From sequence record OR352953.1: a stretch of 64,000 bases of DNA. One strand, written 5' to 3'. The translations under genes were made by a program, and so were the position numbers. Below, one piece after another: positions 1 through 64,000 of this stretch. The notes under the pieces were generated by a model, which worked only from the letters and a program-made list of their open reading frames with translations, was not told the DNA's origin and made no database searches. The first letter of the stretch is position 1. Each line of letters begins with the position of its first letter. Origin of the DNA: Escherichia phage AV123.

Positions 1-64
1 CAAGGTGCAATATAAACTGTCAAAAGATTATGATTTTACTTTGACATTTATTTCATAAAACCGC

Positions 65-125
65 TTGCAATACTGCAAAAATAAAGTAAACTGTATTCAT
101 CAAGGCGGTGGAATAGCCCACCGCC
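65..125 (+). promoter_or_regulatory. putative early promoter followed by 5' GC hairpin (ggcggtgg-aatagc-ccaccgcc, ~104-125)
   Basis: TTGCAA/TAAACT-like hexamers; perfect 8-bp stem hairpin ~23 nt upstream of ATG 149; same architecture as downstream cassettes. Confidence 0.35.
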
Positions 126-148
126 TAACAAAGAGAAGAGGAAACATC

Positions 149-319
149 ATGATCACTTTCGCTACCCGTGAAGCCGCTCGCAACGTTGCACGTAAAGTTA
201 ACGCCGCCAACCTGGGCGCTACGCTTAAAGCCCCGGTAAAAGATGAATCAGGTAAATGGATCTTCCCTGGTCTGCGTCACGCTGATAAGCTGGGAACGTT
301 AACGCTAAAAAATAAATAA
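149..319 (+). CDS. hypothetical small early protein (56 aa)
   Basis: in-frame internal start of track ORF 65..319; AAGAG-type RBS after hairpin. Confidence 0.5.
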   Translation: MITFATREAARNVARKVNAANLGATLKAPVKDESGKWIFPGLRHADKLGTLTLKNK

Positions 320-326
320 AATCCGC

Positions 327-385
327 TTGACAGTAGCATCATTTATAAGTAAAGTAACAACAACGGCGGGAAATGGTTTCCCGCC
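327..385 (+). promoter_or_regulatory. early promoter-hairpin cassette (-35 TTGACA 327-332, -10 TAAAGT, hairpin GGCGGGAAA-TGG-TTTCCCGCC 365-385)
   Basis: sigma70-like hexamers with 17-nt spacer; 9-bp perfect stem starting ~10 nt after -10; followed by AAAGAG RBS and ATG 406. Confidence 0.55.
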
Positions 386-405
386 ATCAATAAAGAGATA
401 AGATC

Positions 406-765
406 ATGAAATCAGTAAAAGCAATTAAAACTTACATTGTGTCGGCTATTTCTTTTGATGGTACTACAACCGAAAAAGAAAAGATCACCGAACTGATGCG
501 CCGTTTTAACTCTGAATACTGGTATCCCGATAATCAAAAACGTTACAATTATAACGTGATCAAGGCGATAGCCTCATGGTTACAAGGTTTACCGTCAGAC
601 ATTAACATCGCCTTTGATTATAACGAGATTGATCATTTATTAATTGAATGGAAGTACATAAAAGAAACAAGCAAAGAAACAACCGTTACCCGTGAGCGGG
701 AAAATTATTGGTTATATATTGCAAGCATGATCGTAATCCTGGCAAAACAGCATAACGTGGCGTAA
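406..765 (+). CDS. hypothetical protein (119 aa)
   Basis: track ORF; preceded by promoter-hairpin-RBS cassette. Confidence 0.6.
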   Translation: MKSVKAIKTYIVSAISFDGTTTEKEKITELMRRFNSEYWYPDNQKRYNYNVIKAIASWLQGLPSDINIAFDYNEIDHLLIEWKYIKETSKETTVTRERENYWLYIASMIVILAKQHNVA

Positions 766-780
766 TTAAGAGGAAGAAAC

Positions 781-918
781 ATGAACGCATCACAGCAGAT
801 CGAAAAATTCAACCGCAGCAAGGCGCGTAAAGATTGGAACGAAGAGATCACCAAAAAAGGCGACAAGCGGAACAAAACAAAGAGAGATCGCAGCACAAAA
901 AGATACTGGAACGAATAA
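781..918 (+). CDS. hypothetical small basic protein (45 aa)
   Basis: ATG 781 with AAGAGGAAG RBS; K/R-rich; immediately followed by terminator. Confidence 0.4.
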   Translation: MNASQQIEKFNRSKARKDWNEEITKKGDKRNKTKRDRSTKRYWNE

Positions 919-923
919 CAAAA

Positions 924-947
924 AAGGGCGCAATAAGCGCCCTTTTA
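924..947 (+). terminator. rho-independent terminator (GGGCGC-AATAA-GCGCCC + TTTT)
   Basis: GC stem and T-tract directly after stop at 918. Confidence 0.6.
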
Positions 948-1037
948 GCTTATATAGAGGCTTGTTACCCATAGGCAATGGTAACGCCAGGATAAGCCTA
1001 TAAATCAACGTTAGACGGCTTTACAGGAGCTTTAAAA

Positions 1038-1220
1038 ATGAAATTAGACGAAATAAGCAAGGCACTAGCCCAGGGGCAAAGGTTATGCGCCCGATATCGT
1101 GATCAATATGGCTTCATAACTAGCGGCGTGATCCTGGGGATTGAAGGCAATAAGATTTTTATTGACACGTTGAAAAACGTTGTATATAGTGACAATATAA
1201 TCTCAATAAAACATATATGA
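1038..1220 (+). CDS. hypothetical protein (60 aa)
   Basis: track ORF; CAGGAG RBS upstream. Confidence 0.5.
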   Translation: MKLDEISKALAQGQRLCARYRDQYGFITSGVILGIEGNKIFIDTLKNVVYSDNIISIKHI

Positions 1221-1228
1221 GGCAAGAA

Positions 1229-1630
1229 ATGAAAAAATTATTGATCGCTGGTTTAATCTCTTTTGGCATGGTTGGAACATCTAGCGCGGCGATATCCTCC
1301 ACAGTAGCAGAATTAAGCGCCGTTGATGCAATGGAAAACGTCATGCTTATTAATAATGCGATCCCCGATGAAATCATGGAGGATTCACACATGATCGCTT
1401 ATGGTGCTGTTACACAACTAACGGCAAAAATAGATAAATCTATTGTTAACGGCTTAAATGAAGATGTGCCATGTGAAATTATTACCAGTGTGCTGACTAC
1501 TCAAAATTTTACGCCGTGGTTAAAAAGTATTCAAAAAGTACACAGTACAGCCGCAGATCGTAGCAATGAAAAACTAGTGTCAGCACTTGCAACGTATACC
1601 CTAGCAAAATGCACCGAGATAAAAGATTGA
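1229..1630 (+). CDS. hypothetical secreted/periplasmic protein with N-terminal signal peptide (133 aa)
   Basis: MKKLLIAGLISFGMVGTSSAA signal-like N-terminus; in-frame start inside track ORF 1217..1630. Confidence 0.55.
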   Translation: MKKLLIAGLISFGMVGTSSAAISSTVAELSAVDAMENVMLINNAIPDEIMEDSHMIAYGAVTQLTAKIDKSIVNGLNEDVPCEIITSVLTTQNFTPWLKSIQKVHSTAADRSNEKLVSALATYTLAKCTEIKD

Positions 1631-1677
1631 CAACATAGAAAGCACGTTATAAGATACACACAACAAAGGAGAACTAC

Positions 1678-1980
1678 ATGAACGGCATAGCTAAAACGTT
1701 TTTTCTTTTTTCTGGTGTAAATGATCCATCAATAAAAGTCGATAGTGTAAAAGAAAACAATACTATCACCGCTAAATTGTTTCAAGATGAAACAAATAAC
1801 GTGCTAATCATTAATCTTAAAGAAATAACGAAAGGTTATTATACTATTGCTTACCATGCAATCTATCGTGCTGGTACTAGTGAGGAAGTGCAAACAAGCA
1901 ACAACGAAAGCGCGGCACTACCTGGTGATCTGGTGCTGGGCGTTATCAGTTTAATTGTCAATGATTTTTTTAAGGAGTAA
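1678..1980 (+). CDS. hypothetical protein (100 aa)
   Basis: track ORF; AAGGAG RBS. Confidence 0.55.
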   Translation: MNGIAKTFFLFSGVNDPSIKVDSVKENNTITAKLFQDETNNVLIINLKEITKGYYTIAYHAIYRAGTSEEVQTSNNESAALPGDLVLGVISLIVNDFFKE

Positions 1981-1984
1981 AACC

Positions 1985-2080
1985 ATGCCCTATTTACATT
2001 TATTTTTCGGTATCTTATTGACAGGATCTTTTTTCTTCTGTATGCTTGTTTCTATTGTAAACCACGTTTTAAGACATTAA
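1985..2080 (+). CDS. small hydrophobic membrane peptide (31 aa)
   Basis: ATG 1985 with AAGGAG 8 nt upstream; MPYLHLFFGILLTGSFFFCMLVSIV is a single TM-like segment. Confidence 0.35.
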   Translation: MPYLHLFFGILLTGSFFFCMLVSIVNHVLRH

Positions 2081-2089
2081 GGAAACAGC

Positions 2090-2209
2090 ATGAAAATTAT
2101 TCCCGTACAATATAGCGTAATAAATCCAGCATACGAGGAAGGAAGGAAAACAAGCATGGCTTTATGTTGTATTGCTACTATAGCCATGTTGTTATACATT
2201 GTGTTTTAA
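2090..2209 (+). CDS. small membrane peptide (39 aa)
   Basis: ATG 2090 with AAGGAAACAG RBS-like; hydrophobic C-terminus. Confidence 0.35.
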   Translation: MKIIPVQYSVINPAYEEGRKTSMALCCIATIAMLLYIVF

Positions 2210-2309
2210 TAGGTTTTATAGTTGTACGCTTTAAAGGCTTGACAATTTTTTGTTATGCTTTAAACTATATCTTGAAAACGGCAAAGGCCGCAAACAAAAG
2301 GGTAAAATT

Positions 2310-2633
2310 ATGAAATCTGTGATCGGTGTTTATTTGGATAACTCTGATTTTTTCTATCATCGCGCGCGTTTACTTGATGCTATTGAAATGATAGAATCAG
2401 GCTTTAAAGAGTATCGCCTTGCACATGATGACCTGGAAGCATTACAGGGCAATAGTGTTTTTACATTGCAAGCGAAAGCACTATGCAAAAGCCGGATCGA
2501 GATTGCAAGTAAAAAGATACAACGCGGCATGTCCTGGTTGCGCACCGCAGAAATCAACATGGGGCAATGGTACGGCGAAAACTTAGAAAATAAACGCACT
2601 TTTGTAAATGTAGAAAATCTTAAAGATTATTGA
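2310..2633 (+). CDS. hypothetical protein (107 aa)
   Basis: in-frame internal ATG of track ORF 2250..2633; TTGACA promoter-like hexamer upstream. Confidence 0.5.
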   Translation: MKSVIGVYLDNSDFFYHRARLLDAIEMIESGFKEYRLAHDDLEALQGNSVFTLQAKALCKSRIEIASKKIQRGMSWLRTAEINMGQWYGENLENKRTFVNVENLKDY

Positions 2634-2695
2634 TTGACAGCACACCTAACAGATAGTATATTGTATCTCATAGAGCGGGGAAATGGTTTCCCCGC
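2634..2695 (+). promoter_or_regulatory. early promoter-hairpin cassette (-35 TTGACA 2634-2639, -10 TATATT, hairpin GCGGGGAAA-TGG-TTTCCCCGC 2675-2695)
   Basis: 17-nt spacer; hairpin nearly identical to 365-385. Confidence 0.55.
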
Positions 2696-2715
2696 CTTAA
2701 CAGAAGAGATAAGCT

Positions 2716-3000
2716 ATGAAGATCACAAAAGCACTTTCCAACTATGCAGCACGTCGCGGATTATGTTTAACCGTTGAAAATTTAGGGAAAGAAGATTTTT
2801 TGTGCTTTTGGGAGCTTGAGAATGATAATGAGTGGATCTTCTCTTATTCTATCTGCGAAGATCAAAACGGTTGTTTATTAACCTGGCGCGGTAATATCTA
2901 TCTACCGGAAGAAATCAAAGAAGAATTACCAGGCACGATCATGACTGAGAAACAGCTTAAGGAAGTGATCAATTTTGTAGGGCAAAACATTAAAAAATAA
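2716..3000 (+). CDS. hypothetical protein (94 aa)
   Basis: track ORF; cassette upstream. Confidence 0.6.
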   Translation: MKITKALSNYAARRGLCLTVENLGKEDFLCFWELENDNEWIFSYSICEDQNGCLLTWRGNIYLPEEIKEELPGTIMTEKQLKEVINFVGQNIKK

Positions 3001-3001
3001 T

Positions 3002-3061
3002 TTGACACTAGGCAAACAACGTAGTAAAGTTTATCACATAGGGCGGGAAATGGTTTCCCGC
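3002..3061 (+). promoter_or_regulatory. early promoter-hairpin cassette (-35 TTGACA 3002-3007, -10 TAAAGT, hairpin GGCGGGAAA-TGG-TTTCCCGC 3042-3061)
   Basis: same hexamers, spacing and hairpin as other cassettes. Confidence 0.55.
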
Positions 3062-3084
3062 TCACAACAGAAGAGAAACAAATC

Positions 3085-3255
3085 ATGATCCCAACTATGT
3101 TTTATGTATCGCGCAAAGGTCACAATATTTTTTGGTCTGAAGATTTAAATGAAGCCATGACGTTTGCCCGTGATCGTGTTGCTATCGGTGGCGTTAACAT
3201 TACTGTAACCGATGAAAACGGCATTGAATACTATAACGGCGACGATGAAGAGTAA
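3085..3255 (+). CDS. hypothetical protein (56 aa)
   Basis: ATG 3085 after cassette and AGAAGAG RBS-like; below the 60-aa cut-off of the ORF track. Confidence 0.5.
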   Translation: MIPTMFYVSRKGHNIFWSEDLNEAMTFARDRVAIGGVNITVTDENGIEYYNGDDEE

Positions 3256-3262
3256 TTAATAA

Positions 3263-3283
3263 GGCGGGGGAGTATTCCCCGCC
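3263..3283 (+). promoter_or_regulatory. intercistronic GC hairpin (GGCGGGGGA-GTA-TTCCCCGCC) without recognisable promoter
   Basis: perfect inverted repeat between stop 3255 and ATG 3303. Confidence 0.45.
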
Positions 3284-3302
3284 GTCAATAAAGAGGTAAA
3301 TC

Positions 3303-3572
3303 ATGAAAATATCTTTGGACGTTGCAATCAAGGCCATTGAATCCGGTTACACCCTGGTAAAAGATGATAAGGCTAAAACCGTGCACCACGTTAACAAGGA
3401 AACAGGCGAAAGCATGATCACATATAAAACCGCCTATTTTCTCCAATCAGTAGCAGATCCGCGCGTACAACGCCAGGTTACGGCGGCTATTGCTAAAAAA
3501 TTATGTGCTTTACAGGGTACAAGTTTTAACGAGATCGCCCCGTGTTTTGACTGGTCGAGCTTGAAAAAATAG
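3303..3572 (+). CDS. hypothetical protein (89 aa)
   Basis: track ORF; AAAGAGG RBS. Confidence 0.6.
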   Translation: MKISLDVAIKAIESGYTLVKDDKAKTVHHVNKETGESMITYKTAYFLQSVADPRVQRQVTAAIAKKLCALQGTSFNEIAPCFDWSSLKK

Positions 3573-3573
3573 T

Positions 3574-3629
3574 TTGACAACAATTATAAATCGGGTAGAA
3601 TGTATTTCGTAGGGCGGCAATAGTGCCGC
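3574..3629 (+). promoter_or_regulatory. early promoter-hairpin cassette (-35 TTGACA 3574-3579, -10 TAGAAT, hairpin GCGGCA-ATAG-TGCCGC 3614-3629)
   Basis: sigma70-like hexamers; hairpin variant. Confidence 0.5.
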
Positions 3630-3652
3630 TCACAACTAAAAGAGAAATCAGC

Positions 3653-3847
3653 ATGGCGCTTAAAAAACTAACAAGCAATACTCGTTGGGATGAAATCGAC
3701 GGAGAAGTTTACATTTTCGCCCGTAAACCAGGTGATCAAAAATGGTCTAAGGCTTTTACTTGCCACCCTGCAACAATAGACCTGATAAAAAGGGAAGGTT
3801 TACGTGAAGCGGTAGCAAGAAGTTTACTGATCCCTTATAAAAAATAG
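3653..3847 (+). CDS. hypothetical protein (64 aa)
   Basis: in-frame ATG inside track ORF 3623..3847, placed after the hairpin and AAAAGAG RBS. Confidence 0.55.
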   Translation: MALKKLTSNTRWDEIDGEVYIFARKPGDQKWSKAFTCHPATIDLIKREGLREAVARSLLIPYKK

Positions 3848-3910
3848 TTTGACAATACGCGGTTATCTGGTAAAGTGTACGACATAGGGCGGGGCAATAA
3901 GGCAACGCCC
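3848..3910 (+). promoter_or_regulatory. early promoter-hairpin cassette (-35 TTGACA 3848-3853, -10 TAAAGT, imperfect GC hairpin 3887-3910)
   Basis: hexamers with 17-nt spacer; GGGCG...CGCCC stem. Confidence 0.45.
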
Positions 3911-3928
3911 ATTAATGAGGGTAGAATC

Positions 3929-4033
3929 ATGTTAGAGAAAATTTTCACGGTTGTAATAGTTGGCCTGGCGTTATCGGTTGGATTGGTTGCAACTATGGCT
4001 AACATGATCCTATCTTCCCACGGTATTGGATAA
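3929..4033 (+). CDS. small membrane peptide (34 aa)
   Basis: ATG 3929 after GAGGG RBS-like; MLEKIFTVVIVGLALSVGLVATMANMIL is hydrophobic. Confidence 0.4.
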   Translation: MLEKIFTVVIVGLALSVGLVATMANMILSSHGIG

Positions 4034-4043
4034 GGTGAATCAA

Positions 4044-4259
4044 ATGATCACGAATAAGACAGGTAAAACAGAATTTTTACGCGGCTTGCAAATAGGTAAA
4101 CCTGAGATCTGGCATTGCACTAAATCCGCGCATAATGAAATGAAAGATTTTACCGCTACTTTACAACGTGTTAAAATATCTATCACGCAGAAAAAAGCCT
4201 TGTTAGTAGTAGAAAACGAGATACCGCAAACCATTATTATTGTCGAGCGTACAGCATGA
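4044..4259 (+). CDS. hypothetical protein (71 aa)
   Basis: in-frame ATG of track ORF 4026..4259 with AAGGTGA RBS. Confidence 0.5.
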   Translation: MITNKTGKTEFLRGLQIGKPEIWHCTKSAHNEMKDFTATLQRVKISITQKKALLVVENEIPQTIIIVERTA

Positions 4260-4642
4260 AAACTGAAATCATTATTGAAATCATCAACGGTTATAAAGAA
4301 GCCTTTATTTTTGCTGAATCAGCCAGGGATCATGAAGGCTATTTTATTGATAACTTAGACGATTATGATTTTTCAGATCAAGCCCATCAGCGGATCATTC
4401 ATGACGTAGCGGCTTATTGTGATGCCAATGATGCTGCTATCTCTGAGGCAATGAGCGACGGCGCTACAGCAAACCAGATCGGGAATGATTTACATTTTAC
4501 CCGTAACGGTCACGGCGTAGGCTTTTGGGATCGCCCTGAAATATACACTACTAACACCGCCAACCGCCTAACAAATGCAGCTAAATTAATGCCATCGGTG
4601 CATGCTTACATTGGTGAAGATAATTTGATTTATATTGAATAA
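4256..4642 (+). CDS. hypothetical acidic protein (128 aa)
   Basis: track ORF; ATGA start/stop overlap with upstream gene. Confidence 0.55.
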   Translation: MKTEIIIEIINGYKEAFIFAESARDHEGYFIDNLDDYDFSDQAHQRIIHDVAAYCDANDAAISEAMSDGATANQIGNDLHFTRNGHGVGFWDRPEIYTTNTANRLTNAAKLMPSVHAYIGEDNLIYIE

Positions 4643-4648
4643 AAAGTA

Positions 4649-4707
4649 TTGACACCGATCCCCAATATGTTATTATTTACCACGTAGGCGGGAAATGGTT
4701 TCCCGCC
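4649..4707 (+). promoter_or_regulatory. early promoter-hairpin cassette (-35 TTGACA 4649-4654, -10 TATTAT, hairpin GGCGGGAAA-TGG-TTTCCCGCC 4687-4707)
   Basis: hairpin identical to 365-385. Confidence 0.55.
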
Positions 4708-4730
4708 AGGTAATCAAAAAGGTAAATACT

Positions 4731-5120
4731 ATGCGCAACCTGGTTTCTGTTTCTAACGTTGAAAAATTCCAATCTTTACAGGGTATCGTTAACAACGTAG
4801 CGCCTTTTTTAGTCAATGGCTTGATTGCAAAGATGAAAAATAAACATCATGCGGCATGGTCTGCTTACTGCTTTGATAATGATGAAAAAGCGGCTGAAAT
4901 GATGTTAAATATGCTGTTAGACAGTGTAGAATCATCTTTACCGGAAAACATCGCAGAAGAGATCACCTATCGTTATAATATGGCGATCACTTACCAGGAG
5001 GTTGCGCAATTTAATATGATGGATGATGACGAACAACAGGATCAGGAAATGTTCTGGGAGTATGCAGATCGTCAATCGGCTTTTGATGAAAAGTTAGCGA
5101 TGTATTATAACGAATATTAA
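4731..5120 (+). CDS. hypothetical protein (129 aa)
   Basis: in-frame ATG of track ORF 4695..5120 located after the hairpin. Confidence 0.55.
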   Translation: MRNLVSVSNVEKFQSLQGIVNNVAPFLVNGLIAKMKNKHHAAWSAYCFDNDEKAAEMMLNMLLDSVESSLPENIAEEITYRYNMAITYQEVAQFNMMDDDEQQDQEMFWEYADRQSAFDEKLAMYYNEY

Positions 5121-5133
5121 TACACGGTAAAAG

Positions 5134-5162
5134 AAAGGGGCGCACTAAGCGCCCTTTTTTGT
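5134..5162 (+). terminator. rho-independent terminator (GGGCGC-ACTAA-GCGCCC + TTTTTT)
   Basis: GC stem plus T-run after stop 5120; same family as 924-947. Confidence 0.65.
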
Positions 5163-5504
5163 ATTCTTTTTCACAATGGAAGCGACACGTAAAGAATAGG
5201 CGTAAAGGTGGCGTAAAACCATCTAAAACCGACTGTAACCGCTTAAACAAGGTAGGAATGATTAATCACCTTACCAGGATGAAAAAGCTGTTATAAAGCT
5301 ATCTAGAGCGTTTAAAGCACATAGGAAATAATTTGCTTTTTATCTTGCCTTTTATCCTGCTTTTGATTATTATTATGGAACGGGCGGCACCTGGGGACAG
5401 GGGAAGATAATCACCGGAAGATCCCGCTATATATTAATAGCTAATACCTATCAAACAACAAAACATCAAAGGAATAAACTATCAAATCTTTACAATCCTA
5501 CCTA

Positions 5505-5564
5505 TTGACACCGGATCGCCCTTATACTAAGATGTATCACGTAAGGCGGGAAGTGGTTTCCCGC
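5505..5564 (+). promoter_or_regulatory. early promoter-hairpin cassette (-35 TTGACA 5505-5510, -10 TAAGAT, hairpin GGCGGGAAG-TGG-TTTCCCGC 5545-5564)
   Basis: same architecture as other cassettes. Confidence 0.55.
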
Positions 5565-5583
5565 TCAATATAGGAATCATATC

Positions 5584-5814
5584 ATGATCGAACAAATTAA
5601 ACGCGCTGAAGCTATTAACGGCAATGTGATCTATTCTGTCAGCAATAACGAAAAAGGCGTACCCTATGCAGCGGTGATAGTACAGCCTGACGGTGATTAT
5701 TGGTTTACTGTATACGGATCTTATTCTTTTGGGCGTCCAGTACATGATAAAATTTTGAAAGTAGCTAATCCCACTGGGAAGAATATCACAGTAGAAAAAT
5801 TTTTTGAAAAATAA
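5584..5814 (+). CDS. hypothetical protein (76 aa)
   Basis: track ORF after cassette. Confidence 0.6.
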   Translation: MIEQIKRAEAINGNVIYSVSNNEKGVPYAAVIVQPDGDYWFTVYGSYSFGRPVHDKILKVANPTGKNITVEKFFEK

Positions 5815-5889
5815 CTTGCTTTATAGCCTCTGTTAACTTATAGTTATCGTGTAGGGCAAACAATTTTAAACGGTAAACGAGGAATCACC

Positions 5890-6273
5890 ATGAGCAATAT
5901 CATCAACCTGGCGGCTACTGTAAACGGTAAAGACTTTAACGGCGCTGTAGACCGTGATCCTATGTGGTGCTTGTCAGTGTTTAAAGGTGACTTGGTTGAA
6001 GTTAGAACAACCGAAGGGTATAGCGATGATTATAAATGCGAGATCCATTTACACAACTGGTACACGGGTAAAACTTATGCACTGAATCATGCGTTTATCG
6101 GCAAGGTTGAATATAGAGAAATGATCGACGAAGAAACGGGGCAAGATTTTAGCGAGCATGTTTATATTCGTTCAGAAACATTAGCCGAACGTTTGATCGA
6201 GAAAATGAAAGCAAAAAATAAAATTAATTTATCTCATTGGATTGATATAACAAACGATCCAGCTTATCAGTAA
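5890..6273 (+). CDS. hypothetical protein (127 aa)
   Basis: track ORF; GAGGAA RBS. Confidence 0.6.
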   Translation: MSNIINLAATVNGKDFNGAVDRDPMWCLSVFKGDLVEVRTTEGYSDDYKCEIHLHNWYTGKTYALNHAFIGKVEYREMIDEETGQDFSEHVYIRSETLAERLIEKMKAKNKINLSHWIDITNDPAYQ

Positions 6274-6287
6274 ATAACATTTCAAAC

Positions 6288-6316
6288 AAGGGCGCTTATT
6301 GCGCCCTTTCTTTTTA
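6288..6316 (+). terminator. rho-independent terminator (AGGGCGC-TTATT-GCGCCCT + TTTCTTTTT)
   Basis: GC stem plus T-run; third member of the GGGCGC terminator family. Confidence 0.65.
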
Positions 6317-6520
6317 CCTAAATAAAGATGATAGCTTTTACCTATCAAAAACGTTCACCGAAAAAAGTGAATAGATCGCGGTATCGAGCTAATCAAGGAG
6401 CAGATGAACAACCATACCATGAAGATCATAAGGCGCTTACAACGTGTTTTAGACCGCTTATTTTTAATTTCTTCATGTAATTACCTGGCAAAAACAGCCT
6501 TTTTCTTGTCTTTCCTCTTA

Positions 6521-6600
6521 AATGATAATCATTCTTATTTATAGCTGATTATTTATGCAATAAATTGCATAATGCAATAATGAGAATCATTCTTAACTTA
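6521..6600. repeat. direct repeats AATGA(T/G)AATCATTCTTA (x2, ~57 bp apart) flanking palindrome ATGCAAT-AA-ATTGCAT
   Basis: seen directly in sequence; motif resembles Fur-box hexamer arrays. Confidence 0.5.
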
Positions 6601-6974
6601 AGACCATCTAACCTATAAAATAATAAGTTATCTAACTAAATTAAAACTAATTATCTCACCTTTATTTATAACTTACTGTTACTATCTCATTGATAACATT
6701 GTATTAAACAATAATAACTAATATAAATCATTACTAAGCTAAATATAATCTATCTAACCCTTAAAACTACAATTATAATCTATCGAATTGTTGCACAAAG
6801 TAACTATTAAATTGTTAGTAACATTACTAAATAATTCACATCCTATCTATTTATGATCTAATCTTTACCTTCCTATCTATTACTTAGATAATCATTTCAT
6901 ACAGTAACCATTTCATGTAGTAATCATTCCATACAATAACTATAACAAGAAATATAATTCGCAAGCGTATCATT

Positions 6975-7147
6975 AGCAGCCTATGCCGGACACATAGGCG
7001 GCTAATAATAACGCAACTACACACCCCACATAATAACCATCACCGATAGTTATTATTTGTGCTTATGTAGCTTGCAACAATTGCAAGCGCAACAATATAC
7101 TAGGGTATATTGTATCCCTTACATTGTTGCGGTGCGTTATTATTAGC
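6975..7147. other. nested multi-hairpin element (candidate structured ncRNA or replication/packaging element)
   Basis: outer 12-bp pairing TAATAATAACGC (7003-7014) with GCGTTATTATTA (7134-7145) enclosing perfect hairpins ATAATAAC/GTTATTAT, GCTTGCAA/TTGCAAGC and ACAATATAC/GTATATTGT; GCCTATG/CATAGGC hairpin just upstream (6979-6999). Confidence 0.4.
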
Positions 7148-7436
7148 TAATGTTTAGAACATTGGCTATAATATAAGCTATCCAATAATAAACATGGTGA
7201 ATAATGACACTGATGATCATAATGCGCCACCCTCCAGGGGGCGCTATGTGAACACAAAGAAATCTTTCTTGTCAAGAAAAATATCACCATTATTGCGCAA
7301 AATTATTTATATCTGAATAGATGATTTTTCATACTATTGCCCCCTTGATTATTACCATTTGTTGAGCCTACTTTCTTAAAAGCGCAATAAAATAGAATTA
7401 TATTGATTTTTAGTCGGTTTTATAGTACAGAAAGTA

Positions 7437-7458
7437 TGCAAATGATAATCATTATCAG
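7437..7458. promoter_or_regulatory. Fur-box-like operator (AATGATAATCATTATC)
   Basis: 16 contiguous nt identical to the 3' part of the enterobacterial Fur consensus GATAATGATAATCATTATC; related copies at 6521, 6578 and 7624-7654. Confidence 0.3.
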
Positions 7459-7773
7459 CTATCTTCCACGGGTGGCACTATTTCACACCAGATCATTTCA
7501 TTTGGCAAGGTGTATATAGATGTTTAGACTTGCCAAGCCATTGATTTCCTTAGAATTTATCTGTTTTGTTGTGAGTAGTACCTTTCTTGCTTAGAAAATA
7601 ATCAAAAGTCTTATAAGTCATTGAATGATAATACAAATGATAATTATTCTCATTGATATTTGAGGGGGACGGTCGGCAGAAATCGGGGGGTGCTGAAAAT
7701 CGCGTTAAGCACCTCTCGCAAGCGAGCAGTATTTTGCGGCAAGTTATTGATATTATTGACTTTACGCTTATGA

Positions 7774-7881
7774 AAAGGGGGTGTGTCGAAATAAATCGGG
7801 TATACCGGAAAATTTTTGTGGCATAGATATTTATTTGTCTATATTATGTACAAAGGGGTGTGTTAAAAATAATAGGTATAT
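7774..7881. repeat. two ~30-bp direct repeats AAGGGG(G)TGTGT-N-AAATAA-N-GGTATA
   Basis: copies at ~7774-7804 and ~7852-7881 upstream of first gene of next block. Confidence 0.45.
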
Positions 7882-8013
7882 ATAGAATAATTGATAGGGA
7901 ATATCTATACTAATTCCTCCATTAATGATATTCCTATGCTACTGCTCTTGTAATAGATGAAAAGACGCTGTATGATGTGTGGCATGAAACGTAAACTTAT
8001 AAAGGAGTCTGAT

Positions 8014-8379
8014 ATGTGTGTTCCTCTTAGCAGTCCACTGCTGTTAGAATTTTACAAAGCATGGATGCAAGATCATTCCTCAATGCATCGTGAGAATGTT
8101 GGTTTGTGTATTTGCCTTATGGATTATCTGGCAACCACTATGTCAAAGAAAAAACCTACGCGAGAAGATATAGAACATTTCAAAATGGTTCGCAGTAAAA
8201 CGCTGGAAGAGATGAAATTGCAATTCACGTGTGCTGGGCTATCCTCCTTCCTGCCCTTTAATGATGATCTTCTGTGTTATGAAGATGAAGGTAAGAAACA
8301 TTCTTGCCATACTAACCCAGGGAGATTGCAGTGGGTGAAAGACAGACTCGAAGATGCAAATAATGCTTGCATTGAATAG
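8014..8379 (+). CDS. hypothetical protein, paralogue family A (LLxFY ... GLCxCLxDxL ... HPFN ... RxQWVxDR)
   Basis: in-frame ATG of track ORF 7957..8379 with AAGGAG RBS; shares motifs with 10160..10528 and 11152..11736. Confidence 0.55.
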   Translation: MCVPLSSPLLLEFYKAWMQDHSSMHRENVGLCICLMDYLATTMSKKKPTREDIEHFKMVRSKTLEEMKLQFTCAGLSSFLPFNDDLLCYEDEGKKHSCHTNPGRLQWVKDRLEDANNACIE

Positions 8380-8449
8380 AAATGCCTGTACACTGTGTTC
8401 CATAAGATATGCAATATCGCGCATAACAAACTACTAATGAGAGGTGTAA

Positions 8450-8767
8450 ATGAGAACCTTAGCTTTGTATATTGATCCTCACTCCATTCGAGAAATGCGA
8501 GATGTACAACAGGATTATGAATTCTACCCAGAAATTTGTGAACGCTATGAAACTATTCTTAGTTCTGTAGAAGATCCAGATACTAGTGAAACAGGTGTTT
8601 CCCACTTACTGTGGATGTTGAATGAAATTCAGGATGGGTGTAATGATATGTCTGAAACCAAACGCCATCGTTGGCTAGGCTATATTCAGGGTGTTATGGT
8701 TATGAAAAACCTTATTACAGTGAATGATGAACGTAATGCTACACGCCCCGTCTTTAATGGAGCATAA
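8450..8767 (+). CDS. hypothetical protein (105 aa)
   Basis: track ORF; GAGAGG RBS. Confidence 0.55.
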   Translation: MRTLALYIDPHSIREMRDVQQDYEFYPEICERYETILSSVEDPDTSETGVSHLLWMLNEIQDGCNDMSETKRHRWLGYIQGVMVMKNLITVNDERNATRPVFNGA

Positions 8768-8768
8768 C

Positions 8769-8984
8769 ATGAAAAGCATTCAGGTGTGTATTGAAAATAA
8801 TTGTGGTTATCTGGGATTGACACATGTTGCTTTCCCTCTTATGTTAGATGCCGATATCGCTTACAGCGGAGTTGCTTATGTGTCATTCAAGACAATGAGC
8901 CAAGTACCTGGCTGGAAGTGGGAAGTAGTTGATGTTGTTGAAGGAGAAGACTATGTTTTCCTTCCACACGAATATACTGTTTAA
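8769..8984 (+). CDS. hypothetical protein (71 aa)
   Basis: in-frame ATG of track ORF 8724..8984 directly after upstream stop. Confidence 0.5.
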   Translation: MKSIQVCIENNCGYLGLTHVAFPLMLDADIAYSGVAYVSFKTMSQVPGWKWEVVDVVEGEDYVFLPHEYTV

Positions 8985-8998
8985 AAGAGGAAAAGAAG

Positions 8999-9175
8999 AT
9001 GGATAAAGAGACTACTGTGTACTTAGTAACAAAGAATACCCCAGGCTGGAGCCAATGCAGCACTGTACCTTACAAAATCTGTGCAACACTAGAACTAGCA
9101 CAACGTGCAGAAGCAGAAGTGAATGCCATGCAATACAGCTATGGTGAAATCATTCCTTTTACTCTTGAACAATAA
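8999..9175 (+). CDS. hypothetical protein (58 aa)
   Basis: ATG 8999 with AAGAGGAAAAG RBS; not in track (<60 aa). Confidence 0.45.
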   Translation: MDKETTVYLVTKNTPGWSQCSTVPYKICATLELAQRAEAEVNAMQYSYGEIIPFTLEQ

Positions 9176-9186
9176 GGAGTTGTGTA

Positions 9187-9639
9187 ATGTTTGAAATTGG
9201 TAAAGTGTATCGTTTTAAAAACCCATCTTATATCCGTAAGTTTGCTAACGTGTCTGAGTGCAATAGCAGGATTGCTTCTTTTTTAGGTGATTCCTATTTT
9301 CGTGTATTAGATGTGGATGATTGGTATGGTGTCACTGCTTTGCAATCCTTAGCAGGAGAACAAGAAATTATCGCTCAAAATGAAGGAGACTTTCTTCAGT
9401 GTTACACGTTGCTTGCAAAAAGTGAGTTTGAGTATTTTGTAGAAGTTTTAGAGGAAGCACCAAAAAGTAAACACGAAGAGAAATACCTGCTTGTAGTGGA
9501 TGGAGTTCCGATCATGGAAACCATCTCCCGTGAGGAAGTTGAAAAAGAGGCGAAACGTTACAAGCTGAATCGTACACAGAGTGTAGTTGAAGTCTATTCT
9601 CTTGTTGGTGTTGCAGATATTAGTGTGAACATTGTATAA
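9187..9639 (+). CDS. hypothetical protein (150 aa)
   Basis: track ORF; AAGGAG RBS. Confidence 0.6.
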   Translation: MFEIGKVYRFKNPSYIRKFANVSECNSRIASFLGDSYFRVLDVDDWYGVTALQSLAGEQEIIAQNEGDFLQCYTLLAKSEFEYFVEVLEEAPKSKHEEKYLLVVDGVPIMETISREEVEKEAKRYKLNRTQSVVEVYSLVGVADISVNIV

Positions 9640-9850
9640 TATATGTGTAATGACAGATACATTCTTCGTGTATCTGATAAGTCCCCTATGTTTGACTGGC
9701 GGGCTGGTGGCTACTAGCTCCGATGCAAGGTCTGACAGACGTGGAAAAGGAGGCTTATGTGTATACAAAAGAAGAGATAGAAAGTAGCCTTTATTTGACA
9801 GATAACATTAAGAATGGTATCTTTGAGTGTAAATTGAAAGGAGAGGAAGA

Positions 9851-10150
9851 ATGACTATTACAGAAAAACTGCGCTGTATTGCAAAGCAAAGTGGAGAAGG
9901 CTTATGGTTTCCTATTGAGGAAATTATTCAGGACTGTTATGATCAGGCTAAGACTGGCAAATACTCCAAAGCATTTAAACCATCTGTTTTCGGTTTGGAT
10001 GATTATCCAAAAAATGAACAAGCAAAGAAACGACAAGTTGATTTGATTGATCTGGCTATGGAAGCACTACGAGAGCATGGACTTAGTAAGGTGTATGCTT
10101 TAAACACCAAAGAGGGCTTTGTAGATTCAGTGATCGTAGACTGGTATTAA
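9851..10150 (+). CDS. hypothetical protein (99 aa)
   Basis: track ORF; AGGAGAGG RBS; TTGACA promoter-like hexamer at ~9797. Confidence 0.6.
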
Positions 10151-10159
10151 GGAGAAGTC

Positions 10160-10528
10160 ATGCAAGAGAATAGTAAAGTGTGTAGCATGAAAAGCAGCCC
10201 CTATTTGCTACAATTTTATGAGTGGTGGTTAGAACAAGAAGATACAAACTTTAGCAAAAAGCATTATGGTCTTTGCACGTGTCTTGTAGACTTCTTATAC
10301 AATATTGCTTGGATAAAAGATGTTGAGAATGTAGCAAACCTCCAGTCCTCTGTACGAGAGGAAATGAAGGAACAGTTTAAGAAAGCGGGTTTGAACCATT
10401 TACACCCATTTAATACAGATTTCTCACATTACTTTACGGAAACAGAGTTAGGCATTGCACACCTTAACAAAGAACGTGTACAATGGGTGATTGATCGTAT
10501 TCGTGATATGGAGGAATACAATGGTTAA
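10160..10528 (+). CDS. hypothetical protein, paralogue family A
   Basis: track ORF; AAGGAG RBS; motifs LLQFY, GLCTCLVDFL, HPFN, RVQWVIDR shared with 8014 and 11152 genes. Confidence 0.6.
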   Translation: MQENSKVCSMKSSPYLLQFYEWWLEQEDTNFSKKHYGLCTCLVDFLYNIAWIKDVENVANLQSSVREEMKEQFKKAGLNHLHPFNTDFSHYFTETELGIAHLNKERVQWVIDRIRDMEEYNG

Positions 10529-10739
10529 GTTTAAAACTTTCTGTGCGATTACTGTTTGCCTTATTCTTGCATACGTGTTATTCTCTGGTATCGTTCGTTT
10601 AGGCGAGTATATGGCAAGAGAAGCTCGTGAAAGTGCAGCTAAAAAAGAACAGTGTATTGTGTTCAAGCATCAAAGAGATGCTGAAAAGTTTCTCGCACTT
10701 GATTGTAATCGCTATGTATCTTATCAAATGTATGAGTAA
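10521..10739 (+). CDS. small single-pass membrane protein, paralogue family B
   Basis: in-frame ATG with GGAGGA RBS; TM segment then EQCIVFKHQRDAEKFL, similar to 15233..15457. Confidence 0.55.
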   Translation: MVKFKTFCAITVCLILAYVLFSGIVRLGEYMAREARESAAKKEQCIVFKHQRDAEKFLALDCNRYVSYQMYE

Positions 10740-10748
10740 GGAGGATTT

Positions 10749-10973
10749 ATGGTAAAACGTCTGGAATGGGATGCGTGTACTGCTCACGCTTGTCACTGTG
10801 ATATTGTTGAAGACCCTAATGGAGAAATGGTGTATTATGAGGATTACGAAGCATTGCATAATGCTGTGATCGCTTTACTGGATGATATTAGCTCACGCTA
10901 TCCAGGACAACAGTTTACGTGTCCACATATCCAACTGTTAGCCAAACTTACGGAGTATCCAAGTGTTCCATAG
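10749..10973 (+). CDS. hypothetical protein, paralogue family C (CDIV-DP-G ... DY)
   Basis: track ORF; AAGGAGG RBS; N-terminal region similar to 16109..16381. Confidence 0.55.
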   Translation: MVKRLEWDACTAHACHCDIVEDPNGEMVYYEDYEALHNAVIALLDDISSRYPGQQFTCPHIQLLAKLTEYPSVP

Positions 10974-11151
10974 TATGGGTATCCCTGAACAACTGCTATT
11001 TATTGTAGGATTAGTAGGTTTATTGGCGGCTGGCGCTAAAGCCGCTTCTCACACGCATCACATAATGTTAAGATTTCTATTCCTACTCCCTTCTATCCTT
11101 GTATTATTAGTCATACTGATTGATAACATTTTTCACAATTAAGGAGAGGCT

Positions 11152-11736
11152 ATGAGTAAAGTTATACCAAGCAGTTATGAATTATTACAGTTTTATGTGT
11201 ATTATATAGACTGGGTTAGTAGATCGAATGTTAAAGACAATGCGATGTTTAGTAAAAACATCTGTTTAACAGAAAGTATCTTCCGTTACTGGCACACAGG
11301 TAGAAAGTGTACACACAGTGAAGCTATGCGCATTGTAGGAGAATATCTGGAGCAATTGCAAAAAGCAGAGCTACCTGTCCTTCACCCATTCAATGAATCT
11401 AAAGAAGAATTAGAACAAGAATGTAGGGAAGGTAAGTGCCATTTGAATGAAAAACGTATCGAATGGGTGAGGCAACGTTTAGCCGATGCAGGGAATCCTC
11501 CTAGTGACTCTGACTATACGTGGTATGATGTAGAGGGTTTAGTTCAAGGTTTTGAGGCTTGTGCTATAGGTAATACCAACTTTGCCAAAGTTTTATGCGA
11601 GGTTTATGATCTGGCAGATAAAATCCGAAATCACGGATGGAAACAAGAGCATAAAGAATCATATGAACGCCTTGACAAGATTTTCAAACAGATCTATTCT
11701 AACCACAAAGAGATGTTCCAAATGGAGGATGTGTAA
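11152..11736 (+). CDS. hypothetical protein, paralogue family A (longer, 194 aa)
   Basis: track ORF; AAGGAGAGG RBS; LLQFY, HPFN, RIEWVRQR motifs. Confidence 0.6.
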   Translation: MSKVIPSSYELLQFYVYYIDWVSRSNVKDNAMFSKNICLTESIFRYWHTGRKCTHSEAMRIVGEYLEQLQKAELPVLHPFNESKEELEQECREGKCHLNEKRIEWVRQRLADAGNPPSDSDYTWYDVEGLVQGFEACAIGNTNFAKVLCEVYDLADKIRNHGWKQEHKESYERLDKIFKQIYSNHKEMFQMEDV

Positions 11737-12422
11737 TGAAAGAGATTATGTTTGAAGGGCATCGTTACGAAGTTCCAGACAATGCAAATTTCATGGCTCG
11801 TGATATCACTGGAGATGTGTTCTGGTTTGAAGATGAACCTGTGTTTTCTTCGAACAAACACTGGTTTTCACAACAATCTTCTTCGGAAAATATGACTTTT
11901 GGCTACGTAGAGCCTAAAGTGCGCTGCAAAGCAGCTTCTTCTTTGGTAAAAATTTCCCAAGATGATCAAGAAAATACTCCAGATGTTGTTAGTGCACTAC
12001 TGAAATACATTGCAGAACTTGAGAATAAAATTAAAGAAGCAGAAACTAAGGTGAAAGCACGATCAGCCATCATTGAAGCTATGTCTGAACGTATCTTAGA
12101 GCTAGAAGATTTGTGTGGAGAGGCTTATCAAGTGGTCGGTGCACTGGCTTATGAAGCACAAATGTTTGAAACTTCAGAACAAGTTTCACATATGTTAGAT
12201 AATTTAAGTGAATGTAAAATGATTCATGATGATGTATTGCCATTTTGTTGCAATGTTAACAAAACAGAGCAAACAGAAGATTCAGAAACAGTTTATGTTC
12301 CGCTGATGTGTGTTCCAGATCATTTAAAAGGTGTATTCTCTTGTAAATGGTCACTGTTGAGCGTTACTAATTGTGGTGAAAACTATTCTGCCAACATTGA
12401 ATTGCTAAAACACGTTAAATAA
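11736..12422 (+). CDS. hypothetical protein (228 aa) with central coiled-coil-like segment
   Basis: track ORF; ATGA overlap with upstream gene. Confidence 0.6.
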   Translation: MKEIMFEGHRYEVPDNANFMARDITGDVFWFEDEPVFSSNKHWFSQQSSSENMTFGYVEPKVRCKAASSLVKISQDDQENTPDVVSALLKYIAELENKIKEAETKVKARSAIIEAMSERILELEDLCGEAYQVVGALAYEAQMFETSEQVSHMLDNLSECKMIHDDVLPFCCNVNKTEQTEDSETVYVPLMCVPDHLKGVFSCKWSLLSVTNCGENYSANIELLKHVK

Positions 12423-12432
12423 GGAGAGTAAT

Positions 12433-12837
12433 ATGTGGTCTGTTAAAATCAAATATAATGCGCAGTATTATGGTGGAAAGCCTTACGAAGTTGTTATTTG
12501 TGACTGTATCTCTAAAGAAGTTGCACAGCTTTGTGGCACTGGTGTTAGTGAAGCTATGAACAAAATGCATAACTCGACTGTGCGTTACCTGGATCAAGAT
12601 ATTCCAGAAGATGTAAATGACTATGCTTACGAAGTTATTTACAGTGAAGGTAAGAAGCTCTCTATTGAAGATGCACTTAAAGCACTACCTGCTATGTGCA
12701 GCCCAACACCAGAAGCAGTTAAAGAGATTTTACCAGAATCCAACCCCGATGAATATGCCTCTATGGTTGCTTCAGACATGTGGAATCTCTGTCGAGAAAC
12801 TATGATTAAAAATCTTGTGGAAATGGCGCATGAGTAA
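12433..12837 (+). CDS. hypothetical protein (134 aa)
   Basis: track ORF; AAGGAGAG RBS. Confidence 0.6.
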   Translation: MWSVKIKYNAQYYGGKPYEVVICDCISKEVAQLCGTGVSEAMNKMHNSTVRYLDQDIPEDVNDYAYEVIYSEGKKLSIEDALKALPAMCSPTPEAVKEILPESNPDEYASMVASDMWNLCRETMIKNLVEMAHE

Positions 12838-13048
12838 AACACACTTTATACATCCGTTTGATCCAAAGAACAAGGCGGTTATACACCGCCGTTGGACTGA
12901 AACGCGCATTACAAAATGTCCTGTGCCAGCAGCACAGGAATATAACAAAACATATAAAGCAGAATTTGTGGAGTACACCTTTGTAAATAACAAAGGGAAG
13001 GAGGTTTATGTTCCAGAATACTGCCTTTGGATAAAATGGGAGGAATAA
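12830..13048 (+). CDS. hypothetical protein (72 aa)
   Basis: in-frame ATG of track ORF 12815..13048. Confidence 0.45.
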   Translation: MSKTHFIHPFDPKNKAVIHRRWTETRITKCPVPAAQEYNKTYKAEFVEYTFVNNKGKEVYVPEYCLWIKWEE

Positions 13049-13215
13049 TGCAAACATTTTTTATCGACAAGTTCAATAAAAGTATGAATACGTGGATGGC
13101 AACATTCACTATGCAATTTGCGTCATTTAAAGAAGCTCAAGAATGGTGCGATCAACACAAGGATTTTGATTTTTACTATCAAGTTAATGCAAACCTTTCT
13201 CCAGAGGAGAAATAA
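13048..13215 (+). CDS. hypothetical protein (55 aa)
   Basis: in-frame ATG of track ORF 13027..13215 with GGGAGG RBS. Confidence 0.45.
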   Translation: MQTFFIDKFNKSMNTWMATFTMQFASFKEAQEWCDQHKDFDFYYQVNANLSPEEK

Positions 13216-13216
13216 T

Positions 13217-13561
13217 ATGTTGGCTGATATTGAAATCCTTATGTACCGACAAGGTATGATCAAAATGTGGCTAGATTCTTTTAGCAACATATACTGCACA
13301 GTACGATCAGCAGACGAGCGTAAAACGCTTATTTTATCTGCTATTGTTGACAAACAACGTTTCTTCAAAGAAGTTTTGCAAACAGGCTTCTCCGATGCAG
13401 GAGTAGAGATTGCAACGCTTAGTCTTGGAGTGCTGTCTTACTTGGAATCCGTTGTTTTATATGTCTTCTCTTTAGAAGAACACTTGCAATTCAAAGCATT
13501 AAAACTTATCTTAGATGCTGCAATTGACATAGAACAAAATCGAATTGATTCTTTTGAATAA
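13217..13561 (+). CDS. hypothetical protein (114 aa)
   Basis: in-frame ATG of track ORF 13118..13561 with GAGGAG RBS. Confidence 0.5.
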   Translation: MLADIEILMYRQGMIKMWLDSFSNIYCTVRSADERKTLILSAIVDKQRFFKEVLQTGFSDAGVEIATLSLGVLSYLESVVLYVFSLEEHLQFKALKLILDAAIDIEQNRIDSFE

Positions 13562-13577
13562 AAATAAGGAGGAAACT

Positions 13578-14036
13578 ATGCAAGAGGTTAAACATTATCC
13601 ACATGGTCGTAGTTTTGTAGCTGTATGGCATGTTCCTGCTCGTAATGAACTATTTTGTGCATCTTTTCATTACAAAGATGGACAATATTTCACCTATGAC
13701 GAAACGATGGATGATTTTATCCCAGAGTGCGATCATGGGTATACACCAATGTTCTTTAAACGTATGAAAGCTCGTTTCTTCGTTACAGATGTTGATGGTG
13801 AACCTACTTGGCACATCGAAGAAGATTGGCAAGATTCTGTAGATATTAAAGAAGCCCCAGAATGGGCTACATTACTGGTACACGTCAAAACCCCTACTCT
13901 TGACGTTATGGCGTGGGTTAATCATGATGATACCCATTACCAATACATAAATGGTAGCACAGAGATTTCTGGTGAGATTATTGGTCGTTGGAAGCCTACG
14001 AATCAGGTTGCTATTGTCGGGTATAAGACAGTATAA
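13578..14036 (+). CDS. hypothetical protein (152 aa)
   Basis: in-frame ATG of track ORF 13545..14036 with AAGGAGG RBS. Confidence 0.6.
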   Translation: MQEVKHYPHGRSFVAVWHVPARNELFCASFHYKDGQYFTYDETMDDFIPECDHGYTPMFFKRMKARFFVTDVDGEPTWHIEEDWQDSVDIKEAPEWATLLVHVKTPTLDVMAWVNHDDTHYQYINGSTEISGEIIGRWKPTNQVAIVGYKTV

Positions 14037-14037
14037 T

Positions 14038-14232
14038 ATGAAAAATAGTGTAGATTGGGATGATTTATCCGATTTTGAAAAATGGTTCTTAGGTAGTGGT
14101 TGTTATGCAGATGGGGATCTCGAAAGAGATCCTTCTGGAAATTACATTATGCCATTAACCCAAGGTTTTTATGAGTGCTGGTGCGCAGCACAAAACAACG
14201 TACTGAATAAGGAGACAACACAATGCAATTAA
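14038..14232 (+). CDS. hypothetical protein (64 aa)
   Basis: in-frame ATG of track ORF 13951..14232 immediately after upstream stop. Confidence 0.45.
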   Translation: MKNSVDWDDLSDFEKWFLGSGCYADGDLERDPSGNYIMPLTQGFYECWCAAQNNVLNKETTQCN

Positions 14233-14462
14233 ACATCGGACAACCAATTTTTGATGCAGATACTGGTCAATATGCAGTGATTGTTGCTCGTATGAGCGGT
14301 GATGACCTTATTGTTTCAGAACTACTCGGATCAGATCCGCAACTGCGCGTAGTATGTGATCTATATCTTCGAGACGAAAGTGATCGCATTGCACTGAAAG
14401 AAGATGGTATGCTCTACTATACCTGGACTAGAGATCCTGGGGTAACGGAGGTAGAGGTATAA
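14223..14462 (+). CDS. hypothetical protein (79 aa)
   Basis: track ORF; AAGGAG RBS. Confidence 0.55.
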   Translation: MQLNIGQPIFDADTGQYAVIVARMSGDDLIVSELLGSDPQLRVVCDLYLRDESDRIALKEDGMLYYTWTRDPGVTEVEV

Positions 14463-14761
14463 TGGTAAGGAATAGGGGTTTACATAAAAGAAGACACCTT
14501 ACTTACTGGCATCGTAAAGTACATGAACCTGTATCAAAGAAAGAATGGCAATATCTGCCTTATGGGAAGGAGCGAAGAAAGTATCTGTTAGCTCACTTAA
14601 GGGTACATGGTTCTCTTCCTGTTAACAGTAAGTGGCAATTGCAAACAGCTTATGACGAAGATATGAAATATCTGTTAAAGAGAGGCATTATTTGCCTTGT
14701 TAAGATCGGACGATGGAAATCTCGTCAATCTTATATCGTACTTAAACAGGAGAAACGATGA
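14462..14761 (+). CDS. hypothetical highly basic protein (99 aa), possible nucleic-acid binding
   Basis: track ORF; K/R/H-rich composition. Confidence 0.5.
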   Translation: MVRNRGLHKRRHLTYWHRKVHEPVSKKEWQYLPYGKERRKYLLAHLRVHGSLPVNSKWQLQTAYDEDMKYLLKRGIICLVKIGRWKSRQSYIVLKQEKR

Positions 14762-15009
14762 ATATCAAAGATGTTGTAGCATACGTAGAAGATGAAGTTA
14801 AAAACCATACAAGTTTACTGAAAGTAATGGTTGTGGTTAAAGATGGTATTGGACAAGTAAACGTACAACATGTCTTATCTGACACTGTATACAATGTGTT
14901 TGAATGTAAAGAAACACCTCATGGAGTACGTGTGGTTTATATTGATAACAATTTCAAAGAATGTGTGAGACATACCTTAGAAAATGAACTAAGGATCACA
15001 ATCTTATGA
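14758..15009 (+). CDS. hypothetical protein (83 aa)
   Basis: track ORF; ATGA overlap. Confidence 0.5.
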   Translation: MNIKDVVAYVEDEVKNHTSLLKVMVVVKDGIGQVNVQHVLSDTVYNVFECKETPHGVRVVYIDNNFKECVRHTLENELRITIL

Positions 15010-15179
15010 GTTATTATGTTGTACCTTATGCCAATAAGTGGAGAGTAAGAGAAACTTGTTTTCTATTCTCCTGGTGGGCTACGTTCGGAGATGGTTGTGG
15101 AAATGATACAGGAAAGCCTGTAGAGTACGACACAAAAGAAGAATGTGAACAATGGATAAAATTAACACAAAGATGTTGA
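15006..15179 (+). CDS. hypothetical protein (57 aa)
   Basis: ATG 15006 overlapping upstream stop (ATGA); not in track (<60 aa). Confidence 0.4.
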   Translation: MSYYVVPYANKWRVRETCFLFSWWATFGDGCGNDTGKPVEYDTKEECEQWIKLTQRC

Positions 15180-15232
15180 CACGATCTTAACTTCTTGTTA
15201 GTATCAATGTGTACTAACGATAAGGAGGGTTT

Positions 15233-15457
15233 ATGAAGTCTGTAAACAAGTTGCAACAATTTTTGTTATCAACAGCAATCTTTTTGCTTTTGTTAATTGG
15301 TATTCTGTATGGTGCATCTAACTTATACAATCTACATAGTGATGTAGAACAGAATAAAGAGAAGTGCATCATTCTAAAACACAAGAAACAAGCAGAAGAT
15401 TTCTTAAAGAATAAGTGTTACAACTACATTGATTATGAGGAGACAAACAATGATTAA
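15233..15457 (+). CDS. small single-pass membrane protein, paralogue family B
   Basis: track ORF; AAGGAGGG RBS; TTGACA promoter ~15176; EKCIILKHKKQAEDFL motif shared with 10521 gene. Confidence 0.6.
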   Translation: MKSVNKLQQFLLSTAIFLLLLIGILYGASNLYNLHSDVEQNKEKCIILKHKKQAEDFLKNKCYNYIDYEETNND

Positions 15458-15692
15458 AGAATTAGGTATGCGAGTATACAGTGAGTGGACTCCAAGCAAT
15501 GGCCCAGGAGTTGTTGCAGCTAAATGTATCAATGGTCGTATTGAGTACCTGGAAGGGTATGAAGATAATGAAGAGTTAGTAGATTATGCTAAATCTTTTA
15601 TTGAAGATGATACAGACTTTATTGTATTATATGATACAGGAGAGTTAGAGTATGGATATGATGGAGATGGGGATATCTTTGAACTTCAATAA
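15450..15692 (+). CDS. hypothetical acidic protein (80 aa)
   Basis: in-frame ATG of track ORF 15429..15692 with GAGGAG RBS. Confidence 0.5.
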   Translation: MIKELGMRVYSEWTPSNGPGVVAAKCINGRIEYLEGYEDNEELVDYAKSFIEDDTDFIVLYDTGELEYGYDGDGDIFELQ

Positions 15693-15899
15693 GAGTAGTA
15701 AGTAAGGTATAAAGAGTATATAGTTAGTTATAGAGTTAGTAACATTACATATACTCTTTCCATGTATAACATGGAATATTCTCTACCTCGCTATCGCTCG
15801 GTATATAAGATTAGGGTAGCATGTTTTTTACGAAAAGTAAAACTGTTTATACCGATTGATAGCAGGTTTTTAATAGATTCTATCTATGAGGAGTAGAAA

Positions 15900-16118
15900 G
15901 TGTACAAATTATATAAAGGAAAAGATAAGTTTACGGGTAATACATCTGGTTTCTATGTAACACCACGTGGCGTTGCCGTATTTGATTGGATTCCTGGTAC
16001 TCCAGATCGTGAAATGATCTCTCTTGTAAAACTGTCGGAACAAGAGTACACTTACGGTGACATTACAACATTCTATTCTCGTGCAGAAAATCCAAAACTG
16101 ATTGCGGAGTGGGAATAA
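15900..16118 (+). CDS. hypothetical protein (72 aa), GTG start
   Basis: track ORF; GAGGAG RBS; long inverted repeat AAAGAGTATAT/ATATACTCTTT in upstream spacer. Confidence 0.5.
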   Translation: MYKLYKGKDKFTGNTSGFYVTPRGVAVFDWIPGTPDREMISLVKLSEQEYTYGDITTFYSRAENPKLIAEWE

Positions 16119-16381
16119 TGGTTACACGATATGATTTAGAGGTGTACAGCCAAGGTGCTGCTGGTCAATGTGATATTGTACCAGATCCAGAAGGAGACTA
16201 TGTTCTTCTTGCTGATTACAACAAGCTAGAAGAAAGACTTCTGGCTGTGTATGCTAAAGAGAACAAAACAATCTGTCCTTATTGCAATGGAATGGGTTGG
16301 GTTGTTGCAGATGTTGGACAAATGTATGAATGTGTGCCTTGTAAAACCACAGGATTTATTGAAAAGGATACTGACAAATGA
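16109..16381 (+). CDS. hypothetical protein, paralogue family C, C-terminal CxxC...CxxC zinc-ribbon
   Basis: track ORF; CDIVPDPEGDY motif shared with 10749 gene; CPYC and CVPC pairs. Confidence 0.55.
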   Translation: MGIMVTRYDLEVYSQGAAGQCDIVPDPEGDYVLLADYNKLEERLLAVYAKENKTICPYCNGMGWVVADVGQMYECVPCKTTGFIEKDTDK

Positions 16382-16626
16382 CTGTAGCAGATAAAATGAG
16401 AGAACTGGCAGAAAACGCAGAACTTAACAAAGCAAAGGAGAGTTTACAAAATATCTACGCGTATATTGAGAGAGCAGCTAAAGATGGAGACAGAGAAGTT
16501 GCTATATACACGCTTTATCCAACTTTCGCAAAAGTTAGCTTGGATGCTGAAGGTTTTTCAACTTTTATTGATACAGAAACATCTCATTACGATGAAAACT
16601 TTACTCGAATAGTTATTCGATGGTAA
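16378..16626 (+). CDS. hypothetical protein (82 aa)
   Basis: track ORF; ATGA overlap. Confidence 0.5.
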   Translation: MTVADKMRELAENAELNKAKESLQNIYAYIERAAKDGDREVAIYTLYPTFAKVSLDAEGFSTFIDTETSHYDENFTRIVIRW

Positions 16627-16731
16627 ATTTCTGATATTTATGCGCCCTGGCTACCTGGGCGTAATAAATTCAGCTTATATTTGATCCGCGCCTTCGGCGC
16701 TTAGGCAAAGCCACGCCACACAGGAGAGTTT

Positions 16732-17142
16732 ATGTTCAAATGGTTAAAAGAGTTTCTAACATCTTTGGCAGAACCTAAGCAAGATGTTATTAAAAGCTCT
16801 ATCACAGGAAAACCGCTTGTTATAGTTACAGGCGGTTTTGGTCATGGGTTTTCTCTTAAACAAACAGATATAGGTTTACAGGGATCTTTGATTAGTTTTA
16901 GAATCACCCAACTAGGAGATAATAGACAAACAATCTTAGACCTTTTCAATGGGGAATTTGATGACTATTTATCCAAGAGTGGTAAAGAACGTCTGATCGA
17001 GCATATAAAACACCGCTATGAGCATGGTGGTTACTACTTAGATACAAAACGTAATGCACAAGGTGATCTTGACATAGTTCGTATAGCGTGGGATAATGAA
17101 TTTAAAACTAAACTTGGTAAACTTCTGGAGGAGTTATGGTAA
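16732..17142 (+). CDS. hypothetical protein (136 aa)
   Basis: track ORF; CAGGAG RBS; GC hairpins in upstream spacer. Confidence 0.6.
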   Translation: MFKWLKEFLTSLAEPKQDVIKSSITGKPLVIVTGGFGHGFSLKQTDIGLQGSLISFRITQLGDNRQTILDLFNGEFDDYLSKSGKERLIEHIKHRYEHGGYYLDTKRNAQGDLDIVRIAWDNEFKTKLGKLLEELW

Positions 17143-17318
17143 ATATTAAAACAGGTGATATTGTACGTCTTGCCAGTGAAGAAATGTTAATGACTGTAAT
17201 GGTATCTACCTATGATACTTGCGAAGTGGTATGGTTTGATGTTAATGAACAACTACAGAAAGCTACATTTGATAAACGTATGCTTCGTAAAGTTGAAGAA
17301 GTGAAGGAGGAAGAATAA
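17136..17318 (+). CDS. hypothetical protein (60 aa)
   Basis: track ORF. Confidence 0.45.
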   Translation: MVNIKTGDIVRLASEEMLMTVMVSTYDTCEVVWFDVNEQLQKATFDKRMLRKVEEVKEEE

Positions 17319-17319
17319 T

Positions 17320-17532
17320 ATGACAATGTTGCTTCGTATGTTTGTGTTTCTTATGTTCTGGATTATCGTTGGTAACGGTATTGTGTTTTTGATTTTTCCT
17401 GAAGTAATGACAGGTAATGAAAATAAGGCAGTGCCTTACATTATGCTTATCGGTTACGGTATTGGTACACTTGGATTACTGTTTGCTGACTGGTTAGTCA
17501 ATACTTTGTTCTCTAAGTACAGGAACAACTAA
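17320..17532 (+). CDS. small membrane protein with two TM-like segments (70 aa)
   Basis: track ORF; AAGGAGG RBS; hydrophobic. Confidence 0.55.
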   Translation: MTMLLRMFVFLMFWIIVGNGIVFLIFPEVMTGNENKAVPYIMLIGYGIGTLGLLFADWLVNTLFSKYRNN

Positions 17533-17533
17533 T

Positions 17534-17806
17534 ATGTCGGAAAAATTACCTAATGTTTTCTTTTGTTTTGTAGATTGTGTTACACAAGAAATTATAGTTG
17601 ACGAAGAAGGTATGTTTACTTATTTTGCATCTGAAGAAGAGGCAAAACTATCAGCTATGAAATGTATAAGCCAATTGTCAGTACCTGCTGTCAACAGGTT
17701 CGGTATTGCACAGGTGTATAAAACAGTAACAGAGTTTACACCAGATCGAAAACTAACTTTTCTTAACGTTCACTTTGTTTGTAAGTTTAGTGAACTACGA
17801 CATTAA
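17534..17806 (+). CDS. hypothetical protein (90 aa)
   Basis: track ORF. Confidence 0.5.
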   Translation: MSEKLPNVFFCFVDCVTQEIIVDEEGMFTYFASEEEAKLSAMKCISQLSVPAVNRFGIAQVYKTVTEFTPDRKLTFLNVHFVCKFSELRH

Positions 17807-17819
17807 ATCAGGAGTAAAA

Positions 17820-18419
17820 ATGAAAGAATATTGGAGTGGTGAGAAGGGCTTACTAAAGCCAGGAATGCTTTTGCGAGTGAAGAACATGTTGATCACACAA
17901 GATTACATAATGCCTAATCCTGGAGCATTAGTAGAATTCCTTACTGCGCGAGATCAACCTGGGGTTGGTGAAATGTGGATAGTAACGTGGATATCTCTCG
18001 ATGGTAAATTGCGCGTTGCTCCTATTGACCCAAAACACCTAGAATCTCCTTACGCCAGTATTGATCCTCGGATCATAGATTTGGCTAGAGTTTATAAAGC
18101 TCGTACTGGTGTAGAATTAAATGTGGAAATTTTAAATCAATGTATTGACTTCTTACCGGAAAAAGTGCATAATGCACAACAAGAAGGTAACGGTTTAGAA
18201 GTTGTTCTTCTTAATGATGGGATGTTCTCTGGTTTGGCATCCGTAGATTTTCCAATAACATTAAGATTGTTACCTGGAGAATATGTACTGGATGAAGATA
18301 CTATTGCTATATCCTCTAAAATTTTAGAACTCATTCCAGGTGCAAGGTGTGTTGGTGATACATCTTCCTTGCTGTTTACTCTGAATGAAGAAGCCATTAT
18401 AGTTAAAAAGGAGAAGTAA
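17820..18419 (+). CDS. hypothetical protein (199 aa)
   Basis: in-frame ATG of track ORF 17775..18419 with AGGAG RBS. Confidence 0.6.
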   Translation: MKEYWSGEKGLLKPGMLLRVKNMLITQDYIMPNPGALVEFLTARDQPGVGEMWIVTWISLDGKLRVAPIDPKHLESPYASIDPRIIDLARVYKARTGVELNVEILNQCIDFLPEKVHNAQQEGNGLEVVLLNDGMFSGLASVDFPITLRLLPGEYVLDEDTIAISSKILELIPGARCVGDTSSLLFTLNEEAIIVKKEK

Positions 18420-18524
18420 ATGATGACGTTTATTGTTGGTGTTGTTGTTGGTTATTTTGGTCACAAGTACCAGGATGTTATCATCGCTAAAGTTGACGAA
18501 GTAATCGAAAAATTTAAACACTAA
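18420..18524 (+). CDS. small membrane peptide (34 aa)
   Basis: ATG 18420 with AAGGAGAAG RBS; hydrophobic N-terminus. Confidence 0.4.
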   Translation: MMTFIVGVVVGYFGHKYQDVIIAKVDEVIEKFKH

Positions 18525-18575
18525 TTTTTTAAAAGGCTGTACTGCTGTGCAGCCTATCTTTCAAAGGAGAGTAAA

Positions 18576-18749
18576 ATGTTCAAAGATACCAATTATAAAT
18601 GTGTACATTGTGGTAAATCTTTTGGTGATCACAAAGCTAAAACATTCAATTGTCCACGAAAAGGGCGGGGTAGCTTTAAAGGTTTTAATCCATCCCACGT
18701 TTATTCTCCCAACTACGAGAAACCAGAAGAAGAAAAATTTGTAATCTGA
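18576..18749 (+). CDS. small zinc-finger-like protein (57 aa)
   Basis: ATG 18576 with AAAGGAGAG RBS; CVHCGK...CPRK motif; preferred over overlapping track ORF 18547..18744. Confidence 0.5.
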   Translation: MFKDTNYKCVHCGKSFGDHKAKTFNCPRKGRGSFKGFNPSHVYSPNYEKPEEEKFVI

Positions 18750-18758
18750 GGAGGCAAT

Positions 18759-19046
18759 ATGGAACTAGTGCAAGAAGTTTATGAAAAACTGAAAGAAGAG
18801 AATCTTGATTGGCCTGAACATGCTCTTATTGTCGTCAAAGATACTAATGGTGAAATAAAATTCTCAAGTGTAAGTGAAGATGATGTTGTTTTAAGTCCTA
18901 CAGGATATTATATGAGAGGTGTTACGTGTCTATTCAACACCAAAGTGTATCCTGAAATTAAACTTAGTTACGGTGAACCTGATCATCCAGAAATCGTTAC
19001 ACGTAATGAATATGAAAATTATTATTTTGCTCGTGAAAGCAAATAA
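18759..19046 (+). CDS. hypothetical protein (95 aa)
   Basis: track ORF; GAGGAGG RBS. Confidence 0.6.
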   Translation: MELVQEVYEKLKEENLDWPEHALIVVKDTNGEIKFSSVSEDDVVLSPTGYYMRGVTCLFNTKVYPEIKLSYGEPDHPEIVTRNEYENYYFARESK

Positions 19047-19054
19047 GGAAAACT

Positions 19055-19378
19055 ATGCAAAAAATAAACACTGGTTCTCGTCATAAACAGAAGCAAACAA
19101 AAGCAAGGGTATCTTATGTTGACAACTCTTGTTATAATTTCAAAAATGTTAAAGAAGTTATCATTGATGAAAAAGAAGGTTTGATTCACATTTCATCTGA
19201 ACGTTTGAAAGGTAGTGTTACTCTTCGTGAGAATGTATCTATACCTATGAAAGTTGTGGCTACACTCTGTGTTGATAAACCAGATGTTGTTAACTACTAT
19301 GTGTTCCGTGATAGTTGTATTTCATTACATAATAAGATTTTTAAATCTTCGCACGTTAAAACAAAACACATTGTATAA
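19055..19378 (+). CDS. hypothetical protein (107 aa)
   Basis: track ORF. Confidence 0.55.
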   Translation: MQKINTGSRHKQKQTKARVSYVDNSCYNFKNVKEVIIDEKEGLIHISSERLKGSVTLRENVSIPMKVVATLCVDKPDVVNYYVFRDSCISLHNKIFKSSHVKTKHIV

Positions 19379-19384
19379 CACATA

Positions 19385-19408
19385 AACCCGCTTCGGCGGG
19401 TTTTCTTG
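19385..19408 (+). terminator. rho-independent terminator (CCCGC-TTCG-GCGGG + TTTT)
   Basis: tetraloop hairpin and T-tract after stop 19378. Confidence 0.65.
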
Positions 19409-19452
19409 TATGTGTGTTTTTATTTGTCTTAGCATAAACAATAGGAGGTATT

Positions 19453-19674
19453 ATGTCTGTAGTTGTAGAAGGTAGTATTGGTTTCTTAGTAGATAACCCT
19501 CACCCTTTCGTGGTTAAGGTTCATATTCAAGAAAAGGTAAGCAACAATACGTGGTTGTGCTTGTTAGATAGTAAGATACACTCTTATACAGAGGTTTATC
19601 TTCATACTTGGCAAATTGGTACGATAACAGCAGAGGATGAATTGATAATTGAATTATATGAACGAGATCTATAG
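19453..19674 (+). CDS. hypothetical protein (73 aa)
   Basis: track ORF; TAGGAGG RBS. Confidence 0.55.
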   Translation: MSVVVEGSIGFLVDNPHPFVVKVHIQEKVSNNTWLCLLDSKIHSYTEVYLHTWQIGTITAEDELIIELYERDL

Positions 19675-19754
19675 ATGACTTTACTAGAGAGTATCGTAGT
19701 GTTAATCATCTTTATCATTGTTGTCATAGGATATTTTACAGAGGACTAAAATAA

Positions 19755-19788
19755 AGCCCCTAGAATCACTTCTAGGGGCTTTTGTTTG
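19755..19788. terminator. bidirectional terminator hairpin (AGCCCCTAGAA-TCAC-TTCTAGGGGCT + TTTGTTTG) at convergence of + and - gene blocks
   Basis: 11-bp perfect stem with T-run; lies between last + gene and first - gene. Confidence 0.6.
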
Positions 19789-19849
19789 CATTAGATAGGG
19801 AAACGTATTACTAAAATAAAAAGTGCGTTAGAATGCGTTACAGGAGGTT

Positions 19850-20107
19850 TTAGGAATGCATAAAATCTTCTTCAGGGCAGGTTGAGAGATAAGAGATGCA
19901 CGTTGGGACAACAACAACATTATCTTTAAGGTTTGCAACCAAGCCTTTTGTAATTCCAGCCACTGCTCCGTTAATATCTGCTTGACGGATACCAAAACCT
20001 TGTTGTGCGGATAGATAACAAAATCCCTCACCTTTCTGTTGATTATTATTGAAGTAATAAACGTAGTGCATCATAAAATGGTCTTTAACGATTTGTTCTG
20101 TGGTCAT
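19850..20107 (-). CDS. hypothetical protein (85 aa)
   Basis: track ORF; AGGAG RBS on minus strand. Confidence 0.55.
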   Translation of the reverse strand: MTTEQIVKDHFMMHYVYYFNNNQQKGEGFCYLSAQQGFGIRQADINGAVAGITKGLVANLKDNVVVVPTCISYLSTCPEEDFMHS

Positions 20108-20125
20108 AATATTCTCCTATAAGAA

Positions 20126-20143
20126 AAGGGGCTTTCGCCCCTT
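20126..20143 (-). terminator. intergenic GC hairpin AAGGGGCTTTCGCCCCTT (terminator-like, TTCG tetraloop)
   Basis: same 18-mer recurs at 31411 and 44498. Confidence 0.5.
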
Positions 20144-20150
20144 GGTCAAG

Positions 20151-20963
20151 TTACTTAGTCAAATGATCTTCTATCATTTTTATGAAAGCAGGATTGCTAA
20201 AAGCATCTGCTGCCTTTTCTCTATAAACAAAGACTCCTCTATCTTCGTAAAGAAGAGTTTCTTCGTAATTAATTCCTGGGTTAACAACAATCATTTTTGT
20301 ACCCATAGTAAGTGCAGGGAATAATTCCCAATTAAAATTGATAACTTGGTTTGAACATCCTACTACAACAACCAAATCTTGCATGGTCAAAGTATCAAAC
20401 AAGTGAGCCATATCTGCATACAAAGGTGCAGCCTCACCAAAAAATACAACATTAGGCTTCACCCAGTTATAATCATCTATGTTTATACTATTGTAACCAA
20501 TGTCTACCAGTGTTTTGTAATCTCCAGGATGCATACGGTAAACTACTTCAGGGAGATACCCGTGCACGTGAATAACAGAATCCCTGTCCACACCTGCTCG
20601 CTCTAGTAGATCATCGACGTTTGTTGTCAAGTTTACTACTTGGTTAGGATATTCCTTAAACCACTTTGCTATTTGAATATGTGCAGCATTAGGTTGTACA
20701 TCTTTAAGCTCAACACGTCTTTTGTTATAAAATTCGTGTGTTTTGGCATATAAGTCCATACCGTTCTCGTCTACACCACCGACCACTGGAAGATCTGGAG
20801 ATGTTCTCACACGATAACCTGCTTGGAAAGCTCCAATATCGCAGACCTCTTCTAAGTCATATTCTTCCCATAAGGCACGACCACTATCTGTGTCTGTTCG
20901 GAACGTTCGAATCCCACTGTCTGCACTTAAACCTGCGCCACTAACAAAAATTACTCTTCGCAT
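20151..20963 (-). CDS. Sir2-family (sirtuin-like) NAD+-dependent protein (270 aa)
   Basis: GAGLSADSGIRTFR (cf. sirtuin GAGIS..SGIPDFR), TTNVDDL (cf. TQNIDGL), HVHG catalytic His, VVFFGE, VVVGCS; no CxxC zinc module seen. Confidence 0.7.
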   Translation of the reverse strand: MRRVIFVSGAGLSADSGIRTFRTDTDSGRALWEEYDLEEVCDIGAFQAGYRVRTSPDLPVVGGVDENGMDLYAKTHEFYNKRRVELKDVQPNAAHIQIAKWFKEYPNQVVNLTTNVDDLLERAGVDRDSVIHVHGYLPEVVYRMHPGDYKTLVDIGYNSINIDDYNWVKPNVVFFGEAAPLYADMAHLFDTLTMQDLVVVVGCSNQVINFNWELFPALTMGTKMIVVNPGINYEETLLYEDRGVFVYREKAADAFSNPAFIKMIEDHLTK

Positions 20964-20974
20964 TCAATATCCTC

Positions 20975-21520
20975 TTAGTAATCATCATCCCAAGAAGATG
21001 CGTCGTAACGCTCTTCCTCTTCGAAATCCCAATTAATTTCTACTCCAAAATCTAAAAACAATTTAACAATGTTTTCTGTAGAGTAGTATTTATCATAAGC
21101 ATTAGCTAGTTCCCAATACTTGTCACTCAATTTTTTATATTTAGGATCATTATAGTCATAATCTACTTTATAACCATAATCATACATCTCTTGTTCAGCT
21201 TTAAGCATAGCTTCTGGTGTAAGAAGATTAGGGAACGGACGATTTCTTTCTTTTAACTTAGAAGCAATCCAGTTTGCAACATTCGCCACTTCACCATCTC
21301 GATTATCACCTAAACAACTTGCATAATCTCCATCTTCGTAAGTGCCTAAATCCCCACTAACTTCATGTACAATAGACGAATACGATCCACACGTTTCACA
21401 ATCTGAAAAAGTGTCTACTGTTGTAATATCAATAGATAAAACTGGTAAAGCCATAGCTTCTTTCACACAAGCCTCCTCATATAATAACATGTCATCAAAA
21501 CCCATATATCCTCCAGACAA
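20975..21520 (-). CDS. hypothetical acidic protein (181 aa)
   Basis: track ORF; D/E/Y-rich. Confidence 0.5.
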   Translation of the reverse strand: MSGGYMGFDDMLLYEEACVKEAMALPVLSIDITTVDTFSDCETCGSYSSIVHEVSGDLGTYEDGDYASCLGDNRDGEVANVANWIASKLKERNRPFPNLLTPEAMLKAEQEMYDYGYKVDYDYNDPKYKKLSDKYWELANAYDKYYSTENIVKLFLDFGVEINWDFEEEERYDASSWDDDY

Positions 21521-21559
21521 ATAAAGCCCCTGCTTGGGGCTTTGGTTAAGTTTTACGGA

Positions 21560-22171
21560 TTATACCAGACTTTTAAGGTACTTGTCAAGGGCTTCTTGAT
21601 CACCTTGACAAACATAGCAACGGAAGTCTTGAGCAGAAGGTTCTTTGTCCTCGTCCCAATCCCAATAGACAGTACCTTTATAGCGTGAGCCTGGGAACTC
21701 GAAGTATGCCACATGAGTAATATGGTGTGGGCCACCCCAAAATTCTGTAAAAGTAAATTGAGGATACGCTGCTTTAACTGTATTCTCAAACCAAGTTTTA
21801 CGATCTAATGCTTCGTTTATAAAATAAGCATGGCGTTCCATTTCATCCCAATCTTTCCAAACGCATTTTTCATCCAGAGAAAAAACAAAATCTTCACTGT
21901 TAAAATCGTCTGTATCTGATTCCAAAATATCATAATCATGTGCACTAGGTATCCACCATCCAGCTTCTAATAGTGCTTTTGCAGGTACAAAACCTTTTTC
22001 AGCATATTGATCAAATTCTTTTACTCTACGTACAGTGCAGTATTCATCTTCACCACCAATGTCCAGTAGACAAGCACCTTTGCGTCTTGCTGCAAGACCA
22101 TGTGTATCAAAAACTACAACACTACCTTCACCGTCTTCACGATCTACTTGATATGCAACTTTTTGAGTCAT
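21560..22171 (-). CDS. hypothetical protein (203 aa)
   Basis: track ORF. Confidence 0.55.
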   Translation of the reverse strand: MTQKVAYQVDREDGEGSVVVFDTHGLAARRKGACLLDIGGEDEYCTVRRVKEFDQYAEKGFVPAKALLEAGWWIPSAHDYDILESDTDDFNSEDFVFSLDEKCVWKDWDEMERHAYFINEALDRKTWFENTVKAAYPQFTFTEFWGGPHHITHVAYFEFPGSRYKGTVYWDWDEDKEPSAQDFRCYVCQGDQEALDKYLKSLV

Positions 22172-22294
22172 ATTACCCCCAATGTATATGGGAAATTAAC
22201 CAAAAGATAAATTCCCAAAAACACCAACCAAGAAAAGTTAATGGAATTATAAAGGCTATCAGAGCAGTCTTCCAGCCTTTCCACAATGTTTCCA

Positions 22295-23284
22295 CTATTC
22301 CTCCATACATTTAAGAATATGTGCAATGACAGGTATAGTCCAACCGTTACCTAACATCTTATATGCTTGTGTGTTACTACTCACTTTAAAGTAGTCATCT
22401 GGCACACCTTGCAAACGGCAACACTCTTTAACGGTTAACTTTCTATAATGTACGCCTTCACTCAATTTTTCAAAAGCATCTAAATATCTTCCAGGTGGAA
22501 TGTAAGCTAATAGTACGTCTTTCGGCACAGTCGTGAGGCAACGAGTTTTTTCACTGTCCTGAACTTCCAAACAATGTACCAAACGATCAGTTTTAGATGT
22601 ACTACGTTTGCCATTTTCATTAATTCTACGCCCATATATTGCTGCTGGATAAAAAACCAGTTGTCTGCGACTCTTTTCAAAATACTGTTCTATATTGCCA
22701 CCTTTGGCATAATTTGCATCTATGCAATAAGCCTTATCTCTGTCTACAATACTATCATCTTCAATGATATCTTGCAATACTTCATTGGTAATCTCCCAGG
22801 GTTTTATTTCCCAGTTGCACCAGTATAAACGTTGTCTATTCTGTGCCGTGAAATCTGCGGAGTTAATGAATACGGGATCAACACCTAAGTAACTTGTGAT
22901 CACGTTTTCCCACTCCACTTTCATCTTAACGTTTTCAAGCATGAACTTAACATTAGGGTTAAACTTTTTAATATGTTCAAGAATTTCAACATATTCGAAG
23001 AATAGCTTAGATCGCGGATCTTGAAAGTTCAAACCCTTACCAGAAGAAGAGAAGCCTTGACACGGACTACCACCTAACAAAAGATCAATTTCTCCCCACG
23101 GGATATCCCATTCTCTCCATTTTGTAACATCACCTAACTGAATAATATCTGGAAAATTTGCTTGGCTTTCAGCTATGGCAAATTTGTCTAATTCTGAAGC
23201 ATAATATGTATCTACTTCAATACCTGCACTTTTTAGCGCAAGCATTCCTCCTGACATACCATCAAAAAGACTTAAAACTTTCAT
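22295..23284 (-). CDS. DNA (cytosine-5)-methyltransferase (329 aa)
   Basis: FDGMSGG (AdoMet motif I), GGSPCQGFS (PCQ catalytic motif IV), ENV motif. Confidence 0.8.
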   Translation of the reverse strand: MKVLSLFDGMSGGMLALKSAGIEVDTYYASELDKFAIAESQANFPDIIQLGDVTKWREWDIPWGEIDLLLGGSPCQGFSSSGKGLNFQDPRSKLFFEYVEILEHIKKFNPNVKFMLENVKMKVEWENVITSYLGVDPVFINSADFTAQNRQRLYWCNWEIKPWEITNEVLQDIIEDDSIVDRDKAYCIDANYAKGGNIEQYFEKSRRQLVFYPAAIYGRRINENGKRSTSKTDRLVHCLEVQDSEKTRCLTTVPKDVLLAYIPPGRYLDAFEKLSEGVHYRKLTVKECCRLQGVPDDYFKVSSNTQAYKMLGNGWTIPVIAHILKCMEE

Positions 23285-23286
23285 TA

Positions 23287-23697
23287 TTACTTCTTCTCCT
23301 TAACACTAGCTGGTAATTCTGCCTTGAGGCAGAAGTTTAAACGGTAAGCCTCATTCTCATTTAAAAGTACAGATTCACACGATAACCAGAACAAGAGATC
23401 CTCAATACTAGGACTGTTAAGCCAACAGTGCAGAAGAGAATGTTGTTCTATATCAATGTAATTTAGTAACAAGGCTTGTAAGGCGTAACTAGTTCCTGTC
23501 GTTTTTGCTTTTTCAAGGATGATATTGTGTTTATTAACAACTTTCTTCCTAAGACCAAACCATTTATTAACAACAACAGTCTCTTCTTGTAGTTGTTTTC
23601 TTATTTTCTCACATTCTTTAACTACAATCTGCATCTTATCCACTGCTGATTGAAGTTGTTCTTTTGTTGGGTTTACAAAATAATCACTATAATACAT
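23287..23697 (-). CDS. hypothetical protein (136 aa)
   Basis: track ORF. Confidence 0.5.
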   Translation of the reverse strand: MYYSDYFVNPTKEQLQSAVDKMQIVVKECEKIRKQLQEETVVVNKWFGLRKKVVNKHNIILEKAKTTGTSYALQALLLNYIDIEQHSLLHCWLNSPSIEDLLFWLSCESVLLNENEAYRLNFCLKAELPASVKEKK

Positions 23698-23745
23698 GCT
23701 AATCTCCTCTTCTGTTTTTCTGTAGTTTATTCGAAAAAACTGGTG

Positions 23746-23768
23746 TTGTCAACAAAAAACCCGCCGAA
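23746..23768 (-). terminator. terminator hairpin (AACCCGC-TTCG-GCGGGTT + T-run on minus strand)
   Basis: GC tetraloop hairpin between 23780 gene and 23697 gene. Confidence 0.55.
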
Positions 23769-23779
23769 GCGGGTTTATA

Positions 23780-24037
23780 TTATTCTACAGGAACTTCTTC
23801 ACCAAAAGAAACTTCTAAACGGAATGCTTTACTTTCAATACACTCACTACCTTTTAGAAAATCAAATTGCACTATAGACTGACTTAATAGGATAGATAGA
23901 ATCACATCGCAATCTTCACTAGGAGCTAGATGTTTGTATTCTTCCTTCAAGGTAACATCATAAAAACATAAATCCCCTACTCCTAGTTCATCCCATCCTT
24001 CCCACGCATCTACAAAGTTAAACTCTAAACCTTTCAT
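23780..24037 (-). CDS. hypothetical protein (85 aa)
   Basis: track ORF. Confidence 0.5.
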   Translation of the reverse strand: MKGLEFNFVDAWEGWDELGVGDLCFYDVTLKEEYKHLAPSEDCDVILSILLSQSIVQFDFLKGSECIESKAFRLEVSFGEEVPVE

Positions 24038-24558
24038 ACAACCTCCTCGTAGTTGTTATTGTGTTTTACTGTCTCAACATACAATAAAGATTCCATCTGT
24101 AATACATTACCAGAAATAATAAACCCATAAGCCATTTCAGATGTGTCTATATCATATGCCCCGTCTTCCGGTTTAGCAAAGTGTAAAACTATTTCATCCG
24201 GGTTTTCTTCATCCCATAGTTTAGAAATTTTCCGAACCAGAATGTTAGCTAAAATAGTTGACATTCGGGATAAAGCTGTATCCTCATATCTTTTAAAACC
24301 TAGCCAATAGAGGTTAAGAATTTCTACTTCTTCTTGTGTTAAGTTTTTGTCTAAAGTAATCAGATCTGTAGAGCACGGCGTTTTTGTTGAACCTACTGTT
24401 ACAAAACCTGGAGTGTTATGAAAAACAATCTTAACTTTATCACGTATAAAGTTTAAACCTTGTGCCTCAACTATATATTGTATTGTAGGTACAATATCGT
24501 TTGTTACATCAATAAAACTATCTTTAATGACGCTTATATTATTTCTGGACAAGACCAT
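24034..24558 (-). CDS. hypothetical protein (174 aa)
   Basis: track ORF. Confidence 0.55.
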   Translation of the reverse strand: MVLSRNNISVIKDSFIDVTNDIVPTIQYIVEAQGLNFIRDKVKIVFHNTPGFVTVGSTKTPCSTDLITLDKNLTQEEVEILNLYWLGFKRYEDTALSRMSTILANILVRKISKLWDEENPDEIVLHFAKPEDGAYDIDTSEMAYGFIISGNVLQMESLLYVETVKHNNNYEEVV

Positions 24559-25117
24559 TCTCCTCTAAAATAGGCTTAATAAACTCGAAAATTTGTTTTT
24601 TACTTTTACCTCTAATATTAAAACAAGGAACATTAAACTTTTTAGCCAACATCCAAGCTGTTCTTGTACCACCTAAAGGATCTCCATTTTTATCTGTATT
24701 TGCACAAGCTAAAAGAAAACAAGATGGTTTTGGATTCTCAAGATCTCTGCCAAGAACTTGGTGGATATTCCTTTGATGTAATTTTTTAGCACCTTGAGAT
24801 AATCTGTCCCAAGCCGGATGCAATTCTTTTGCATATTGTAAGGTTAAAGCATAGTTTACACTATCTGGTCTGTCAAGAACAATAACCTCTCCCTCTATTT
24901 CATTACCTTTAAACGAGAGCCAAGGGATGTATATTTCTTTCTTTGTATTGTTCCCACTATCATATACCCCGCATTCAAATGCGGAATCTGCACCTTCTGC
25001 TTTACCAGATCGCAAAATGAACCATGTAGATAACCATTTTGCAACAGATACCATAGTATCCCATTCTTCGTCTGTAATATCTCTGCTACCAACACCTGTG
25101 TAGAATAAATCGCTCAT
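24539..25117 (-). CDS. SLOG-superfamily (DprA/LOG-like) Rossmann-fold protein, tentative (192 aa)
   Basis: internal ATG with AAGGAG RBS; YTGVGSR ... SGKAEGADSAFE ... GDPLGGTRTAWM resemble DprA/LOG glycine-rich motifs; assignment by eye only. Confidence 0.35.
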   Translation of the reverse strand: MSDLFYTGVGSRDITDEEWDTMVSVAKWLSTWFILRSGKAEGADSAFECGVYDSGNNTKKEIYIPWLSFKGNEIEGEVIVLDRPDSVNYALTLQYAKELHPAWDRLSQGAKKLHQRNIHQVLGRDLENPKPSCFLLACANTDKNGDPLGGTRTAWMLAKKFNVPCFNIRGKSKKQIFEFIKPILEENGLVQK

Positions 25118-25127
25118 GGTTTTCTCC

Positions 25128-25448
25128 TTAACAAGTAATATTGGGAGTAACAATTGGATTAACAATTGGAGTAATAGGGTACGTAAACCAAGGGCTTCCA
25201 ATTTCCCAAGGATTATAAGGTCTACGAGGATCAAATGGGGGAGTTACTTCAGGCTTTTTCCAAATCTCCGCTAGTTGTTTCTTCCATTTATCCCTTGCTG
25301 TCTCATTATCTTCATCCAACTGTTCATCATTATCTTTTATTTCTGGTTTTGGAAATAAAAGCTCTTTGACTAACTCAACATCTTCCGTCTCAATAGTAGT
25401 TTCTTTCGTAAGTTCTCCTACTGTTTCTTTAATTGTGATTTTATACAT
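25128..25448 (-). CDS. hypothetical protein (106 aa)
   Basis: track ORF. Confidence 0.5.
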   Translation of the reverse strand: MYKITIKETVGELTKETTIETEDVELVKELLFPKPEIKDNDEQLDEDNETARDKWKKQLAEIWKKPEVTPPFDPRRPYNPWEIGSPWFTYPITPIVNPIVTPNITC

Positions 25449-26194
25449 TAGTCCTCCTCTAAAGTAGAATAAAATTGTAACGTATTTGAATCATCAAAAT
25501 ATGCAAAGGTTAAATTACCATTGAAGCAAGATCCTGTGTCCATATATACCCTATTACTGCTAATCACAGGTTTAGGAACATAAGAATGCCCGTGAAATAC
25601 ATAATCTACTCCTGAAACCCTAGGAAGAAGAATTCCTTCAAGTGCGCAATCTATCATATCACGATCCCACATTAAAGATTCTGTGAATCGAGAAACTTGC
25701 TCTTTATTCATATTCAAACAAAATGGCAAAACTTCTGTCACTGGTAAATGTTCCAAAACTGAAGGATACCCACCGTGAATAAAGCCTAGTTTCATATTAC
25801 GATAATTGACAACAAGTACAACAGGTAAATCTTCTAGCATCAAAGCAAGAGCAGTTGCACCCTCTTCTCCACACTCGTCTAGAACTGTATGGCCTCCGTT
25901 CTGAAACCAACATTCGTAATATCGTCTATCACCTTCTAGCAACCCTTTAATCATCATATCTTCATGATTTCCACGAATACCATAACGATTTAGCTTTCTG
26001 GTGAATTCAACAACACAACGAAAATTCTGCTTGCCGCGATCTGTAAGATCTCCTAAAGATACAACAACATCTTGATCTCGGATACCTAAAGTATTAACAC
26101 CTTTCTGGTACAAATCAAAGCAACCATGTAAATCACCAATAATAAACAGGTCTTGATCATCTTTTACACTAATTTCTTGATATACTAGCATCAA
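25448..26194 (-). CDS. PPP-family Ser/Thr protein phosphatase (lambda-phosphatase-like metallophosphoesterase)
   Basis: GDLHGCFD, GDLTDRG, GNHED signature motifs. Confidence 0.75.
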   Translation of the reverse strand: MMLVYQEISVKDDQDLFIIGDLHGCFDLYQKGVNTLGIRDQDVVVSLGDLTDRGKQNFRCVVEFTRKLNRYGIRGNHEDMMIKGLLEGDRRYYECWFQNGGHTVLDECGEEGATALALMLEDLPVVLVVNYRNMKLGFIHGGYPSVLEHLPVTEVLPFCLNMNKEQVSRFTESLMWDRDMIDCALEGILLPRVSGVDYVFHGHSYVPKPVISSNRVYMDTGSCFNGNLTFAYFDDSNTLQFYSTLEED

Positions 26195-26517
26195 CTCTCC
26201 TCAAAATCCATAAGTATAAAGATATTAACTTTACCTTCTATATTATGTTCTACAACAAGATCTGCAAATTCTTTGTAGGCTTTTTCTTCTATTTGTTCAA
26301 TGTGAGACGCTACATCTTTGTATATAGCGTCACCATCTACTTTAACAAGGAGGAATAGAGATCTTACTTCAATCTCTTTATTTTTGCGGGGTAGAAAATC
26401 GACGGCTTCTTGTATACGCCAGCCGAGATACCCTGGAGTCCTTTGAATATCCTCCAAATGACTTTCTAAGATTTCCCTTCCTTTGTCTATTAAAGCCTGT
26501 TCTGTCGTTATTTTCAT
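26191..26517 (-). CDS. hypothetical protein (108 aa)
   Basis: track ORF. Confidence 0.5.
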   Translation of the reverse strand: MKITTEQALIDKGREILESHLEDIQRTPGYLGWRIQEAVDFLPRKNKEIEVRSLFLLVKVDGDAIYKDVASHIEQIEEKAYKEFADLVVEHNIEGKVNIFILMDFEES

Positions 26518-26527
26518 CCCCTTCTCC

Positions 26528-27100
26528 TTAATGTGTTAATGAAACTGCGTAGCTAAACACAGGTTCAGATATTACATCGGCTACAGTAATAAAAACGTCT
26601 TCGTCTTGAGTTGTTTCTACACGACATACAGTTACACCATTCACCACAAATTCAACGCAATGTGGAATATCTTCACAAACGAAGGTAGTGTAAGTAACAC
26701 CCAAAGCATCATACAAAGATTTAACAGTGTTTGCAAGTGCCGCAGTTTCTTCTTTTTCTGAGACAATGAATGCTGTAACAATAAGATTGTTTGCATAGTT
26801 TAAACTGTCCTCTATAGCCAATGATTTACAAGGTAGTAATGCAAAATATTTACCTGGTTTAATCAGACCTGCTTCCCATTGATTCAAAATTGCCTGGGAT
26901 GGTTTAGTAATATAAAACAGATTTTCACTTGGGTTATCAATATTACTTCTGGCGATACAACGTGAAGGATTATTAATATCAAATACATGATCAAAATCTA
27001 CACAAACAGGTAAACTGAAAGGTGTGAATTTTTTACCTAATAATCCTATGGCTGATAATATGTTTGCTGTGCTTATCTTCCCGTTAAAAGCTAAACGCAT
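26528..27100 (-). CDS. hypothetical protein (190 aa)
   Basis: track ORF. Confidence 0.55.
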   Translation of the reverse strand: MRLAFNGKISTANILSAIGLLGKKFTPFSLPVCVDFDHVFDINNPSRCIARSNIDNPSENLFYITKPSQAILNQWEAGLIKPGKYFALLPCKSLAIEDSLNYANNLIVTAFIVSEKEETAALANTVKSLYDALGVTYTTFVCEDIPHCVEFVVNGVTVCRVETTQDEDVFITVADVISEPVFSYAVSLTH

Positions 27101-27111
27101 ACTTAACTCCT

Positions 27112-27315
27112 TTAACTAGCAACCGTAACTTCCGAACTTTCTTCTTTCGTACTGTCTACGATATGCCTGGTGGCAATATACGAGACTTGCCAGTTACCAT
27201 CTGGTGTAGTCTCAATAAGTACCCTATCTACTTCGAGAAAATGCAAAAATTCAACCATCGCTCGCTTCGATAGGAATTGTTTTTTAACAGTCTCCTCAAA
27301 AGATTGAACTGCCAT
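27112..27315 (-). CDS. hypothetical protein (67 aa)
   Basis: track ORF. Confidence 0.45.
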   Translation of the reverse strand: MAVQSFEETVKKQFLSKRAMVEFLHFLEVDRVLIETTPDGNWQVSYIATRHIVDSTKEESSEVTVAS

Positions 27316-27324
27316 GTTTCCTCC

Positions 27325-27987
27325 TTATTTAATATTCAATTTTGCACAAAGACGTTGTACCGCTTTGGCATCGAACAAACTCCCACGAATAGTTCTCTTT
27401 CCTGATTCATTCAGATGCTTTGCAATCGTCATATATGGCGTTTTACAAGCTCTGTATGCAACTAAAGAATCTTTTAAAGAAAGCGCAAACTCTCTTGAGC
27501 GTTTTGCTTCTTCCGTTTTCGTATAATCTGTTCTTTTGTATTTAGGGTTTGCTGCACCAAGAAGCGTTCCCTTCGCTTTTGCTACCTTAAGGCTCTTCTT
27601 AACACGATCAGATATTGCACGAGCCTCTTCTTCTGCCAGAACTGCTAAAATATTTATTATCATATTTTCAGCGGAGGGCATAGTTGCTATTCGTACATTA
27701 ATCATCTCTAATAAGGTTGCAACAGAGGCTGTGTTACGTCCAAGACGGTCAACCTTAGCAACAACAAGTGTAGCACCTGTTTCTTTGCAAAGATTAACAG
27801 CTTTTACAAGCTCTCTACGTTGCTTCCAATCGCCTTTACCCGAATAAAACTCTGCAAAGCTACCTACAATAGTATAATTTTCTTGTGAATCCAGGAAGCG
27901 TTGAATATCTGCTTCCTGTGATTCTATACCATACTGGTTGCCTTGTTGTTTCTTCTTAGAAAGTCGATGATATAGTACAAACTTCAT
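27325..27987 (-). CDS. small serine recombinase (resolvase/invertase family, 220 aa)
   Basis: N-terminal YHRLSK with catalytic Ser, VAKVDRLGRN motif, C-terminal HTH-like segment. Confidence 0.75.
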   Translation of the reverse strand: MKFVLYHRLSKKKQQGNQYGIESQEADIQRFLDSQENYTIVGSFAEFYSGKGDWKQRRELVKAVNLCKETGATLVVAKVDRLGRNTASVATLLEMINVRIATMPSAENMIINILAVLAEEEARAISDRVKKSLKVAKAKGTLLGAANPKYKRTDYTKTEEAKRSREFALSLKDSLVAYRACKTPYMTIAKHLNESGKRTIRGSLFDAKAVQRLCAKLNIK

Positions 27988-28044
27988 AATACCCTCCTGT
28001 TCTGTTACAGGAAGTATGCACTACCTTAATGTTAAAGTCAACAG

Positions 28045-28248
28045 TTAAGTAGTGGTAATATCATCCTCTTGAATACTAGGGTCAACTTCTGCAAAGATAG
28101 CCTCTACAGGAATTTCTTCACCTGCTATTCTAGAAAGAAGCACTGAACCAATAGCTTTTGCGTGTTCTTCGGATTCCGCATAAACATTAGTTCCTGTGTC
28201 TTTTTTCTTAGTTTCGTTAAAATATACCAGATAGTAATTGTATGCCAT
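28045..28248 (-). CDS. hypothetical protein (67 aa)
   Basis: track ORF. Confidence 0.45.
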   Translation of the reverse strand: MAYNYYLVYFNETKKKDTGTNVYAESEEHAKAIGSVLLSRIAGEEIPVEAIFAEVDPSIQEDDITTT

Positions 28249-28499
28249 TATTCATCCCAATCGCCGTTACGAGCACTTTCAAGAACCTTGACAACTTCTG
28301 CATACTCTACAGCTAAACCAGCACATACTTCAGCTTGTTTTGCAATTGCTTGTTTAAAGAACATAGCGATTGCAACACTCTGTGTTGTGTGAATGTTATC
28401 TGCTTTAGTTGATACATGAAGATCAAAATCTTCTTCATCAAAGGTGAGTTCCATAGTAACAATAAATTTCTCGGTCATAAAAATGCTCCTCTTAAACAA
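28248..28499 (-). CDS. hypothetical protein (83 aa)
   Basis: track ORF. Confidence 0.45.
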   Translation of the reverse strand: MFKRSIFMTEKFIVTMELTFDEEDFDLHVSTKADNIHTTQSVAIAMFFKQAIAKQAEVCAGLAVEYAEVVKVLESARNGDWDE

Positions 28500-29001
28500 A
28501 ATAGAAAGGTTGAGTTAAACCCAGCCTGTTTTTTGGGTCGTAGACGTACCAAGCATATGCTGTCTTATCAGTACCACCTGCAACAAAAGATGGTCGTTCA
28601 GAAAGAACAATTAAATTTGTTGGTGGATTCTGTTTATGGAATTCCCTTCGTTTAATAGACTCTAGGAACCCAAGACGCAACAAGTATATGCAAACGTCTG
28701 CTTCTTTTAAGCTCTTTTGCAAGAACTCAAGTGCAAGTTTGAATGGGGGATTTGTGATTATAATATCCGGCTTAGTATGCCATTCGTGGTTAAAATAATC
28801 TTTCCCTTCTTCTAACTCACAATATTCTGATCCTTCTGGAAAATGTTGATAAATTGCAGCAGCAGCGCCTTTACACGGTTCTGCAAAAATAAAACCTTCT
28901 TCTTTAAGGTTATTAAAATCTATTACACTAAATAATGCATTTATACATTTTTGTGGAGTAGGATAGTAATCAGTTGGTGGACGATCATACTTATTTGCCA
29001 C
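28492..29001 (-). CDS. phage N6-adenine (or N4-cytosine) DNA methyltransferase (169 aa)
   Basis: DYYPTP N-terminal motif and NPPF catalytic motif IV. Confidence 0.7.
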   Translation of the reverse strand: MANKYDRPPTDYYPTPQKCINALFSVIDFNNLKEEGFIFAEPCKGAAAAIYQHFPEGSEYCELEEGKDYFNHEWHTKPDIIITNPPFKLALEFLQKSLKEADVCIYLLRLGFLESIKRREFHKQNPPTNLIVLSERPSFVAGGTDKTAYAWYVYDPKNRLGLTQPFYFV

Positions 29002-29419
29002 TACTTAAAATCTCCTCTTTTGTGATTTCAGGGTCTTCTTCAAAAACCATAATATCTCTTAAGAACGTTAATTCTTCCATAGATACTGGTATTGTATCTT
29101 CTTCTGTTTTTCGTTTACATAAATCGTCAAGAAAGTTTTTAAAGTTTTCTGACAAATCGTAAAATTTTAACAGTTGATAATCACAGGAGGAGATCCTATC
29201 TAGTTCTAACATTCTTTCTAAGATATTTTCTGTGTTGCCGTACAACACACGAACTTCTCCGAAAGGGTTAACTGAATATTGTGAAGTTCTGAACCATCCC
29301 TTTTTAGATACAGTGTAACGCTGTTCTGCTAAACTTTCAATAAAATTTTTAGCTCTTTTACAGTTTTGTTCTAAAGAGTAGTAGGCTTTTTCTACAAAGG
29401 TTACAGGTACTGGTAACAT
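28991..29419 (-). CDS. hypothetical protein (142 aa)
   Basis: track ORF. Confidence 0.5.
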   Translation of the reverse strand: MLPVPVTFVEKAYYSLEQNCKRAKNFIESLAEQRYTVSKKGWFRTSQYSVNPFGEVRVLYGNTENILERMLELDRISSCDYQLLKFYDLSENFKNFLDDLCKRKTEEDTIPVSMEELTFLRDIMVFEEDPEITKEEILSSGK

Positions 29420-29459
29420 ATCTCCTCCTAATAACCCCCTTGCGGGGGTTTATACTAGA

Positions 29460-30113
29460 TTAATTATCAGAGGACACTTTATCAAGTTTTTCAGAGACTG
29501 TCAATACTTTTTCTTGTGATTCTTTCATTTCTGCTAAAATACTTTCAGCTTCATCACTATCAGGATCACCAGTCAACAGCATACTAATTAGTTGCTCCTT
29601 GCTGAAGTTCAGAATATCTTCCGCTGTTAACTCCAGTTGTTCTTCGATCTCTTCGATAAAAGTTTCACCGCCTGAAAAAGCATCTCGCAGTTTTGCAACT
29701 TCCATCGCTTCTTCTGGGGTTGCCCCAGCGTCTAAAGCTGCTAAAGCAAAATCTGCCCCACTACCAACAGCATAATAATCTTCAGTTAAAGGATATGCTC
29801 GCGTTGGATTGTTACCCTCGTGCATATAAATTTTACCGTCTGGGTGAACAACTAATGCCACAAACTCTTCATCTTCTTTATCAGGATCTGACTGGATCAC
29901 CAAACCTGGGATTGTCTCTTGTGCTGCTTGGCATTGTAAGTTTTGTTCGAACCAAGAAAAGAAAGTCAGGATAGAAGACAGACGTCCTGCACCACCAACA
30001 AGGTAATCCCCAATTTTACGCACTTTCTTGAAATTTAAAGTGTCTACACGACTACCTACTGTTACTTTACCATCAGATAGAATTTTGTTATGTGTTGCAA
30101 TAATTGTTGTCAT
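29460..30113 (-). CDS. HslV-like Ntn-hydrolase peptidase with acidic C-terminal extension (217 aa)
   Basis: MTTIIA N-terminus (Thr nucleophile after Met), NFKKVRKI, VGGAG, AVGSGADFALAA align with E. coli HslV motifs; AGGAGG RBS. Confidence 0.65.
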   Translation of the reverse strand: MTTIIATHNKILSDGKVTVGSRVDTLNFKKVRKIGDYLVGGAGRLSSILTFFSWFEQNLQCQAAQETIPGLVIQSDPDKEDEEFVALVVHPDGKIYMHEGNNPTRAYPLTEDYYAVGSGADFALAALDAGATPEEAMEVAKLRDAFSGGETFIEEIEEQLELTAEDILNFSKEQLISMLLTGDPDSDEAESILAEMKESQEKVLTVSEKLDKVSSDN

Positions 30114-30604
30114 TGTACTTCCTCCTGTAGTGTTTTAAGGACTGCTTTACCACCGCTTACATATTTACGGAGGTAATCAATAGCTCTTAGTGTTTCTTTA
30201 TCCACAAGAATTTTATTAGTTCTTGTCAATGGATGATTCAGTAAGTCACTGCAATTTCTTACTAACATAGATTTCTTGTGAAAGATACTGCTAAGAAAAA
30301 GAAGTTTAGAATCTTCTTCATCAATCAGGAGTAATTCTGAATTAGACCCAGCTACATTTATTATACACTCAAACAAGCCTTCTTGACTATCAGATAATTC
30401 CTGGTAATATTTAGTTAGCCAATCCTCTCCTTTTAACCAACTAAAAAACATCTGAACTTTTTGCAAAGTTGTCATGTTCTCTAAACGAAGAGATATTTCT
30501 TTTTCAATCTTGTCAATATAAATCTGTCTAAACTCATTCGGCTTAACTAAGCCAGCTTGATAGCATTCATCAATACCATTGCGATCAATCTCAATTAGCG
30601 TCAT
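30110..30604 (-). CDS. hypothetical protein (164 aa)
   Basis: track ORF. Confidence 0.55.
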   Translation of the reverse strand: MTLIEIDRNGIDECYQAGLVKPNEFRQIYIDKIEKEISLRLENMTTLQKVQMFFSWLKGEDWLTKYYQELSDSQEGLFECIINVAGSNSELLLIDEEDSKLLFLSSIFHKKSMLVRNCSDLLNHPLTRTNKILVDKETLRAIDYLRKYVSGGKAVLKTLQEEVQ

Positions 30605-30640
30605 TTAACCTCCATAATAGGCATCCTTGCCTTGTAATTA

Positions 30641-31393
30641 TTAATATACTTCCGTGATGAACTGAGACAAACGGGAACGTTGGTTATCAGCAGTTGTCAT
30701 TTCAACATAACCAATAAAATCTACAATAGCTTCCCTTTCTCCTTCTTCGTTAATAGGAACAACACGATCTAACAAATCACCTAACCCGTTAGCTCTTCGT
30801 TTAATTGCATATGTTTGATTAACATCGCCCATAATGACAATACGTGTATTAAGACCTGCTCGCTCAAGGAGAAGTTTTACTGTGTTTGGTGACATAAGTT
30901 GAACTTCATCAATAAGAATAATGCTGTTATCCCACGTAGCACCTAGTGCATAGTTCGGAATATTAAGTTCAATTTTGCCACTTGCAATATCGTTTTCCAA
31001 TTTATTTGCAGTCATAAACTGTTGGAAAATTCTTTTAGTTGACTCGTAGTGTGCTGCTAGTTTATCAGTCTTATCTCCAGATAAGAAACCGATTTGGTCA
31101 TCACCTACTTCTGTCGGGTTTTTAAGGAAAATCAACTTTCTGAAGTCACCAGCTTTAAGCATTTGCAATGCTTTCCATAGTGCTGTTGTCGTTTTTCCTG
31201 TTCCTGCTGGGGCATTAACAATGGTTAAATCATTCCAAACCATGCTTCTTACAATAGCTTCTTGATTCCCAACAGGGGTAAATTCATCAAGACGGTAATC
31301 ATCATTTCCTACTGCTTTAGCCGCATAACGACTGGCACGTTTGTCATCATTGGCTGTTGATTGACGACGAGCCTTTGCGGTTTTATTTCCCAT
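30641..31393 (-). CDS. phoH: PhoH-like P-loop ATPase
   Basis: APAGTGKTT Walker A and PhoH-like overall layout. Confidence 0.8.
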   Translation of the reverse strand: MGNKTAKARRQSTANDDKRASRYAAKAVGNDDYRLDEFTPVGNQEAIVRSMVWNDLTIVNAPAGTGKTTTALWKALQMLKAGDFRKLIFLKNPTEVGDDQIGFLSGDKTDKLAAHYESTKRIFQQFMTANKLENDIASGKIELNIPNYALGATWDNSIILIDEVQLMSPNTVKLLLERAGLNTRIVIMGDVNQTYAIKRRANGLGDLLDRVVPINEEGEREAIVDFIGYVEMTTADNQRSRLSQFITEVY

Positions 31394-31410
31394 GTTTGCA
31401 CTCCTTATAA

Positions 31411-31429
31411 AAGGGGCTTTCGCCCCTTT
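31411..31429 (-). terminator. intergenic GC hairpin AAGGGGCTTTCGCCCCTT (terminator-like)
   Basis: identical to hairpin at 20126 and 44498; T-runs on both sides. Confidence 0.5.
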
Positions 31430-31431
31430 GT

Positions 31432-31932
31432 TTAGTTATAAGCGTCTAATGTTCCAGTTTTAAGCACCTGAATTACACGCTCTGCGCGATTAGGCGTTTG
31501 GCGATACCATTTACTTTTACGTAAATTTATAGAGGCTTGAGTATAATATGAATTACTCACTAAAGTCAAGCTATTTTTGAAAGATTCTGCACCTTTCAAT
31601 CCCATTTGAAATACCATATTAATAATAGCCATTTTACGATTAGGACTTACTTTATCGTAAATAGGAGATAATATGGTGCTTGAATGGATTTGTTGTATCG
31701 CTTTCTTTACGTCACTCTCAAAGATTCTTCTAGCTTCCGCTTCAGTAATAACTCCATTGGTTTTTCTACCTACTAAGTTATCAAGAATGCGTATAGCTTC
31801 TGCTTTATCTTTGAGTTTTGTCAGAAGGTGTCCAATACCAACTGTCCAATACCCTTCGGTATCAGGATATACAGTTAGCTTTAGTCCTTCATCAAAACGT
31901 AACATATCAAACACATCAACTACTTTAGCCAT
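31432..31932 (-). CDS. e: T4-type lysozyme (endolysin, glycoside hydrolase family 24)
   Basis: MLRFDEGLKLTVYPDTEGYWTVGIGHLL, INMVFQMG and SKWYRQTPNRA closely match T4 lysozyme. Confidence 0.9.
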   Translation of the reverse strand: MAKVVDVFDMLRFDEGLKLTVYPDTEGYWTVGIGHLLTKLKDKAEAIRILDNLVGRKTNGVITEAEARRIFESDVKKAIQQIHSSTILSPIYDKVSPNRKMAIINMVFQMGLKGAESFKNSLTLVSNSYYTQASINLRKSKWYRQTPNRAERVIQVLKTGTLDAYN

Positions 31933-31944
31933 GTTTTCCTTATA

Positions 31945-32088
31945 TTAGTCGCCCTCCCCATGATCTAGCTCTTGAAACAGTAGGTGTTCAGGAGACATTT
32001 CACGTTTAGGCTTCGTCTTTTTAGTTTGGGACTTAAGCTCTGTTGCCAAAGCACGAGAAAAGATCTTACGTTTCTGTTTACCTTTCAT
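31945..32088 (-). CDS. hypothetical small basic protein (47 aa)
   Basis: ATG with GGAG RBS on minus strand; not in track (<60 aa). Confidence 0.4.
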   Translation of the reverse strand: MKGKQKRKIFSRALATELKSQTKKTKPKREMSPEHLLFQELDHGEGD

Positions 32089-32092
32089 ATTG

Positions 32093-32359
32093 TTACTCCG
32101 CAATCTGAGCCATGAATTCACGTAGTTCAGAAAAACCTCCTACGTGGGTTAGCTGTTCACCATCTTCCACAAAAATCTGAGGAAATGTGCGTGGTAGAAC
32201 ACCTGTTTTCTCTACAACCAGATTCTGAATCTGATCTAAAGAATAGTCTTCATCTAAGGTAAGATATTTAAAATCCTGTTCACGCTGTTCTAGTAGAATC
32301 TTAGCGTTAGTGCAGAAAGGACAATTTGGTTTACCGTAGATAATAAAATTCATTTTCAC
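32093..32359 (-). CDS. glutaredoxin-like protein (NrdC/NrdH-type redoxin)
   Basis: CPFC active-site motif near N-terminus; 88 aa; adjacent to nucleotide-metabolism genes. Confidence 0.7.
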   Translation of the reverse strand: MKMNFIIYGKPNCPFCTNAKILLEQREQDFKYLTLDEDYSLDQIQNLVVEKTGVLPRTFPQIFVEDGEQLTHVGGFSELREFMAQIAE

Positions 32360-33186
32360 TCCTTGTTTAAAAGTATAGTTAAAGTTCTTACAATACCGCT
32401 ATCAACACTTCGCGGATTTAAAGTAGGATCTGTTTTTAAATAAGATGTTGCTGGTCTGACTGCTTTGGAATTATAGGTTGAAGCAGATACAGGATTAACT
32501 GTAACAGACAAATCTACAACAAGAAATATCTTTCGTGCAAAATCATACCAAGAAATATAATCTGCACCTGCATAGTGTACAATTTTACTATTTACACCAT
32601 CTTTTACAAGTTTAAAAATTGTTTCTGCAAGATCAGGTGCATAAGTAGGACATGATAAATGATCACATACTACATTAAATTCTTTTTGACCACCGTTGTA
32701 GCGTTCCAACATAGTTTTCAAAAAGTTATGTCCAAATTCACTATAAACAGAAGCTGTTCTGATAATAAGTGCTGTAGGACAAACTGTTTGTACTAAAGTT
32801 TCACCTAATTGTTTACTGTAACCGTAGGTGTTCAAGGGGTTTGTTTTACTATCTTCTGTGCCAGCAACATGCCCATCAAAAACATAGTCTGTTGAAATAT
32901 GTACAAACTGTATCAGTAAATCATTACATGCTTTGGCAATGTTTGTTGCACCGTATGCATTAACATTTATACAGGTGTTAACATCTTCTTCAGCTTTATC
33001 TACTGCCGTGTAAGCCGCACAATTCACAACAACATCAGGCACATGCTGTACAAGACTATTCATAACATCTTTAAAGTTGGTAATGTCTACATCACTTGCT
33101 TCAATCAAAATAACATCTTCGGGCGCAACTTTTGCCAAAGACTGTCCTAATTGACCTTTTGAACCAAAGATTAAAAATTTTGTCAA
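32356..33186 (-). CDS. rmlD: dTDP-4-dehydrorhamnose reductase
   Basis: N-terminal FGSKGQLG Rossmann motif; operon context with rmlC/A/B. Confidence 0.75.
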   Translation of the reverse strand: MTKFLIFGSKGQLGQSLAKVAPEDVILIEASDVDITNFKDVMNSLVQHVPDVVVNCAAYTAVDKAEEDVNTCINVNAYGATNIAKACNDLLIQFVHISTDYVFDGHVAGTEDSKTNPLNTYGYSKQLGETLVQTVCPTALIIRTASVYSEFGHNFLKTMLERYNGGQKEFNVVCDHLSCPTYAPDLAETIFKLVKDGVNSKIVHYAGADYISWYDFARKIFLVVDLSVTVNPVSASTYNSKAVRPATSYLKTDPTLNPRSVDSGIVRTLTILLNKE

Positions 33187-33737
33187 AATATGATCTCCTT
33201 TAGTGTTTTGGCTTGCTGATCTTTTTGTGACAAGATAGGTTTAAAATTAATATCATTAAAGATTAAATCAAAACCCCAATCAATATTGATATCTGGATCA
33301 TTCCACGCAAGACTACACTCTGAAGTCGGATCGTAATACTCTGTACATTTATATTCAAAATCAGCAATGTCACTAATCACAACAAAGCCATGAGCGAAAC
33401 CAGGAGGAATCCAAAATTGTGTTTTATTCTTTTCAGATAAGAGAACACCTACCCATTCTCCAAATGTTGGACTACCAACCCTAATATCTACAGCAACATC
33501 ATAAACTTCACCACGAACACAACGTACTAACTTCCCTTGTGGGTTTTTCTTTTGAAAATGAAGCCCACGTAGAACTCCTCGAATAGAACGTGAATGGTTG
33601 TCTTGGACAAAGTTTTGTTTACCTATGTATTGATCATATAAAGCCTGATTAAAACTTTCTAAGAAAAAACCACGTTCATCTCCGTAAACGTCAGGTTGAA
33701 TGATCAACAAATCTTCGATTTTTGTTGCTTGAATCAT
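33183..33737 (-). CDS. rmlC: dTDP-4-dehydrorhamnose 3,5-epimerase
   Basis: 184-aa cupin-size protein between rmlD and rmlA; RGLHFQ-like motif. Confidence 0.7.
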   Translation of the reverse strand: MIQATKIEDLLIIQPDVYGDERGFFLESFNQALYDQYIGKQNFVQDNHSRSIRGVLRGLHFQKKNPQGKLVRCVRGEVYDVAVDIRVGSPTFGEWVGVLLSEKNKTQFWIPPGFAHGFVVISDIADFEYKCTEYYDPTSECSLAWNDPDINIDWGFDLIFNDINFKPILSQKDQQAKTLKEIIF

Positions 33738-33749
33738 TTAATTCCCCCT

Positions 33750-34619
33750 TTATTTTAATTTAAGTAAATACTTACCGTAGTCTGTTTTACTTAAAACCTC
33801 TCCAGAACTTTTTACAGAGTCTAAAGTAATCCATTCATTTTTAAAAGCAATCTCTTCCAGGCATGCAACCTTCATACCTTGTTGCTTTTCTATTGCATGA
33901 ACAAATTGAGATGCTTCCATAAGACTTTCATGTGTTCCTGTATCCAGCCAAGTGAAACCTCTTCCTAGTTTACAGACACGTAAAGCCTTTTCTTTCCAGT
34001 ACATATCATTTATATCTGTAATCTCTAACTCCCCTCTAGCAGAAGGTTTAACGCTTTTAGCTTTCTGTATAACAGAATTATCGTAAAAGTACAAGCCTGT
34101 GATTGCATAGTTGCTTTTTGGTGCTTTTGGTTTTTCTTCAATACTCACCACTGTACCTTCAGAATCAAACTCAACAACACCAAATCTTTCAGGATCATTT
34201 ACGTGATACCCAAAAATATTAGCTCCACCATTCTTCTCAATATGTTCTTTAGCAGAATCTAAAATGCTACCAAAACTCTGACCAAAGAATAAATTATCAC
34301 CTAGCACAAGTGCTACAGAATCTTCACCAATAAAGTTCTCACCAATAATAAACGCTTCTGCTAAACCTCTTGGGCTATCCTGTATTGCATACTGTAGGGA
34401 AATACCAAAAGAGGAACCATCACCTAGAAGATTTACAAAATTAATTTGATCTTCTGGTGTTGTAATTATTAGTATTTCCCTAATTCCAGAAAGCATTAGG
34501 ACAGAGAGTGGATAATAAATCATAGGCTTATCATAAATTGGTAATAGTTGTTTACTAACCCCTTTAGTAACTGGGTAAAGTCTTGTTCCACTACCACCTG
34601 CTAAGATAATACCTTTCAT
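33750..34619 (-). CDS. rmlA: glucose-1-phosphate thymidylyltransferase
   Basis: [19 protein letters not shown]-terminal signature. Confidence 0.85.
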
Positions 34620-34627
34620 ACTCCTCC

Positions 34628-35617
34628 TTAAACTTTATTTTCCCACCACTCTTTGTTATCTACATACCAATCAATGGTTGAATAAAGTTTTTCTTCAAAT
34701 GTGCCTTTAGCTTTCCACCCTAATTCCTTTTCAATCTTATAAGGATTCACTTCATATCTTAGATCATGTCCAGGTCTATCTGTAACCATCTCAATTAGGC
34801 TACAAGCATCTGTTTCAGATGGATACACCGCATCCATATAATCACAAATCATATAGATTACATCAATATTAGTTCTAGGGTTTCTGCTCCCAATATTATA
34901 TGTTTCTCCAGATTTGCCTTTAGTTACTACTAGGTGTAATGCTTCTGCGTGATCGTCAACGTATAACCAGTCTCTTACTTGAAGACCATTGCCATAAACA
35001 GGGATTGGTTTATTCATCAAGATATTTGTTATCGTTTTAGGTATTAGTTTTTCTGGATGATGATATGCTCCAAAATTATTTGAACAATTTGTTATAACTG
35101 TCGGAATACCATAAGTACGATGCCACGCTCTTACCAAATGATCGCTTGCTGCCTTAGATGCAGCATATGGACTACTTGGCTTATAAGGATTCTGTTCTGT
35201 AAACGGATAATCCCCTTCTTCCATATCACCATATACTTCATCTGTTGAAATATGATGGAACATTTTAAGATTTGATTTATCTCCCATTAAACGAACAGCT
35301 TCTAGGAGATTAAATGTCCCAACAATATTTGAATTTATAAAAACACTCGGTGATGCTATTGAATTATCTACGTGACTTTCTGCTGCAAGATGCATTATAT
35401 AATCTGGATTAACATCTGCCACAATCTTAGCAGTTAACTGCGCATTTGTCAAGTCAACACGACAAAACTTTACATTGGGTGTTTCTGATAAATTTCTAGG
35501 GTCTGAAGCGTAACCCCATTTATCTATAACGTAAATATCATTTTTAGTATTTTTAGCCAGGAAACGAACTACCGCACTTCCAATAAAGCCTAAACCACCT
35601 GTTACTAAGTATTTCAT
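34628..35617 (-). CDS. rmlB: dTDP-glucose 4,6-dehydratase
   Basis: [20 protein letters not shown]-binding motif; SDR-type layout. Confidence 0.85.
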
Positions 35618-35811
35618 TTAGTCTCCTTCCAATTATTCCCTTCAGTAAAAATAATACCTTCATAAAACAACCATCTGGAACCTTTTTCAACAGGAACAGG
35701 AAGCTCTTCTTCAGTAAAGTTATAAACCTCTCTAGCATCTTCTAAAAGTGATGCAAATGTTTTTGGACTTACTGTTACGCGAGGAGCATTGATCAGTTGA
35801 TCTAGCATCAT
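35614..35811 (-). CDS. hypothetical protein (65 aa)
   Basis: internal ATG of track ORF with AAGGAGG RBS. Confidence 0.45.
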   Translation of the reverse strand: MMLDQLINAPRVTVSPKTFASLLEDAREVYNFTEEELPVPVEKGSRWLFYEGIIFTEGNNWKETK

Positions 35812-35824
35812 TCTACTATCCTCC

Positions 35825-36151
35825 TTACCAAACGTGTTGAGAAATAATAGTTTCCGTTTCAATGTTATATTTTTCAAGAAGTTGTGCATAGGCTTCTTTT
35901 GCATTCTTATTTAGTTGCTCAAGATCTACAGCTACACTTCCTTCGCCACCTTCTAAATAAATGCCATATATGCAATAAGATTCATCAGCGTCATAGAAAG
36001 GAGAGATACGACTTAAATCAAGACCTTCTTGTAAGAACCAGTTAAAATCTCCATCAAATTCTTCTTCAATTCTAGGATCTTCTCCTACAGCCTCTTCCCA
36101 TTTATTAAAAGGCGCACCCTGTAACATACGCCATTCAATATTAGTTCCCAT
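35825..36151 (-). CDS. hypothetical protein (108 aa)
   Basis: internal ATG of track ORF 35825..36259 with GAGGAGG RBS. Confidence 0.5.
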   Translation of the reverse strand: MGTNIEWRMLQGAPFNKWEEAVGEDPRIEEEFDGDFNWFLQEGLDLSRISPFYDADESYCIYGIYLEGGEGSVAVDLEQLNKNAKEAYAQLLEKYNIETETIISQHVW

Positions 36152-36289
36152 TATCTTCCTCCTCTTCTTTTTCTTCCGTATGAACGAAACATAAACCGTT
36201 ACAATTCCAACAAGGAATAAATTGTTCCATACTAACAATAAAATTCCCAGTGCCACCACAGACAGGACAAATACTTACATCATCCATTA

Positions 36290-36496
36290 TTAAAGCTCCT
36301 CAATCTTTTCTAACATCTGTTTTAACTCGTTCTCTGTTAACAGAATTTCTGTGATACCATCATAAGTTTCTACCATCAGAGTAAAACATTTTTCCCCATC
36401 TGAACACACAAAAGCGCCACCTTCATCTTCTGTTAAGTCAGAATTAATATCTACATCAACAAAATCAATCATCTTTTTCTCCTTTGATAATTTCAA
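36290..36496 (-). CDS. hypothetical protein (68 aa)
   Basis: track ORF. Confidence 0.45.
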   Translation of the reverse strand: MKLSKEKKMIDFVDVDINSDLTEDEGGAFVCSDGEKCFTLMVETYDGITEILLTENELKQMLEKIEEL

Positions 36497-36683
36497 ACTT
36501 GGCTACACCATTAACTATGATATGACCGCAAGACATAACTCCTAGCCAATGATCACCATTCTTTTTTAAACGTTTGCCGTAAACATCACAGAAACCATTC
36601 TGTAATTCGGAAGCCTCGTAAGAGGCTCCCTTTTCGAAAACGTCTTTGAAGTCAGAAATTAATCCAACACAAAGTAGTTTCAT
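36465..36683 (-). CDS. hypothetical protein (72 aa)
   Basis: track ORF. Confidence 0.45.
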   Translation of the reverse strand: MKLLCVGLISDFKDVFEKGASYEASELQNGFCDVYGKRLKKNGDHWLGVMSCGHIIVNGVAKFEIIKGEKDD

Positions 36684-37768
36684 TAAAAGTCTAACTCCTC
36701 GTCATCACTTACATCTTTATTTGCTGAATTCAGTTTGTAAGCTGTAATTTGGATCTCCTGTGCTGCTGCTTGAATTTGATCTGGGTTTAACCAAACATCC
36801 ATCCAAGGCAGTGGACTTTTCTTCGGTGCACGGAATTTGTGTTTCATTTTCAGTCTGCGATAGATAGGTGCAGCATTGAAGTAAACCCAAAGTTTGAACA
36901 ACTCTGCGTTACCACCAACGATAACCCTTCCTTCACTAAACAGATAGTCACACCAATCTTCCTCTTGTCCAACTACCGTGTCAAGAATTTCTGTCAGAAC
37001 GTCGATATTATCTTCGTATACTTTTCTCCAAACAGGATCTTTCAGCAGTGCATCAATAATAGCATAATCCATTTTAACGTGCAATAGTTCATCCAACATA
37101 ATTTTTTGAATGAGTTTAGCTGCACCTACAAACAATTGCTGCTCTGCTAAGGCAAATGTTGCAGCAAAAGAGGAGATGAACTGAATACCTTCCAGACCGA
37201 TAAGTGCAATCATTCCTTTCAGGATCAGTAGACGAAGGTTATCATCCTTCTCAATCAGACCTAGAGCATATTTATGTCCTGCCTCTGCCAGATCACTCAT
37301 TATCTCTTCAACTATACCCATCCTCTGGAAGATTCTTTCATTCTCCATGATCTGATCGATAACTTCATTTGGATTAGGGATACACTGACGAATAATTTCA
37401 GAATATGTTAAAGCGTGTAAAACTTCCATTTCTGATTGCTTCATCATCATTGCACATGCTTCGTTGTTGCTTAAAAATGGTGCAAACAAAGTGATGATTG
37501 ATTTAGCAAGTGAATCATTTTCCCATTGGAAAGATAGGTTTTTGATCATAACATCATAGTTGCTTTTAGAACAAGCTACGAAATCTTTTCGTGTCTGATC
37601 TAAGTTTACTTCGTTTTCATCCCAATCTTGCTGTTTTTGTAGTTTGTACAGACGATGCATTTCTGGGTATGTTACGTTAATAGAATCAAAAATACCTAAC
37701 TGTTCGCCCAAAAATACAGGGTAGAAACCTTCTTTGTAAGTGTCGTTGTATAAATTAATTGCTGCCAT
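36683..37768 (-). CDS. nrdB: ribonucleotide reductase class Ia beta subunit
   Basis: 361-aa ORF immediately downstream of nrdA in the same orientation; call rests on size and gene order, no motif checked by eye; no intron interruption. Confidence 0.8.
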   Translation of the reverse strand: MAAINLYNDTYKEGFYPVFLGEQLGIFDSINVTYPEMHRLYKLQKQQDWDENEVNLDQTRKDFVACSKSNYDVMIKNLSFQWENDSLAKSIITLFAPFLSNNEACAMMMKQSEMEVLHALTYSEIIRQCIPNPNEVIDQIMENERIFQRMGIVEEIMSDLAEAGHKYALGLIEKDDNLRLLILKGMIALIGLEGIQFISSFAATFALAEQQLFVGAAKLIQKIMLDELLHVKMDYAIIDALLKDPVWRKVYEDNIDVLTEILDTVVGQEEDWCDYLFSEGRVIVGGNAELFKLWVYFNAAPIYRRLKMKHKFRAPKKSPLPWMDVWLNPDQIQAAAQEIQITAYKLNSANKDVSDDEELDF

Positions 37769-38090
37769 TTAAATCCTCCACAATATCACACATTGCTTTT
37801 ATTGTATCAATGTGTTCTCTCTCCATACCATTCTCTATGTAAGCCTTCTCTAATGCGTTCCATACACTCTTTGTGAGTAGTACAGTAACCTCTCCCTCAT
37901 ATCTTGCCCTGGTTAAAGCATACCAGGTAGCTTCGGGATCATTGGAAGCCCATATTTCAACACTGGAAAATTGAAAACCTGCAATATGATGACAACACCA
38001 ATCGAATGTAAAATCTTTACTATCTACCAGTGTATAATTGCCCCAACGCCTTTGTGGTGTTGCCCCAGGTAATACAACTAATGTAGGCAT
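37755..38090 (-). CDS. hypothetical protein between nrdA and nrdB (111 aa)
   Basis: internal ATG of track ORF with AAGGAGG RBS. Confidence 0.5.
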   Translation of the reverse strand: MPTLVVLPGATPQRRWGNYTLVDSKDFTFDWCCHHIAGFQFSSVEIWASNDPEATWYALTRARYEGEVTVLLTKSVWNALEKAYIENGMEREHIDTIKAMCDIVEDLNGSN

Positions 38091-38131
38091 ATTCCTCCTT
38101 AAGAAATGGGGGACAAAGCCCCCTAGCTTCA

Positions 38132-40393
38132 TTACATCTTACAAGCCTCACAACCGGATTCTTCATCCTCTTGAGCGAGTGAGGTTGCTGATTTTGTTCG
38201 ACTATTTAGATAGTACAAAGATTTACCACCAAGTTTTGCAAACTGAAGGATATATTGCATTTCTGATTTAATGGATAAACGACCACCTTCCATCTTAGAA
38301 TAGTCAATCCACTTGTCACATGATGCACCTTGATCTAAGAATTTAGTCAACAGTCCATATGCTTCAGCCATATCTTTATCTGGCGTATCCCAAGCCGATT
38401 GGTAAATATCTTTTAGTTTATCGTAATCTGGCACAATAAACAAGACATTACCTTTTTGGCTTTGTTTATAAACTATAGTATCACGTACAGGATACACAGA
38501 GTTAGTCGTATTACTTACAAGACTACTGGACTCATTCGGAGCAATAGCTGCTAATACACTATTTCGGATACCACCTTGTGCAATTATATCTTGTCGTAAA
38601 CCTTCCCAATCCATTTTAAGTTTAAAATTGCCAATATCGTCTACAGCTTTAGCGTAGGTATCAATAGGCAACCATCCTTCAGGCCATTTGGTTTTATGCA
38701 TCCATTCTGCATTACCTTTCTCTTTTGCCAAACGAAGAGAAGCTCTTGCTAACCAGTAATAATGTCTTTCTGCTAATTCGTGAATTAGTTTTTTGCCGTA
38801 AGGATCTGAATAAGTAACAAAATTACTTGCCAGATAATGTGCCAGGTTTGTAATACCTACACCGATAGACCTACGTGCTTTAGCAGTGATTTCGTTATGT
38901 TTAAACGGATACTGCATTGTTTCAATAACATTATCAATAGTTAGAACGGTATAATATGCAACATCTTCATATTCTTCTGGTGTAACACGACCAGCTACAA
39001 TAGAAGACAGGAAACATAATGCCAATTCTTGATCTTCTGTATTCTCACCTGTGAAAAGATCAGTCATACTGTGAAATGCTTTCGTAGGCAAGAAAATTTC
39101 TTGGCACAAGTTTGACTGATAAATAACATCCTTAAACGGAGTATGCTTATTAGCATTATCCGCAAAGAACATATAAATACGTCCTGTCTCTGCTCTTTGT
39201 GTAATAATTTCTGCCAGAAGATCTCGTGCTTTTACAAACTTCTTCTTAATTCGTTTGCGACTAACTTTTTCATATACTTCTTCAAACTCTTCCTCGCTTT
39301 TATAAAGCGCCTCATAGAGTTCTGGTGCTTCGTCATAACTAACTAGCATCCAATCTTTACCTTTTGCTGCACGGCGCAGGAAAGCATTGTTTACTACGAT
39401 AGAGTAATCAAGTTTATCTACTCGTTTTTCACTAACAGTAGTTGGGTTTTTCAAACGTACCAGATCTTCAAAATCAGGTTCTAATATTGTAAACGTTACT
39501 GTTGCACTTCCACCACGACTTGCTTGTTTTGATGCTCCAACACTTGTCTCCATCCATTTCAGATATGGTAAAAGACCACCGTGAACAATACGGTTGTTCT
39601 TAACACCTTGTCCTGTAGCACGGGTTTGGAGGTTAACACCAATACCTGCATTATTCAATGTATATTCATGAGCAAGATAGTTAGCAATTGCTAAAGATTC
39701 TGCTGTATCATCTGCTCTAAACAGACAACAAGAAGCACTACCTTTAATCTTAGTACGCAACGTTGTTAAATAAGGTGATGGTAAATTAATCTTAAGATCA
39801 CTTACGTAGGTATATAGACGTTTAATGTCTTCTACTCTGCGATCTTTTGGTTGGATTTCCATTACCTTCATTGCTACACCAATGAATAAAAATTGTGGTG
39901 ATTCAAAAACCACATCATTGATCGCATCTTTCACAAGATACTTATCAACCATCTGGCGCAGTACGGAATAACCATAAGTTAGGTTTTTATCATGATTGAT
40001 AATTTTACCAATCTCAATAATTTCTTCTTCTGTATAATTCATTTTCCCCCAATAGCCTTTACTTACAGACATATTGTAGAAATCCAGGAGGGAGGGGATA
40101 TTGTGATATCCCCCATGAGCCTGTTTATAGATCATACCAAGAAGTAACCGACCTGCCATATCACTATATGCCTGATCTTTCTTATCAATACATGCTGCTA
40201 TCATAGCTTTATGTAAATCACGAGTAGGCACACCGTCGTAACAACGTTTAACAGCTTCGAGTTCGATTTCAGACCAATTTAATTTACCAGCAGCAAACTC
40301 TGACCATTTACGAAGTTTTTCTGGATTAAATTCTTCTTTCTTGCCGTTTGTTTTTGTTACATAACGGATAGATTTGCTTAGATACTGAGTCAC
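38132..40393 (-). CDS. nrdA: ribonucleotide reductase class Ia alpha subunit (GTG start)
   Basis: 753-aa ORF upstream of nrdB, size typical of class Ia alpha subunit; call rests on size and gene order, no motif checked by eye. Confidence 0.85.
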   Translation of the reverse strand: MTQYLSKSIRYVTKTNGKKEEFNPEKLRKWSEFAAGKLNWSEIELEAVKRCYDGVPTRDLHKAMIAACIDKKDQAYSDMAGRLLLGMIYKQAHGGYHNIPSLLDFYNMSVSKGYWGKMNYTEEEIIEIGKIINHDKNLTYGYSVLRQMVDKYLVKDAINDVVFESPQFLFIGVAMKVMEIQPKDRRVEDIKRLYTYVSDLKINLPSPYLTTLRTKIKGSASCCLFRADDTAESLAIANYLAHEYTLNNAGIGVNLQTRATGQGVKNNRIVHGGLLPYLKWMETSVGASKQASRGGSATVTFTILEPDFEDLVRLKNPTTVSEKRVDKLDYSIVVNNAFLRRAAKGKDWMLVSYDEAPELYEALYKSEEEFEEVYEKVSRKRIKKKFVKARDLLAEIITQRAETGRIYMFFADNANKHTPFKDVIYQSNLCQEIFLPTKAFHSMTDLFTGENTEDQELALCFLSSIVAGRVTPEEYEDVAYYTVLTIDNVIETMQYPFKHNEITAKARRSIGVGITNLAHYLASNFVTYSDPYGKKLIHELAERHYYWLARASLRLAKEKGNAEWMHKTKWPEGWLPIDTYAKAVDDIGNFKLKMDWEGLRQDIIAQGGIRNSVLAAIAPNESSSLVSNTTNSVYPVRDTIVYKQSQKGNVLFIVPDYDKLKDIYQSAWDTPDKDMAEAYGLLTKFLDQGASCDKWIDYSKMEGGRLSIKSEMQYILQFAKLGGKSLYYLNSRTKSATSLAQEDEESGCEACKM

Positions 40394-40404
40394 TTCCTCT
40401 CCTA

Positions 40405-40653
40405 TTAATTGTGCATGTTTAGAACATCTACATCATAACCGCCACGCATCTCATTATATAAGCCATTTGCGTATAGAAAACCTTCAAAATGATCTATACC
40501 TTCAAAACCTTTTGCCTTTGCTTTGCGGTCTGCTTCTTGTCTTTTTGGGGATAATCTTTTAGATGTATCAAGGATAACTGTTACATTGCAACCTAATGTT
40601 TCATCAAAATAGACTTCAATTTCACAGCCTTCATATTTATTACTTTCTGTCAT
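40405..40653 (-). CDS. hypothetical protein (82 aa)
   Basis: ATG (MTESNKYEG) with GAGAGG RBS; track ORF begins at upstream TTG. Confidence 0.45.
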   Translation of the reverse strand: MTESNKYEGCEIEVYFDETLGCNVTVILDTSKRLSPKRQEADRKAKAKGFEGIDHFEGFLYANGLYNEMRGGYDVDVLNMHN

Positions 40654-40665
40654 TTGGCCTCTCAA

Positions 40666-41076
40666 TTAGAATTCAGAATCATCATCTCGTGATGGATCAT
40701 GTTCATTTCCGAAGTCTTCCATTTTGATATGAGAGCTACCCCAACCTGTAAAATCTTCTTCTCCAAAGTGCAAAATATCTACACCTTGATAGATTCGCTT
40801 ATATTTATAGTCTTGTCGAACTGGGAAAGTATACAATGTAGTATTTGCAAACACCACACGTCGATTGTTGTTACTACGAATATTAACACCACGTTCTACT
40901 GTATAATGTCCATCGGTAGACATACCAAGCATTACTAATGCTGCTCTCAATGTAGTGTTATGATACTCGTGAGGAATTTTTCCTCCGTGCTTTTTAGCCA
41001 TTTCTTTCCAGATCGGTGTAGCCTTAATGGTAGACATACTTACGGTCGCCCAAATGGTTGTATTAATTAGTGACAT
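40666..41076 (-). CDS. hypothetical protein (136 aa)
   Basis: track ORF. Confidence 0.5.
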   Translation of the reverse strand: MSLINTTIWATVSMSTIKATPIWKEMAKKHGGKIPHEYHNTTLRAALVMLGMSTDGHYTVERGVNIRSNNNRRVVFANTTLYTFPVRQDYKYKRIYQGVDILHFGEEDFTGWGSSHIKMEDFGNEHDPSRDDDSEF

Positions 41077-41173
41077 AAATTCTCCTTCTCTCTTTTAAGG
41101 AGAGCATAGCTCTCCTAACGTTAGCCTATACTACACGAATCTCAATTAAAAGTCAACTATAATTTTAAGTTGA

Positions 41174-42145
41174 TCACCATTTTGTATGGTTAGTCAAAAG
41201 TTGACGATGTTGAATCCAACCACAGAAGTTTCCACTCCACAAACGATGTTTACGATCCATATGTGTAATACCTTCTTCCCAAGAAGTAGGGAACGGAGGA
41301 ATATTAATACCACCTTTCTGTTGTTTTAATCCTGACAAATCCATTTCTTTCATTGGTGTTGCCTGGTGTTCAAACGGAGATGCATGTACCTTCTGTCCAG
41401 ACAGCAAACGAGAATAGATATCCAATGCTTTATCTTTAGTATCATTCAATTTACGATAACTTACCTGAGCGCAACAAGAAGCTGAGATAGCTTTTGCTTC
41501 ATCTTCTGTCAACATTTTCTCGTTGGAGAAGGTTTCACCCAAGAAATAACGGATCATACCAGTTTCTGGATCTCGATCACGATTAACGTAAGGTGTATGC
41601 CATTCCCCTGGGAAAAGAAGATATGGTTCAGAAGATTCATACAATTTTTTAATTTCTTTAGCAAGAGCCTCAATAGTAGGATCTGCATCAGCATCTACGC
41701 GCAACCACAAGAAGTTTTCTAGCTCTGTAGTGGTTACTACAGTCTTCATACGCTGGAATGGTTCTAGTAGGCGGTTTGCAACCTGTTTATGATAACCAGC
41801 AAGGGCAAACTCTTCTGCAAAACGTGCAGCACTTAGCGCAGCCAAGTCCCACCATTCTTTTGCAGTGTAACCTGCATCAATCAGGGCATCGTGATCTGTG
41901 CCTTTATCTTGCATACCTGGTTGGTTAGCACCAAAACGATAAGGACGTGCTGGAGATTGCCGTACCATTTCAATTAGAGTTTTAACAGGGATAGCTCGAC
42001 TTGATGCGGCATTACGAGAAAACAAACGATGCGTCATCAATTCAGAGTGAATGATTCGAGGATATTCAAGTTCAAAGGTAACAATATCCTTACCTTCAGA
42101 TGTTTGAGAGTGTGCAATAATTTTTGCTGAAATAGAATTTGTCAT
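41174..42145 (-). CDS. thyX: flavin-dependent thymidylate synthase
   Basis: THRLFSRNAASSRA matches ThyX RHRxxxxxxxS signature region. Confidence 0.65.
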   Translation of the reverse strand: MTNSISAKIIAHSQTSEGKDIVTFELEYPRIIHSELMTHRLFSRNAASSRAIPVKTLIEMVRQSPARPYRFGANQPGMQDKGTDHDALIDAGYTAKEWWDLAALSAARFAEEFALAGYHKQVANRLLEPFQRMKTVVTTTELENFLWLRVDADADPTIEALAKEIKKLYESSEPYLLFPGEWHTPYVNRDRDPETGMIRYFLGETFSNEKMLTEDEAKAISASCCAQVSYRKLNDTKDKALDIYSRLLSGQKVHASPFEHQATPMKEMDLSGLKQQKGGINIPPFPTSWEEGITHMDRKHRLWSGNFCGWIQHRQLLTNHTKW

Positions 42146-42154
42146 TATTTCTCC

Positions 42155-42745
42155 TTAAGGTAGTAAAATACTTTCAATTTCTTCCCACTGATTATCTAAA
42201 CCAGTGATAATTACATTAGGAAGTTTCTTTAACTCTTCCAAGTATGGATCTTCGTAAATAGTGTTGAAATATATTTTCAACGTTTCATCTGGAAATAGGA
42301 CAAGATTTTCAGCCCTATCGTCAATAGTTACGTCGCAAGGTAATAAGTATTTTTCTTTTGTTGCGAAAAAGCCATTACCAGATGTTCTACTAAAGTCCAC
42401 TTTATCTAAAGATCGTGTTACGTGTCTATATTTAGAACTAAGGTGTCCACCCTTAGTGTGGCTTGCTATAGATATATTAGCTCCATTTGCAATTATACGA
42501 TGAACAACATCTGTACTATTAGGTACTACTCCCATAGTATCATATAGATGTTGGTTATCCCAAAAAGAGTAAGGATCTACACCAAATTGCTTTTTAAAAT
42601 CAGGAAAATATTTCGTAATATCATAATGCACAGTCTTTTGTGTCTTATCAAACTTGATATTAGATCTACTTACCGCATTTAACCAACTCAACCATTCTAC
42701 ATCGGCAGGGGCTATTACTAAATCCCAATCACATACTAGACGCAT
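42155..42745 (-). CDS. HAD-superfamily 5'(3')-deoxyribonucleotidase-like protein, tentative
   Basis: internal ATG with CAGGAG RBS; N-terminal DxD (CDWDLV) and C-terminal TIDDR motifs. Confidence 0.35.
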   Translation of the reverse strand: MRLVCDWDLVIAPADVEWLSWLNAVSRSNIKFDKTQKTVHYDITKYFPDFKKQFGVDPYSFWDNQHLYDTMGVVPNSTDVVHRIIANGANISIASHTKGGHLSSKYRHVTRSLDKVDFSRTSGNGFFATKEKYLLPCDVTIDDRAENLVLFPDETLKIYFNTIYEDPYLEELKKLPNVIITGLDNQWEEIESILLP

Positions 42746-43292
42746 TATTTCTCCTGTTATAACATTTTCTACACATTGTTTCGTAAATGTCTTCTCCTCC
42801 AATAACAATCTGTTCTTTAGAGTCGATAAGTCTAGCATTGAAAATAGCTTTTCTTCCACATTTACAAATGCTTTTCAATTCTGTAATTGAATCTGCTATG
42901 GCTAATAACCGTTCAGAACCTTCAAACAATTCTGTAGCAAAATCTGTTTTAAGCCCATAACAGAATACAGGAATATCGTAATTATCTACCACATCTCCAA
43001 GAATGTCAACCATATCTTTAGTTAGGAATTGTGATTCGTCCACAAATACTGCATCTACTGGATTTTCTTTAAGTTGTGTATAAATTTCCAGCATATCTTC
43101 TTTTGTTTTAACTGGTTTTGCTTCCTCTTTAATACCTATCCTAGAAGCAATAGCACAACCAGATCTGGTATCTAAAGCTGAAGTTAAAAGAAGAACTTTC
43201 ATATTTCTTTCTTTATAGTTCCAAGCTGTTTGTAGCAGATGTGTGCTTTTACCACTGTTCATCGGACTATATCGGAAATAAAGTTTAGCCAT
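42729..43292 (-). CDS. tdk: thymidine kinase
   Basis: SPMNSGKST P-loop and C-terminal CxxC zinc motif. Confidence 0.85.
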   Translation of the reverse strand: MAKLYFRYSPMNSGKSTHLLQTAWNYKERNMKVLLLTSALDTRSGCAIASRIGIKEEAKPVKTKEDMLEIYTQLKENPVDAVFVDESQFLTKDMVDILGDVVDNYDIPVFCYGLKTDFATELFEGSERLLAIADSITELKSICKCGRKAIFNARLIDSKEQIVIGGEDIYETMCRKCYNRRNNASSM

Positions 43293-43337
43293 ATTTTCTC
43301 CTCTAACGCTCCCATTTGTGGGAGCGATAATACTTTA

Positions 43338-43913
43338 TTATTTCTCTTCGTCAAGAAGAATTTTTACTATTTGTTTTCTTCGCTTACTTACTGTACTTTC
43401 TGGTGAAATTCCGCGCTTCGTTAGCCAATTTTTATCCTTTTTAGACTGGCATAAAGCTATCGCTTCCTTCTCCGCTTTTGCTTCCCTGAATGTCATATCG
43501 TGCTTGTCAGCATAAGCCAGGATAGCGTTACACTGCTTACAAACTACACGCAGGTCGTCTTCTGTTACGTACAATAAGCGTAAAACAAAACTTGGAATAT
43601 CTTCATAACAGGTTAATGTACCTGCTGCATTAATATGGTCTACTTGAAAGTCTTTCATACCTCCTGTATGTCCACACAATTCACATTTACAATTCCAAAC
43701 CTGTTTCGGTTTGCCTGTTTTCTTATCTAAGACTATATTTCCATCTTTATCCAACCTATCCGCTTTAAATCGTACAGATTGGATCTTTTTTATCTTATTC
43801 GGGTGTCTCACCCATGCTTTCCTTAAGCAACCCCTTAAATATGTATAAAAGGCTGCTTGAGTTTTCCAAGGTGTTCCATCTCCCCAAATAACTTTAGGTT
43901 CTTTATTTTCCAA
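43338..43913 (-). CDS. HNH-family endonuclease (possible free-standing homing endonuclease)
   Basis: CELCGH ... DHI ... CKQCN spacing typical of HNH nuclease. Confidence 0.5.
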   Translation of the reverse strand: MENKEPKVIWGDGTPWKTQAAFYTYLRGCLRKAWVRHPNKIKKIQSVRFKADRLDKDGNIVLDKKTGKPKQVWNCKCELCGHTGGMKDFQVDHINAAGTLTCYEDIPSFVLRLLYVTEDDLRVVCKQCNAILAYADKHDMTFREAKAEKEAIALCQSKKDKNWLTKRGISPESTVSKRRKQIVKILLDEEK

Positions 43914-44097
43914 TAGTGCTCACCTTTTTAGCTACATAATCTCCTGGTGGAATGTTATATTTAAAGAAAAGCATACGGTCTAAACCAGCCTTACACATGT
44001 TTTCTGGGATTGTGATTGTATATAAGAGTTTATCTCCACGTTTATTGTATATTTTATATACTTCACCCTCTCCGTATTGTTTACCGTGAGAAGCCAT
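43903..44097 (-). CDS. hypothetical protein (64 aa)
   Basis: track ORF. Confidence 0.4.
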   Translation of the reverse strand: MASHGKQYGEGEVYKIYNKRGDKLLYTITIPENMCKAGLDRMLFFKYNIPPGDYVAKKVSTIGK

Positions 44098-44482
44098 CTA
44101 CGCTCTCCTTCAATGTTTCAATAGCATCTGCTGCTTCAATATACTTACCTTTGTACATTGCTTTTAAAGCCTTACGAACAAGATCATCGTCTGTGTATAA
44201 ATCAATTAGCTGATTAGCTAACTCAATTTTTACAGGATTTTTTAAGTTAGGGTAGGCTTCATACAACATATTGTAATACTTATCACTTAATTCTTTTTCA
44301 ATATGAATAACGTGAATCGCTTTGTTTAGGTTGATCACACGATCACCTTTGTTTCGACAAGCATACTTAGCTAACTTAGTGAAACAAGGAGTTGCACCAA
44401 TTAGATATGCAAGTTCCAAAGGTTGCATACGCATACGTTTGTAGTGATCACCATCAATTTGAATATCCAGTGCTGTAGTCAT
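44081..44482 (-). CDS. hypothetical protein (133 aa)
   Basis: track ORF; GGAGG RBS. Confidence 0.55.
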   Translation of the reverse strand: MTTALDIQIDGDHYKRMRMQPLELAYLIGATPCFTKLAKYACRNKGDRVINLNKAIHVIHIEKELSDKYYNMLYEAYPNLKNPVKIELANQLIDLYTDDDLVRKALKAMYKGKYIEAADAIETLKESVDGFSR

Positions 44483-44497
44483 AAATCCTCCAAAAAT

Positions 44498-44520
44498 AAA
44501 GGGGCTTTCGCCCCTTTTTT
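44498..44520 (-). terminator. intergenic GC hairpin AAAGGGGCTTTCGCCCCTTTTTT (terminator-like)
   Basis: third copy of the same hairpin; T-runs on both sides. Confidence 0.55.
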
Positions 44521-44521
44521 A

Positions 44522-45484
44522 TTAAATTCCAATAACAGTGTTTACACGCTTCTCTTTGCTACGCAAATTAACACGTCCACGAGACAGGCTATTACATGAT
44601 GTGCATCTTAGCACTTGGAATGTACTAACCGCTGTTGTGTAAACCTTACCAGGAACAACTTCAAGGTGCTCTTTACCGCAACGAGGACAACGAAGTTTTT
44701 CATCGTCATAGAATGCAGATACGTTAGGATGTTGTGGAATCCATGCACGAAGTTTGATGTAAAGATCTCTAAGAGAAACAACATCACCATCATTGTATGT
44801 TTGCATACGGAAGAAGGCATGTCTATCTCCTTCACAACATGCTTTCCACAAAGGAAAACCTTCATTGTCAAGTTTAAAGTTTTCTGTATCAAAATACAAA
44901 CACATTTCTTTAAGCGCATTAGAAGGTAGTGCAAACTGCTTCTTAGCTGCCTTGAGTGTATCAATTACAACATAATGTGATGGTGGCTCCATACCGTGAA
45001 AAGCAAAACGTTGGTTAATATAAGCCTTATCAAACTTAATACCGTTGTGCGCGATCACAATATCTGCATCGTCAAGCAAGTGCCAGAGATCTTGACATAA
45101 TTCCCAATCATCTGTATGATCTATGTCAAACAAAGGGTAATTGCTAAGGTTCTTACCTTCTACTTCCCCTGTTTCTAAATCAGCAGATGAATAGGAAAGC
45201 AAGTAACCTCGACGAATAACTTGTTCAGGTGCAATAAAGGCTTTGAAACGTGAGAAGCTATACACAATCTCCGGTGCTGTCTCTACGTCAATAATTTTAA
45301 TTACTGGCCCACCTTTATCTTGCGGAGCACCACGATGTGGTGAATTTACACGAGCTAAGTAATCATTTACTGTGCTCTTCTTAGTAGAACTTCCCAACAC
45401 CTCTTGTGCAATCTTACGCGAAGAATAACCTTGTGCTTTCATAGATACAATCAAGGCTTTCTGTTCGTCTGTTAATTTACTCAA
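44522..45484 (-). CDS. DnaQ-like (DEDD) 3'-5' exonuclease with N-terminal HTH and C-terminal zinc ribbon
   Basis: IDVETAPE (Exo I), AHNGIKFD (Exo II), CPRCG/CTSCN. Confidence 0.55.
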   Translation of the reverse strand: MSKLTDEQKALIVSMKAQGYSSRKIAQEVLGSSTKKSTVNDYLARVNSPHRGAPQDKGGPVIKIIDVETAPEIVYSFSRFKAFIAPEQVIRRGYLLSYSSADLETGEVEGKNLSNYPLFDIDHTDDWELCQDLWHLLDDADIVIAHNGIKFDKAYINQRFAFHGMEPPSHYVVIDTLKAAKKQFALPSNALKEMCLYFDTENFKLDNEGFPLWKACCEGDRHAFFRMQTYNDGDVVSLRDLYIKLRAWIPQHPNVSAFYDDEKLRCPRCGKEHLEVVPGKVYTTAVSTFQVLRCTSCNSLSRGRVNLRSKEKRVNTVIGI

Positions 45485-46515
45485 TGTTCCTCCTGCTCTG
45501 AAATATATGCTTGTAGCATACTTTCAAAAGTTGTTTCATCATTCGCCCAACGTTTCATATATACCAACTGAAAAATTGTCTCTATCCATTCATCAGTTGT
45601 CATTTCTACTTCTTCACCATCCCAAGAAGTAAATTTAACGCCATCTGGGAACCATTCATAATACTGATCTTTAACTGTCTGAAAAAGTTCAGCTTGTGTT
45701 TTACATTTGGAAATAAGATTAAAGCAAGTAATATCTCCAAACTTAACATCGAAATCTTGGTAAGGTCGAATACTATCTGTCTTATCACCCATTAGCATTT
45801 GATAAGCTAACCAGTAACTACCCCAACCCTTAACTTCTTTTTTCTTACCTTTTTCTACGATCCAGATATCACCGATAGATTCATCAATCAGAATAACACA
45901 AGGATTTTTATAAACACCATCCTCTTTATAAAAGTTAAAGAGTAAACTTGGTGTATGTAAGCTATCTTTGTCGATAGATGCTACAATATGAGAAAACTTA
46001 CCAGTTTCCTTGTAGGCTTTATACCCTGCATATCCATAGATTTCTAAAGCATCATCTGCCTCAATACCAGTAACAACGTCACCGTTATGTTTTTCAACTA
46101 GATAATCTTTAGTATCTGATAATTGGATTGGTCTTAAATCTGATCGTTCTGATTTATATTCTTTTGGCATTTTGAAAGAATGCCGGAAGGTTTTTCCTAC
46201 CCCGATGACACCGCAATACTTTTGAAGTTTTAGGTGATCCACCATCTGGGTTATTTTTGTCTTTGCAGCTTGAAACGTAAAAGAAATATTCTCTGGGACT
46301 ATTTGAACATCTTTTATTTCAAAATCTTCCTTGGAGAACAACTTCTTACCAGCAGCTTCGCGTTGCGCGTTAAGTGCTCCTAACCATCCTCCAATATTTT
46401 TTGAAGATTTACCCCAAAAATCTGTTCTTGTTTCAAACTCTTTTACATTACCGGAAGCCTTGTGTACAGCGTGGATTTTTCTTTGTTCTAAAGCTGAAGA
46501 CGCTTGGAACGCCAC
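45481..46515 (-). CDS. rnh: RNase H / FEN-family 5'-3' exonuclease
   Basis: GIEADDALE and LMGDKTDSIRP resemble T4 RNase H EADD and GDKKDN motifs. Confidence 0.55.
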   Translation of the reverse strand: MAFQASSALEQRKIHAVHKASGNVKEFETRTDFWGKSSKNIGGWLGALNAQREAAGKKLFSKEDFEIKDVQIVPENISFTFQAAKTKITQMVDHLKLQKYCGVIGVGKTFRHSFKMPKEYKSERSDLRPIQLSDTKDYLVEKHNGDVVTGIEADDALEIYGYAGYKAYKETGKFSHIVASIDKDSLHTPSLLFNFYKEDGVYKNPCVILIDESIGDIWIVEKGKKKEVKGWGSYWLAYQMLMGDKTDSIRPYQDFDVKFGDITCFNLISKCKTQAELFQTVKDQYYEWFPDGVKFTSWDGEEVEMTTDEWIETIFQLVYMKRWANDETTFESMLQAYISEQEEH

Positions 46516-46607
46516 TTGATCGTAGTCTATTGCAAGAATTGTGTTCTCGTCAACATATTTGTGCAGGTCTTCCGGTTGGATTAAAATGTAACCGCTAATA
46601 TTACCTC

Positions 46608-46820
46608 CTATTCATCATCTGAACTCTCTGTTGAGAATGTTCGTGTGTAGGGACACTGACGACTTGCAGAAACCTCTATAACCTTGTCGTACATACCGTT
46701 AGAGTAAAAACAGTATTTTGTACTTCCAGAAACTTGTTCTCCAGAATTAATTAAAGTTATTTGACCAGCATAAGAATAAGAACTTATTACTAAAAGTAAA
46801 CCGACAAGAAGTTTTTTCAT
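46608..46820 (-). CDS. small secreted protein with signal peptide (70 aa)
   Basis: MKKLLVGLLLVISSYSYA signal-like N-terminus; AAGGAG RBS. Confidence 0.55.
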   Translation of the reverse strand: MKKLLVGLLLVISSYSYAGQITLINSGEQVSGSTKYCFYSNGMYDKVIEVSASRQCPYTRTFSTESSDDE

Positions 46821-46895
46821 TGGTGTGTCTCCTTAAAAGCCCACCTAACTAAGTAGGTAGGCATATTAACACATATTAAATTAGTAAGTCAAGTA

Positions 46896-47780
46896 TTATT
46901 TTTGAATAGTTGACTTGATAAGGTCTTGCATAATACCACGGATTTCATTAAAGCACAGAAGGACAGATGCTTCAAAAGATCCTTCTTCGTCGTTAAAGTA
47001 TTTAGGGAATTTAATACCACTCAACTTAAATTCTTTATCAACAATAAAGTTAACGAAACCGTCATATTCCAGGCCAATGGCAACAACGTGCTTACCATCT
47101 TCCATAAGTTCTACTGCACGAGATTCGTAAAGGGATTCTTTACTCCATACAACCACACCTTCAGAATCTTCAAGTTTAATATAATTACCAAGGGTCAGTC
47201 GTTCAGCCTCATGTTCTTCTAAGATGGTATCGAAACCTTTAATAATGGCTTCTTCGTGTACACTAAACGGCAGAACTGGGAAAGTACCCAACACCTCACG
47301 AAGAAACACAGCAATATCTTCACTAATTTTCTTAGTACCATTAAGAACGTAGGTAATACTGTTTTCAGTGTCTACAACAACATAGTTATAGAAATCATCT
47401 GCCTCTGTTTCTGGGAGCAGAGAAAACACGATATCAGCCTCAATTGCTTTTTTACTTTCTTTGTCCAAGAAGAATTCTTTAGTAGGGTTTGCAGCAATAA
47501 ACTCTTGTTCCATCTCTTGAAGTTTTTCATTAAGAATGCGTTTAACTTTTTTCTTGTTAACTTTCTTAACAGATTGCCCTACTTTAATAACCTCTAAACC
47601 AGAGAACACTTTTACATAGGAACCATCATCTTCAAAACGAACAAGACCAATGGTATGTGCTTGTTGACCCTGTGCCACAACAAAATCCAGCGGTTTGTCT
47701 GTTACTGTGTTCAGTGCGGAAATAGACAGACCATCACCAGAAATCAGGGTTACGCAAGATTTGAAATTTTTAGCAAACAT
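46896..47780 (-). CDS. rdgC: RdgC-like recombination-associated protein
   Basis: MFAKNFK start and LREVLGTFPVLPFS align with E. coli RdgC (MLWFKNL ... LRKSLGSLPVVPLS); GAGGAG RBS. Confidence 0.55.
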   Translation of the reverse strand: MFAKNFKSCVTLISGDGLSISALNTVTDKPLDFVVAQGQQAHTIGLVRFEDDGSYVKVFSGLEVIKVGQSVKKVNKKKVKRILNEKLQEMEQEFIAANPTKEFFLDKESKKAIEADIVFSLLPETEADDFYNYVVVDTENSITYVLNGTKKISEDIAVFLREVLGTFPVLPFSVHEEAIIKGFDTILEEHEAERLTLGNYIKLEDSEGVVVWSKESLYESRAVELMEDGKHVVAIGLEYDGFVNFIVDKEFKLSGIKFPKYFNDEEGSFEASVLLCFNEIRGIMQDLIKSTIQK

Positions 47781-47790
47781 AGTTTTCTCC

Positions 47791-48069
47791 TCAAATAACA
47801 ACTACAAAATATTTTACACCATCATATTCGACAATATGATCAGGATATTTAAATCCTTTATAAGATTTACCAAACAGACTAACAGCCTCATTAGCTTTGT
47901 TTTGCGGATTACTCAGCCACTGTTCTTCTGTGTAAAACTTAAACTCTGTTCTCTTACCTTCTTTTTCTAAACCAACAATTTCCTGTGTGATATCTTCAAT
48001 ACCTGCATTCTTCAAGGATTTGATTACCTGACGCAAACCGTGTTTAAAGATATCTTCTGCTGTTAACAT
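47791..48069 (-). CDS. hypothetical protein (92 aa)
   Basis: track ORF. Confidence 0.5.
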   Translation of the reverse strand: MLTAEDIFKHGLRQVIKSLKNAGIEDITQEIVGLEKEGKRTEFKFYTEEQWLSNPQNKANEAVSLFGKSYKGFKYPDHIVEYDGVKYFVVVI

Positions 48070-48082
48070 AATACCTCCAATA

Positions 48083-48098
48083 AGCCCCCGAAGGGGCT
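48083..48098 (-). terminator. intergenic GC hairpin AGCCCC-CGAA-GGGGCT
   Basis: hairpin between two minus-strand genes. Confidence 0.4.
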
Positions 48099-48105
48099 TT
48101 ATTTC

Positions 48106-48828
48106 TTAAGCAATGATTGCTGCGATATTAGGTTTAACAAAGGTAGATGGTTTCATAATTTTACCTTTATCATCAAAGAATACGTACACCTTTTGAACTT
48201 CGTTATATACAGCATGTACCCCAGTATAAGAACCTTCTGCACGATCTTTGCTTCGCATCTCGATAGCATCGCACTCTTTTTCAAGAGCTTCAATAATATC
48301 CTTAGTTTCCCAAATAGCCAGGAGTTGCTTCTTGGTAGGATACTTGGACTCATTGCTATTCAACACTTCACGCATAACCTTCTTCTCGTTATAAACAGAA
48401 CGCACCAAAGTATCTCGTGCCATACGGGTAAGTGTAAGAGACATTAAGGCAAATTGCAAGTCATTTTCTACCATTTTATCAAATTCAATGATAACATCGT
48501 AAATGTTTTCTGCCAGAACATCCCCTGTCGGCATTTCCAGAGCTTTATCAACACCTTCTTTACCAAAGAACATAAATGCCAGGTAGGAGGCTACCACAAA
48601 AATATCTGCTGCTGCATCAAGTAATTCAACGTGATCATTTTCCTGTGCTGCTGCTTGGAACTCTTTAAGTTCTTCTCGTACAAAAGAAAGTTGAGCTTCA
48701 AACATCTCTTGAGTAAATTCTGGAGTTACTCCACCACGTGCCTTAGCATTCCAAGCAACAATTTGATCGGCAGCTTTGATAAAGAAGCTATTGTCCACTT
48801 TTACTTGTTTGAAAAAATTCTCGATCAT
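48106..48828 (-). CDS. MazG-like nucleotide pyrophosphohydrolase, tentative
   Basis: REELKEF ... DHVELLDAAADIFVV resembles the MazG acidic EExxE...D metal-binding motif. Confidence 0.35.
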   Translation of the reverse strand: MIENFFKQVKVDNSFFIKAADQIVAWNAKARGGVTPEFTQEMFEAQLSFVREELKEFQAAAQENDHVELLDAAADIFVVASYLAFMFFGKEGVDKALEMPTGDVLAENIYDVIIEFDKMVENDLQFALMSLTLTRMARDTLVRSVYNEKKVMREVLNSNESKYPTKKQLLAIWETKDIIEALEKECDAIEMRSKDRAEGSYTGVHAVYNEVQKVYVFFDDKGKIMKPSTFVKPNIAAIIA

Positions 48829-48837
48829 TGTTTCTCC

Positions 48838-49017
48838 TTATTTAAAATATTGTTCTAACAAAACACTAATGCGAACTACCGATTCGCCCATATACGCCCC
48901 AGCACAGAGGAAAACAACAAATCTACAAAAATTGCAGTACCATTTGTCCACTGGAAACGAGGCTAACATTATAATTGCAATAGCAATTAACATCATAAGA
49001 ACTGTTACTAATACCAT
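48838..49017 (-). CDS. small membrane protein (59 aa)
   Basis: internal ATG with AAGAGG RBS; hydrophobic N-terminus. Confidence 0.4.
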   Translation of the reverse strand: MVLVTVLMMLIAIAIIMLASFPVDKWYCNFCRFVVFLCAGAYMGESVVRISVLLEQYFK

Positions 49018-49025
49018 ATTACCTC

Positions 49026-50141
49026 TTACTCTGCTGGTTCCCAAGTACCTGGAATCATCTTACGTACACGTACCCCAACAGGCTTAGTAGGAATACCTTC
49101 GTCTGAAAATTCTTCGTACTCAATTTCAACAAATTGACCAATAAGTGTCAAAGCATTTTCTTCTTTACGATAGTTAATGGTTTCATCTGAATCCTTACGC
49201 ATCAGGAATTCGACTACTTTACCATTTTCCATCTCTCCTGTCAATACCCCGTCACCATTTTTATCACGCTTTGCACTTACCACTTTAACTTCAAGCGTCT
49301 GCCGTGGTTTACGTTTAATAACATCATAAGAACGTTTATCAAACTCGTAAACACCTTGTGCGTTACGATACACCACACCTTCCGCTTTCTCACGTAGAGC
49401 TTTTGCATAGAAAGCATCAAACTGCTCTTGGTTTTCAATGTACTCTGTATGTACTACACAAATGAGTTCATCTAAACCCTTATCTTCAACAACTTCTTTT
49501 AGAGCAGCCAAAACTTGAACCCTCTTCTCAAATGGTACAGATGGCACGGGAACATCATATACATAGTATTTAAGAAGCGGAGTGTTAGCATTATGCTTTT
49601 TCCACGCACTATTAATTTGTTGAAGGCTAAGGATACCCAAACCAGCAAAAACTTCACCGTCAAGAGGATGACCAACCACTTCTTTAATGAAGGTTGGAAT
49701 TTCTTCCCAGTGAGGTGGGAGTTTATATACCTCTCCAGCTTTAGATAAACATTCACCTTGCATGTTAATCATTGAACGTAGACCATTCAATTTATATTGT
49801 GCATAACCTGGGAACAAAACACGATCAGCATAATCTTTATAATCCTGACATTTCATGGGTGTAGAAGGAACATGGTTTTCAGCTTCCTCTTTTGTTTTAT
49901 AATACCCATTCTTAAGTTGCTTTGTCCATTTGGCAAGAGCTTCTATTTCAGCTTGTTCTTCTGCTGTTGTTTCATTTGAGCGACCAATATTTTTAGGTTC
50001 TGCCGTATAAGATTTGCTAGTGATCTTTCCACCTAATTGACCATGAGCAACAGTTACAACACTACCTTCGGTATAGACTGACCACTGTCTAATTTTACCT
50101 GTAGAAGTTTTACCATATAATGTAGGATTAGTTTGTTTCAT
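49026..50141 (-). CDS. ATP-dependent DNA ligase (covalent nucleotidyltransferase)
   Basis: motif I KLNGLR (KxNG variant), motif IV EGVVYR, motif V KRK; internal ATG with GGAGG RBS. Confidence 0.6.
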   Translation of the reverse strand: MKQTNPTLYGKTSTGKIRQWSVYTEGSVVTVAHGQLGGKITSKSYTAEPKNIGRSNETTAEEQAEIEALAKWTKQLKNGYYKTKEEAENHVPSTPMKCQDYKDYADRVLFPGYAQYKLNGLRSMINMQGECLSKAGEVYKLPPHWEEIPTFIKEVVGHPLDGEVFAGLGILSLQQINSAWKKHNANTPLLKYYVYDVPVPSVPFEKRVQVLAALKEVVEDKGLDELICVVHTEYIENQEQFDAFYAKALREKAEGVVYRNAQGVYEFDKRSYDVIKRKPRQTLEVKVVSAKRDKNGDGVLTGEMENGKVVEFLMRKDSDETINYRKEENALTLIGQFVEIEYEEFSDEGIPTKPVGVRVRKMIPGTWEPAE

Positions 50142-50331
50142 CTTTAACCTCCAGTTGCGAAAGAACCCATTTAGCCATTTCAATTTCACCGTGTAGTCTG
50201 CCTAGTTCATAGGCATCATCAATATTACCACCAGTGTAATCATCCACCATAAAGTAAGGATCTTCACTACTGTTAGGCGCGTTTGCAATTCTCGTTAGTT
50301 CTTCAATAAATGTCATAGTTAACCTTACCAA
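50128..50331 (-). CDS. hypothetical protein (67 aa)
   Basis: track ORF. Confidence 0.45.
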   Translation of the reverse strand: MVRLTMTFIEELTRIANAPNSSEDPYFMVDDYTGGNIDDAYELGRLHGEIEMAKWVLSQLEVKDETN

Positions 50332-50549
50332 TTATACACAAGAGTTTGAATTTCTTCCATCAAATCTTCAAGATCTGTATCAACATATTCAGAAGATGTT
50401 GCCATAAAGTATGTAATCATTGTGAACCCTTCCGAAGAAAGGGCATCAAGGATATCATTAAACATATCTTCCATTTCAGTATTCTCACCAAATGAAAATA
50501 ACATTTGTTGATCTTCGCTTACACCTTTAACATAGATAGCTGTGCTCAT
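50325..50549 (-). CDS. hypothetical acidic protein (74 aa)
   Basis: track ORF. Confidence 0.45.
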   Translation of the reverse strand: MSTAIYVKGVSEDQQMLFSFGENTEMEDMFNDILDALSSEGFTMITYFMATSSEYVDTDLEDLMEEIQTLVYNW

Positions 50550-50552
50550 ATA

Positions 50553-50852
50553 TTAATCCTTAAGACGTTCATTTAAATCTTCACATTCCAGTGTTAACTC
50601 TGAAACTTGTTCATTCAAACAAGAAACTTCTTCATTTAGATCTGAAATAATGTTTTCTAATGAATCTACTTGATCATCATATGAACGTTTTGTTTCTTCA
50701 AGGTCTTCCATAAGACTATCAATCAAATGCAGCAAAGATAAGATATAGCCGTCTCCTGTTGCGTTCCTCCACTCACTTCCGTAGCGATAAATAATAATTT
50801 CACCATCATCGACTACTGTAAAATACTTACCTTTACCAGAATAAATTTCCAT
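50553..50852 (-). CDS. hypothetical protein with coiled-coil-like C-terminus (99 aa)
   Basis: track ORF. Confidence 0.5.
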   Translation of the reverse strand: MEIYSGKGKYFTVVDDGEIIIYRYGSEWRNATGDGYILSLLHLIDSLMEDLEETKRSYDDQVDSLENIISDLNEEVSCLNEQVSELTLECEDLNERLKD

Positions 50853-50861
50853 AAACTCTCC

Positions 50862-51266
50862 TTATTGTAGCTTAAGTGAACTGCGAAGACGTTCCTCTTG
50901 CTGATCACGAATATGTTGTGGAACCTCATGAATTGAATCGTTACCGTGCCTATTCTCCACAACTAAAGAAATAACTTGATAACCAAACTCTTCAGCAAGA
51001 GTTAAATAAGGTTTAAGTTCTTTTTCTGTAGTAGAGGTATTAGAAACAATAATCTTTTCAACACCATACTGCATATATTTTTGTACTTTGACACGACACC
51101 ATTGGTGTGCTTTATGGATATTCTCTTGTTTCCACTCATACACACCATCTTCAGTGTAGTGGTATTGATCTGCCTCACAAATAGGCCAATGATTTTCAGA
51201 GATAATTTCTGCTACTGTAGATTTACCTGCACCTGAAACACCACGTAAAATGATAAGTTGTTTCAT
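50862..51266 (-). CDS. P-loop kinase, polynucleotide 5'-kinase-like
   Basis: ILRGVSGAGKST Walker A resembles the T4 Pnk kinase-domain N-terminus; adjacent to ligase and phosphoesterase. Confidence 0.5.
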   Translation of the reverse strand: MKQLIILRGVSGAGKSTVAEIISENHWPICEADQYHYTEDGVYEWKQENIHKAHQWCRVKVQKYMQYGVEKIIVSNTSTTEKELKPYLTLAEEFGYQVISLVVENRHGNDSIHEVPQHIRDQQEERLRSSLKLQ

Positions 51267-52199
51267 TTAGCCTCCAAAGAAGTTTTCTATTTCTTTACGT
51301 CGCTCTTGTGGATCGAGAGCAGCCCATTGAGCCTTCGTAAATTTATTTCGAAGCCATTCTAGCAAAGTATAATATTCTTCGTCAACAATTTGTTTAGCAT
51401 TGTTTGGGTTGTCCCAAATCATATCCCACTTCTTATTGCCACCACGCATAAGGAATTTCTTAGCAAGATAGTATGGTGACTTAATCTTTAAGAGTAAGTT
51501 AAACGGATAGTTTGTTTCACGAACAACAAAGCCTTCGTGTCTACAATGTTTAGACATTTCAACAACATCTGAAAATTTAATCATTGGATAAACTTCAGGA
51601 CGTTTAAATTTTGTAATAGATGCAATCCCATCAAGAACACCTTCAGGTAACATGAAACTTGTCCCATCAAGATTTTGAATTCTTGCTCCAATTAAGTATG
51701 CGCCTGGTTCTTCTTCGACAATATGTGGATCAGAAGGATCACAGATTTCAAAAAGGAAAGTTGCTTTTGCACTTTCTGTCCACTTAATGAAATACTCTAT
51801 GTCATCACACTCGGAAACAATACGGTTCTTGGCAATAGTTGCAAAGTCTGATTCTAGGCTTCCTGTTGTTGATACAACAAGTTTCCCTTTGTACACACCT
51901 ACAGATGCCATAAAACCGTTTACTTTACGGACAGCATCTACAAATTCATCTCCTGGAAGATCTGTACCATTCTCAAAACGATTAAAGATTTTAGTAAAAG
52001 GCCAAATAACAACATTGTCTTCTGAGTCAACAACCAACCCACGACAATCTAAAAGTCGTTTGTCAACGTTCCACAAGTTATCCCAGAATACATTGTTTTT
52101 GTATTTAAGTACAGCAAGACCAGCATACTCTCCAGATTTAACTTCTTTTTTATGCACTAAACCTTTTGCAATCAGGTCATCACAATTGAACTTAGCCAC
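51267..52199 (-). CDS. RNA ligase-like nucleotidyltransferase
   Basis: motif I KVNGF (KxNG), motif IV EGFVVR, motif V KIKS. Confidence 0.55.
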   Translation of the reverse strand: MAKFNCDDLIAKGLVHKKEVKSGEYAGLAVLKYKNNVFWDNLWNVDKRLLDCRGLVVDSEDNVVIWPFTKIFNRFENGTDLPGDEFVDAVRKVNGFMASVGVYKGKLVVSTTGSLESDFATIAKNRIVSECDDIEYFIKWTESAKATFLFEICDPSDPHIVEEEPGAYLIGARIQNLDGTSFMLPEGVLDGIASITKFKRPEVYPMIKFSDVVEMSKHCRHEGFVVRETNYPFNLLLKIKSPYYLAKKFLMRGGNKKWDMIWDNPNNAKQIVDEEYYTLLEWLRNKFTKAQWAALDPQERRKEIENFFGG

Positions 52200-52200
52200 C

Positions 52201-52752
52201 TTAATCTCCTTTGATTATCTTATGATGATCTACAACAATAATATCACGCTTACCCATAATAGAGATGATTTCGTCAAAATGCAAGATTTTCCCGTGTGCA
52301 TCCCAACCAACATCCAACATTTTCCCATACAAATGATCAGGGAATGATCCGTGAGAGTGTCCGTGTAGCATGATTGATCCATGCCCTTGTTTATTCCAGG
52401 CAGCCATAGGGTAATGACTTAAGACGAAGAACAGCTTCTGATATTTCACTTCGTCATAATACACAACTTCTCCATACTCTGCAAGCACTTTTCTGTGTTT
52501 ACTGTAATCATGGTTCCCAACACAGTAAGTAATATCCCCTTGGAGACGGGAAGCAATCTTACGGGTATCTTCTTCAGTCCCGAAACAGAAGTCCCCAAGA
52601 TGGTACATCTTTACTCCTGGTGTTGTGGCACATTTATTCCATGCTTCGATCAGTGCTTCTGTCATATGCTCCATATCTTCCCACGGGCGATATTCAGGAG
52701 CAAACTCTCGGATACGTTTGTGCATAAAATGCAAATCACTTGTAATAAACAT
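52201..52752 (-). CDS. calcineurin-like metallophosphoesterase (candidate 2',3'/3'-phosphatase)
   Basis: SDLHF, GDFCFG, GNHD motifs. Confidence 0.7.
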   Translation of the reverse strand: MFITSDLHFMHKRIREFAPEYRPWEDMEHMTEALIEAWNKCATTPGVKMYHLGDFCFGTEEDTRKIASRLQGDITYCVGNHDYSKHRKVLAEYGEVVYYDEVKYQKLFFVLSHYPMAAWNKQGHGSIMLHGHSHGSFPDHLYGKMLDVGWDAHGKILHFDEIISIMGKRDIIVVDHHKIIKGD

Positions 52753-53114
52753 TAGTATAATCCCTCGCTGAATAGTTCACTGTTGTGACCATTTCTTTCG
52801 TAGTTAATTTGTTTGGCGTTATCTGCAATGACATAAGCATCTTTGCGACTCCACCAGTTATAATACTGATCAATAAACCCTTGATTATCAGGTAAGCAAA
52901 ACAGTTTATCGATCAATCCTGCATCTTTTAAAACATTAAGTTGTGCAGATAGTACAGGATTTGCATGCCTAACACAAGGAATAATTAACTCTTCGCCATT
53001 GTTAAGAATATACTTGTTCGCAGCGCAGACTATAACACGTTGAGCATAGTGATCCTCACCAATCCAAGTAAGAGGTTGGTAACAAATATCATGTTGATTA
53101 GTAGCGCACATCAA
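52752..53114 (-). CDS. hypothetical protein (120 aa)
   Basis: track ORF. Confidence 0.5.
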   Translation of the reverse strand: MMCATNQHDICYQPLTWIGEDHYAQRVIVCAANKYILNNGEELIIPCVRHANPVLSAQLNVLKDAGLIDKLFCLPDNQGFIDQYYNWWSRKDAYVIADNAKQINYERNGHNSELFSEGLY

Positions 53115-53269
53115 TTTTCTCCATACTCTTTTAATCTATCAGCGAAAAAACTGTAATCAGGAAGTAAAAGATCATTACTCGTATCGCTACAGTTTTCTTC
53201 CTCTTTATAGATAAAATGCCCTTCATCCTCTTCTTGCTCTGACCAGACTGAGTAATGCATAATACCTAC

Positions 53270-53644
53270 TTAATAGTTAACACGTTTAATTTCAACACCA
53301 TAGGATGAAATAAAATTTTCCTTAGCTAACATATATTTACCAGCAGCAGAAGGATTTGATGTATGAACATAGATAGTTTTAAGAGCATCCCATTCACCAG
53401 CGTACAACATACATTCTACATCTAAGAACGCATGATAGCCTTCTTGATCTTCCCCAAGATCATTATCGAAGTGTATTTCTGAGATATTATTGAAATTATC
53501 TTCATCTGAAACAAAAGATGACCAATCCCCAAAAGATTTTAACCAAATGGCATCCTCATAACCATAATCTTTAGGATCTCTTAAATCGTCTAACCAAAGA
53601 ATTTTAGCCACTATCAACACCCTTCCTGTTTCTCTTCTTTCCAA
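53270..53644 (-). CDS. hypothetical protein (124 aa)
   Basis: track ORF; conserved-looking WLDDLRDP, HFDNDLG, VHTSNP segments of unknown family. Confidence 0.5.
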   Translation of the reverse strand: MERRETGRVLIVAKILWLDDLRDPKDYGYEDAIWLKSFGDWSSFVSDEDNFNNISEIHFDNDLGEDQEGYHAFLDVECMLYAGEWDALKTIYVHTSNPSAAGKYMLAKENFISSYGVEIKRVNY

Positions 53645-53805
53645 GTTTTACCTTTATCTACCAATTGCTTAGAAACAGCAAATCTTTCTCCATTGACATA
53701 AAACAGATAAAGAATAAAGGATTTTCCTATAGTTACAGTATCTACTACTTCTACACGCTTTACACCTTGCATGTATTTGGCTTTACCTGAATAAATAAGG
53801 AACAT
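53614..53805 (-). CDS. hypothetical protein (63 aa)
   Basis: track ORF. Confidence 0.4.
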   Translation of the reverse strand: MFLIYSGKAKYMQGVKRVEVVDTVTIGKSFILYLFYVNGERFAVSKQLVDKGKTWKEEKQEGC

Positions 53806-54083
53806 TATTTATTCCTTTTGTTGTTGATCACATCTAAAGCTGTGTAAGGTTTGTTTGTACCGCTGTATTCAAGAATAATTGGTGCATGTTCATAGACAAA
53901 CTCAAAAGTACCATACACAGAATCTGCAACTGAAATAAGCATTTCAGTGCCTTCATCGTTCTTAATTAATGAAAACATTGCCCCTGGTTTATTGAGCACT
54001 TCATATTTCTTACCTGCTGTCAGCAAACCTGAATACCATTCATTTTGCACAACAGACAAACACTTCAGGTAGGTTTTTCTCAT
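53805..54083 (-). CDS. hypothetical protein (92 aa)
   Basis: track ORF. Confidence 0.5.
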   Translation of the reverse strand: MRKTYLKCLSVVQNEWYSGLLTAGKKYEVLNKPGAMFSLIKNDEGTEMLISVADSVYGTFEFVYEHAPIILEYSGTNKPYTALDVINNKRNK

Positions 54084-54421
54084 TTCTTTTTGCTCCTTCT
54101 TTTAGGCTTCTCGTATAAACCTAACACAGCCGATTCTTTTGCACAAATAGGAACTGATTTCATTCCTCGTTTTTTAGCTTCTGGTAGATTCAAAACCCAC
54201 CAGCCAAACCAATACAATTCATCTTCTGTGAAAGGATCTGCCATAGGATCTGCTTCACGTTCTTCAAATTTAGCAAGAGCTTCTTCTATCTTTTCTATTG
54301 GAGTATCAAAGACAAAAGCCTCTGTGTCAAATTTTTGTTTCTTAGGAGCGGCCTTTGCCGCCCCATCTTTAGATGCGTGCTTTGTTACGGATCGCTTCTT
54401 CGGTGTTTTCGCCATCAACAA
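54080..54421 (-). CDS. hypothetical protein with lysine-rich termini (113 aa)
   Basis: track ORF; KKRS...KKQK and RRSKKK tails. Confidence 0.5.
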   Translation of the reverse strand: MLMAKTPKKRSVTKHASKDGAAKAAPKKQKFDTEAFVFDTPIEKIEEALAKFEEREADPMADPFTEDELYWFGWWVLNLPEAKKRGMKSVPICAKESAVLGLYEKPKRRSKKK

Positions 54422-54608
54422 CCTCCATACGGTGTAAGAAATCTTGCTGGAATCGCCAATACTGTTGACCAGTCCTTACATCTTCGTAGATCACAACAGG
54501 ATCAAATACTTTAGATACACCCGCTGGTTTAGGAAAGCCAACTACACGATATAAACCACCTTTGCTAATACAAGAATATGTTACATCAGTTAAAATTTCT
54601 TTTTTCAT
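54369..54608 (-). CDS. hypothetical protein (79 aa)
   Basis: track ORF. Confidence 0.45.
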   Translation of the reverse strand: MKKEILTDVTYSCISKGGLYRVVGFPKPAGVSKVFDPVVIYEDVRTGQQYWRFQQDFLHRMEVVDGENTEEAIRNKARI

Positions 54609-54802
54609 TTTTTAATAAACTCCAAAACAGGTACGTGATCAGCAGTCAAAGTTACACAATTGTAACTTACCTTTTCAACTTCAGAGAATGCTTCAACCCA
54701 AAGCAAGAAATTCTCTTTAGCTTCTTCATAATTCAATGTTGACTTAACAACATGGAACTCACCAAGAATTACTCTATAGATTGTTTGCATAGTTTGATTC
54801 AT
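54605..54802 (-). CDS. hypothetical protein (65 aa)
   Basis: track ORF. Confidence 0.45.
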   Translation of the reverse strand: MNQTMQTIYRVILGEFHVVKSTLNYEEAKENFLLWVEAFSEVEKVSYNCVTLTADHVPVLEFIKK

Positions 54803-54868
54803 TTATTTTTCCTTTGTTTAAAATGTGTTAAACAATCGCAAATGCTCGTGACGCACTTTGTGATCCCA

Positions 54869-55237
54869 CTAATTAACGTCAGCACTATGATTGTTGAGAG
54901 TATAGGATACTCCATCGCCCAAGTCAACATGAATCTCAACTCCTAACTGTCTTTCTAATGGTAAACGTTTTGAGAATTGATAATTACAAAGTTTGCAATC
55001 TAAGTCAAGCAACTCATGTTTGCTTAAACCTGGGATGATAACTTTGCTCCCCACTGTCCACTCAATACCTTCAAAGTTATCTCTTCTTTTCAAAATGTCA
55101 AGTAAGAAGATGATTTGTTGCCATTCCGTAGACAAGTCTTCTTCATAGAACGCAGAACAAAAAGTTTTATCATCGTAGAAAGCATACATTATGCCTCCAT
55201 CTACTGTTTCACTTCTAACGTAACGTGTGACCCTCAT
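54869..55237 (-). CDS. hypothetical protein (122 aa)
   Basis: track ORF; first gene of the minus-strand block. Confidence 0.55.
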   Translation of the reverse strand: MRVTRYVRSETVDGGIMYAFYDDKTFCSAFYEEDLSTEWQQIIFLLDILKRRDNFEGIEWTVGSKVIIPGLSKHELLDLDCKLCNYQFSKRLPLERQLGVEIHVDLGDGVSYTLNNHSADVN

Positions 55238-55368
55238 TATTCCCTCCTGTATAGCTCTGTAACGAGCTAATGGCCTTTAAGATATGCAATCACCTTACCT
55301 CACAGTAAAACTCGTTACAATCGTTTTTAGGAGGTTTAGGTTGTACTTAAAAATAATCTAAAAAGGTG

Positions 55369-55430
55369 TTGACAAACGCAAAAAAGTATGCTACCCTAAC
55401 CCCCGAAAAACGCCGAGCGCAGCGAGGGGG
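55369..55430 (+). promoter_or_regulatory. promoter (-35 TTGACA 55369-55374, -10 TACCCT) followed by CCCCC...GGGGG hairpin (55400-55430)
   Basis: 17-nt spacer; hairpin begins right after -10; no ORF follows for ~230 nt. Confidence 0.4.
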
Positions 55431-55560
55431 TGTTATCTAATCTTGTGATACATGATCTAACAGACAACTGAGTAGTCTACATATAGCACTATGTTATGTC
55501 TATAATACTAACATACATACTCTATACTAACAATAGATTCTTTATTAATTTTATTATTAA

Positions 55561-55584
55561 TTAAATAATAAATTAAATAATAAA
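55561..55584. repeat. perfect 12-bp tandem duplication TTAAATAATAAA x2 in AT-rich divergent intergenic region
   Basis: seen directly. Confidence 0.6.
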
Positions 55585-55590
55585 TATCTA

Positions 55591-55625
55591 TTGACTTTAG
55601 ATCTATCTGTATGTAGAGTAGAGAA
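55591..55625 (+). promoter_or_regulatory. promoter for Prs-like/NAMPT-like operon (-35 TTGACT, -10 TAGAGT)
   Basis: hexamers with 17-nt spacer ~35 nt upstream of RBS AAGGAG. Confidence 0.5.
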
Positions 55626-55658
55626 CATAAAGTCCTAACTCAACTAAGGAGATAAACA

Positions 55659-62311: not shown

Positions 62312-62581
62312 ATGTATACTTTAAAAGTAATTCGCAAGTTTCCTCAAGAAGAGGAAGTAAGAATTTATAACACCGTACCCTTCGTAGTAAATGAAGAAGA
62401 ATTCTTTTATTGCTTAGAAGATGAAGTAATTATTCAATATCATTGGGAAGGTTACGACAGACAAGATGGTGTTGTAGCTTCTGTGCTTGCTGGTGATAGA
62501 GTGTTATTCATTCACAAGACTGAATCAGCATATCTAATGAATGATAAAGGACAAACTGTTAAAGTAATTAACAGACCATAA
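62312..62581 (+). CDS. hypothetical protein (89 aa)
   Basis: in-frame ATG of track ORF 62258..62581 with CAGGAG RBS. Confidence 0.55.
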   Translation: MYTLKVIRKFPQEEEVRIYNTVPFVVNEEEFFYCLEDEVIIQYHWEGYDRQDGVVASVLAGDRVLFIHKTESAYLMNDKGQTVKVINRP

Positions 62582-62591
62582 AGAATTTTAT

Positions 62592-62620
62592 AAAAACCTC
62601 CTTTTTGGAGGTTTTTTATT
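62592..62620 (+). terminator. rho-independent terminator (AACCTCC-TTTT-GGAGGTT + TTTTTATT)
   Basis: stem-loop and T-run directly after stop 62581. Confidence 0.7.
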
Positions 62621-62687
62621 ATCTATAAAATAAAGATCTTTACAAAACGTATAAAATATGTTATCCTTAAGTAAGGAGGTGCATATT

Positions 62688-62978
62688 ATGCCTAAATTGA
62701 AAAGAGGTCGAGGTAGACCTACAGCCGAAATGCAACAGATTTATGCTATGGATGCTGCACAGGCGCAAGTAAAAGAAATTTTTGCTGGTCGTTATTTAGA
62801 TGCTATGCGTTACATTGCAGATCTTGTTGTAGATGAAAAGGCTTCTGCTAATATTAAGTTGACTGCTTCTAAGATCATCAAAGAACAAGTAGAAGAATGG
62901 CTGGAAGAACATTATGAATCTATGGAAGAAGAAGATATTCTTCCAGAAAATTCTCCCCCTCAAAAAATCGTTATCTAA
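62688..62978 (+). CDS. hypothetical protein with N-terminal KRGRGRP (AT-hook-like) motif (96 aa)
   Basis: in-frame ATG of track ORF 62658..62978 with AAGGAGG RBS. Confidence 0.55.
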   Translation: MPKLKRGRGRPTAEMQQIYAMDAAQAQVKEIFAGRYLDAMRYIADLVVDEKASANIKLTASKIIKEQVEEWLEEHYESMEEEDILPENSPPQKIVI

Positions 62979-63025
62979 TTCTCCTCTCTTGGGAACTTTG
63001 TTCCCCCTCTCCTTGTTAATTAACA

Positions 63026-63056
63026 CCCCTCTCCGAAAGGTTAGGGGGTTTTTTAT
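63026..63056 (+). terminator. rho-independent terminator (CCCCT...AGGGGG + TTTTTTATTTT)
   Basis: GC stem and long T-run after stop 62978. Confidence 0.6.
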
Positions 63057-63116
63057 TTTATACCTATTGCTTTTATATGTGTTTTTATGATATGATTAAT
63101 ACAGGAGGACTATAAA

Positions 63117-63290
63117 ATGAGAAACTATGTAGCTAAACACGATTTTAATAGGGCTTCTTATCACAGAGATAAGAAGAACAGTTATTCGCGTAAATGGGAT
63201 CTGGAGGAAGAGTTAGACTATGATTACAGAAGAACAATGGAAGGAGATTTTGGAGAATGCACAACCGATGGTAGTGAAGAAGATAGTTAA
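63117..63290 (+). CDS. hypothetical protein (57 aa)
   Basis: ATG with ACAGGAGGA RBS; not in track (<60 aa). Confidence 0.45.
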   Translation: MRNYVAKHDFNRASYHRDKKNSYSRKWDLEEELDYDYRRTMEGDFGECTTDGSEEDS

Positions 63291-63325
63291 TAATTCACCA
63301 AATCTGCCTAAAGTAAAATTTAAAG

Positions 63326-63757
63326 ATGATGATACTGACTATGTTAATAAACCTACTGAAGAATAAATGGGTTAGGTATTTTGTTCTTATTATAGCACTG
63401 TTTGGTGGTTTGTATGTTGGTTTAAACAAATTACACGATGATGTGTATGCACAAGGCTACAACGCAGGTGTTGCTAAACAAGAACAAATATTACAACAAA
63501 ACCAAATTAAAGCAAAACAGCAATTCGATATCTTACAAGCAAAAGCAGATTCAGAAAGATCTAAATTGAATGAAAAAATTCATTCATTAACGAAAGAAAG
63601 AAATGATCTTCTTACACAACTGGATAAGAAGAGCAATAACATAACACAAGAGAGAATAGATTATGCGAAAACATCTTCTGGCGCTATGTCTTGTTTTAGC
63701 CCTAATGATGACGGGTTGCGCATCATCAACAACAGCTTCCCAGCCTCTACTGATTGA
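63326..63757 (+). CDS. candidate i-spanin (Rz-like): N-terminal TM helix plus coiled-coil periplasmic domain
   Basis: track ORF; VRYFVLIIALFGGLYVGL TM segment then Q/K/E-rich heptad-like region; true start may be an internal ATG. Confidence 0.5.
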   Translation: MMILTMLINLLKNKWVRYFVLIIALFGGLYVGLNKLHDDVYAQGYNAGVAKQEQILQQNQIKAKQQFDILQAKADSERSKLNEKIHSLTKERNDLLTQLDKKSNNITQERIDYAKTSSGAMSCFSPNDDGLRIINNSFPASTD

Positions 63758-63992
63758 GCAGTGTAAAGCTGTAGCAACACAACAAATAAAAGCCCCTGAT
63801 TCTGTCAGTATGGAAAAACCCTCTACCCCTGTTTTATATACCCCTAATCAAATAAAGAAAGGAGTTACAAGATCAGAGGTAGTTGATAATCAAACTTTAA
63901 ACAACGCTTTGTGGGAAAAAGATAGGATAAAACTTATCAGTTTACAAAACTATATTAAAACATTACAAAGTGAAGGAATAATTTCTAATTAG
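63663..63992 (+). CDS. candidate o-spanin (Rz1-like lipoprotein) overlapping the i-spanin gene out of frame
   Basis: track ORF; signal plus lipobox-like LALMMTGC; starts ~95 nt before the stop of 63326..63757 in another frame. Confidence 0.5.
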   Translation: MRKHLLALCLVLALMMTGCASSTTASQPLLIEQCKAVATQQIKAPDSVSMEKPSTPVLYTPNQIKKGVTRSEVVDNQTLNNALWEKDRIKLISLQNYIKTLQSEGIISN

Positions 63993-64000
63993 GAGGAGAT

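Follow-up and report, generated by a model that had tools for sequence, protein, structure and literature searches.

Repeated promoter-hairpin cassettes ahead of small genes in a phi92-like coliphage and their possible role

In a phi92-like coliphage some two dozen small genes without an assigned function lie behind repeated units of about 85 bases, and the question is what these units, and above all the hairpins within them, do for the genes that follow. We analysed a window of 64,000 nucleotides of Escherichia phage AV123 (OR352953.1), in which positions 1-6316 are the distal two thirds of an array of about 9-10 kb that consists of small ORFans, all on one strand. The genome is a Justusliebigvirus (phi92-like) with 99.8% identity to vB_EcoM_ESCO9, and the array region corresponds to phi92 gp225-gp248. 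As seen in ESCO9, about 3.6 kb more of the array, with six further cassettes, precedes window position 1, and the right terminal repeat starts about 1.1 kb beyond the array end. Only 45 of 206 related records covered at least 80% of the region. Ten cargo proteins were scanned, of which nine matched PHROGs families, every one of unknown function, and one had no match; gp30.8 alone exceeded the Pfam cut-off. The explanation that we favour, with modest confidence, is an early-gene hyperplastic array made of portable cassettes of about 85 nt, in which the 5' hairpin would protect or insulate the mRNA and the cassettes would serve as sites of exchange.

The original prediction had counted at least eight genes with a common module, and eight genes were found that carry promoter, hairpin and SD together (ATG at 149, 406, 2716, 3085, 3653, 3929, 4731 and 5584). 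The full module comprises TTGACA, 16-17 nt, TAnnnT, 10-12 nt, a GC hairpin of 20-24 nt, 18-23 nt including the SD, and ATG. All cassettes lie on the plus strand and are referred to here as C0 to C8. C0 (65-151) has a weaker -35 (TTGCAA, 65-70), a -10 TAAACT at 87-92, an SD and ATG 149; its divergent hairpin at 103-126 (AGGCGGTGG-aatagc-CCACCGCCT) folds with -18.7 kcal/mol (z -4.75) and gave a weak match to a covariance model (CM) of the family (E 0.47). In C1 (327-408; -35 327-332, -10 350-355) the hairpin GGCGGGAAATGGTTTCCCGCC at 365-385 (CM E 4.5e-10) precedes the SD AAAGAG and ATG 406, and C2 (2634-2718; -35 2634-2639, -10 2657-2662) combines a hairpin variant of 21 nt at 2675-2695 (CM E 1.1e-8) with the SD AGAAGAG and ATG 2716. 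The hairpin of C3 (3002-3087; -35 3002-3007, -10 3025-3030, ATG 3085) is located at 3041-3063 and contains a G.U pair (CM E 1.8e-11). Divergent members were found in C5 (3574-3655; -35 3574-3579, -10 3596-3601, ATG 3653), where GGGCGGCAATAGTGCCGCTC occupies 3612-3631 (CM E 0.0027), and in C6 (3849-3931; -35 3849-3854, -10 3871-3876, ATG 3929), where a two-part hairpin at 3887-3910 (-16.8 kcal/mol, z -4.08) was missed by the CM. C7 (4649-4733; -35 4649-4654, -10 4671-4676, ATG 4731) has its hairpin at 4687-4707 (CM E 3.1e-8), and the hairpin of C8 (5505-5586; -35 5505-5510, -10 5528-5533, ATG 5584) at 5545-5565 contains two G.U pairs (CM E 7.9e-11). In the ESCO9 record the start of the C7 gene is set at ATG 4695, within the hairpin.

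In one case, C4 (3256-3305), the hairpin stands alone with no promoter; it is located at 3263-3283 (CM E 2.2e-6), immediately past the stop codon of the upstream gene, followed by an SD and ATG 3303. Moreover, five plus-strand promoters lack a family hairpin. Three of them are consensus-like and lie at 1162-1190, within the 3' end of the preceding ORF, at 1627-1655, with a short and unstructured leader to ATG 1678, and at 2018-2046 (TTGACA, 17 nt, TATGCT), with a small ORF at 2090 downstream. The unit at 2239-2312 has a promoter at 2239-2266, only a 4-bp mini-hairpin at 2279-2290 (z -1.3, not significant) and ATG 2310, and a degenerate cassette at 5816-5892 consists of a weak -35 (TTGCTT), a -10 TATAGT at 5839-5844 and a GTAGGGC remnant ahead of ATG 5890 of a gp30.8-like gene (family D8). 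Therefore, neither the hairpin nor the promoter strictly requires the other.

The promoters themselves show a strong strand bias. Within 1-6316 exact TTGACA occurs 12 times on the plus strand versus twice on the minus strand, and full TTGACA-N16-18-TAnnnT sites number eleven on the plus strand and none on the minus strand, compared with 18 on both strands summed in the remaining 57.7 kb. C3, C5, C6 and C7 share AAAAAATA(A/G)T directly before TTGACA. The hairpin began 10-12 nt past the -10 in 42 of 56 distinct leaders (overall +6 to +14, mode +10), and its distance to the ATG had a median of 20.5 nt (IQR 19-22), with 19 nt in the promoterless C4. These fixed distances may partly come from common descent of the cassettes. 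Identical architecture with unrelated hairpins was also seen at other genome sites, for example at about 41156 of the window (minus strand) and at 69739 of ESCO9. Past the -10, the leaders have C at position 7 (40/56), a purine at position 8 (53/56) and U at position 9 (41/56), and the conserved purine 8 nt past the -10 was used as the predicted transcript start. The transcript starts, the timing and the RNA structures of the array transcripts are given here as predictions. The single-stranded 5' tail would comprise 0-2 nt in 16, 3-4 nt in 32 and at least 5 nt in 8 of the 56 leaders; accordingly, the hairpin is predicted to lie inside the transcribed leader, but its placement at the extreme 5' end in the original prediction was too strong. 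The suspected deviating type of ribosome-binding site was likewise found in part, as AGAG-type SDs without a GGAG/AGGA core preceded 4 of 15 array genes versus 1 of 114 genes elsewhere, but 8 of the 15 have ordinary SDs, and these counts rest on crude ORF calls.

Allowing up to three mismatches, GGCGGGAAANNNTTTCCCGCC matched five times (365, 3042, 3263, 4687 and 5545), all within 1-6316, where shuffles gave an expectation of 0; with the 21-nt variant and the divergent members, this agrees with the five near-identical copies plus variants described before. Each family hairpin folded with -12.8 to -18.7 kcal/mol (z -2.2 to -4.75), and the SD and the ATG were unpaired in most predicted folds. When the window and the complete 145-kb ESCO9 genome were searched, all CM matches with E<0.01 lay in the array on the sense strand, and no hairpin of the GGCGG type was found elsewhere in the 145 kb of ESCO9. 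The family is also present in Phapecoctavirus, Vequintavirus and Avunavirus. A search of Rfam 15 returned no match to a curated model and only a sub-threshold chance match over a terminator (906-951).

Among 100 distinct copies from five phage groups pairing was retained at 89%, and both sides had changed in 7 of 9 pairs. The covariation score of 0.326 was higher than that of shuffled alignments (0.160; 0 of 500 reached 0.326) and of slid partners (0.05-0.15), in an alignment that was fitted to the structure and whose copies share descent. By inspection, orthologous hairpins showed four compensatory double changes, about eight changes between WC and G.U pairs and zero A.C in the main stems; pooled across all hairpins, G.T versus A.C was 11 versus 5 and not significant (p 0.21). 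The loops vary from 3 to 7 nt (TGG, ATAG, TAG, GTA, ACAAG, ATTGA), and in three cases a loop is inverted between identical flanks. Covarying stems, tolerated G.U wobbles and variable, even inverted, loops together mean that the conserved part is the pairing of the stem, with a variable sequence. The same observations give the preference for pairing over sequence that is expected of an ompA-type hairpin, which is a statement on conservation rather than on effect.

The presumption of a mobile or shuffling module received direct support. In phi92 a chimeric cassette has its left half from C3 and its right half from C5, exactly where phi92 lacks window positions 3079-3563 with two window genes, and the crossover lies within TAGGGCGG at the base of the hairpin. 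In the comparison with related phages that the original prediction had proposed, 13 relatives gave 80 homology breakpoints, of which 40 fell into cassettes, an enrichment given that cassettes span 12.9% of the sequence (p ~1e-15, whole-sequence null), with BLAST ends as only approximate crossover points. Against an intergenic-only null the enrichment is modest, at about 70% observed versus about 50% expected by our own estimate for the window part. Breakpoints were scattered through the entire cassette, including -35, spacer, hairpin and SD. Furthermore, Vequintavirus has the same array genes in another order, the order is permuted in Mangalyan, and one and the same gene can have different hairpin types ahead of it depending on the phage. 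Judged by these comparisons, the cassettes mark spots of gene swapping between related phages.

The hairpins are clearly set apart from the terminators of the region. The proposed GGGCGC-loop-GCGCCC family was confirmed, as the 64 kb contain exactly three copies of GGGCGC-N5-GCGCCC (926, 5138 and 6290), each with a T-run. The copies belong to a two-way intrinsic terminator at 922-946 (AAAAGGGCGC-aataa-GCGCCCTTTT), a plus-strand terminator at 5132-5160 (GGGGCGC-actaa-GCGCCC, then TTTTTT) and another plus-strand terminator at 6288-6308 at the array end, whose loop is the inverse of that at 926. On the sense strand only 0-2 T per 9 nt follow the family hairpins, versus 6 of 9 at the terminators at 5132 and 6288; because the U-tract is absent, we rejected the family hairpins as intrinsic terminators. 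Public records nevertheless label the 20-mers as phage-specific promoters (the PHIRE label in phAPEC8) or as opposite-strand terminators (phage Paula). The 255 annotated ESCO9 features include, as far as the annotation goes, no phage RNA polymerase to read the motif, as a PHIRE-labelled or N4-type hairpin promoter would require, and the motif always stands 10-12 nt past a consensus sigma-70 promoter. The opposite strand of the array holds no genes that need termination, and its T-runs are weak (3-4/9). The labels 'PHIRE promoter' and 'minus-strand terminator' are probably wrong, and we give almost no credence to the functions that they imply.

The hairpin could instead have the classical PeSL role and attenuate or terminate read-through from upstream, which would leave the expression of each gene mainly to its own promoter. 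An RB49 PeSL stem-loop lowered lacZ placed behind it to a similar extent as rrnB T1 (Arbiol et al., PMC2839356), gene dosage would otherwise accumulate downstream in an array of tandem strong promoters with three canonical terminators in 6.3 kb, and the promoterless hairpin C4 lies between two genes. However, T residues are scarce behind the hairpins although the region has canonical terminators of hairpin and T-run, a hairpin downstream of its own promoter would also hit the transcripts of that promoter, and the RB49 stem-loop is inside the promoter and not transcribed from it. We therefore regard this role as unlikely. Slightly less likely again is a specific binding site for a phage or host protein, in DNA as an operator (+4 to +24) or in RNA as a tag, through which the whole early set would be switched on or off together. 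Several copies are identical across 21-23 nt, the GGCGG/CCGCC core and the start region have changed little between genera, and a place just past +1 is typical of roadblock repressors. Yet stem sequences differ with compensation (GGCGGGAAA, GGGCGGCA, GGGGAGAG, GACGGGGAG), loops of 3-7 nt alter the half-site spacing, near-identical phages show inverted loops, other promoters carry unrelated hairpins at the same position, and no candidate regulator was identified. The protein-binding operator among the earlier suggestions is thus disfavoured, as stems covary and loops vary in length and invert between close relatives.

A more speculative form of this thought, to which we assign a small chance, is that the start region and the hairpin form a shared regulon tag that a dedicated phage factor or a hijacked host factor reads in RNA or DNA, so that some 14-24 early genes would be stabilised, translated or shut off in step. 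If this were true, any ORF captured behind a cassette would be wired directly into the early programme, and the cassettes would represent an integron-like system for the capture and expression of single genes, which would pass between two phage subfamilies. Even smaller is the chance that the hairpin has no role in expression and is a DNA-level recombination site or selfish palindrome that spreads along with the cassettes through site-specific exchange or exchange mediated by the hairpin, possibly via mini-circles. The phi92 crossover at the hairpin base fits this idea, the inverted loops reveal activity of the palindromes in the DNA itself, and PeSL mini-circles occur in RB49 and phi1 (PMC2839356). 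On the other hand, breakpoints are distributed over the whole cassette rather than at a single site, and the compensatory and G.U-tolerant changes together with the fixed distances to -10 and ATG suggest a constraint at the level of RNA or expression.

We infer that the hairpin acts as mRNA stabiliser or insulator within a portable expression cassette. The cassette consists of an A-rich stretch with the upstream stop, a near-consensus sigma-70 promoter, the start region C-R-U-A-G, a GC hairpin of 6-10 bp about 3-4 nt past the predicted transcript start, and an A-rich, unstructured linker of 18-23 nt that holds the SD and leads to the ATG. Host RNA polymerase would transcribe every array gene early, and the hairpin would fold as the RNA emerges, giving a 5'-proximal structure that does not depend on sequence. 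With an initiating ribosome abutting it, nearly no naked leader RNA would remain, which would slow 5'-end-dependent decay by RppH and RNase E. Besides, the hairpin would insulate the ribosome-binding site from upstream sequence, so that any ORF behind a cassette could be expressed. The cassettes double as homologous-exchange sites, like PeSLs in T4-like phages, since they are 60-85% alike and offer identical cores of 20-25 nt every 0.3-1 kb. A role as stabiliser is plausible because the predicted tail is close to the limit that RppH and RNase E require, namely at least 2 unpaired 5' nt, with 3 or more preferred (PMC8833179). The RNAs are predicted to begin with AU or GU and would then carry at +2 a pyrimidine, the kind of base that RppH disfavours there (PMC8833179). 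With these requirements, a tail of mostly 3-4 nt and an RNase E that scans beyond ordinary stem-loops (PMC9943677), the protection may be weak.

Several known systems resemble the array in part. Small RNA hairpins shortly after early promoters are shared with lambda nut/boxB and HK022 put, which rely on specific loop or stem sequences and affect downstream termination. In contrast, loop sequences in the array are variable and sometimes inverted, and it contains few terminators that would have to be overridden; an antitermination site of the nut/boxB type was rejected on the differing loop sequences and the three loop inversions. The host-takeover module of Bacillus phage SPO1 reportedly described by Stewart et al. 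in 1998 is said to comprise about two dozen small early genes clustered near the terminus, in which both the host-type promoter and the ribosome-binding site of every operon are strong. The array likewise has many small early-type genes adjoining the genome terminus behind strong host-type promoters, whereas SPO1 differs in host and lineage, and its module is not known to have a conserved 5' hairpin family. For the hairpin itself the closest parallel is given by the 5'-terminal stabilising stem-loops of the E. coli mRNAs ompA and papA, reportedly described by Emory, Bouvet and Belasco in 1992 and by Bricker and Belasco in 1999. In both, the ribosome-binding site comes after a hairpin that is close to the 5' end and independent of sequence, and protection against RppH and RNase E would be expected. 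However, the ompA/papA type is flush with the 5' end, whereas the array hairpin is predicted mostly 3-4 nt from it and is a repeated family ahead of about 14 genes in one genome.

For the unit as a whole, the comparison with the PeSLs of T4-type phages, known in RB49/phi1, PST/T4 and nt-1/KVP40 (Arbiol et al. 2010, PMC2839356; Comeau et al. 2014, PMC4122927), was apt in most respects. As described for PeSLs (Arbiol 2010), the array is a hyperplastic region with small ORFan neighbours, in which intergenic units of less than 100 nt are repeated. In both, each intergenic unit comprises an A/T-rich stretch in which the preceding gene has its stop codon, an early promoter of the sigma-70 type and a stable stem-loop of a G-run and a C-run, followed by an SD and the ATG, and recombination between units explains indels, replacements and, in the array, reordering among relatives. 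The anatomy differs, as the classical PeSL stem-loop normally lies within the promoter, where it occupies the -35/-10 spacer or covers the -10, and in rarer classes it precedes the -35 or comes right before the start site (Arbiol 2010, PMC2839356). In the RB49 PeSLs that we examined directly, the stem-loop fills the -35/-10 spacer in seven units (start -24 from the -10 end), straddles the -10 in five (-13 to -17) and lies at +9 in one unit only. The array hairpin starts at +10 to +12 past the -10 in 75% of leaders and is therefore predicted to be transcribed from its own promoter. The CM of the array hairpin detected no homology in 50 kb of RB49 holding PeSLs (best E 0.074, a partial hairpin), and unlike the PeSL phages the array phages belong to Stephanstirmvirinae and Vequintavirinae. 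Since the RB49 PeSL hairpin sits within the promoter, the array is best described, by its layout, as a PeSL-like analogue with a transcribed, 5'-proximal hairpin.

The first 6,316 nt of the window carry a repeated cassette of about 85 nt, in which a sigma-70-type promoter is followed by a GC hairpin, a Shine-Dalgarno (SD) sequence and the ATG of a small early gene. This cassette, the subject of the original prediction, is real and was well described. Five near-identical consensus hairpins (up to 3 mismatches) were found, all within 1-6316 and with 0 expected by chance, and the announced variants were present as well, namely a 21-nt form at 2675-2695 and divergent forms at 103-126, 3612-3631 and 3887-3910. 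As had been claimed, the whole module of promoter, hairpin and SD precedes eight genes in the window. Besides, one gene (ATG 3303) has the hairpin without a promoter, and five promoters lack a family hairpin, the one at 5816 retaining a GTAGGGC remnant. Exact TTGACA occurs in 1-6316 12 times on the plus and twice on the minus strand, and the full TTGACA-N16-18-TAnnnT promoter 11 times on the plus and 0 times on the minus strand, compared with 18 on both strands together in the other 57.7 kb. The proposed separate terminator family was also recovered, since GGGCGC-N5-GCGCCC is found only three times in the 64 kb and all three belong to the array, i.e. the one-strand run of small ORFans. The suggested AGAG-type flavour of the ribosome-binding site (RBS) is enriched in the array (4/15 vs 1/114 elsewhere) but is not the rule there.

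Window positions 1-6400 are 99.8% identical to Escherichia phage vB_EcoM_ESCO9 (ESCO9; OM386654, 37242-43641, minus strand) and match some 50 further Justusliebigvirus (phi92-like) phages at 95-99% identity. Partial matches occur in 206 phage records, with at least 80% coverage in only 45. The equivalent in phi92 is gp225-gp248, a one-strand block ending ~1.1 kb short of the right direct terminal repeat, and in ESCO9 the array (38,077-47,219) starts ~3.6 kb upstream of window position 1. From these two layouts, the window therefore carries the distal ~6.3 kb of the array. Moreover, the window spans the physical genome end, because 6274-7707 aligns at 93% with the tail of the phi92 genome, into which the right terminal repeat of 343 bp falls. 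The terminal repeat is expected at ~7365-7707, and the early array is oriented towards the genome end. The long stretch 6320-8200 is AT-rich (32.5% GC) and has no convincing genes. A 29-nt repeat built around the palindrome AATGATAATCATT occurs in it four times (6520, 6578, 7440, 7635), alongside further families of short repeats, and the stretch may serve as an origin, in packaging or as an element of the terminal region. Far downstream, 15 tRNA genes, with two Met, two Leu and two Ser among them, are clustered at 59145-62200 (plus strand). Of ten array proteins scanned, nine matched PHROGs, every family being of unknown function, and one had no match; the sole Pfam match above cut-off was T4 gp30.8 for the last gene of the array. 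A natural ~3.7-kb deletion in JLBYU50, relative to window 2312-6066, removes about a dozen array genes. As this phage is viable, it can do without these genes on E. coli K-12 at least.

To follow the family, a covariance model (CM) was built from 35 cassette units and searched against the window and the whole 145-kb ESCO9 genome. All hits with E<0.01 were inside the array and on the gene strand, and a hairpin scan of ESCO9 agreed on both the array restriction and the strand. One marginal hit (E 0.036, ESCO9 69,725) combines a promoter with a hairpin whose stem is unrelated. Outside the array, consensus-like promoters also precede a GC hairpin unrelated in sequence, an SD and an ATG at ~41156-41075, 29504, 43354 and 46892 (all minus strand) and at ESCO9 69739 (plus strand); one such unit reads TTGACT-17-TAGTAT-10 nt-TAGGAGAGCTATGCTCTCCTTA, and at 43354 and 46892 the hairpin begins immediately 3' of the -10. 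The cassette is present in phi92, phAPEC8 and tuntematon (Phapecoctavirus), Mangalyan (Vequintavirus), Av-05 and 24-2-1 (Avunavirus) and A73, with 138 hits across these phages, 100 of them distinct. A scan of IMG/VR with two hairpin 20/21-mers returned few contigs, most of ~97-153 kb, plus three single matches on contigs of 36-61 kb; for these two words, and leaving aside the three short contigs, nothing pointed to the motif outside the related phage groups. No Rfam family matching the cassette hairpin was found, the rV5 paper does not describe the cassette, and we found no transcriptome or transcription start map for these phage groups in the literature searched.

When the units were aligned with MAFFT alone (A1, A3), the 3' arms fell out of register; RNAalifold then gave only five pairs and almost no covariation. 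Therefore, we adopted the CM-based alignment, in which 89% of cells are paired and both partners vary in seven of nine pairs. Its covariation score was 0.326, compared with 0.160 for shuffles (0/500 reach 0.326) and 0.05-0.15 for slid partners; as the structure itself guided this alignment and the hairpin copies share common descent, we regard this as support rather than proof. On inspection, orthologous hairpins upstream of the same gene have GAC..GTC in Av-05 vs GGC..GCC in 24-2-1, GGGGAGAG..CTCTCCCC vs GGGGCAAG..CTTGCCTC, and AGGGCGG.. vs GGGGCGG... Their main stems show ~8 changes between Watson-Crick and G.U pairs on the sense strand and 0 to A.C. An automated ortholog count was noisy (14 between Watson-Crick and G.U, 2 A.C and 5 other mismatches), and pooled G.T vs A.C in 47 distinct hairpins, in which several artefactual extensions are counted, was not significant (11 vs 5, p 0.21). 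The loop was found inverted between near-identical phages with identical flanks in three cases, TAG/CTA, ATAG/CTAT and the whole centre of the hairpin of cassette C0 (window 103-126). Examples are AAGCGGGAA-TAG-TTCCCGCTT vs -CTA- and GGGCGGCA-ATAG- vs -CTAT-, the positions being 2985 and 5801 in JLBYU50, 1741 in L013 and 664 in L018, the latter two being records of other phages. This suggests a palindrome-mediated flip-flop at the DNA level. The terminator loops at 926 (AATAA) and 6290 (TTATT) are mutual inverses too. On this comparative evidence, the stem is under constraint, while loop sequence and orientation are free.

The geometry of the leaders is fixed. In 42/56 distinct leaders the hairpin lies 10-12 nt from the -10. 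Over the 56 leaders, stems have 6-10 bp, loops 3-7 nt, and the ATG follows the hairpin at 17-28 nt (median 20.5). Conserved bases 3' of the -10 are C at position 7 (40/56), a purine at 8 (53/56), T at 9 (41/56) and A at 10 (42/56). The purine at position 8 is what we take, from the usual start-site rules, to be the transcript start, so that predicted RNAs begin with AU or GU. In the minimum free energy fold they have 3-4 unpaired 5' nucleotides in 32/56 leaders, 0-2 in 16 and at least 5 in eight. The proposed placement of the hairpin in the transcribed leader is thus supported in broad terms, but a position at the extreme 5' end was overstated, the predicted tail being mostly 3-4 nt. Predicted folds of all window hairpins range from -12.8 to -18.7 kcal/mol (z -2.2 to -4.75), and SD and ATG are unpaired in most of them.

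The proposal that cassettes act as shuffling sites was borne out. Comparing the ~11-kb array with 13 relatives by BLAST gave 80 distinct homology breakpoints, of which 40 lie inside cassettes that make up 12.9% of the reference (p ~1e-15); with an intergenic-only null the enrichment is modest, at an estimated ~70% observed vs ~50% expected for the window part. The strongest single case of recombination is phi92, which lacks window 3079-3563 (two genes) and whose junction cassette equals C3 (3002-3087) up to TTATCACATAGGGCGG and C5 (3574-3655) from TAGGGCGGCAATAG on. In ESCO8 and W22, additional genes sit at C0 (65-151), C6 (3849-3931) and C8 (5505-5586), flanked on either side by duplicated cassette sequence. 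Furthermore, single array genes recur at 86-93% identity, in a changed order, in rV5-like phages, which belong to another subfamily, and one gene can have different hairpin types upstream in different phages. The large JLBYU50 deletion (2312/6066) ends outside cassettes. Overall, the shuffling role attributed to the cassettes rests on direct sequence evidence. Cassette shuffling accounts for the strongly differing ORFan content here among otherwise near-identical phages, a variability relevant to hunting host-takeover and anti-defence genes.

For the hairpin itself we infer a role in expression. Host polymerase would transcribe the array genes early, and a 5'-proximal RNA hairpin with an abutting ribosome site would leave little naked leader, which may retard decay that depends on the 5' end and keep the RBS independent of the surrounding sequence. 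RppH and RNase E require at least 2 and prefer at least 3 unpaired 5' nucleotides (PMC8833179), and RNase E scanning is not halted by ordinary stem-loops (PMC9943677); with a tail of 3-4 nt, protection would thus be no more than partial. RppH action would be disfavoured further by the conserved U at +2 (PMC8833179). A block to RNase E scanning was dropped as a reading, as orthogonal stem-loops are easily bypassed (PMC9943677).

Other roles have to be weighed against this expression role. An attenuator of the type known from promoter-early stem-loops (PeSLs), the cassettes of T4-like phages, is unlikely; the 9 nt after family hairpins hold 0-2 T, compared with 6 after true terminators in the ESCO9 scan, and there is no U-tract. 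A specific binding site is quite unlikely, as the free sequence and orientation of the loop count against a loop-reading protein and a fixed-spacing DNA operator. A purely DNA-level recombination element is highly improbable, as breakpoints scatter over the entire cassette and the G.U-tolerant and compensatory stem changes, like the fixed distances, point to constraint on RNA or expression. Minus-strand terminators were rejected (no genes on that strand, weak T-runs), as were phage-polymerase promoters (no polymerase annotated), N4-type hairpin promoters, boxB/nut sites, RNase III sites, for which 6-10-bp stems are too short, and an SD-sequestering thermometer or riboswitch, the SD being unpaired in predicted folds.

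Public records label these hairpins differently. They appear as 'putative promoter determined with PHIRE' in phAPEC8 and as 'terminator' in Paula, 4/5 on the gene-free strand. Both labels are probably wrong and apparent tool artefacts, and our analysis corrects them. For the gene of C7 (4649-4733), the ESCO9 record starts at ATG 4695 inside the hairpin and the Paula record at ATG 4731, which is spaced normally from its SD, so that the longer ESCO9 version is probably a mistake. As a compact natural part of promoter, 5' hairpin and RBS with dozens of natural variants, the cassette offers a test bed for the effect of 5'-proximal structure on mRNA life and translation.

The window cassettes share both the parts list and the shuffling role of the PeSL units described by Arbiol et al. 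(PMC2839356). The suggested comparison holds to this extent, but not for hairpin position or CM-detectable homology. In RB49 PeSLs, which we examined directly, seven units have a hairpin that begins 24 nt ahead of the -10 end and five have one that begins 13-17 nt ahead of it, and only one unit has it 9 nt after the -10 end, whereas the window hairpin would be transcribed from its own promoter. The phi92-type CM found nothing in RB49. Because of the different hairpin placement and the blank CM search, the window element is a PeSL analogue with another anatomy. Mangalyan, an rV5-like phage, has a second repeated intergenic unit (2686, 3306, 3640, 7048) whose hairpin GATGGCCTTGACnCCAGGGCCATC encloses the -35 hexamer; this repeat is nearer to the classical PeSL layout and coexists with the downstream-hairpin type. 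The cassette fits best as a PeSL variant, from a lineage for which we found no earlier description in the literature. The PeSL idea of regulatory cassettes doubling as recombination sites thereby reaches two more subfamilies of large coliphages, Stephanstirmvirinae and Vequintavirinae, among which therapy candidates are numerous, and gains a second cassette design with the hairpin within the mRNA leader.

Follow-up and report, generated by a model that had tools for sequence, protein, structure and literature searches.

The gene-free gap and its features

The window analysed here is a stretch of 64,000 nucleotides from Escherichia phage AV123 (OR352953.1), a phi92-like myovirus of the genus Justusliebigvirus, and it contains a gap without genes at 6274-8013. 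These limits follow from the flanking genes: the gp248 homologue (5890-6273) ends at 6273, and the next gene, placed by inny_220 homology and by reading of the sequence, starts at 8014 with AAGGAG ahead of it. An earlier, sequence-only reading of this DNA had set the gene-free span at 6317-7956; the absence of genes stands, but the limits had to be moved to the slightly larger interval. No credible ORF was claimed to span the region, and this holds: the longest ORF in the gap is 57 aa, the five largest ORFs have no PHROG family match, and indels disrupt all reading frames in the cross-genus alignment. The 'hypothetical proteins' annotated within the gap in several records are probably spurious. 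The gap is also as AT-rich as had been said, with GC dropping to 26%. A tRNA/tmRNA scan found nothing inside it, and the Rfam 15 covariance models gave no match at E <= 1 on either strand of 5500-8500. Its features are as follows, with the strand given where one was assigned (DTR, direct terminal repeat).

6288-6308, + strand: intrinsic terminator closing the upstream (right-end) gene block, with an 8-bp GC-rich stem and a T run, kept across genera
6382-6396: conserved island TATCGAGCTAATCAA, at least 93% column identity in 13 sequences from 4 lineages
6521-6537: Fur-like box S1, AATGATAATCATTCTTA, present in Phapecoctavirus as AATGATAACCATTATCA (13/14 specified 7-1-7 positions)
6554-6573: conserved palindrome TATGCAATAAATTGCATAAT between S1 and S2, among the most conserved blocks of the gap
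6579-6595: Fur-like box S2, AATGAGAATCATTCTTA, partly conserved beyond the genus
6595-6960: AT-rich stretch, G-poor on the + strand, with iteron-like direct repeats (repeat families D3, D9 and D10)
6967-7150, - strand (tentative): multi-hairpin element of 184 nt, identified by covariation, folding z-scores and conservation
7361-7367, + strand: left DTR edge, cut 7364/7365 in GTTG|AGC, in a conserved island; the phi92 DTR-L begins AGCCTAC, and the Schickermooser end lies at the homologous TGTTG|AGC
7365-7707: DTR of 343 bp, mapped from the phi92 annotation, single copy in the AV123 record
7441-7457: Fur-like box S3, AATGATAATCATTATCA, a perfect 7-1-7 that starts 79 nt from the left end
7534-7546, - strand: IHF consensus match, WATCAANNNNTTR, close to the DTR midpoint and inside the cross-genus conserved island TTGCCAAgCCATTGA (a lead only)
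7636-7652: Fur-like box S4, AATGATAATTATTCTCA, which ends 55 nt from the right end
7704-7710, + strand: right DTR edge, cut 7707/7708 in GTTA|AGC; the phi92 DTR-R ends ...CGCGTTA, and Schickermooser likewise
7708-8013, + strand: left-end leader before the first gene; contains direct repeats, a conserved block and probable early promoter(s)

The terminator is annotated as such in Paula, phAPEC8 and Schickermooser, and it is the sole credible one in a consensus scan of the gap. Relatives for comparison came mostly from the GenBank phage collection; IMG/VR scans added few homologues (3 loci through the hairpin pattern and 5 through the gp248 protein), so that diversity was drawn from GenBank. Forty-seven records, chiefly Justusliebigvirus, match 80% or more of the gap; their best-place identities are mostly 90-99%. 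The sequence-only reading had made its case depend on conservation in close relatives, and such conservation is what we find: Stephanstirmvirinae genomes align colinearly over the gap at about 61-65% identity, with discrete islands that are best conserved at the right DTR edge, Fur-like site 3, the palindrome 6554-6573 and the multi-hairpin element. The 2.6-kb non-coding region of rV5 has no BLAST similarity to the gap.

The direct terminal repeat and the ends of the genome

It is highly probable that the gap is the terminus, or concatemer-junction, region of this phage, and that the linear virion DNA runs from 7365 around to 7707 with the 343-bp DTR at both ends. In the RefSeq record of phi92 (NC_023693) the annotated DTR-L (1-343) and DTR-R (148270-148612) have the same sequence, which maps exactly to 7365-7707. 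The left-end alignment to phi92 that contains the DTR is 96.8% identical over 563 bp, and the flanking genes are those of AV123, with the gp248 homologue to the left and the gp001/gp002 region to the right. The termini of AV123 itself are thereby placed by homology, at about 97% identity in the repeat. Since the DTR maps to these positions, the gap divides into an untranslated right-end leader of 1.09 kb (6274-7364) to the left of the DTR, the DTR itself and a left-end leader of 0.3 kb (7708-8013) to its right. As assembly of the genome ran through the junction, the AV123 record has the repeat internally and in single copy.

The DTRs of phi92, BME3 and Schickermooser are homologous to that of AV123, and phi92 shares its length and edges. 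For BME3, PhageTerm gave a DTR of 342 bp (PMC12210895). Schickermooser belongs to another genus, and its record has an exact 329-bp repeat at both ends (given as 328 bp in PMC6563267), with edges at the homologous TGTTG|AGC and CGCGTTA|AGC. According to a 2025 paper, Stephanstirmvirinae genomes end in DTRs (PMC12695924), and in Vequintavirinae a DTR lies in a large non-coding region both in LL12 (459 bp; PMC6658697) and in the Mydovirus KPP-1 (514 bp; PMC9862379), where its edges resemble the GTTR|AGC motif. Read-based terminus data (coverage or read-start peaks) have been reported for BME3 (PMC12210895), LL12 (PMC6658697) and KPP-1 (PMC9862379). The records of PD06, VEcB and PHB05 are opened at about 7365, and that of BME3 ends at about 7706.

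Both edges of the DTR share GTTR|AGC, and the cut positions are conserved at homologous nucleotides in two genera with independently determined ends. Within the gap GTTRAGC occurs at the two DTR edges only, and GAAAATCGCGTTAAGCACCTCT at the right edge is among the most conserved blocks. By homology, the same sequence stands at both virion ends (343 bp in phi92, 329 bp in Schickermooser), and the ends are fixed, non-permuted and sequence-specific, as seen in two genera and in the several records opened there; these are the properties of a T7-type terminus. Of the four roles that had been offered for the region, a pac or packaging site came closest, as the physical genome ends and the DTR do lie inside it, but the termini are fixed and there is no headful pac site.

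To our knowledge, the packaging mechanism of phages with short DTRs is understood for T7 and T3 only. The AV123 junction resembles theirs in its short exact terminal repeat and non-permuted ends, and in the repeat arrays and hairpin-forming sequence that adjoin the DTR; the AV123 hairpin presumably occupies the same relative place as that of T7. However, AV123 is a 146-kb myovirus without sequence similarity to these phages, we know of no T7-type RNA polymerase in it, and we know of no Fur-type boxes in T7. Its relative KPP-1 was classed as T7-type by PhageTerm (PMC9862379). T7-type processing models are summarised in PMC4281155, including the hairpin DNA intermediate of T7, which is reported in the passage of that article that cites Chung and Hinkle (1990). 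By analogy, we suggest that a terminase or partner nuclease could recognise the repeated GTTR|AGC motif in concatemers and cut both edges, and that strand-displacement or hairpin-primed synthesis could then produce the second DTR copy, as has been put forward for T7. The motif is a direct rather than an inverted repeat; therefore, a simple 'one nickase, opposite strands' model does not follow.

The cos site of lambda (cosQ-cosN-cosB, with the host IHF site I1) offers a second comparison. It too is a multipartite site of roughly 200-350 bp in which proteins bind at set distances from the cut, assisted by a host protein that bends DNA; for AV123 such binding is predicted. In contrast to lambda, where staggered nicks at a single cosN leave 12-nt cohesive ends, AV123 has two cuts 343 bp apart, which yield a terminal repeat, and the cosQ sequence GGGTCCT occurs nowhere in the gap. 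The IHF consensus match in the DTR is the single one found, against roughly 0.2 expected by chance on a rough estimate. The T7 pause-like ATCTGTT at 7559-7565 was taken as a chance occurrence because the motif is short and lacks conservation in Phapecoctavirus.

The DTR of phi92-like phages was already known, and reports on the large rV5/phi92 group of therapeutic coliphages have so far given the repeat length alone. GenBank records and papers on phi92 relatives give the repeat only, with no edge motif, Fur-type boxes or hairpin element. Both the hairpin element and the association of Fur boxes with the ends of the genome appear to be unreported, and we infer their functions. Testable cis-elements can now be named, namely the exact cut motif at both edges, putative protein-binding sites at fixed spacing and a structured, covarying element, and the DTR edges show where the genomes of phi92-like phages should be opened.

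Palindromes at fixed distances from the ends

A four-copy motif had been noticed in the region, and all four copies are present: AATGAnAATCATT is exact at 6521, 6579 and 7441 and has one mismatch at 7636, with a single other one-mismatch site in the 64 kb. One copy had been said to match 16 contiguous positions of the enterobacterial Fur box, and this too is correct, as 7441-7456 equals positions 4-19 of GATAATGATAATCATTATC, with 17/19 overall. Positions 7443-7457 form a perfect TGATAATnATTATCA (the 7-1-7 core, 15/15); S3 thus has no mismatch to the core, S4 one and S1 two. None of 1000 dinucleotide shuffles of the AT-rich region reached the observed enrichment of Fur-type motifs, for all four patterns tested. 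The distance between cut and nearest box is 77-79 nt at the left end and 55-59 nt at the right, and is fixed in two genera despite the differing DTR length, and Phapecoctavirus has an identical TGATAATTATTCTCA ending 55-59 nt from its right end. Similar boxes recur 3-5 times in the non-coding or terminus regions of Vequintavirinae, which BLAST cannot align to the gap; in rV5 the matches are weak.

The 16-mer of S3 also occurs at 48451-48466 in lambda and at the Qin/nohA site; the sufA promoter matches over 18 nt. In lambda TGATAATCATTATCA, with the core ATGATAATCATTATCA, stands 36 nt from the right end, adjoining a GGGTCCT that we take to be cosQ. The Qin prophage copy is 233 bp upstream of nohA, in a lambda-type cos region, and the same arrangement is found ahead of the terminase genes of a Stx-type prophage. 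In vitro, 150 nM Fur shifts the nohA site in gels, and nohA and sufA are both among the strongest E. coli Fur clusters (PMC2189734). At the level of sequence, the Fur-box reading is supported: the core is common to the sufA promoter and to the nohA/lambda site, the latter bound by Fur in its nohA form.

From such comparisons it is possible, though short of an even chance, that the palindromes are true operators of host Fur, which would then have a function at the phage DNA ends. Fur might be an accessory factor for cutting or packaging, as IHF is at lambda cosB, or act on the entering ends; alternatively, the boxes might form a Fur sink, with a multi-copy genome titrating Fur and de-repressing iron uptake. 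The quality of S3 speaks for Fur, and so do its closest E. coli matches, which include sufA and the Qin site, the second of these in a cos region as in lambda and the Stx-type prophage. So do the fixed end distances in two genera and the recurrence in unalignable Vequintavirinae regions, and IHF at the I1 site of cosB is a precedent for a host factor at a packaging site (PMC4669245). Taken together, Fur-type sites would lie 36-80 nt from the termini of enterobacterial phages that are unrelated, namely lambda-type cos phages and the phi92-like and Mydovirus DTR phages. However, most phage boxes have ATTCTCA instead of ATTATCA in one half, possibly the mark of another protein; S4 is missing from Citrobacter phage Tr1, whose S1 is a 7-0-7 version; and the rV5 matches count against Fur as well. 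In comparison with E. coli operators of the sufA, nohA and iucA type, S3 has the full core and shares 16-18 nt with sufA and nohA, but in AV123, a virulent phage, the boxes keep a set distance from the DNA ends and overlap no recognisable conserved promoter. A search of the literature for phage genomes with Fur boxes, and for Fur at cos or in packaging, returned nothing relevant, so that the idea is novel but unsupported by published links of Fur to cos or packaging.

The palindromes could instead be sites of a phage-encoded dimeric DNA-binding protein, such as a small terminase or an early repressor, with the likeness to Fur boxes coincidental for AT-rich palindromes; we consider this unlikely, if not strongly so. 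The phage sites do have a consensus of their own, a 9-1-9 palindrome AATGAkAAT-n-ATTmTCATT in which one position per half has G/C variants. They are confined to the terminus region, and their fixed spacing from the cuts is as expected of terminase recognition sites like R1-R3 of lambda (PMC4669245). Yet the core binds host Fur in vitro (PMC2189734), and no candidate, small terminase or other DNA-binding protein, is linked to the palindromes. The same core also adjoins cos in lambda and the Stx-type prophage. As far as we know, the terminases of both are expected to be unrelated to that of AV123. Whichever protein is involved, host Fur and IHF or one of the phage, we propose that binding at the palindromes and the central IHF-like site would shape the junction for cutting or act on incoming DNA ends.

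The sequence-only reading had also suggested a host-regulator-controlled switch between two early gene blocks, which our results do not support. The blocks are at opposite ends of the linear virion DNA and adjoin in concatemers and circularised assemblies only; Vequintavirinae, in which transcripts converge on the terminus, still have the boxes; and no conserved promoter overlaps the boxes. S3 and S4 do overlap weak minus-strand matches to the promoter consensus, none of them conserved across genera. If Fur truly binds, it would join IHF, at lambda cos, as the second host protein that binds DNA as part of a phage terminus, and iron status would be linked to phage DNA maturation or entry. There would then be a possible reason for the strong Fur site upstream of prophage nohA/nohB in E. 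coli K-12.

Structure and repeats in the two leaders

The hairpin element of the right-end leader had been described at 6975-7147 as a 12-bp outer pairing around three hairpins. The element is real, as are the three enclosed hairpins (7027-7059, 7070-7088 and 7088-7132), but the outer pairing is a perfect 15-bp inverted repeat (7001-7015/7133-7147), and a fourth hairpin just outside it, at 6979-6999, had been missed. The element adjoins the DTR, 217 bp to its left. It occurs in 132 phage records and is the best-conserved island of the gap, at about 80% identity versus 61-65% gap-wide. Folding z-scores against dinucleotide shuffles were -7.1 for + strand RNA, -9.35 for - strand RNA and -7.4 for + strand DNA, with none of 200 shuffles as stable. 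Among 16 sequences from homologous phages, the + strand model has 44 pairs, with 99.7% of cells paired and 9 compensatory pairs (0/500 shuffles as high), and the - strand model has 51 pairs, none broken and 11 compensatory. Folding and covariation had been proposed as a check on the element, and they support the structure strongly. Outside Stephanstirmvirinae the covariance model gave a weak match at the syntenic position of the Mydovirus KPP-1 (18.6 bits, rough E = 0.014) and nothing in 4MG, KNP2 or rV5; therefore, homology of the element beyond the subfamily is unproven.

Evidence on which strand folds is mixed, and we assign the minus strand tentatively. It folds 14-22 kcal/mol more stably in 16/16 sequences, with 5-7 G-U pairs. 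Composition itself favours the minus strand, however, because the + strand is C-rich there (negative GC skew), and one helix contains T-G on the + strand.

One reading of these data is that the element is a structured non-coding RNA gene; its transcription would probably run leftward on the minus strand, and a promoter in the DTR that Fur controls could drive it. The minus strand has no broken pairs, five variable pairs show A-U/G-U and C-G/U-G exchanges, and loops and junction residues are invariant; the stability of the minus-strand fold in all 16 sequences and its z-score agree with an RNA, and a consensus-level minus-strand promoter match, GTGCCA-16-GATAAT at 7478-7451, overlaps S3. Nevertheless, we regard an RNA gene as rather unlikely: its flanks have no conserved promoter or terminator, it belongs to no Rfam family at E <= 1, base-pairing would be under equal selection in single-stranded DNA, and the G-rich minus strand inflates G-U pairing. 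A literature search found no transcriptome for Stephanstirmvirinae. In our proposed mechanism the element would act as a folded single-stranded nucleic acid, the minus strand being favoured, in end processing or replication, or else as a non-coding RNA. The broadest proposal, which we hold to be improbable, would make host Fur a recurrent, unrecognised partner of phage DNA ends (in end recognition, cutting, DNA entry or coupling to iron status) and would assign the 184-nt element to a new class, either of non-coding RNAs or of structures that act in cis in end processing.

The adjoining AT-rich stretch contains 18 G versus 64 C in 366 nt, and the GC skew falls to -0.44. A 16-bp tandem repeat stands there in three copies (6889-6936); strains differ in the number of copies, and the annotation of phage inny lists it as a 'repeat_region'. 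Much of this is what a replication origin at 6595-7150 might look like, with an AT-rich unwinding region (26% GC), direct repeats at about 30-bp spacing in addition to the tandem repeat, an ATTAGC/GCTAAT motif that recurs in and around the hairpin element, strong local strand asymmetry, and hairpins that could load primase or helicase. We doubt that an origin lies here. The repeats lack conservation across genera, in a stretch whose sequence is itself poorly conserved there, besides their strain-variable copy number; the best match to a DnaA box in the gap is no better than 8/9 positions, and no initiator gene is adjacent. Cumulative GC skew dips locally but has the same sign on both sides, without an origin-like switch, and a skew analysis of rV5 identified no origin (PMC3606486).

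In the left-end leader, two direct repeats of about 30 bp had been reported; they are present at 7775-7799 and 7852-7876, but with 76% identity and with a weaker third copy at 7662-7686. The GGGTGTGT...GTATA repeat was considered as a reused phage promoter motif and rejected, as the rest of the 64 kb has no further instance of it (8 loose matches versus 13.7 expected). A sigma-70 consensus scan gave 28 promoter-like sites versus 18 expected, none of them both strong and conserved, and matches in the left-end leader are weak. The leader is nonetheless the probable site of the early promoter(s), and we propose that the first of these would lie in the block at 7856-7900, in which GGTGTnAAAAATAAnnGGTATATATrGrATAATTGATAGG is kept across genera.

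The terminal repeat and the gene-free gap

The phi92 reference record opens inside the gene-free region at 6274-8013 (the gap), and it annotates direct terminal repeats of 343 bp (1-343 and 148270-148612), identical copies that BLAST places at 7365-7707. The left-end phi92 alignment spanning the repeat extends over 563 bp at 96.8% identity. BME3, also a Justusliebigvirus, was assigned 342-bp repeats by PhageTerm (PMC12210895). The records of BME3 and Klebsiella phage phi1_175008 end at the equivalent of ~7706, and those of PD06, VEcB and PHB05 open at ~7365. Schickermooser, a Phapecoctavirus, carries an exact 329-bp repeat at both record ends (given as 328 bp in PMC6563267), with edges that align with those of phi92, on the left as ...TGTTG|AGC... 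and on the right as ...TCGCGTTA|AGCAC.... Since phi92, BME3, the record openings and the Schickermooser ends agree on the position of the repeat, we read the gap as a concatemer junction, with the following layout.

Layout of the gap
6274-7364: right-end leader, including a multi-hairpin element at 6967-7150
7365-7707: direct terminal repeat (DTR)
7708-8013: left-end leader

The sequence-only reading had suggested a switch between two early gene blocks; this is not supported, as the blocks sit at opposite ends of virion DNA. Both repeat edges share GTTR|AGC, followed by AC(C)TTCT in most genomes, and within the gap the heptamer GTTRAGC occurs at these two edges only. The edges reported for KPP-1, of the sister subfamily Vequintavirinae, are GCTA|AACACAATTCTCTC and CCGTC|TAGCACC, and resemble this motif. 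Vequintavirinae repeats also lie within large non-coding regions, as with the 459-bp repeat of LL12 (PMC6658697), the 514-bp repeat of KPP-1 (PMC9862379) and, in rV5, the 'non-coding' box (PMC3606486). That these phages have a terminal repeat is not new: phi92 carries it as an annotation, and several genome papers mention it. The edge motif, the covarying hairpin element and the occurrence of Fur-type boxes near phage DNA ends were seen in none of the records and papers that could be read, which do not include the phi92 paper, and seem to be unreported.

The gap is flanked on the left by a Phi92_gp248 homologue and on the right by homologues of the first genes of phi92. As a 1.68-kb megablast query, 6280-7960 matched 70 phage records; 47 of the 70 had a single place spanning no less than 80% of the query, and identity at the best place was mostly 90-99%. 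Nearly all of these are Justusliebigvirus (phi92-like myoviruses of ~146 kb, subfamily Stephanstirmvirinae), and the window belongs to the same genus. That the region is AT-rich and holds no credible ORF was borne out: GC falls to 26%, and ORFs reach at most 57 aa between 6274 and 8014, where the next gene begins after an AAGGAG ribosome-binding site. The five largest gap ORFs had no PHROG match, and every reading frame is interrupted by indels in the cross-genus alignment. The plus strand is G-poor in 6595-6960 (18 G vs 64 C). PQ567651, PP925835, PQ438393, OR525700 and others have 7-9 'hypothetical proteins' annotated inside the gap; these are probably over-calls, because they are short, not conserved across genera and without PHROG match. 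Sequences labelled as Campylobacter phages A150, A145, C3, A110a and B15 resemble coliphages of Stephanstirmvirinae (A150 and relatives at ~94% identity across the gap), as do the records of Pseudomonas phage PsgM04F and Acinetobacter phage ABPW7; judging by sequence, these host labels look doubtful.

Conserved islands and the multi-hairpin element

Among Justusliebigvirus, Phapecoctavirus and unclassified relatives the gap is colinear and homologous, but identity is only 61-65%, and conserved islands therefore stand out.

Conserved blocks in the gap (at least 93% column identity; 13 sequences, four lineages)
6288-6308: terminator
6382-6396: TATCGAGCTAATCAA
6554-6573: palindrome TATGCAATAAATTGCATAAT
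Hairpin element, four pieces
AATGATAATCATTATCA: Fur-like box S3
GAAAATCGCGTTAAGCACCTCT: right repeat edge

The left repeat edge, TGTTGAGC...TTCTCTTAAA, is likewise conserved. The best-conserved island (~80% identity) is the 184-nt hairpin element, found in 132 phage records; among the matches listed, all are in or related to Stephanstirmvirinae. The element described from sequence alone is real and its three enclosed hairpins stand, but the outer pairing, put at 12 bp, is an inverted repeat of 15 bp without mismatch, 7001-7015 pairing with 7133-7147; ahead of it lies a fourth hairpin at 6979-6999. The covariation check proposed for it gave a clear signal. Across 16 distinct sequences, RNAalifold recovered 44 plus-strand pairs, with 99.7% of pair cells paired and nine pairs showing compensatory double changes, such as GC/CG swaps in the outer stem and first hairpin. 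The second hairpin is wholly changed in sequence in Citrobacter phage Tr1 and Klebsiella phage FKP3, with pairing kept. None of 500 shuffles reached the observed covariation score, and the signal was lost when partners were slid by 1-3 columns.

The same 16 sequences gave 51 minus-strand pairs, none broken and 11 compensatory, with five variable pairs alternating between Watson-Crick and G-U. The minus-strand fold is predicted to be more stable by 14-22 kcal/mol in 16/16 sequences (G-U pairs 5-7 vs 0-3), and folding z-scores are -9.35 (minus) and -7.1 (plus). These models favour, tentatively, the minus strand as the one that folds; the minus strand is, however, G-rich here (negative plus-strand GC skew), and T-G occurs on the plus strand in one helix. 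The element had no Rfam match, and no conserved promoter or terminator was seen flanking it in cross-genus alignments and a consensus scan. Either an RNA or single-stranded DNA, the latter arising in replication or during duplication of the repeat, would account for selection on pairing; for T7 concatemer processing, an intermediate of hairpin DNA has been described (PMC4281155). From the end of the element to the repeat on its right, every lineage has 181-269 bp. A covariance model of the element gave one weak match (18.6 bits), in Mydovirus KPP-1, at the syntenic position ~270 bp left of that phage's repeat.

Fur-type boxes at phage DNA ends

Four copies of AATGAnAATCATT had been noticed in the region, and all four were recovered; the 64 kb contain just one further site with one mismatch.

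Copies of AATGAnAATCATT
6521: S1
6579: S2
7441: S3, inside the DTR
7636: S4, inside the DTR, one mismatch

The claimed Fur-box match over 16 contiguous positions holds, 7441-7456 corresponding to Fur consensus positions 4-19, and 7443-7457 is a perfect TGATAATnATTATCA. When the AT-rich region itself was dinucleotide-shuffled, 0/1000 replicates reached the observed Fur-motif counts. From the left end of the repeat to the start of S3 is 77-79 nt, and from the end of S4 to the right end 55-59 nt, spacings that hold in both Justusliebigvirus and Phapecoctavirus despite repeats of 343 bp vs 329 bp; S1 is retained in Phapecoctavirus as AATGATAACCATTATCA. The IHF consensus WATCAANNNNTTR has two exact matches in the window, both on the minus strand, at 7740-7752 and at 7534-7546, the latter near the middle of the DTR, between S3 and S4, in an island conserved across genera.

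In Vequintavirinae, 4MG, KNP2, an IMG/VR contig and KPP-1 have 3-5 boxes each with at most two mismatches (expected, ~0.07 per 1.6 kb), in an ORF-poor stretch downstream of the gp248 homologue that is not BLAST-alignable with the gap. Box-bearing relatives there include Mydovirus and Seunavirus. The 514-bp DTR published for KPP-1 falls in that phage's ORF-poor stretch, with one box 100 nt inside the repeat. Transcription flanking the Vequintavirinae box region is convergent, which argues against the boxes as operators of early promoters.

The S3 30-mer was searched in 5,426 E. coli genomes, and four matches were sampled.

Sampled E. coli matches to S3
sufA promoter: 18/18 nt
Qin prophage, E. 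coli K-12: ~240 bp upstream of nohA
Stx-type prophage (O145): upstream of small and large terminase genes
IS-rich region, strain IAI39

In Qin, GGGTCCT, which we take to be cosQ, comes after the box, and GGGCGGCGACCT, the cohesive end of lambda, comes next; the nohA site is a lambda-type cos region. In lambda (NC_001416), TGATAATCATTATCA occupies 48452-48466 and lies 36 nt short of the right cohesive end. Lambda and the Qin and O145 Stx-type prophages each have a cosQ-like GGGTCCT beside a Fur 7-1-7 box that is perfect or nearly so; the two boxes in these lambdoid prophages lie in cos regions upstream of small-terminase genes. Chen et al. 2007 placed sufA (-53) and nohA (-233) among the strongest E. 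coli Fur clusters, and the nohA site gel-shifts with Fur (PMC2189734). As the Qin box is this nohA site, a known Fur-binding site belongs to a packaging site and is not obviously a promoter. Our literature searches found nothing linking Fur to cos or packaging. S3 very likely binds Fur in vitro, because its core is common to the nohA and sufA sites; the candidate ligand in vivo would be either Fur itself or some phage protein recognising a similar site.

A possible route to the DNA ends

Taking as established where the repeat lies and where its edges fall, which elements are conserved and at what spacing, and the base-paired structure, we suggest that GTTR|AGC, at the two edges in concatemers, would be recognised by a terminase or partner nuclease. 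Duplication of the repeat could follow through strand-displacement or hairpin-primed synthesis, by analogy with the T7 proposal. Proteins at S3, the IHF-like site and S4 may shape the 343-bp segment and possibly bring its two edges together, much as IHF acts between R3 and R2 at lambda cosB (PMC4669245). In the left-end leader, the conserved block 7856-7900 would be the site of the first early promoter.

The direct repeats described from the sequence are present at 7775 and 7852, where they agree at 76%, and 7662 has a third, weaker copy. For the AT-rich, repeat-bearing stretch of the right-end leader, a role as replication origin has little support: the repeats of that stretch are not conserved, a 16-bp unit varies in copy number, good DnaA boxes were not found, and GC skew does not change sign.

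The left cut site is preceded, 5-8 nt away, by a small GC-rich hairpin in Phapecoctavirus and Tr1; its sequence varies (e.g., ATCGC-GTA-GCGAT, CCGCC-ACA-GGCGG), and the homologous 7345-7364 lacks it. At 7559-7565, inside the DTR, is an ATCTGTT, which in the T7 concatemer junction forms the core of a class II pause signal for T7 RNA polymerase. It is probably there by chance, because it is not conserved in Phapecoctavirus and, to our knowledge, no T7-type polymerase is expected in this phage. Elsewhere in the window, 15 tRNA genes cluster at 59145-62200 on the plus strand.

Follow-up and report, generated by a model that had tools for sequence, protein, structure and literature searches.

Close to the left end of an Escherichia phage genome, several small genes encode proteins that share short motifs, which raises the question of whether these genes are true paralogues, how the copies arose, and what their products do. 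The stretch of DNA analyzed here (the window) comprises 64,000 nucleotides of Escherichia phage AV123 (sequence record OR352953.1). Seven genes, assigned to families A (A1–A3), B (B1, B2), and C (C1, C2), are considered (Table 1).

Phage Identity and Genome Setting

The phage was originally taken to be T-even-like, but the window is ~98% identical to Justusliebigvirus genomes (phi92-like, Stephanstirmvirinae), with PATM, Paula, and EmilieFrey among the relatives, and DNA similarity identifies it as the region where the two genome ends of an E. coli myovirus of the phi92 type (Justusliebigvirus) are joined. Positions 1–565 of phi92 correspond to window positions 7365–7927 (96% in the alignment), and the direct terminal repeat (DTR) is annotated at 1–343 in the phi92 and UAB_1 records. 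The counterpart of this repeat marks the left genome end, and window positions 1–7364 therefore represent the right genome end.

The ~11 kb on the 3′ side of the left terminal repeat is occupied by ~40 tightly packed, small rightward genes that have no Pfam match. This block ends at two terminator-like hairpins (Table 1), which come from a terminator scan with 25 sites found vs 7.3 expected, and the GC skew changes sign at ~20 kb. As judged by position, a one-directional small-gene block just past the left terminal repeat fits early expression; a scan for sigma-70 promoters gave no enrichment (64 sites vs 57 expected).

Table 1. Features of the left-end block and its borders (window coordinates)
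Feature	Coordinates	Strand	Description	Basis
Terminal repeat	7365..7707	.	Counterpart of the phi92 343-bp direct terminal repeat; physical left genome end	DNA alignment to phi92
A1	8014..8379	+	First gene past the terminal repeat; chimera of two tandem copies	Alignment with EmilieFrey tandem genes, blastn HSPs, RBS
Junction in A1	8329..8342	+	Recombination junction; 14-nt microhomology CAGTGGGTGAAAGA	blastn HSP overlap, parent switch in alignment
A2 (phi92 gp006)	10160..10528	+	Six helices in AF2 model	BLASTP, phrog_2510 (E 1e-25), AF2 (pLDDT 88.6)
B1 (phi92 gp007)	10521..10739	+	Hydrophobic residues 7–25, then ~45-aa tail with C-x17-C	BLASTP, hydropathy (2.55 over 19 aa)
C1 (phi92 gp008)	10749..10973	+	N-terminal module and RYPGQxFTCPH tail	BLASTP, phrog_23083 and 23941, alignments
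A3 (phi92 gp010)	11152..11736	+	Divergent domain (residues 5–113) and 80-aa C-terminal extension	BLASTP, HMM (E 1e-24; built from 108 sequences), phrog_27059 (E 2e-138)
B2 (phi92 gp022)	15233..15457	+	Signal peptide or signal anchor, then C-x17-C tail	BLASTP, phi92 annotation
C2 (phi92 gp025)	16118..16381	+	N-terminal module and four-Cys DnaJ-type finger (CPYCNGMG...CVPCKTTG)	BLASTP, alignments
Hairpins	19384..19782	.	Two bidirectional terminator-like hairpins (19384–19403 and 19753–19782); end of the small-gene block begun at 8014	Terminator scan

Homology Within the Three Families

All seven ORFs were confirmed, the sole correction being the start of C2, which in related genomes is an ATG at 16118 vs the GTG at 16109 given earlier. 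The motifs proposed for each family were also found: A1 and A2 carry LLxFY, GLCxCL, (H/L)PFN, and RxQWVxDR, which A3 has in part, E(Q/K)CI(V/I)xKHxxxAExFL is common to B1 and B2, and CDIVxDPxG...DY is common to C1 and C2. In pairwise BLASTP, A1 matches A2 (39% over 115 aa, E 5e-26), A2 matches A3 (30% over 114 aa, E 2e-11), and A1 matches A3 in the C-terminal third only (E 3e-9); B1 matches B2 (46% over 28 aa, E 5e-9) and C1 matches C2 (36% over 44 aa, E 7e-7). When the 449 window ORFs of at least 35 aa were compared all against all, the five family pairs were within the top six non-overlapping matches, with database-corrected E-values of 7e-24 to 3e-4. Similarity is located mainly in the ~30 aa past the membrane segment in family B, and is restricted to the N-terminal ~45 aa in family C.

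The alignments of families B and C are short (28 and 44 aa), and the hydrophobic segment of family B could inflate scores, which might point to chance similarity, a compositional artefact, or ORFs that are not genuine genes. This explanation has a negligible probability. For each of the five pairs, none of 2000 Smith–Waterman shuffles reached the observed score (Gumbel p ≤ 2e-6), whereas cross-family control pairs gave p 0.65–0.9, and the B1 and B2 tails alone were still significant (p 5e-8). Moreover, PHROG profiles cross-match inside family A (phrog_2510, 27059, 6418), family B (phrog_15662, 23204), and family C (phrog_23083, 22955), the ORFs come with RBS motifs, their orthologues are annotated in more than 50 genomes, and dN/dS is well below 1 in all seven (see section Selection and Function). 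The profile cross-matches, dN/dS, and the shuffle control refute the artefact explanation. On sequence evidence, the members of families A, B, and C are true homologues and can be regarded as ancient, conserved paralogues, which bears out the original prediction of three diverged families.

Architecture of the Families

Family A is shown by modeling as a predicted acidic (median pI 5.3), soluble domain of ~110 aa composed of six helices. Searches of Pfam, NCBIfam, PADLOC, and PDB sequences gave no match to it, no solved structure resembles its fold, and its structural matches in BFVD are all uncharacterized phage proteins. At E ≤ 1e-3 it matches 675 representatives of protein clusters (125 at E ≤ 1e-10), and tblastn locates it at 465 places in 177 phage records from unrelated phage groups. 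Family A is a large, widespread, phage-specific protein family, uncatalogued and unstudied. Stephanstirmvirinae genomes carry 3–9 copies (by HMM, three in the window, four in EmilieFrey, seven in phAPEC8, and nine in phiWec186), and the domain occurs alone, in double or triple tandem fusions, or, in temperate phages, as a module of P22 EaA-type mosaic proteins.

Family B proteins start with a hydrophobic segment (hydropathy of B2, 2.41), after which comes a short tail in which a C-x17-C is conserved. The earlier description of these proteins as single-pass membrane proteins stands in respect of the hydrophobic segment; B2 has a signal peptide or signal anchor according to its phi92 annotation (gp022; SignalP probability 0.985). 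Both cysteines are kept in Phapecoctavirus homologues of B1, whereas B2 is found by tblastn in Justusliebigvirus only. B1 and A2 overlap by 8 nt.

In family C, alignments show module sharing, in which a ~45-aa N-terminal module is placed on different C-termini, and not whole-gene duplication. The RYPGQxFTCPH tail of C1 also occurs in Phapecoctavirus proteins of 148–152 aa, and the finger of C2 is common to small Phapecoctavirus proteins. C2 contains one exact CxxCxGxG motif (CPYCNGMG) and a second, CxxCxxxG motif (CVPCKTTG), which invites comparison with DnaJ (PF00684) and anti-TRAP (PF15777) and provides four cysteines for one putative zinc site. However, the Pfam matches of C2 (DnaJ_CXXCXGXG, E 0.017, 15.8 bits; Anti-TRAP, E 0.029, 14.8 bits) are far under the gathering cutoffs (32.7 and 32), the four repeats of DnaJ bind two zinc ions but C2 has just two repeats, and C1 is entirely without the finger. 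AF2 gave no usable model of C2 (pLDDT 45.5). Family C may represent a small protein-binding adaptor.

Origin of the Copies

A2, B1, and C1 are contiguous, as originally noted, and the other copies follow in the same order (A3, B2, C2). The families are similarly diverged (~30–36% identity), and a 38-nt stretch of C1 and C2 DNA is still 76% identical. These features favor the model based on the earlier reading, a recent duplication of an A-B-C block in a T-even-like phage, followed by rapid divergence under diversifying selection in an anti-defence arms race, an account that now appears improbable and is already largely refuted. Three items fall in the same order by chance with a probability of 1/6, and ~3.5 kb of unrelated genes lies between A3 and B2. 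A2 is no nearer to A3 than the copies from other genera are, and C1 and C2 have only the N-terminal module in common. All three families have relatives in the examined genomes of the sister genus Phapecoctavirus, but their order differs there and no A-B-C block is repeated. Because the copies are deeply diverged and these genomes lack the repeated block, a recent segmental duplication is not supported; in addition, the phage is not T-even-like and dN/dS is 0.03–0.29 in all seven genes.

At the head of the block, tandem duplication followed by unequal recombination is demonstrable from sequence comparison. Using the EmilieFrey tandem genes (L001 3015–3383 and 3383–3751) as the parent reference in DNA alignment, the body of A1 corresponds to tandem copy A1a and its last ~12 codons to tandem copy A1b. 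Two blastn HSPs (reference 1–644 and 1002–1148) overlap at the junction, the parent sequence switches at alignment columns 390–410, and the microhomology CAGTGGGTGAAAGA encodes the conserved QWVKD motif. A1, which has an AAGGAG RBS 6 nt upstream, is a chimera left by an in-frame 369-bp deletion between the two tandem paralogues. Among Justusliebigvirus phages whose flanking DNA is at least 93% identical, the locus exists in at least six allelic forms with 0–2 genes, and sister-genus genomes have two or three copies. The head-of-block copies are shown to be a tandem array that grows and shrinks by recombination between copies, A1 being one such recombinant.

For the three families as a whole, the copies may instead be mostly imported, having been acquired horizontally and through mosaic recombination with a wider phage gene pool rather than by duplication within the lineage; we regard this as possible, although not the likelier course. 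In an NJ tree (104 columns, 30–50% identity, without support values), A1, A2, and A3 are not mutually closest relatives. The nearest relative of A2 is an unrelated metagenomic protein (50%), closer than any copy in the same genome, and no sequence compared exceeds 36% identity to A3. The wide spread of family A in unrelated phages, the occurrence of one family C module with different tails, and a natural C1/g15450 fusion protein in a metagenomic assembly also favor import. So does A1b, which is 92–97% identical between Justusliebigvirus and Phapecoctavirus and shows either recent exchange or unusual conservation. However, the head-of-block copies (~50% identical in protein) group in a single clade and lie side by side in tandem, which local duplication predicts, and outside Stephanstirmvirinae families B and C were found in only a few coliphage genera, with no evident outside donor pool. 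At such divergence, the trees built do not separate import from ancient duplication in situ.

Likeness to Known Systems

All seven proteins match PHROGs (2510, 27059, and 6418 for A; 15662 and 23204 for B; 23083, 22955, and 23941 for C) with E down to 2e-138. These groups are all labeled 'unknown function', split each family into several groups, and carry no record of paralogy, copy-number variation, or fold. In P22 EaA/EaD-type mosaic proteins (250–400 aa), the family A domain is one module, and other segments match EaA/EaD-annotated regions. Lambda Ea22 is described as built of three parts, namely a short N-terminal region, then a coiled coil, and a C-terminal domain that is both variable and portable (PMC10834534). 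Family A and EaA/Ea22-type proteins are both located in non-essential regions. The neighboring gp011 and gp012 are called 'potential Eaa-like' in the phi92 record.

The SPO1 terminal-redundancy module and the T5 pre-early genes are host-takeover modules of small early genes at genome ends. Like these, the phi92-like block adjoins a terminal repeat and packs many small genes, most of them orphans, densely in one direction; its genes are likely the first to enter and be expressed. Unlike these modules, the block lies outside the repeat, which in phi92 is just 343 bp, and no sequence homology of its proteins to any characterized takeover protein was found. In poxviruses, 'gene accordions' are host-range genes that expand and contract in tandem copy number. 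The head-of-block array likewise changes copy number via recombination between copies, but these copies are old and diverged and not recent identical amplifications.

T4 Imm, Sp, and RI and T5 Llp are small exported phage proteins. Family B resembles them in its small size, N-terminal signal or anchor, and presumed early, envelope-directed action, but Pfam, PHROG, and PADLOC scans gave no sequence similarity to them, and the C-x17-C motif is specific to family B. Based on the predicted topology, the family B tail would be exported to the periplasm, where its two cysteines may form a disulfide, and the protein may have an envelope function such as superinfection exclusion.

Selection and Function

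Pooled Nei–Gojobori estimates across seven Justusliebigvirus genomes gave dN/dS of 0.22 (A1), 0.07 (A2), 0.08 (A3), 0.29 (B1), 0.20 (B2), 0.03 (C1), and 0.10 (C2), the same range as in neighboring genes (0.02–0.34). This indicates that the orthologues are under purifying selection, contrary to the diversifying selection proposed earlier. An arms-race binder is at odds with the low dN/dS and the strongly conserved motifs, which suit an enzyme or a phage function of housekeeping type equally well. The literature search found neither an experiment nor a paper on the function of any of the seven proteins.

As an alternative to stoichiometric binding or inhibition, family A may be an enzyme that modifies a host or phage molecule, in which Cys39 would be the nucleophile and Arg106, Asn103, Glu68, and Gln72 would belong to the active site. 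Cys39, Pro83, Phe84, and Arg106 are invariant in 108 sequences with a mean column identity of 24%, and Glu68, Gln72, and Asn103 are nearly so; in the A2 model, Cys39 and Asn103–Arg106 are carried at helix N-termini, and purifying selection on A2 and A3 is strong. Nevertheless, an enzyme is rather unlikely: no known enzyme is similar in sequence or structure, His101 is conserved in 77% of sequences only, all-helical domains of ~110 aa are more often binding modules, and binding modules typically occur, as family A does, in tandem fusions and joined to coiled-coil scaffolds of the Ea22/EaA type.

The best explanation, which we consider reasonably probable, is that three ancient families are maintained by purifying selection in the left-end block of phi92-like phages and that they would encode dispensable, accessory or host-directed early proteins. 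Natural phages with zero, one, or two copies at the head-of-block locus are all viable. Family A would be an accessory effector of the cytoplasm, dispensable and produced very early, in which one conserved, putative pocket may bind a conserved ligand or protein of the host, or modify it, and the paralogues would differ in surface specificity.

Statistical Support and Genomic Setting of the Three Families

Seven small genes, A1–A3 (family A), B1 and B2 (family B), and C1 and C2 (family C), had been predicted to be diverged paralogues from shared motifs, and all of the open reading frames (ORFs) and motifs were found where predicted. The C2 frame stands, with its start moved from GTG 16109 to the ATG at which related genomes begin C2 (see table). 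BLASTP aligned A1 with A2 (39% over 115 aa, E 5e-26), A2 with A3 (30% over 114 aa, E 2e-11), B1 with B2 (46% over 28 aa, E 5e-9), and C1 with C2 (36% over 44 aa, E 7e-7), and the A1–A3 match was limited to the C-terminal third (E 3e-9). Because these pairs had been picked after scanning many ORFs, all 449 ORFs were compared with one another; the five family pairs were among the six strongest non-overlapping matches, with database-corrected E values of 7e-24 to 3e-4. In Smith-Waterman tests, 0 of 2000 shuffles equalled the observed score for each of the five pairs, and likewise when the family B tails were tested with the hydrophobic segment removed, and cross-family control pairs scored at chance level. 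PHROG profiles cross-match inside each family. The three families are homologous, old and conserved, and their motifs have statistical support; HMM searches found no further members in the window. A different paralogue pair on the minus strand also emerged from the all-versus-all comparison (28% over 162 aa, E 4e-7).

The T-even-like identity originally assigned to this phage is replaced by membership of Justusliebigvirus, the phi92-like genus of the Stephanstirmvirinae. Window 8000–16400 matches about 55 E. coli Justusliebigvirus phages (PATM, Paula, EmilieFrey and UAB_1 among them) at 96–98% identity over 100% of its length, and T-even (Tevenvirinae) records are absent among the genome-similarity matches of this region. 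The gene order is collinear with phi92 and EmilieFrey, including the counterpart of the direct terminal repeat (343 bp) that the phi92 and UAB_1 records annotate. The window therefore covers the joined genome ends, and no gene lies between the left repeat and A1. Four 'Campylobacter phage' records (A150, A145, C3 and A110a; MG065639, MG065645, MG065656 and MG065689, respectively) show 97.5% identity over 95% of the phi92-like region and are probably mislabelled or contaminant Justusliebigvirus genomes.

The seven genes lie in a block of tightly packed small genes, which is preceded by an AT-rich non-coding stretch of 1.7 kb and ends at two bidirectional terminator-like hairpins. The position of the block suggests that it is expressed early; a promoter scan showed no enrichment over shuffles and lends no support to early promoters. 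Upstream of the block, the non-coding region contains four copies of a palindromic motif, AATGATAATCATT, of which two fall within the terminal repeat. The best site departs from the 19-bp Fur-box consensus of E. coli at two positions (chance expectation 0.08 at ≤3 mismatches), and the repeats could mediate iron/Fur-dependent control of early transcription or else be a phage-specific regulatory repeat.

Features of the joined genome ends and the small-gene block, with gene-wide dN/dS
Feature	Position	Strand	phi92 equivalent	dN/dS	Remark
AATGATAATCATT copies	6521–6537; 6579–6595; 7441–7457; 7636–7652				Palindromic
Terminal repeat	7365–7707				343 bp
Best Fur-box-like site	7438–7456				
Small-gene block	8014 to ~19400	+			Roughly 40 genes
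A1	8014–8379	+		0.22	Chimeric
A1 chimera junction	8329–8342				14-nt microhomology; encodes QWVKD
Gene adjoining A1	8450–8767	+	gp001		105 aa
ORF	9723–9854	+	gp004		43 aa
A2	10160–10528	+	gp006	0.07	
B1	10521–10739	+	gp007	0.29	
C1	10749–10973	+	gp008	0.03	
Gene between C1 and A3	10975–11142	+	gp009		55 aa
A3	11152–11736	+	gp010	0.08	
B2	15233–15457	+	gp022	0.20	
Gene after B2	15450–15692				
ORF	15762–15896	+			44 aa, annotated
C2	16118–16381	+	gp025	0.10	ATG start
Other paralogue pair	32356–33186; 34628–35617	−			
ORF	36141–36287	−			Finger-like

Family A as a Phage Domain Superfamily

A profile of A1–A3 searched against 1.84 billion cluster representatives (clusters at 50% identity) recovered 675 proteins at E ≤ 1e-3, 125 of them at E ≤ 1e-10; a word-indexed homologue search returned near-identical clusters only (one for A2, four for C1). 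PHROG 2510 matches the whole domain of about 110 aa in A1 (E 4e-22), A2 (E 1e-25) and A3 (E 2e-17), as does an HMM of 108 family A sequences (E 7e-30, 6e-34 and 1e-24, respectively). By tblastn the domain occurs at 465 places in 177 phage records, which include Vequintavirinae, siphoviruses, and Erwinia and Rhizobium phages. The family is confined almost wholly to phages; a location in plasmid leading regions was rejected, with a single match in 72,556 plasmid records.

Among the 108 sequences (mean column identity 24%), Cys39, Pro83, Phe84 and Arg106 are invariant, and conservation is 91% or higher at Tyr20, Trp109, Gln72, Asn103 and Glu68. A1, A2 and A3 all carry Cys39, Pro83-Phe84, Arg106 and the conserved FY and WV motifs. 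The family is acidic (median pI 5.3). Most relatives are free-standing proteins of 100–120 aa, some are double or triple tandem fusions, and in others of 250–400 aa the remainder matches segments annotated as EaA or EaD in P22-like Salmonella phages. Such EaA-type mosaic proteins share only the family A module with the window proteins. The window proteins fall outside the Ead/Ea22 family (Pfam Ead_Ea22; IPR025153), which is defined by an N-terminal signature followed by a coiled coil, with no Pfam match to it for any of them at E ≤ 1.

The 108 aligned members have no Pfam, NCBIfam, PADLOC or PDB sequence match, and no consistent Pfam, NCBIfam or PADLOC family was found in these members, the seven window proteins, ten family A fusion proteins or ten neighbour genes of the block (the last without any Pfam match). 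PADLOC defence profiles gave only a chance-level match of DzbA to the A3 tail (E 0.015). A search of solved structures by sequence with the family A profile and C2 returned nothing meaningful, and the family A model is not structurally similar to anti-defence proteins of solved structure (Ocr, Acb2, Tad1/2, AsiA and others). The modeled fold of family A is one with no relative among solved structures.

Families B and C

Both family B proteins have a basic N-terminus, a 19-residue hydrophobic window (mean Kyte-Doolittle 2.55 for B1 residues 7–25 and 2.41 for B2 residues 10–28) and a tail whose Cys pair, 17 residues apart, was retained in each of the four lineages compared. In the phi92 record, gp022 carries a SignalP 3.0 signal peptide annotation. 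These features suggest that the tail is exported and disulfide-bonded. B2 was found by tblastn in Justusliebigvirus only. The gp009 counterpart has two hydrophobic segments; with B1 and B2, the block would encode several tiny membrane proteins.

C1 and C2 have in common only an N-terminal module, in which Cys, Gly, Val, Asp-Tyr and Leu are conserved, and their tails differ; family C therefore represents module sharing. An alignment query returned only Stephanstirmvirinae-type relatives, without names or Pfam domains. The C2 tail is a four-Cys DnaJ-type finger that falls below Pfam cutoffs and is common to Phapecoctavirus small proteins, annotated in some records as 'DNA ligase'. With 15.8 bits against DnaJ_CXXCXGXG (PF00684; gathering cutoff 32.7) and one exact and one degenerate CxxCxGxG motif, C2 was rejected as a member of that family; its likeness is to one zinc knuckle pair. 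AF2 gave no usable model of C2 (pLDDT 45.5 from a 20-sequence alignment). The minus-strand ORF at 36 kb has a weak likeness to the C2 finger (E 0.004–0.005) and may be a further CxxC finger mini-protein.

The C1 tail has an RYPGQxFTCPH segment also present in Phapecoctavirus proteins of 148–152 aa. A match of C1 to the Lar-like restriction alleviation profile phrog_3592 is weak and partial (E 8.7e-4, profile positions 4–50 of 182 only), finds no support in Pfam or NCBIfam, is absent from C2, and is not convincing. Because P0153, a 73-aa protein from a 1550-bp metagenomic contig, fuses C1 residues 1–31 to the last 42 residues of the product of the gene after B2, that gene was tested as a third family C member and rejected (shuffle p 0.06–0.12). 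The fusion point is a 'YED' common to both products, and P0153 would have arisen either from a chimeric assembly or from a natural deletion of about 4.7 kb.

The Tandem Array at the Head of the Block

A tandem family A array opens the block in both Justusliebigvirus and its sister genus Phapecoctavirus, with two genes in EmilieFrey (here A1a and A1b, in this order), two in phAPEC8 and three in phiWec186. In total, the 108-sequence HMM finds three family A copies in the window, four in EmilieFrey, seven in phAPEC8 and nine in phiWec186. DNA alignment shows that window A1 consists of the A1a body and the last ~12 codons of A1b, joined at a microhomology that encodes a conserved motif and resulting in a 369-bp in-frame deletion.

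Among Justusliebigvirus genomes this locus has at least six alleles: both tandem genes (EmilieFrey and inny); both with a 148-bp insert between them; the A1 chimera (window, UAB_1, KKE7M, J-01 and JohannJBalmer); a frameshifted version of that chimera (ECGD1); A1b alone (muut); and neither gene, with two different junctions (phi92 and alia). In arall, too, both genes are missing. Given at least six alleles with 0–2 genes, growth does not require the head-of-block copies, and recombination between paralogues drives their turnover; the tandem array is recombinationally unstable. A1b is 92–97% identical between the two genera.

Variation is also seen beside and within the locus. The 148-bp insert carries a 156-nt ORF (676–831 in EC_OE_11; also in Nernie, Eryne and VivaForever). 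The gene adjoining A1 has the same length in UAB_1 as in the window, and encodes 152–153 aa with a different N-terminal part in EmilieFrey, KKE7M and phi92. At the 43-aa ORF farther downstream, EmilieFrey and phi92 have a 70-aa gene, and the window copy seems to have lost its 5′ part through a frameshift or a changed start.

Origin of the Copies and Selection

The head-of-block copies form one clade in a rough neighbor-joining tree, which indicates local tandem duplication. In the same tree the partner of A2 is a metagenomic protein (50% identity, versus 41–44% to the head-of-block copies), and A3 has at most 36% identity to anything compared. B-like and C-like genes are present in Phapecoctavirus; in phAPEC8 a family A gene ends inside the B homologue, as A2 ends inside B1 in the window, and one gene intervenes in phiWec186. 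As a general gene pair, A followed by B fails in the Vequintavirinae phage W70 and a Klebsiella Stephanstirmvirinae phage. Segmental duplication had been proposed from the clustering of the genes, and these comparisons do not fit a recent one: no repeated A-B-C block occurs in the genomes compared, gene order varies between them, and A2 and A3 are deeply diverged. The data fit ancient duplication, horizontal import or both.

Pooled pairwise Nei-Gojobori estimates, gene-wide and from up to seven Justusliebigvirus genomes, argue against the diversifying selection also proposed for these families: all values lie between 0.03 and 0.29, the range of neighbour genes (0.02–0.34), and none is near 1. 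Each of the seven is a genuine coding gene kept under purifying selection, with A1, B1 and B2 the least constrained. The annotated 44-aa ORF downstream of B2 shows 0 synonymous and 28 nonsynonymous differences, summed over pairwise comparisons of seven genomes, and may not be a real gene or may have an unusual evolution. The original paralogue observation is correct and statistically solid; its evolutionary and selective interpretation is mostly wrong, as is the phage type.

Possible Roles and Significance

The three families would be accessory early proteins aimed at the host. The site of action proposed for family A is the cytoplasm, where its members would work through a single conserved pocket and differ from one another in surface; family B would have its site of action in the envelope, and family C would be a small adaptor. 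For family A, the invariant polar residues and low dN/dS lean towards a conserved ligand or catalytic role; its occurrence in tandem fusions and joined to EaA/Ea22-type scaffolds (PMC10834534) speaks more for a binding module. A further-reaching reading, judged rather improbable, is that family A is an undescribed early-phage superfamily (LxxFY...GLC...PFN...RxxWV, a six-helix fold without a solved relative) whose invariant Cys and Arg pocket would bind or modify a conserved host molecule. It would then be a new class of host-takeover or counter-defence effector, with 3–9 diverged copies in large coliphages and a first-entering tandem array that acts as a recombination-driven copy-number 'accordion'. 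Within this reading, the translationally coupled A2–B1 pair, also found in phAPEC8, could be a two-component cytoplasm-and-envelope module.

Small orphan genes in multi-copy families near phage genome ends are a familiar pattern, and the window genes are already in PHROGs and in more than 50 sequenced phi92-like phages as 'hypothetical protein'; the finding is therefore unsurprising as a class, diverged small-gene families in a phage early region being ordinary. No publications on these genes were found in the literature on phi92 or Justusliebigvirus early genes, paralogues, anti-defence or their PHROGs. The contribution here is to define clearly the family A superfamily and the natural series of alleles at the genome's first gene, in which otherwise near-identical phages carry no head-of-block copy, one (the chimera or A1b alone) or two. 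Several phages of this series are in public collections (BASEL Bas61 EmilieFrey and JohannJBalmer; the Danish wastewater phages alia and muut). Large, almost phage-only, outside Pfam and without a structural relative, family A offers structural and functional studies a well-defined target, and its domain connects the early regions of virulent phages with the EaA/Ea22 mosaic proteins of temperate phages, which are poorly understood.
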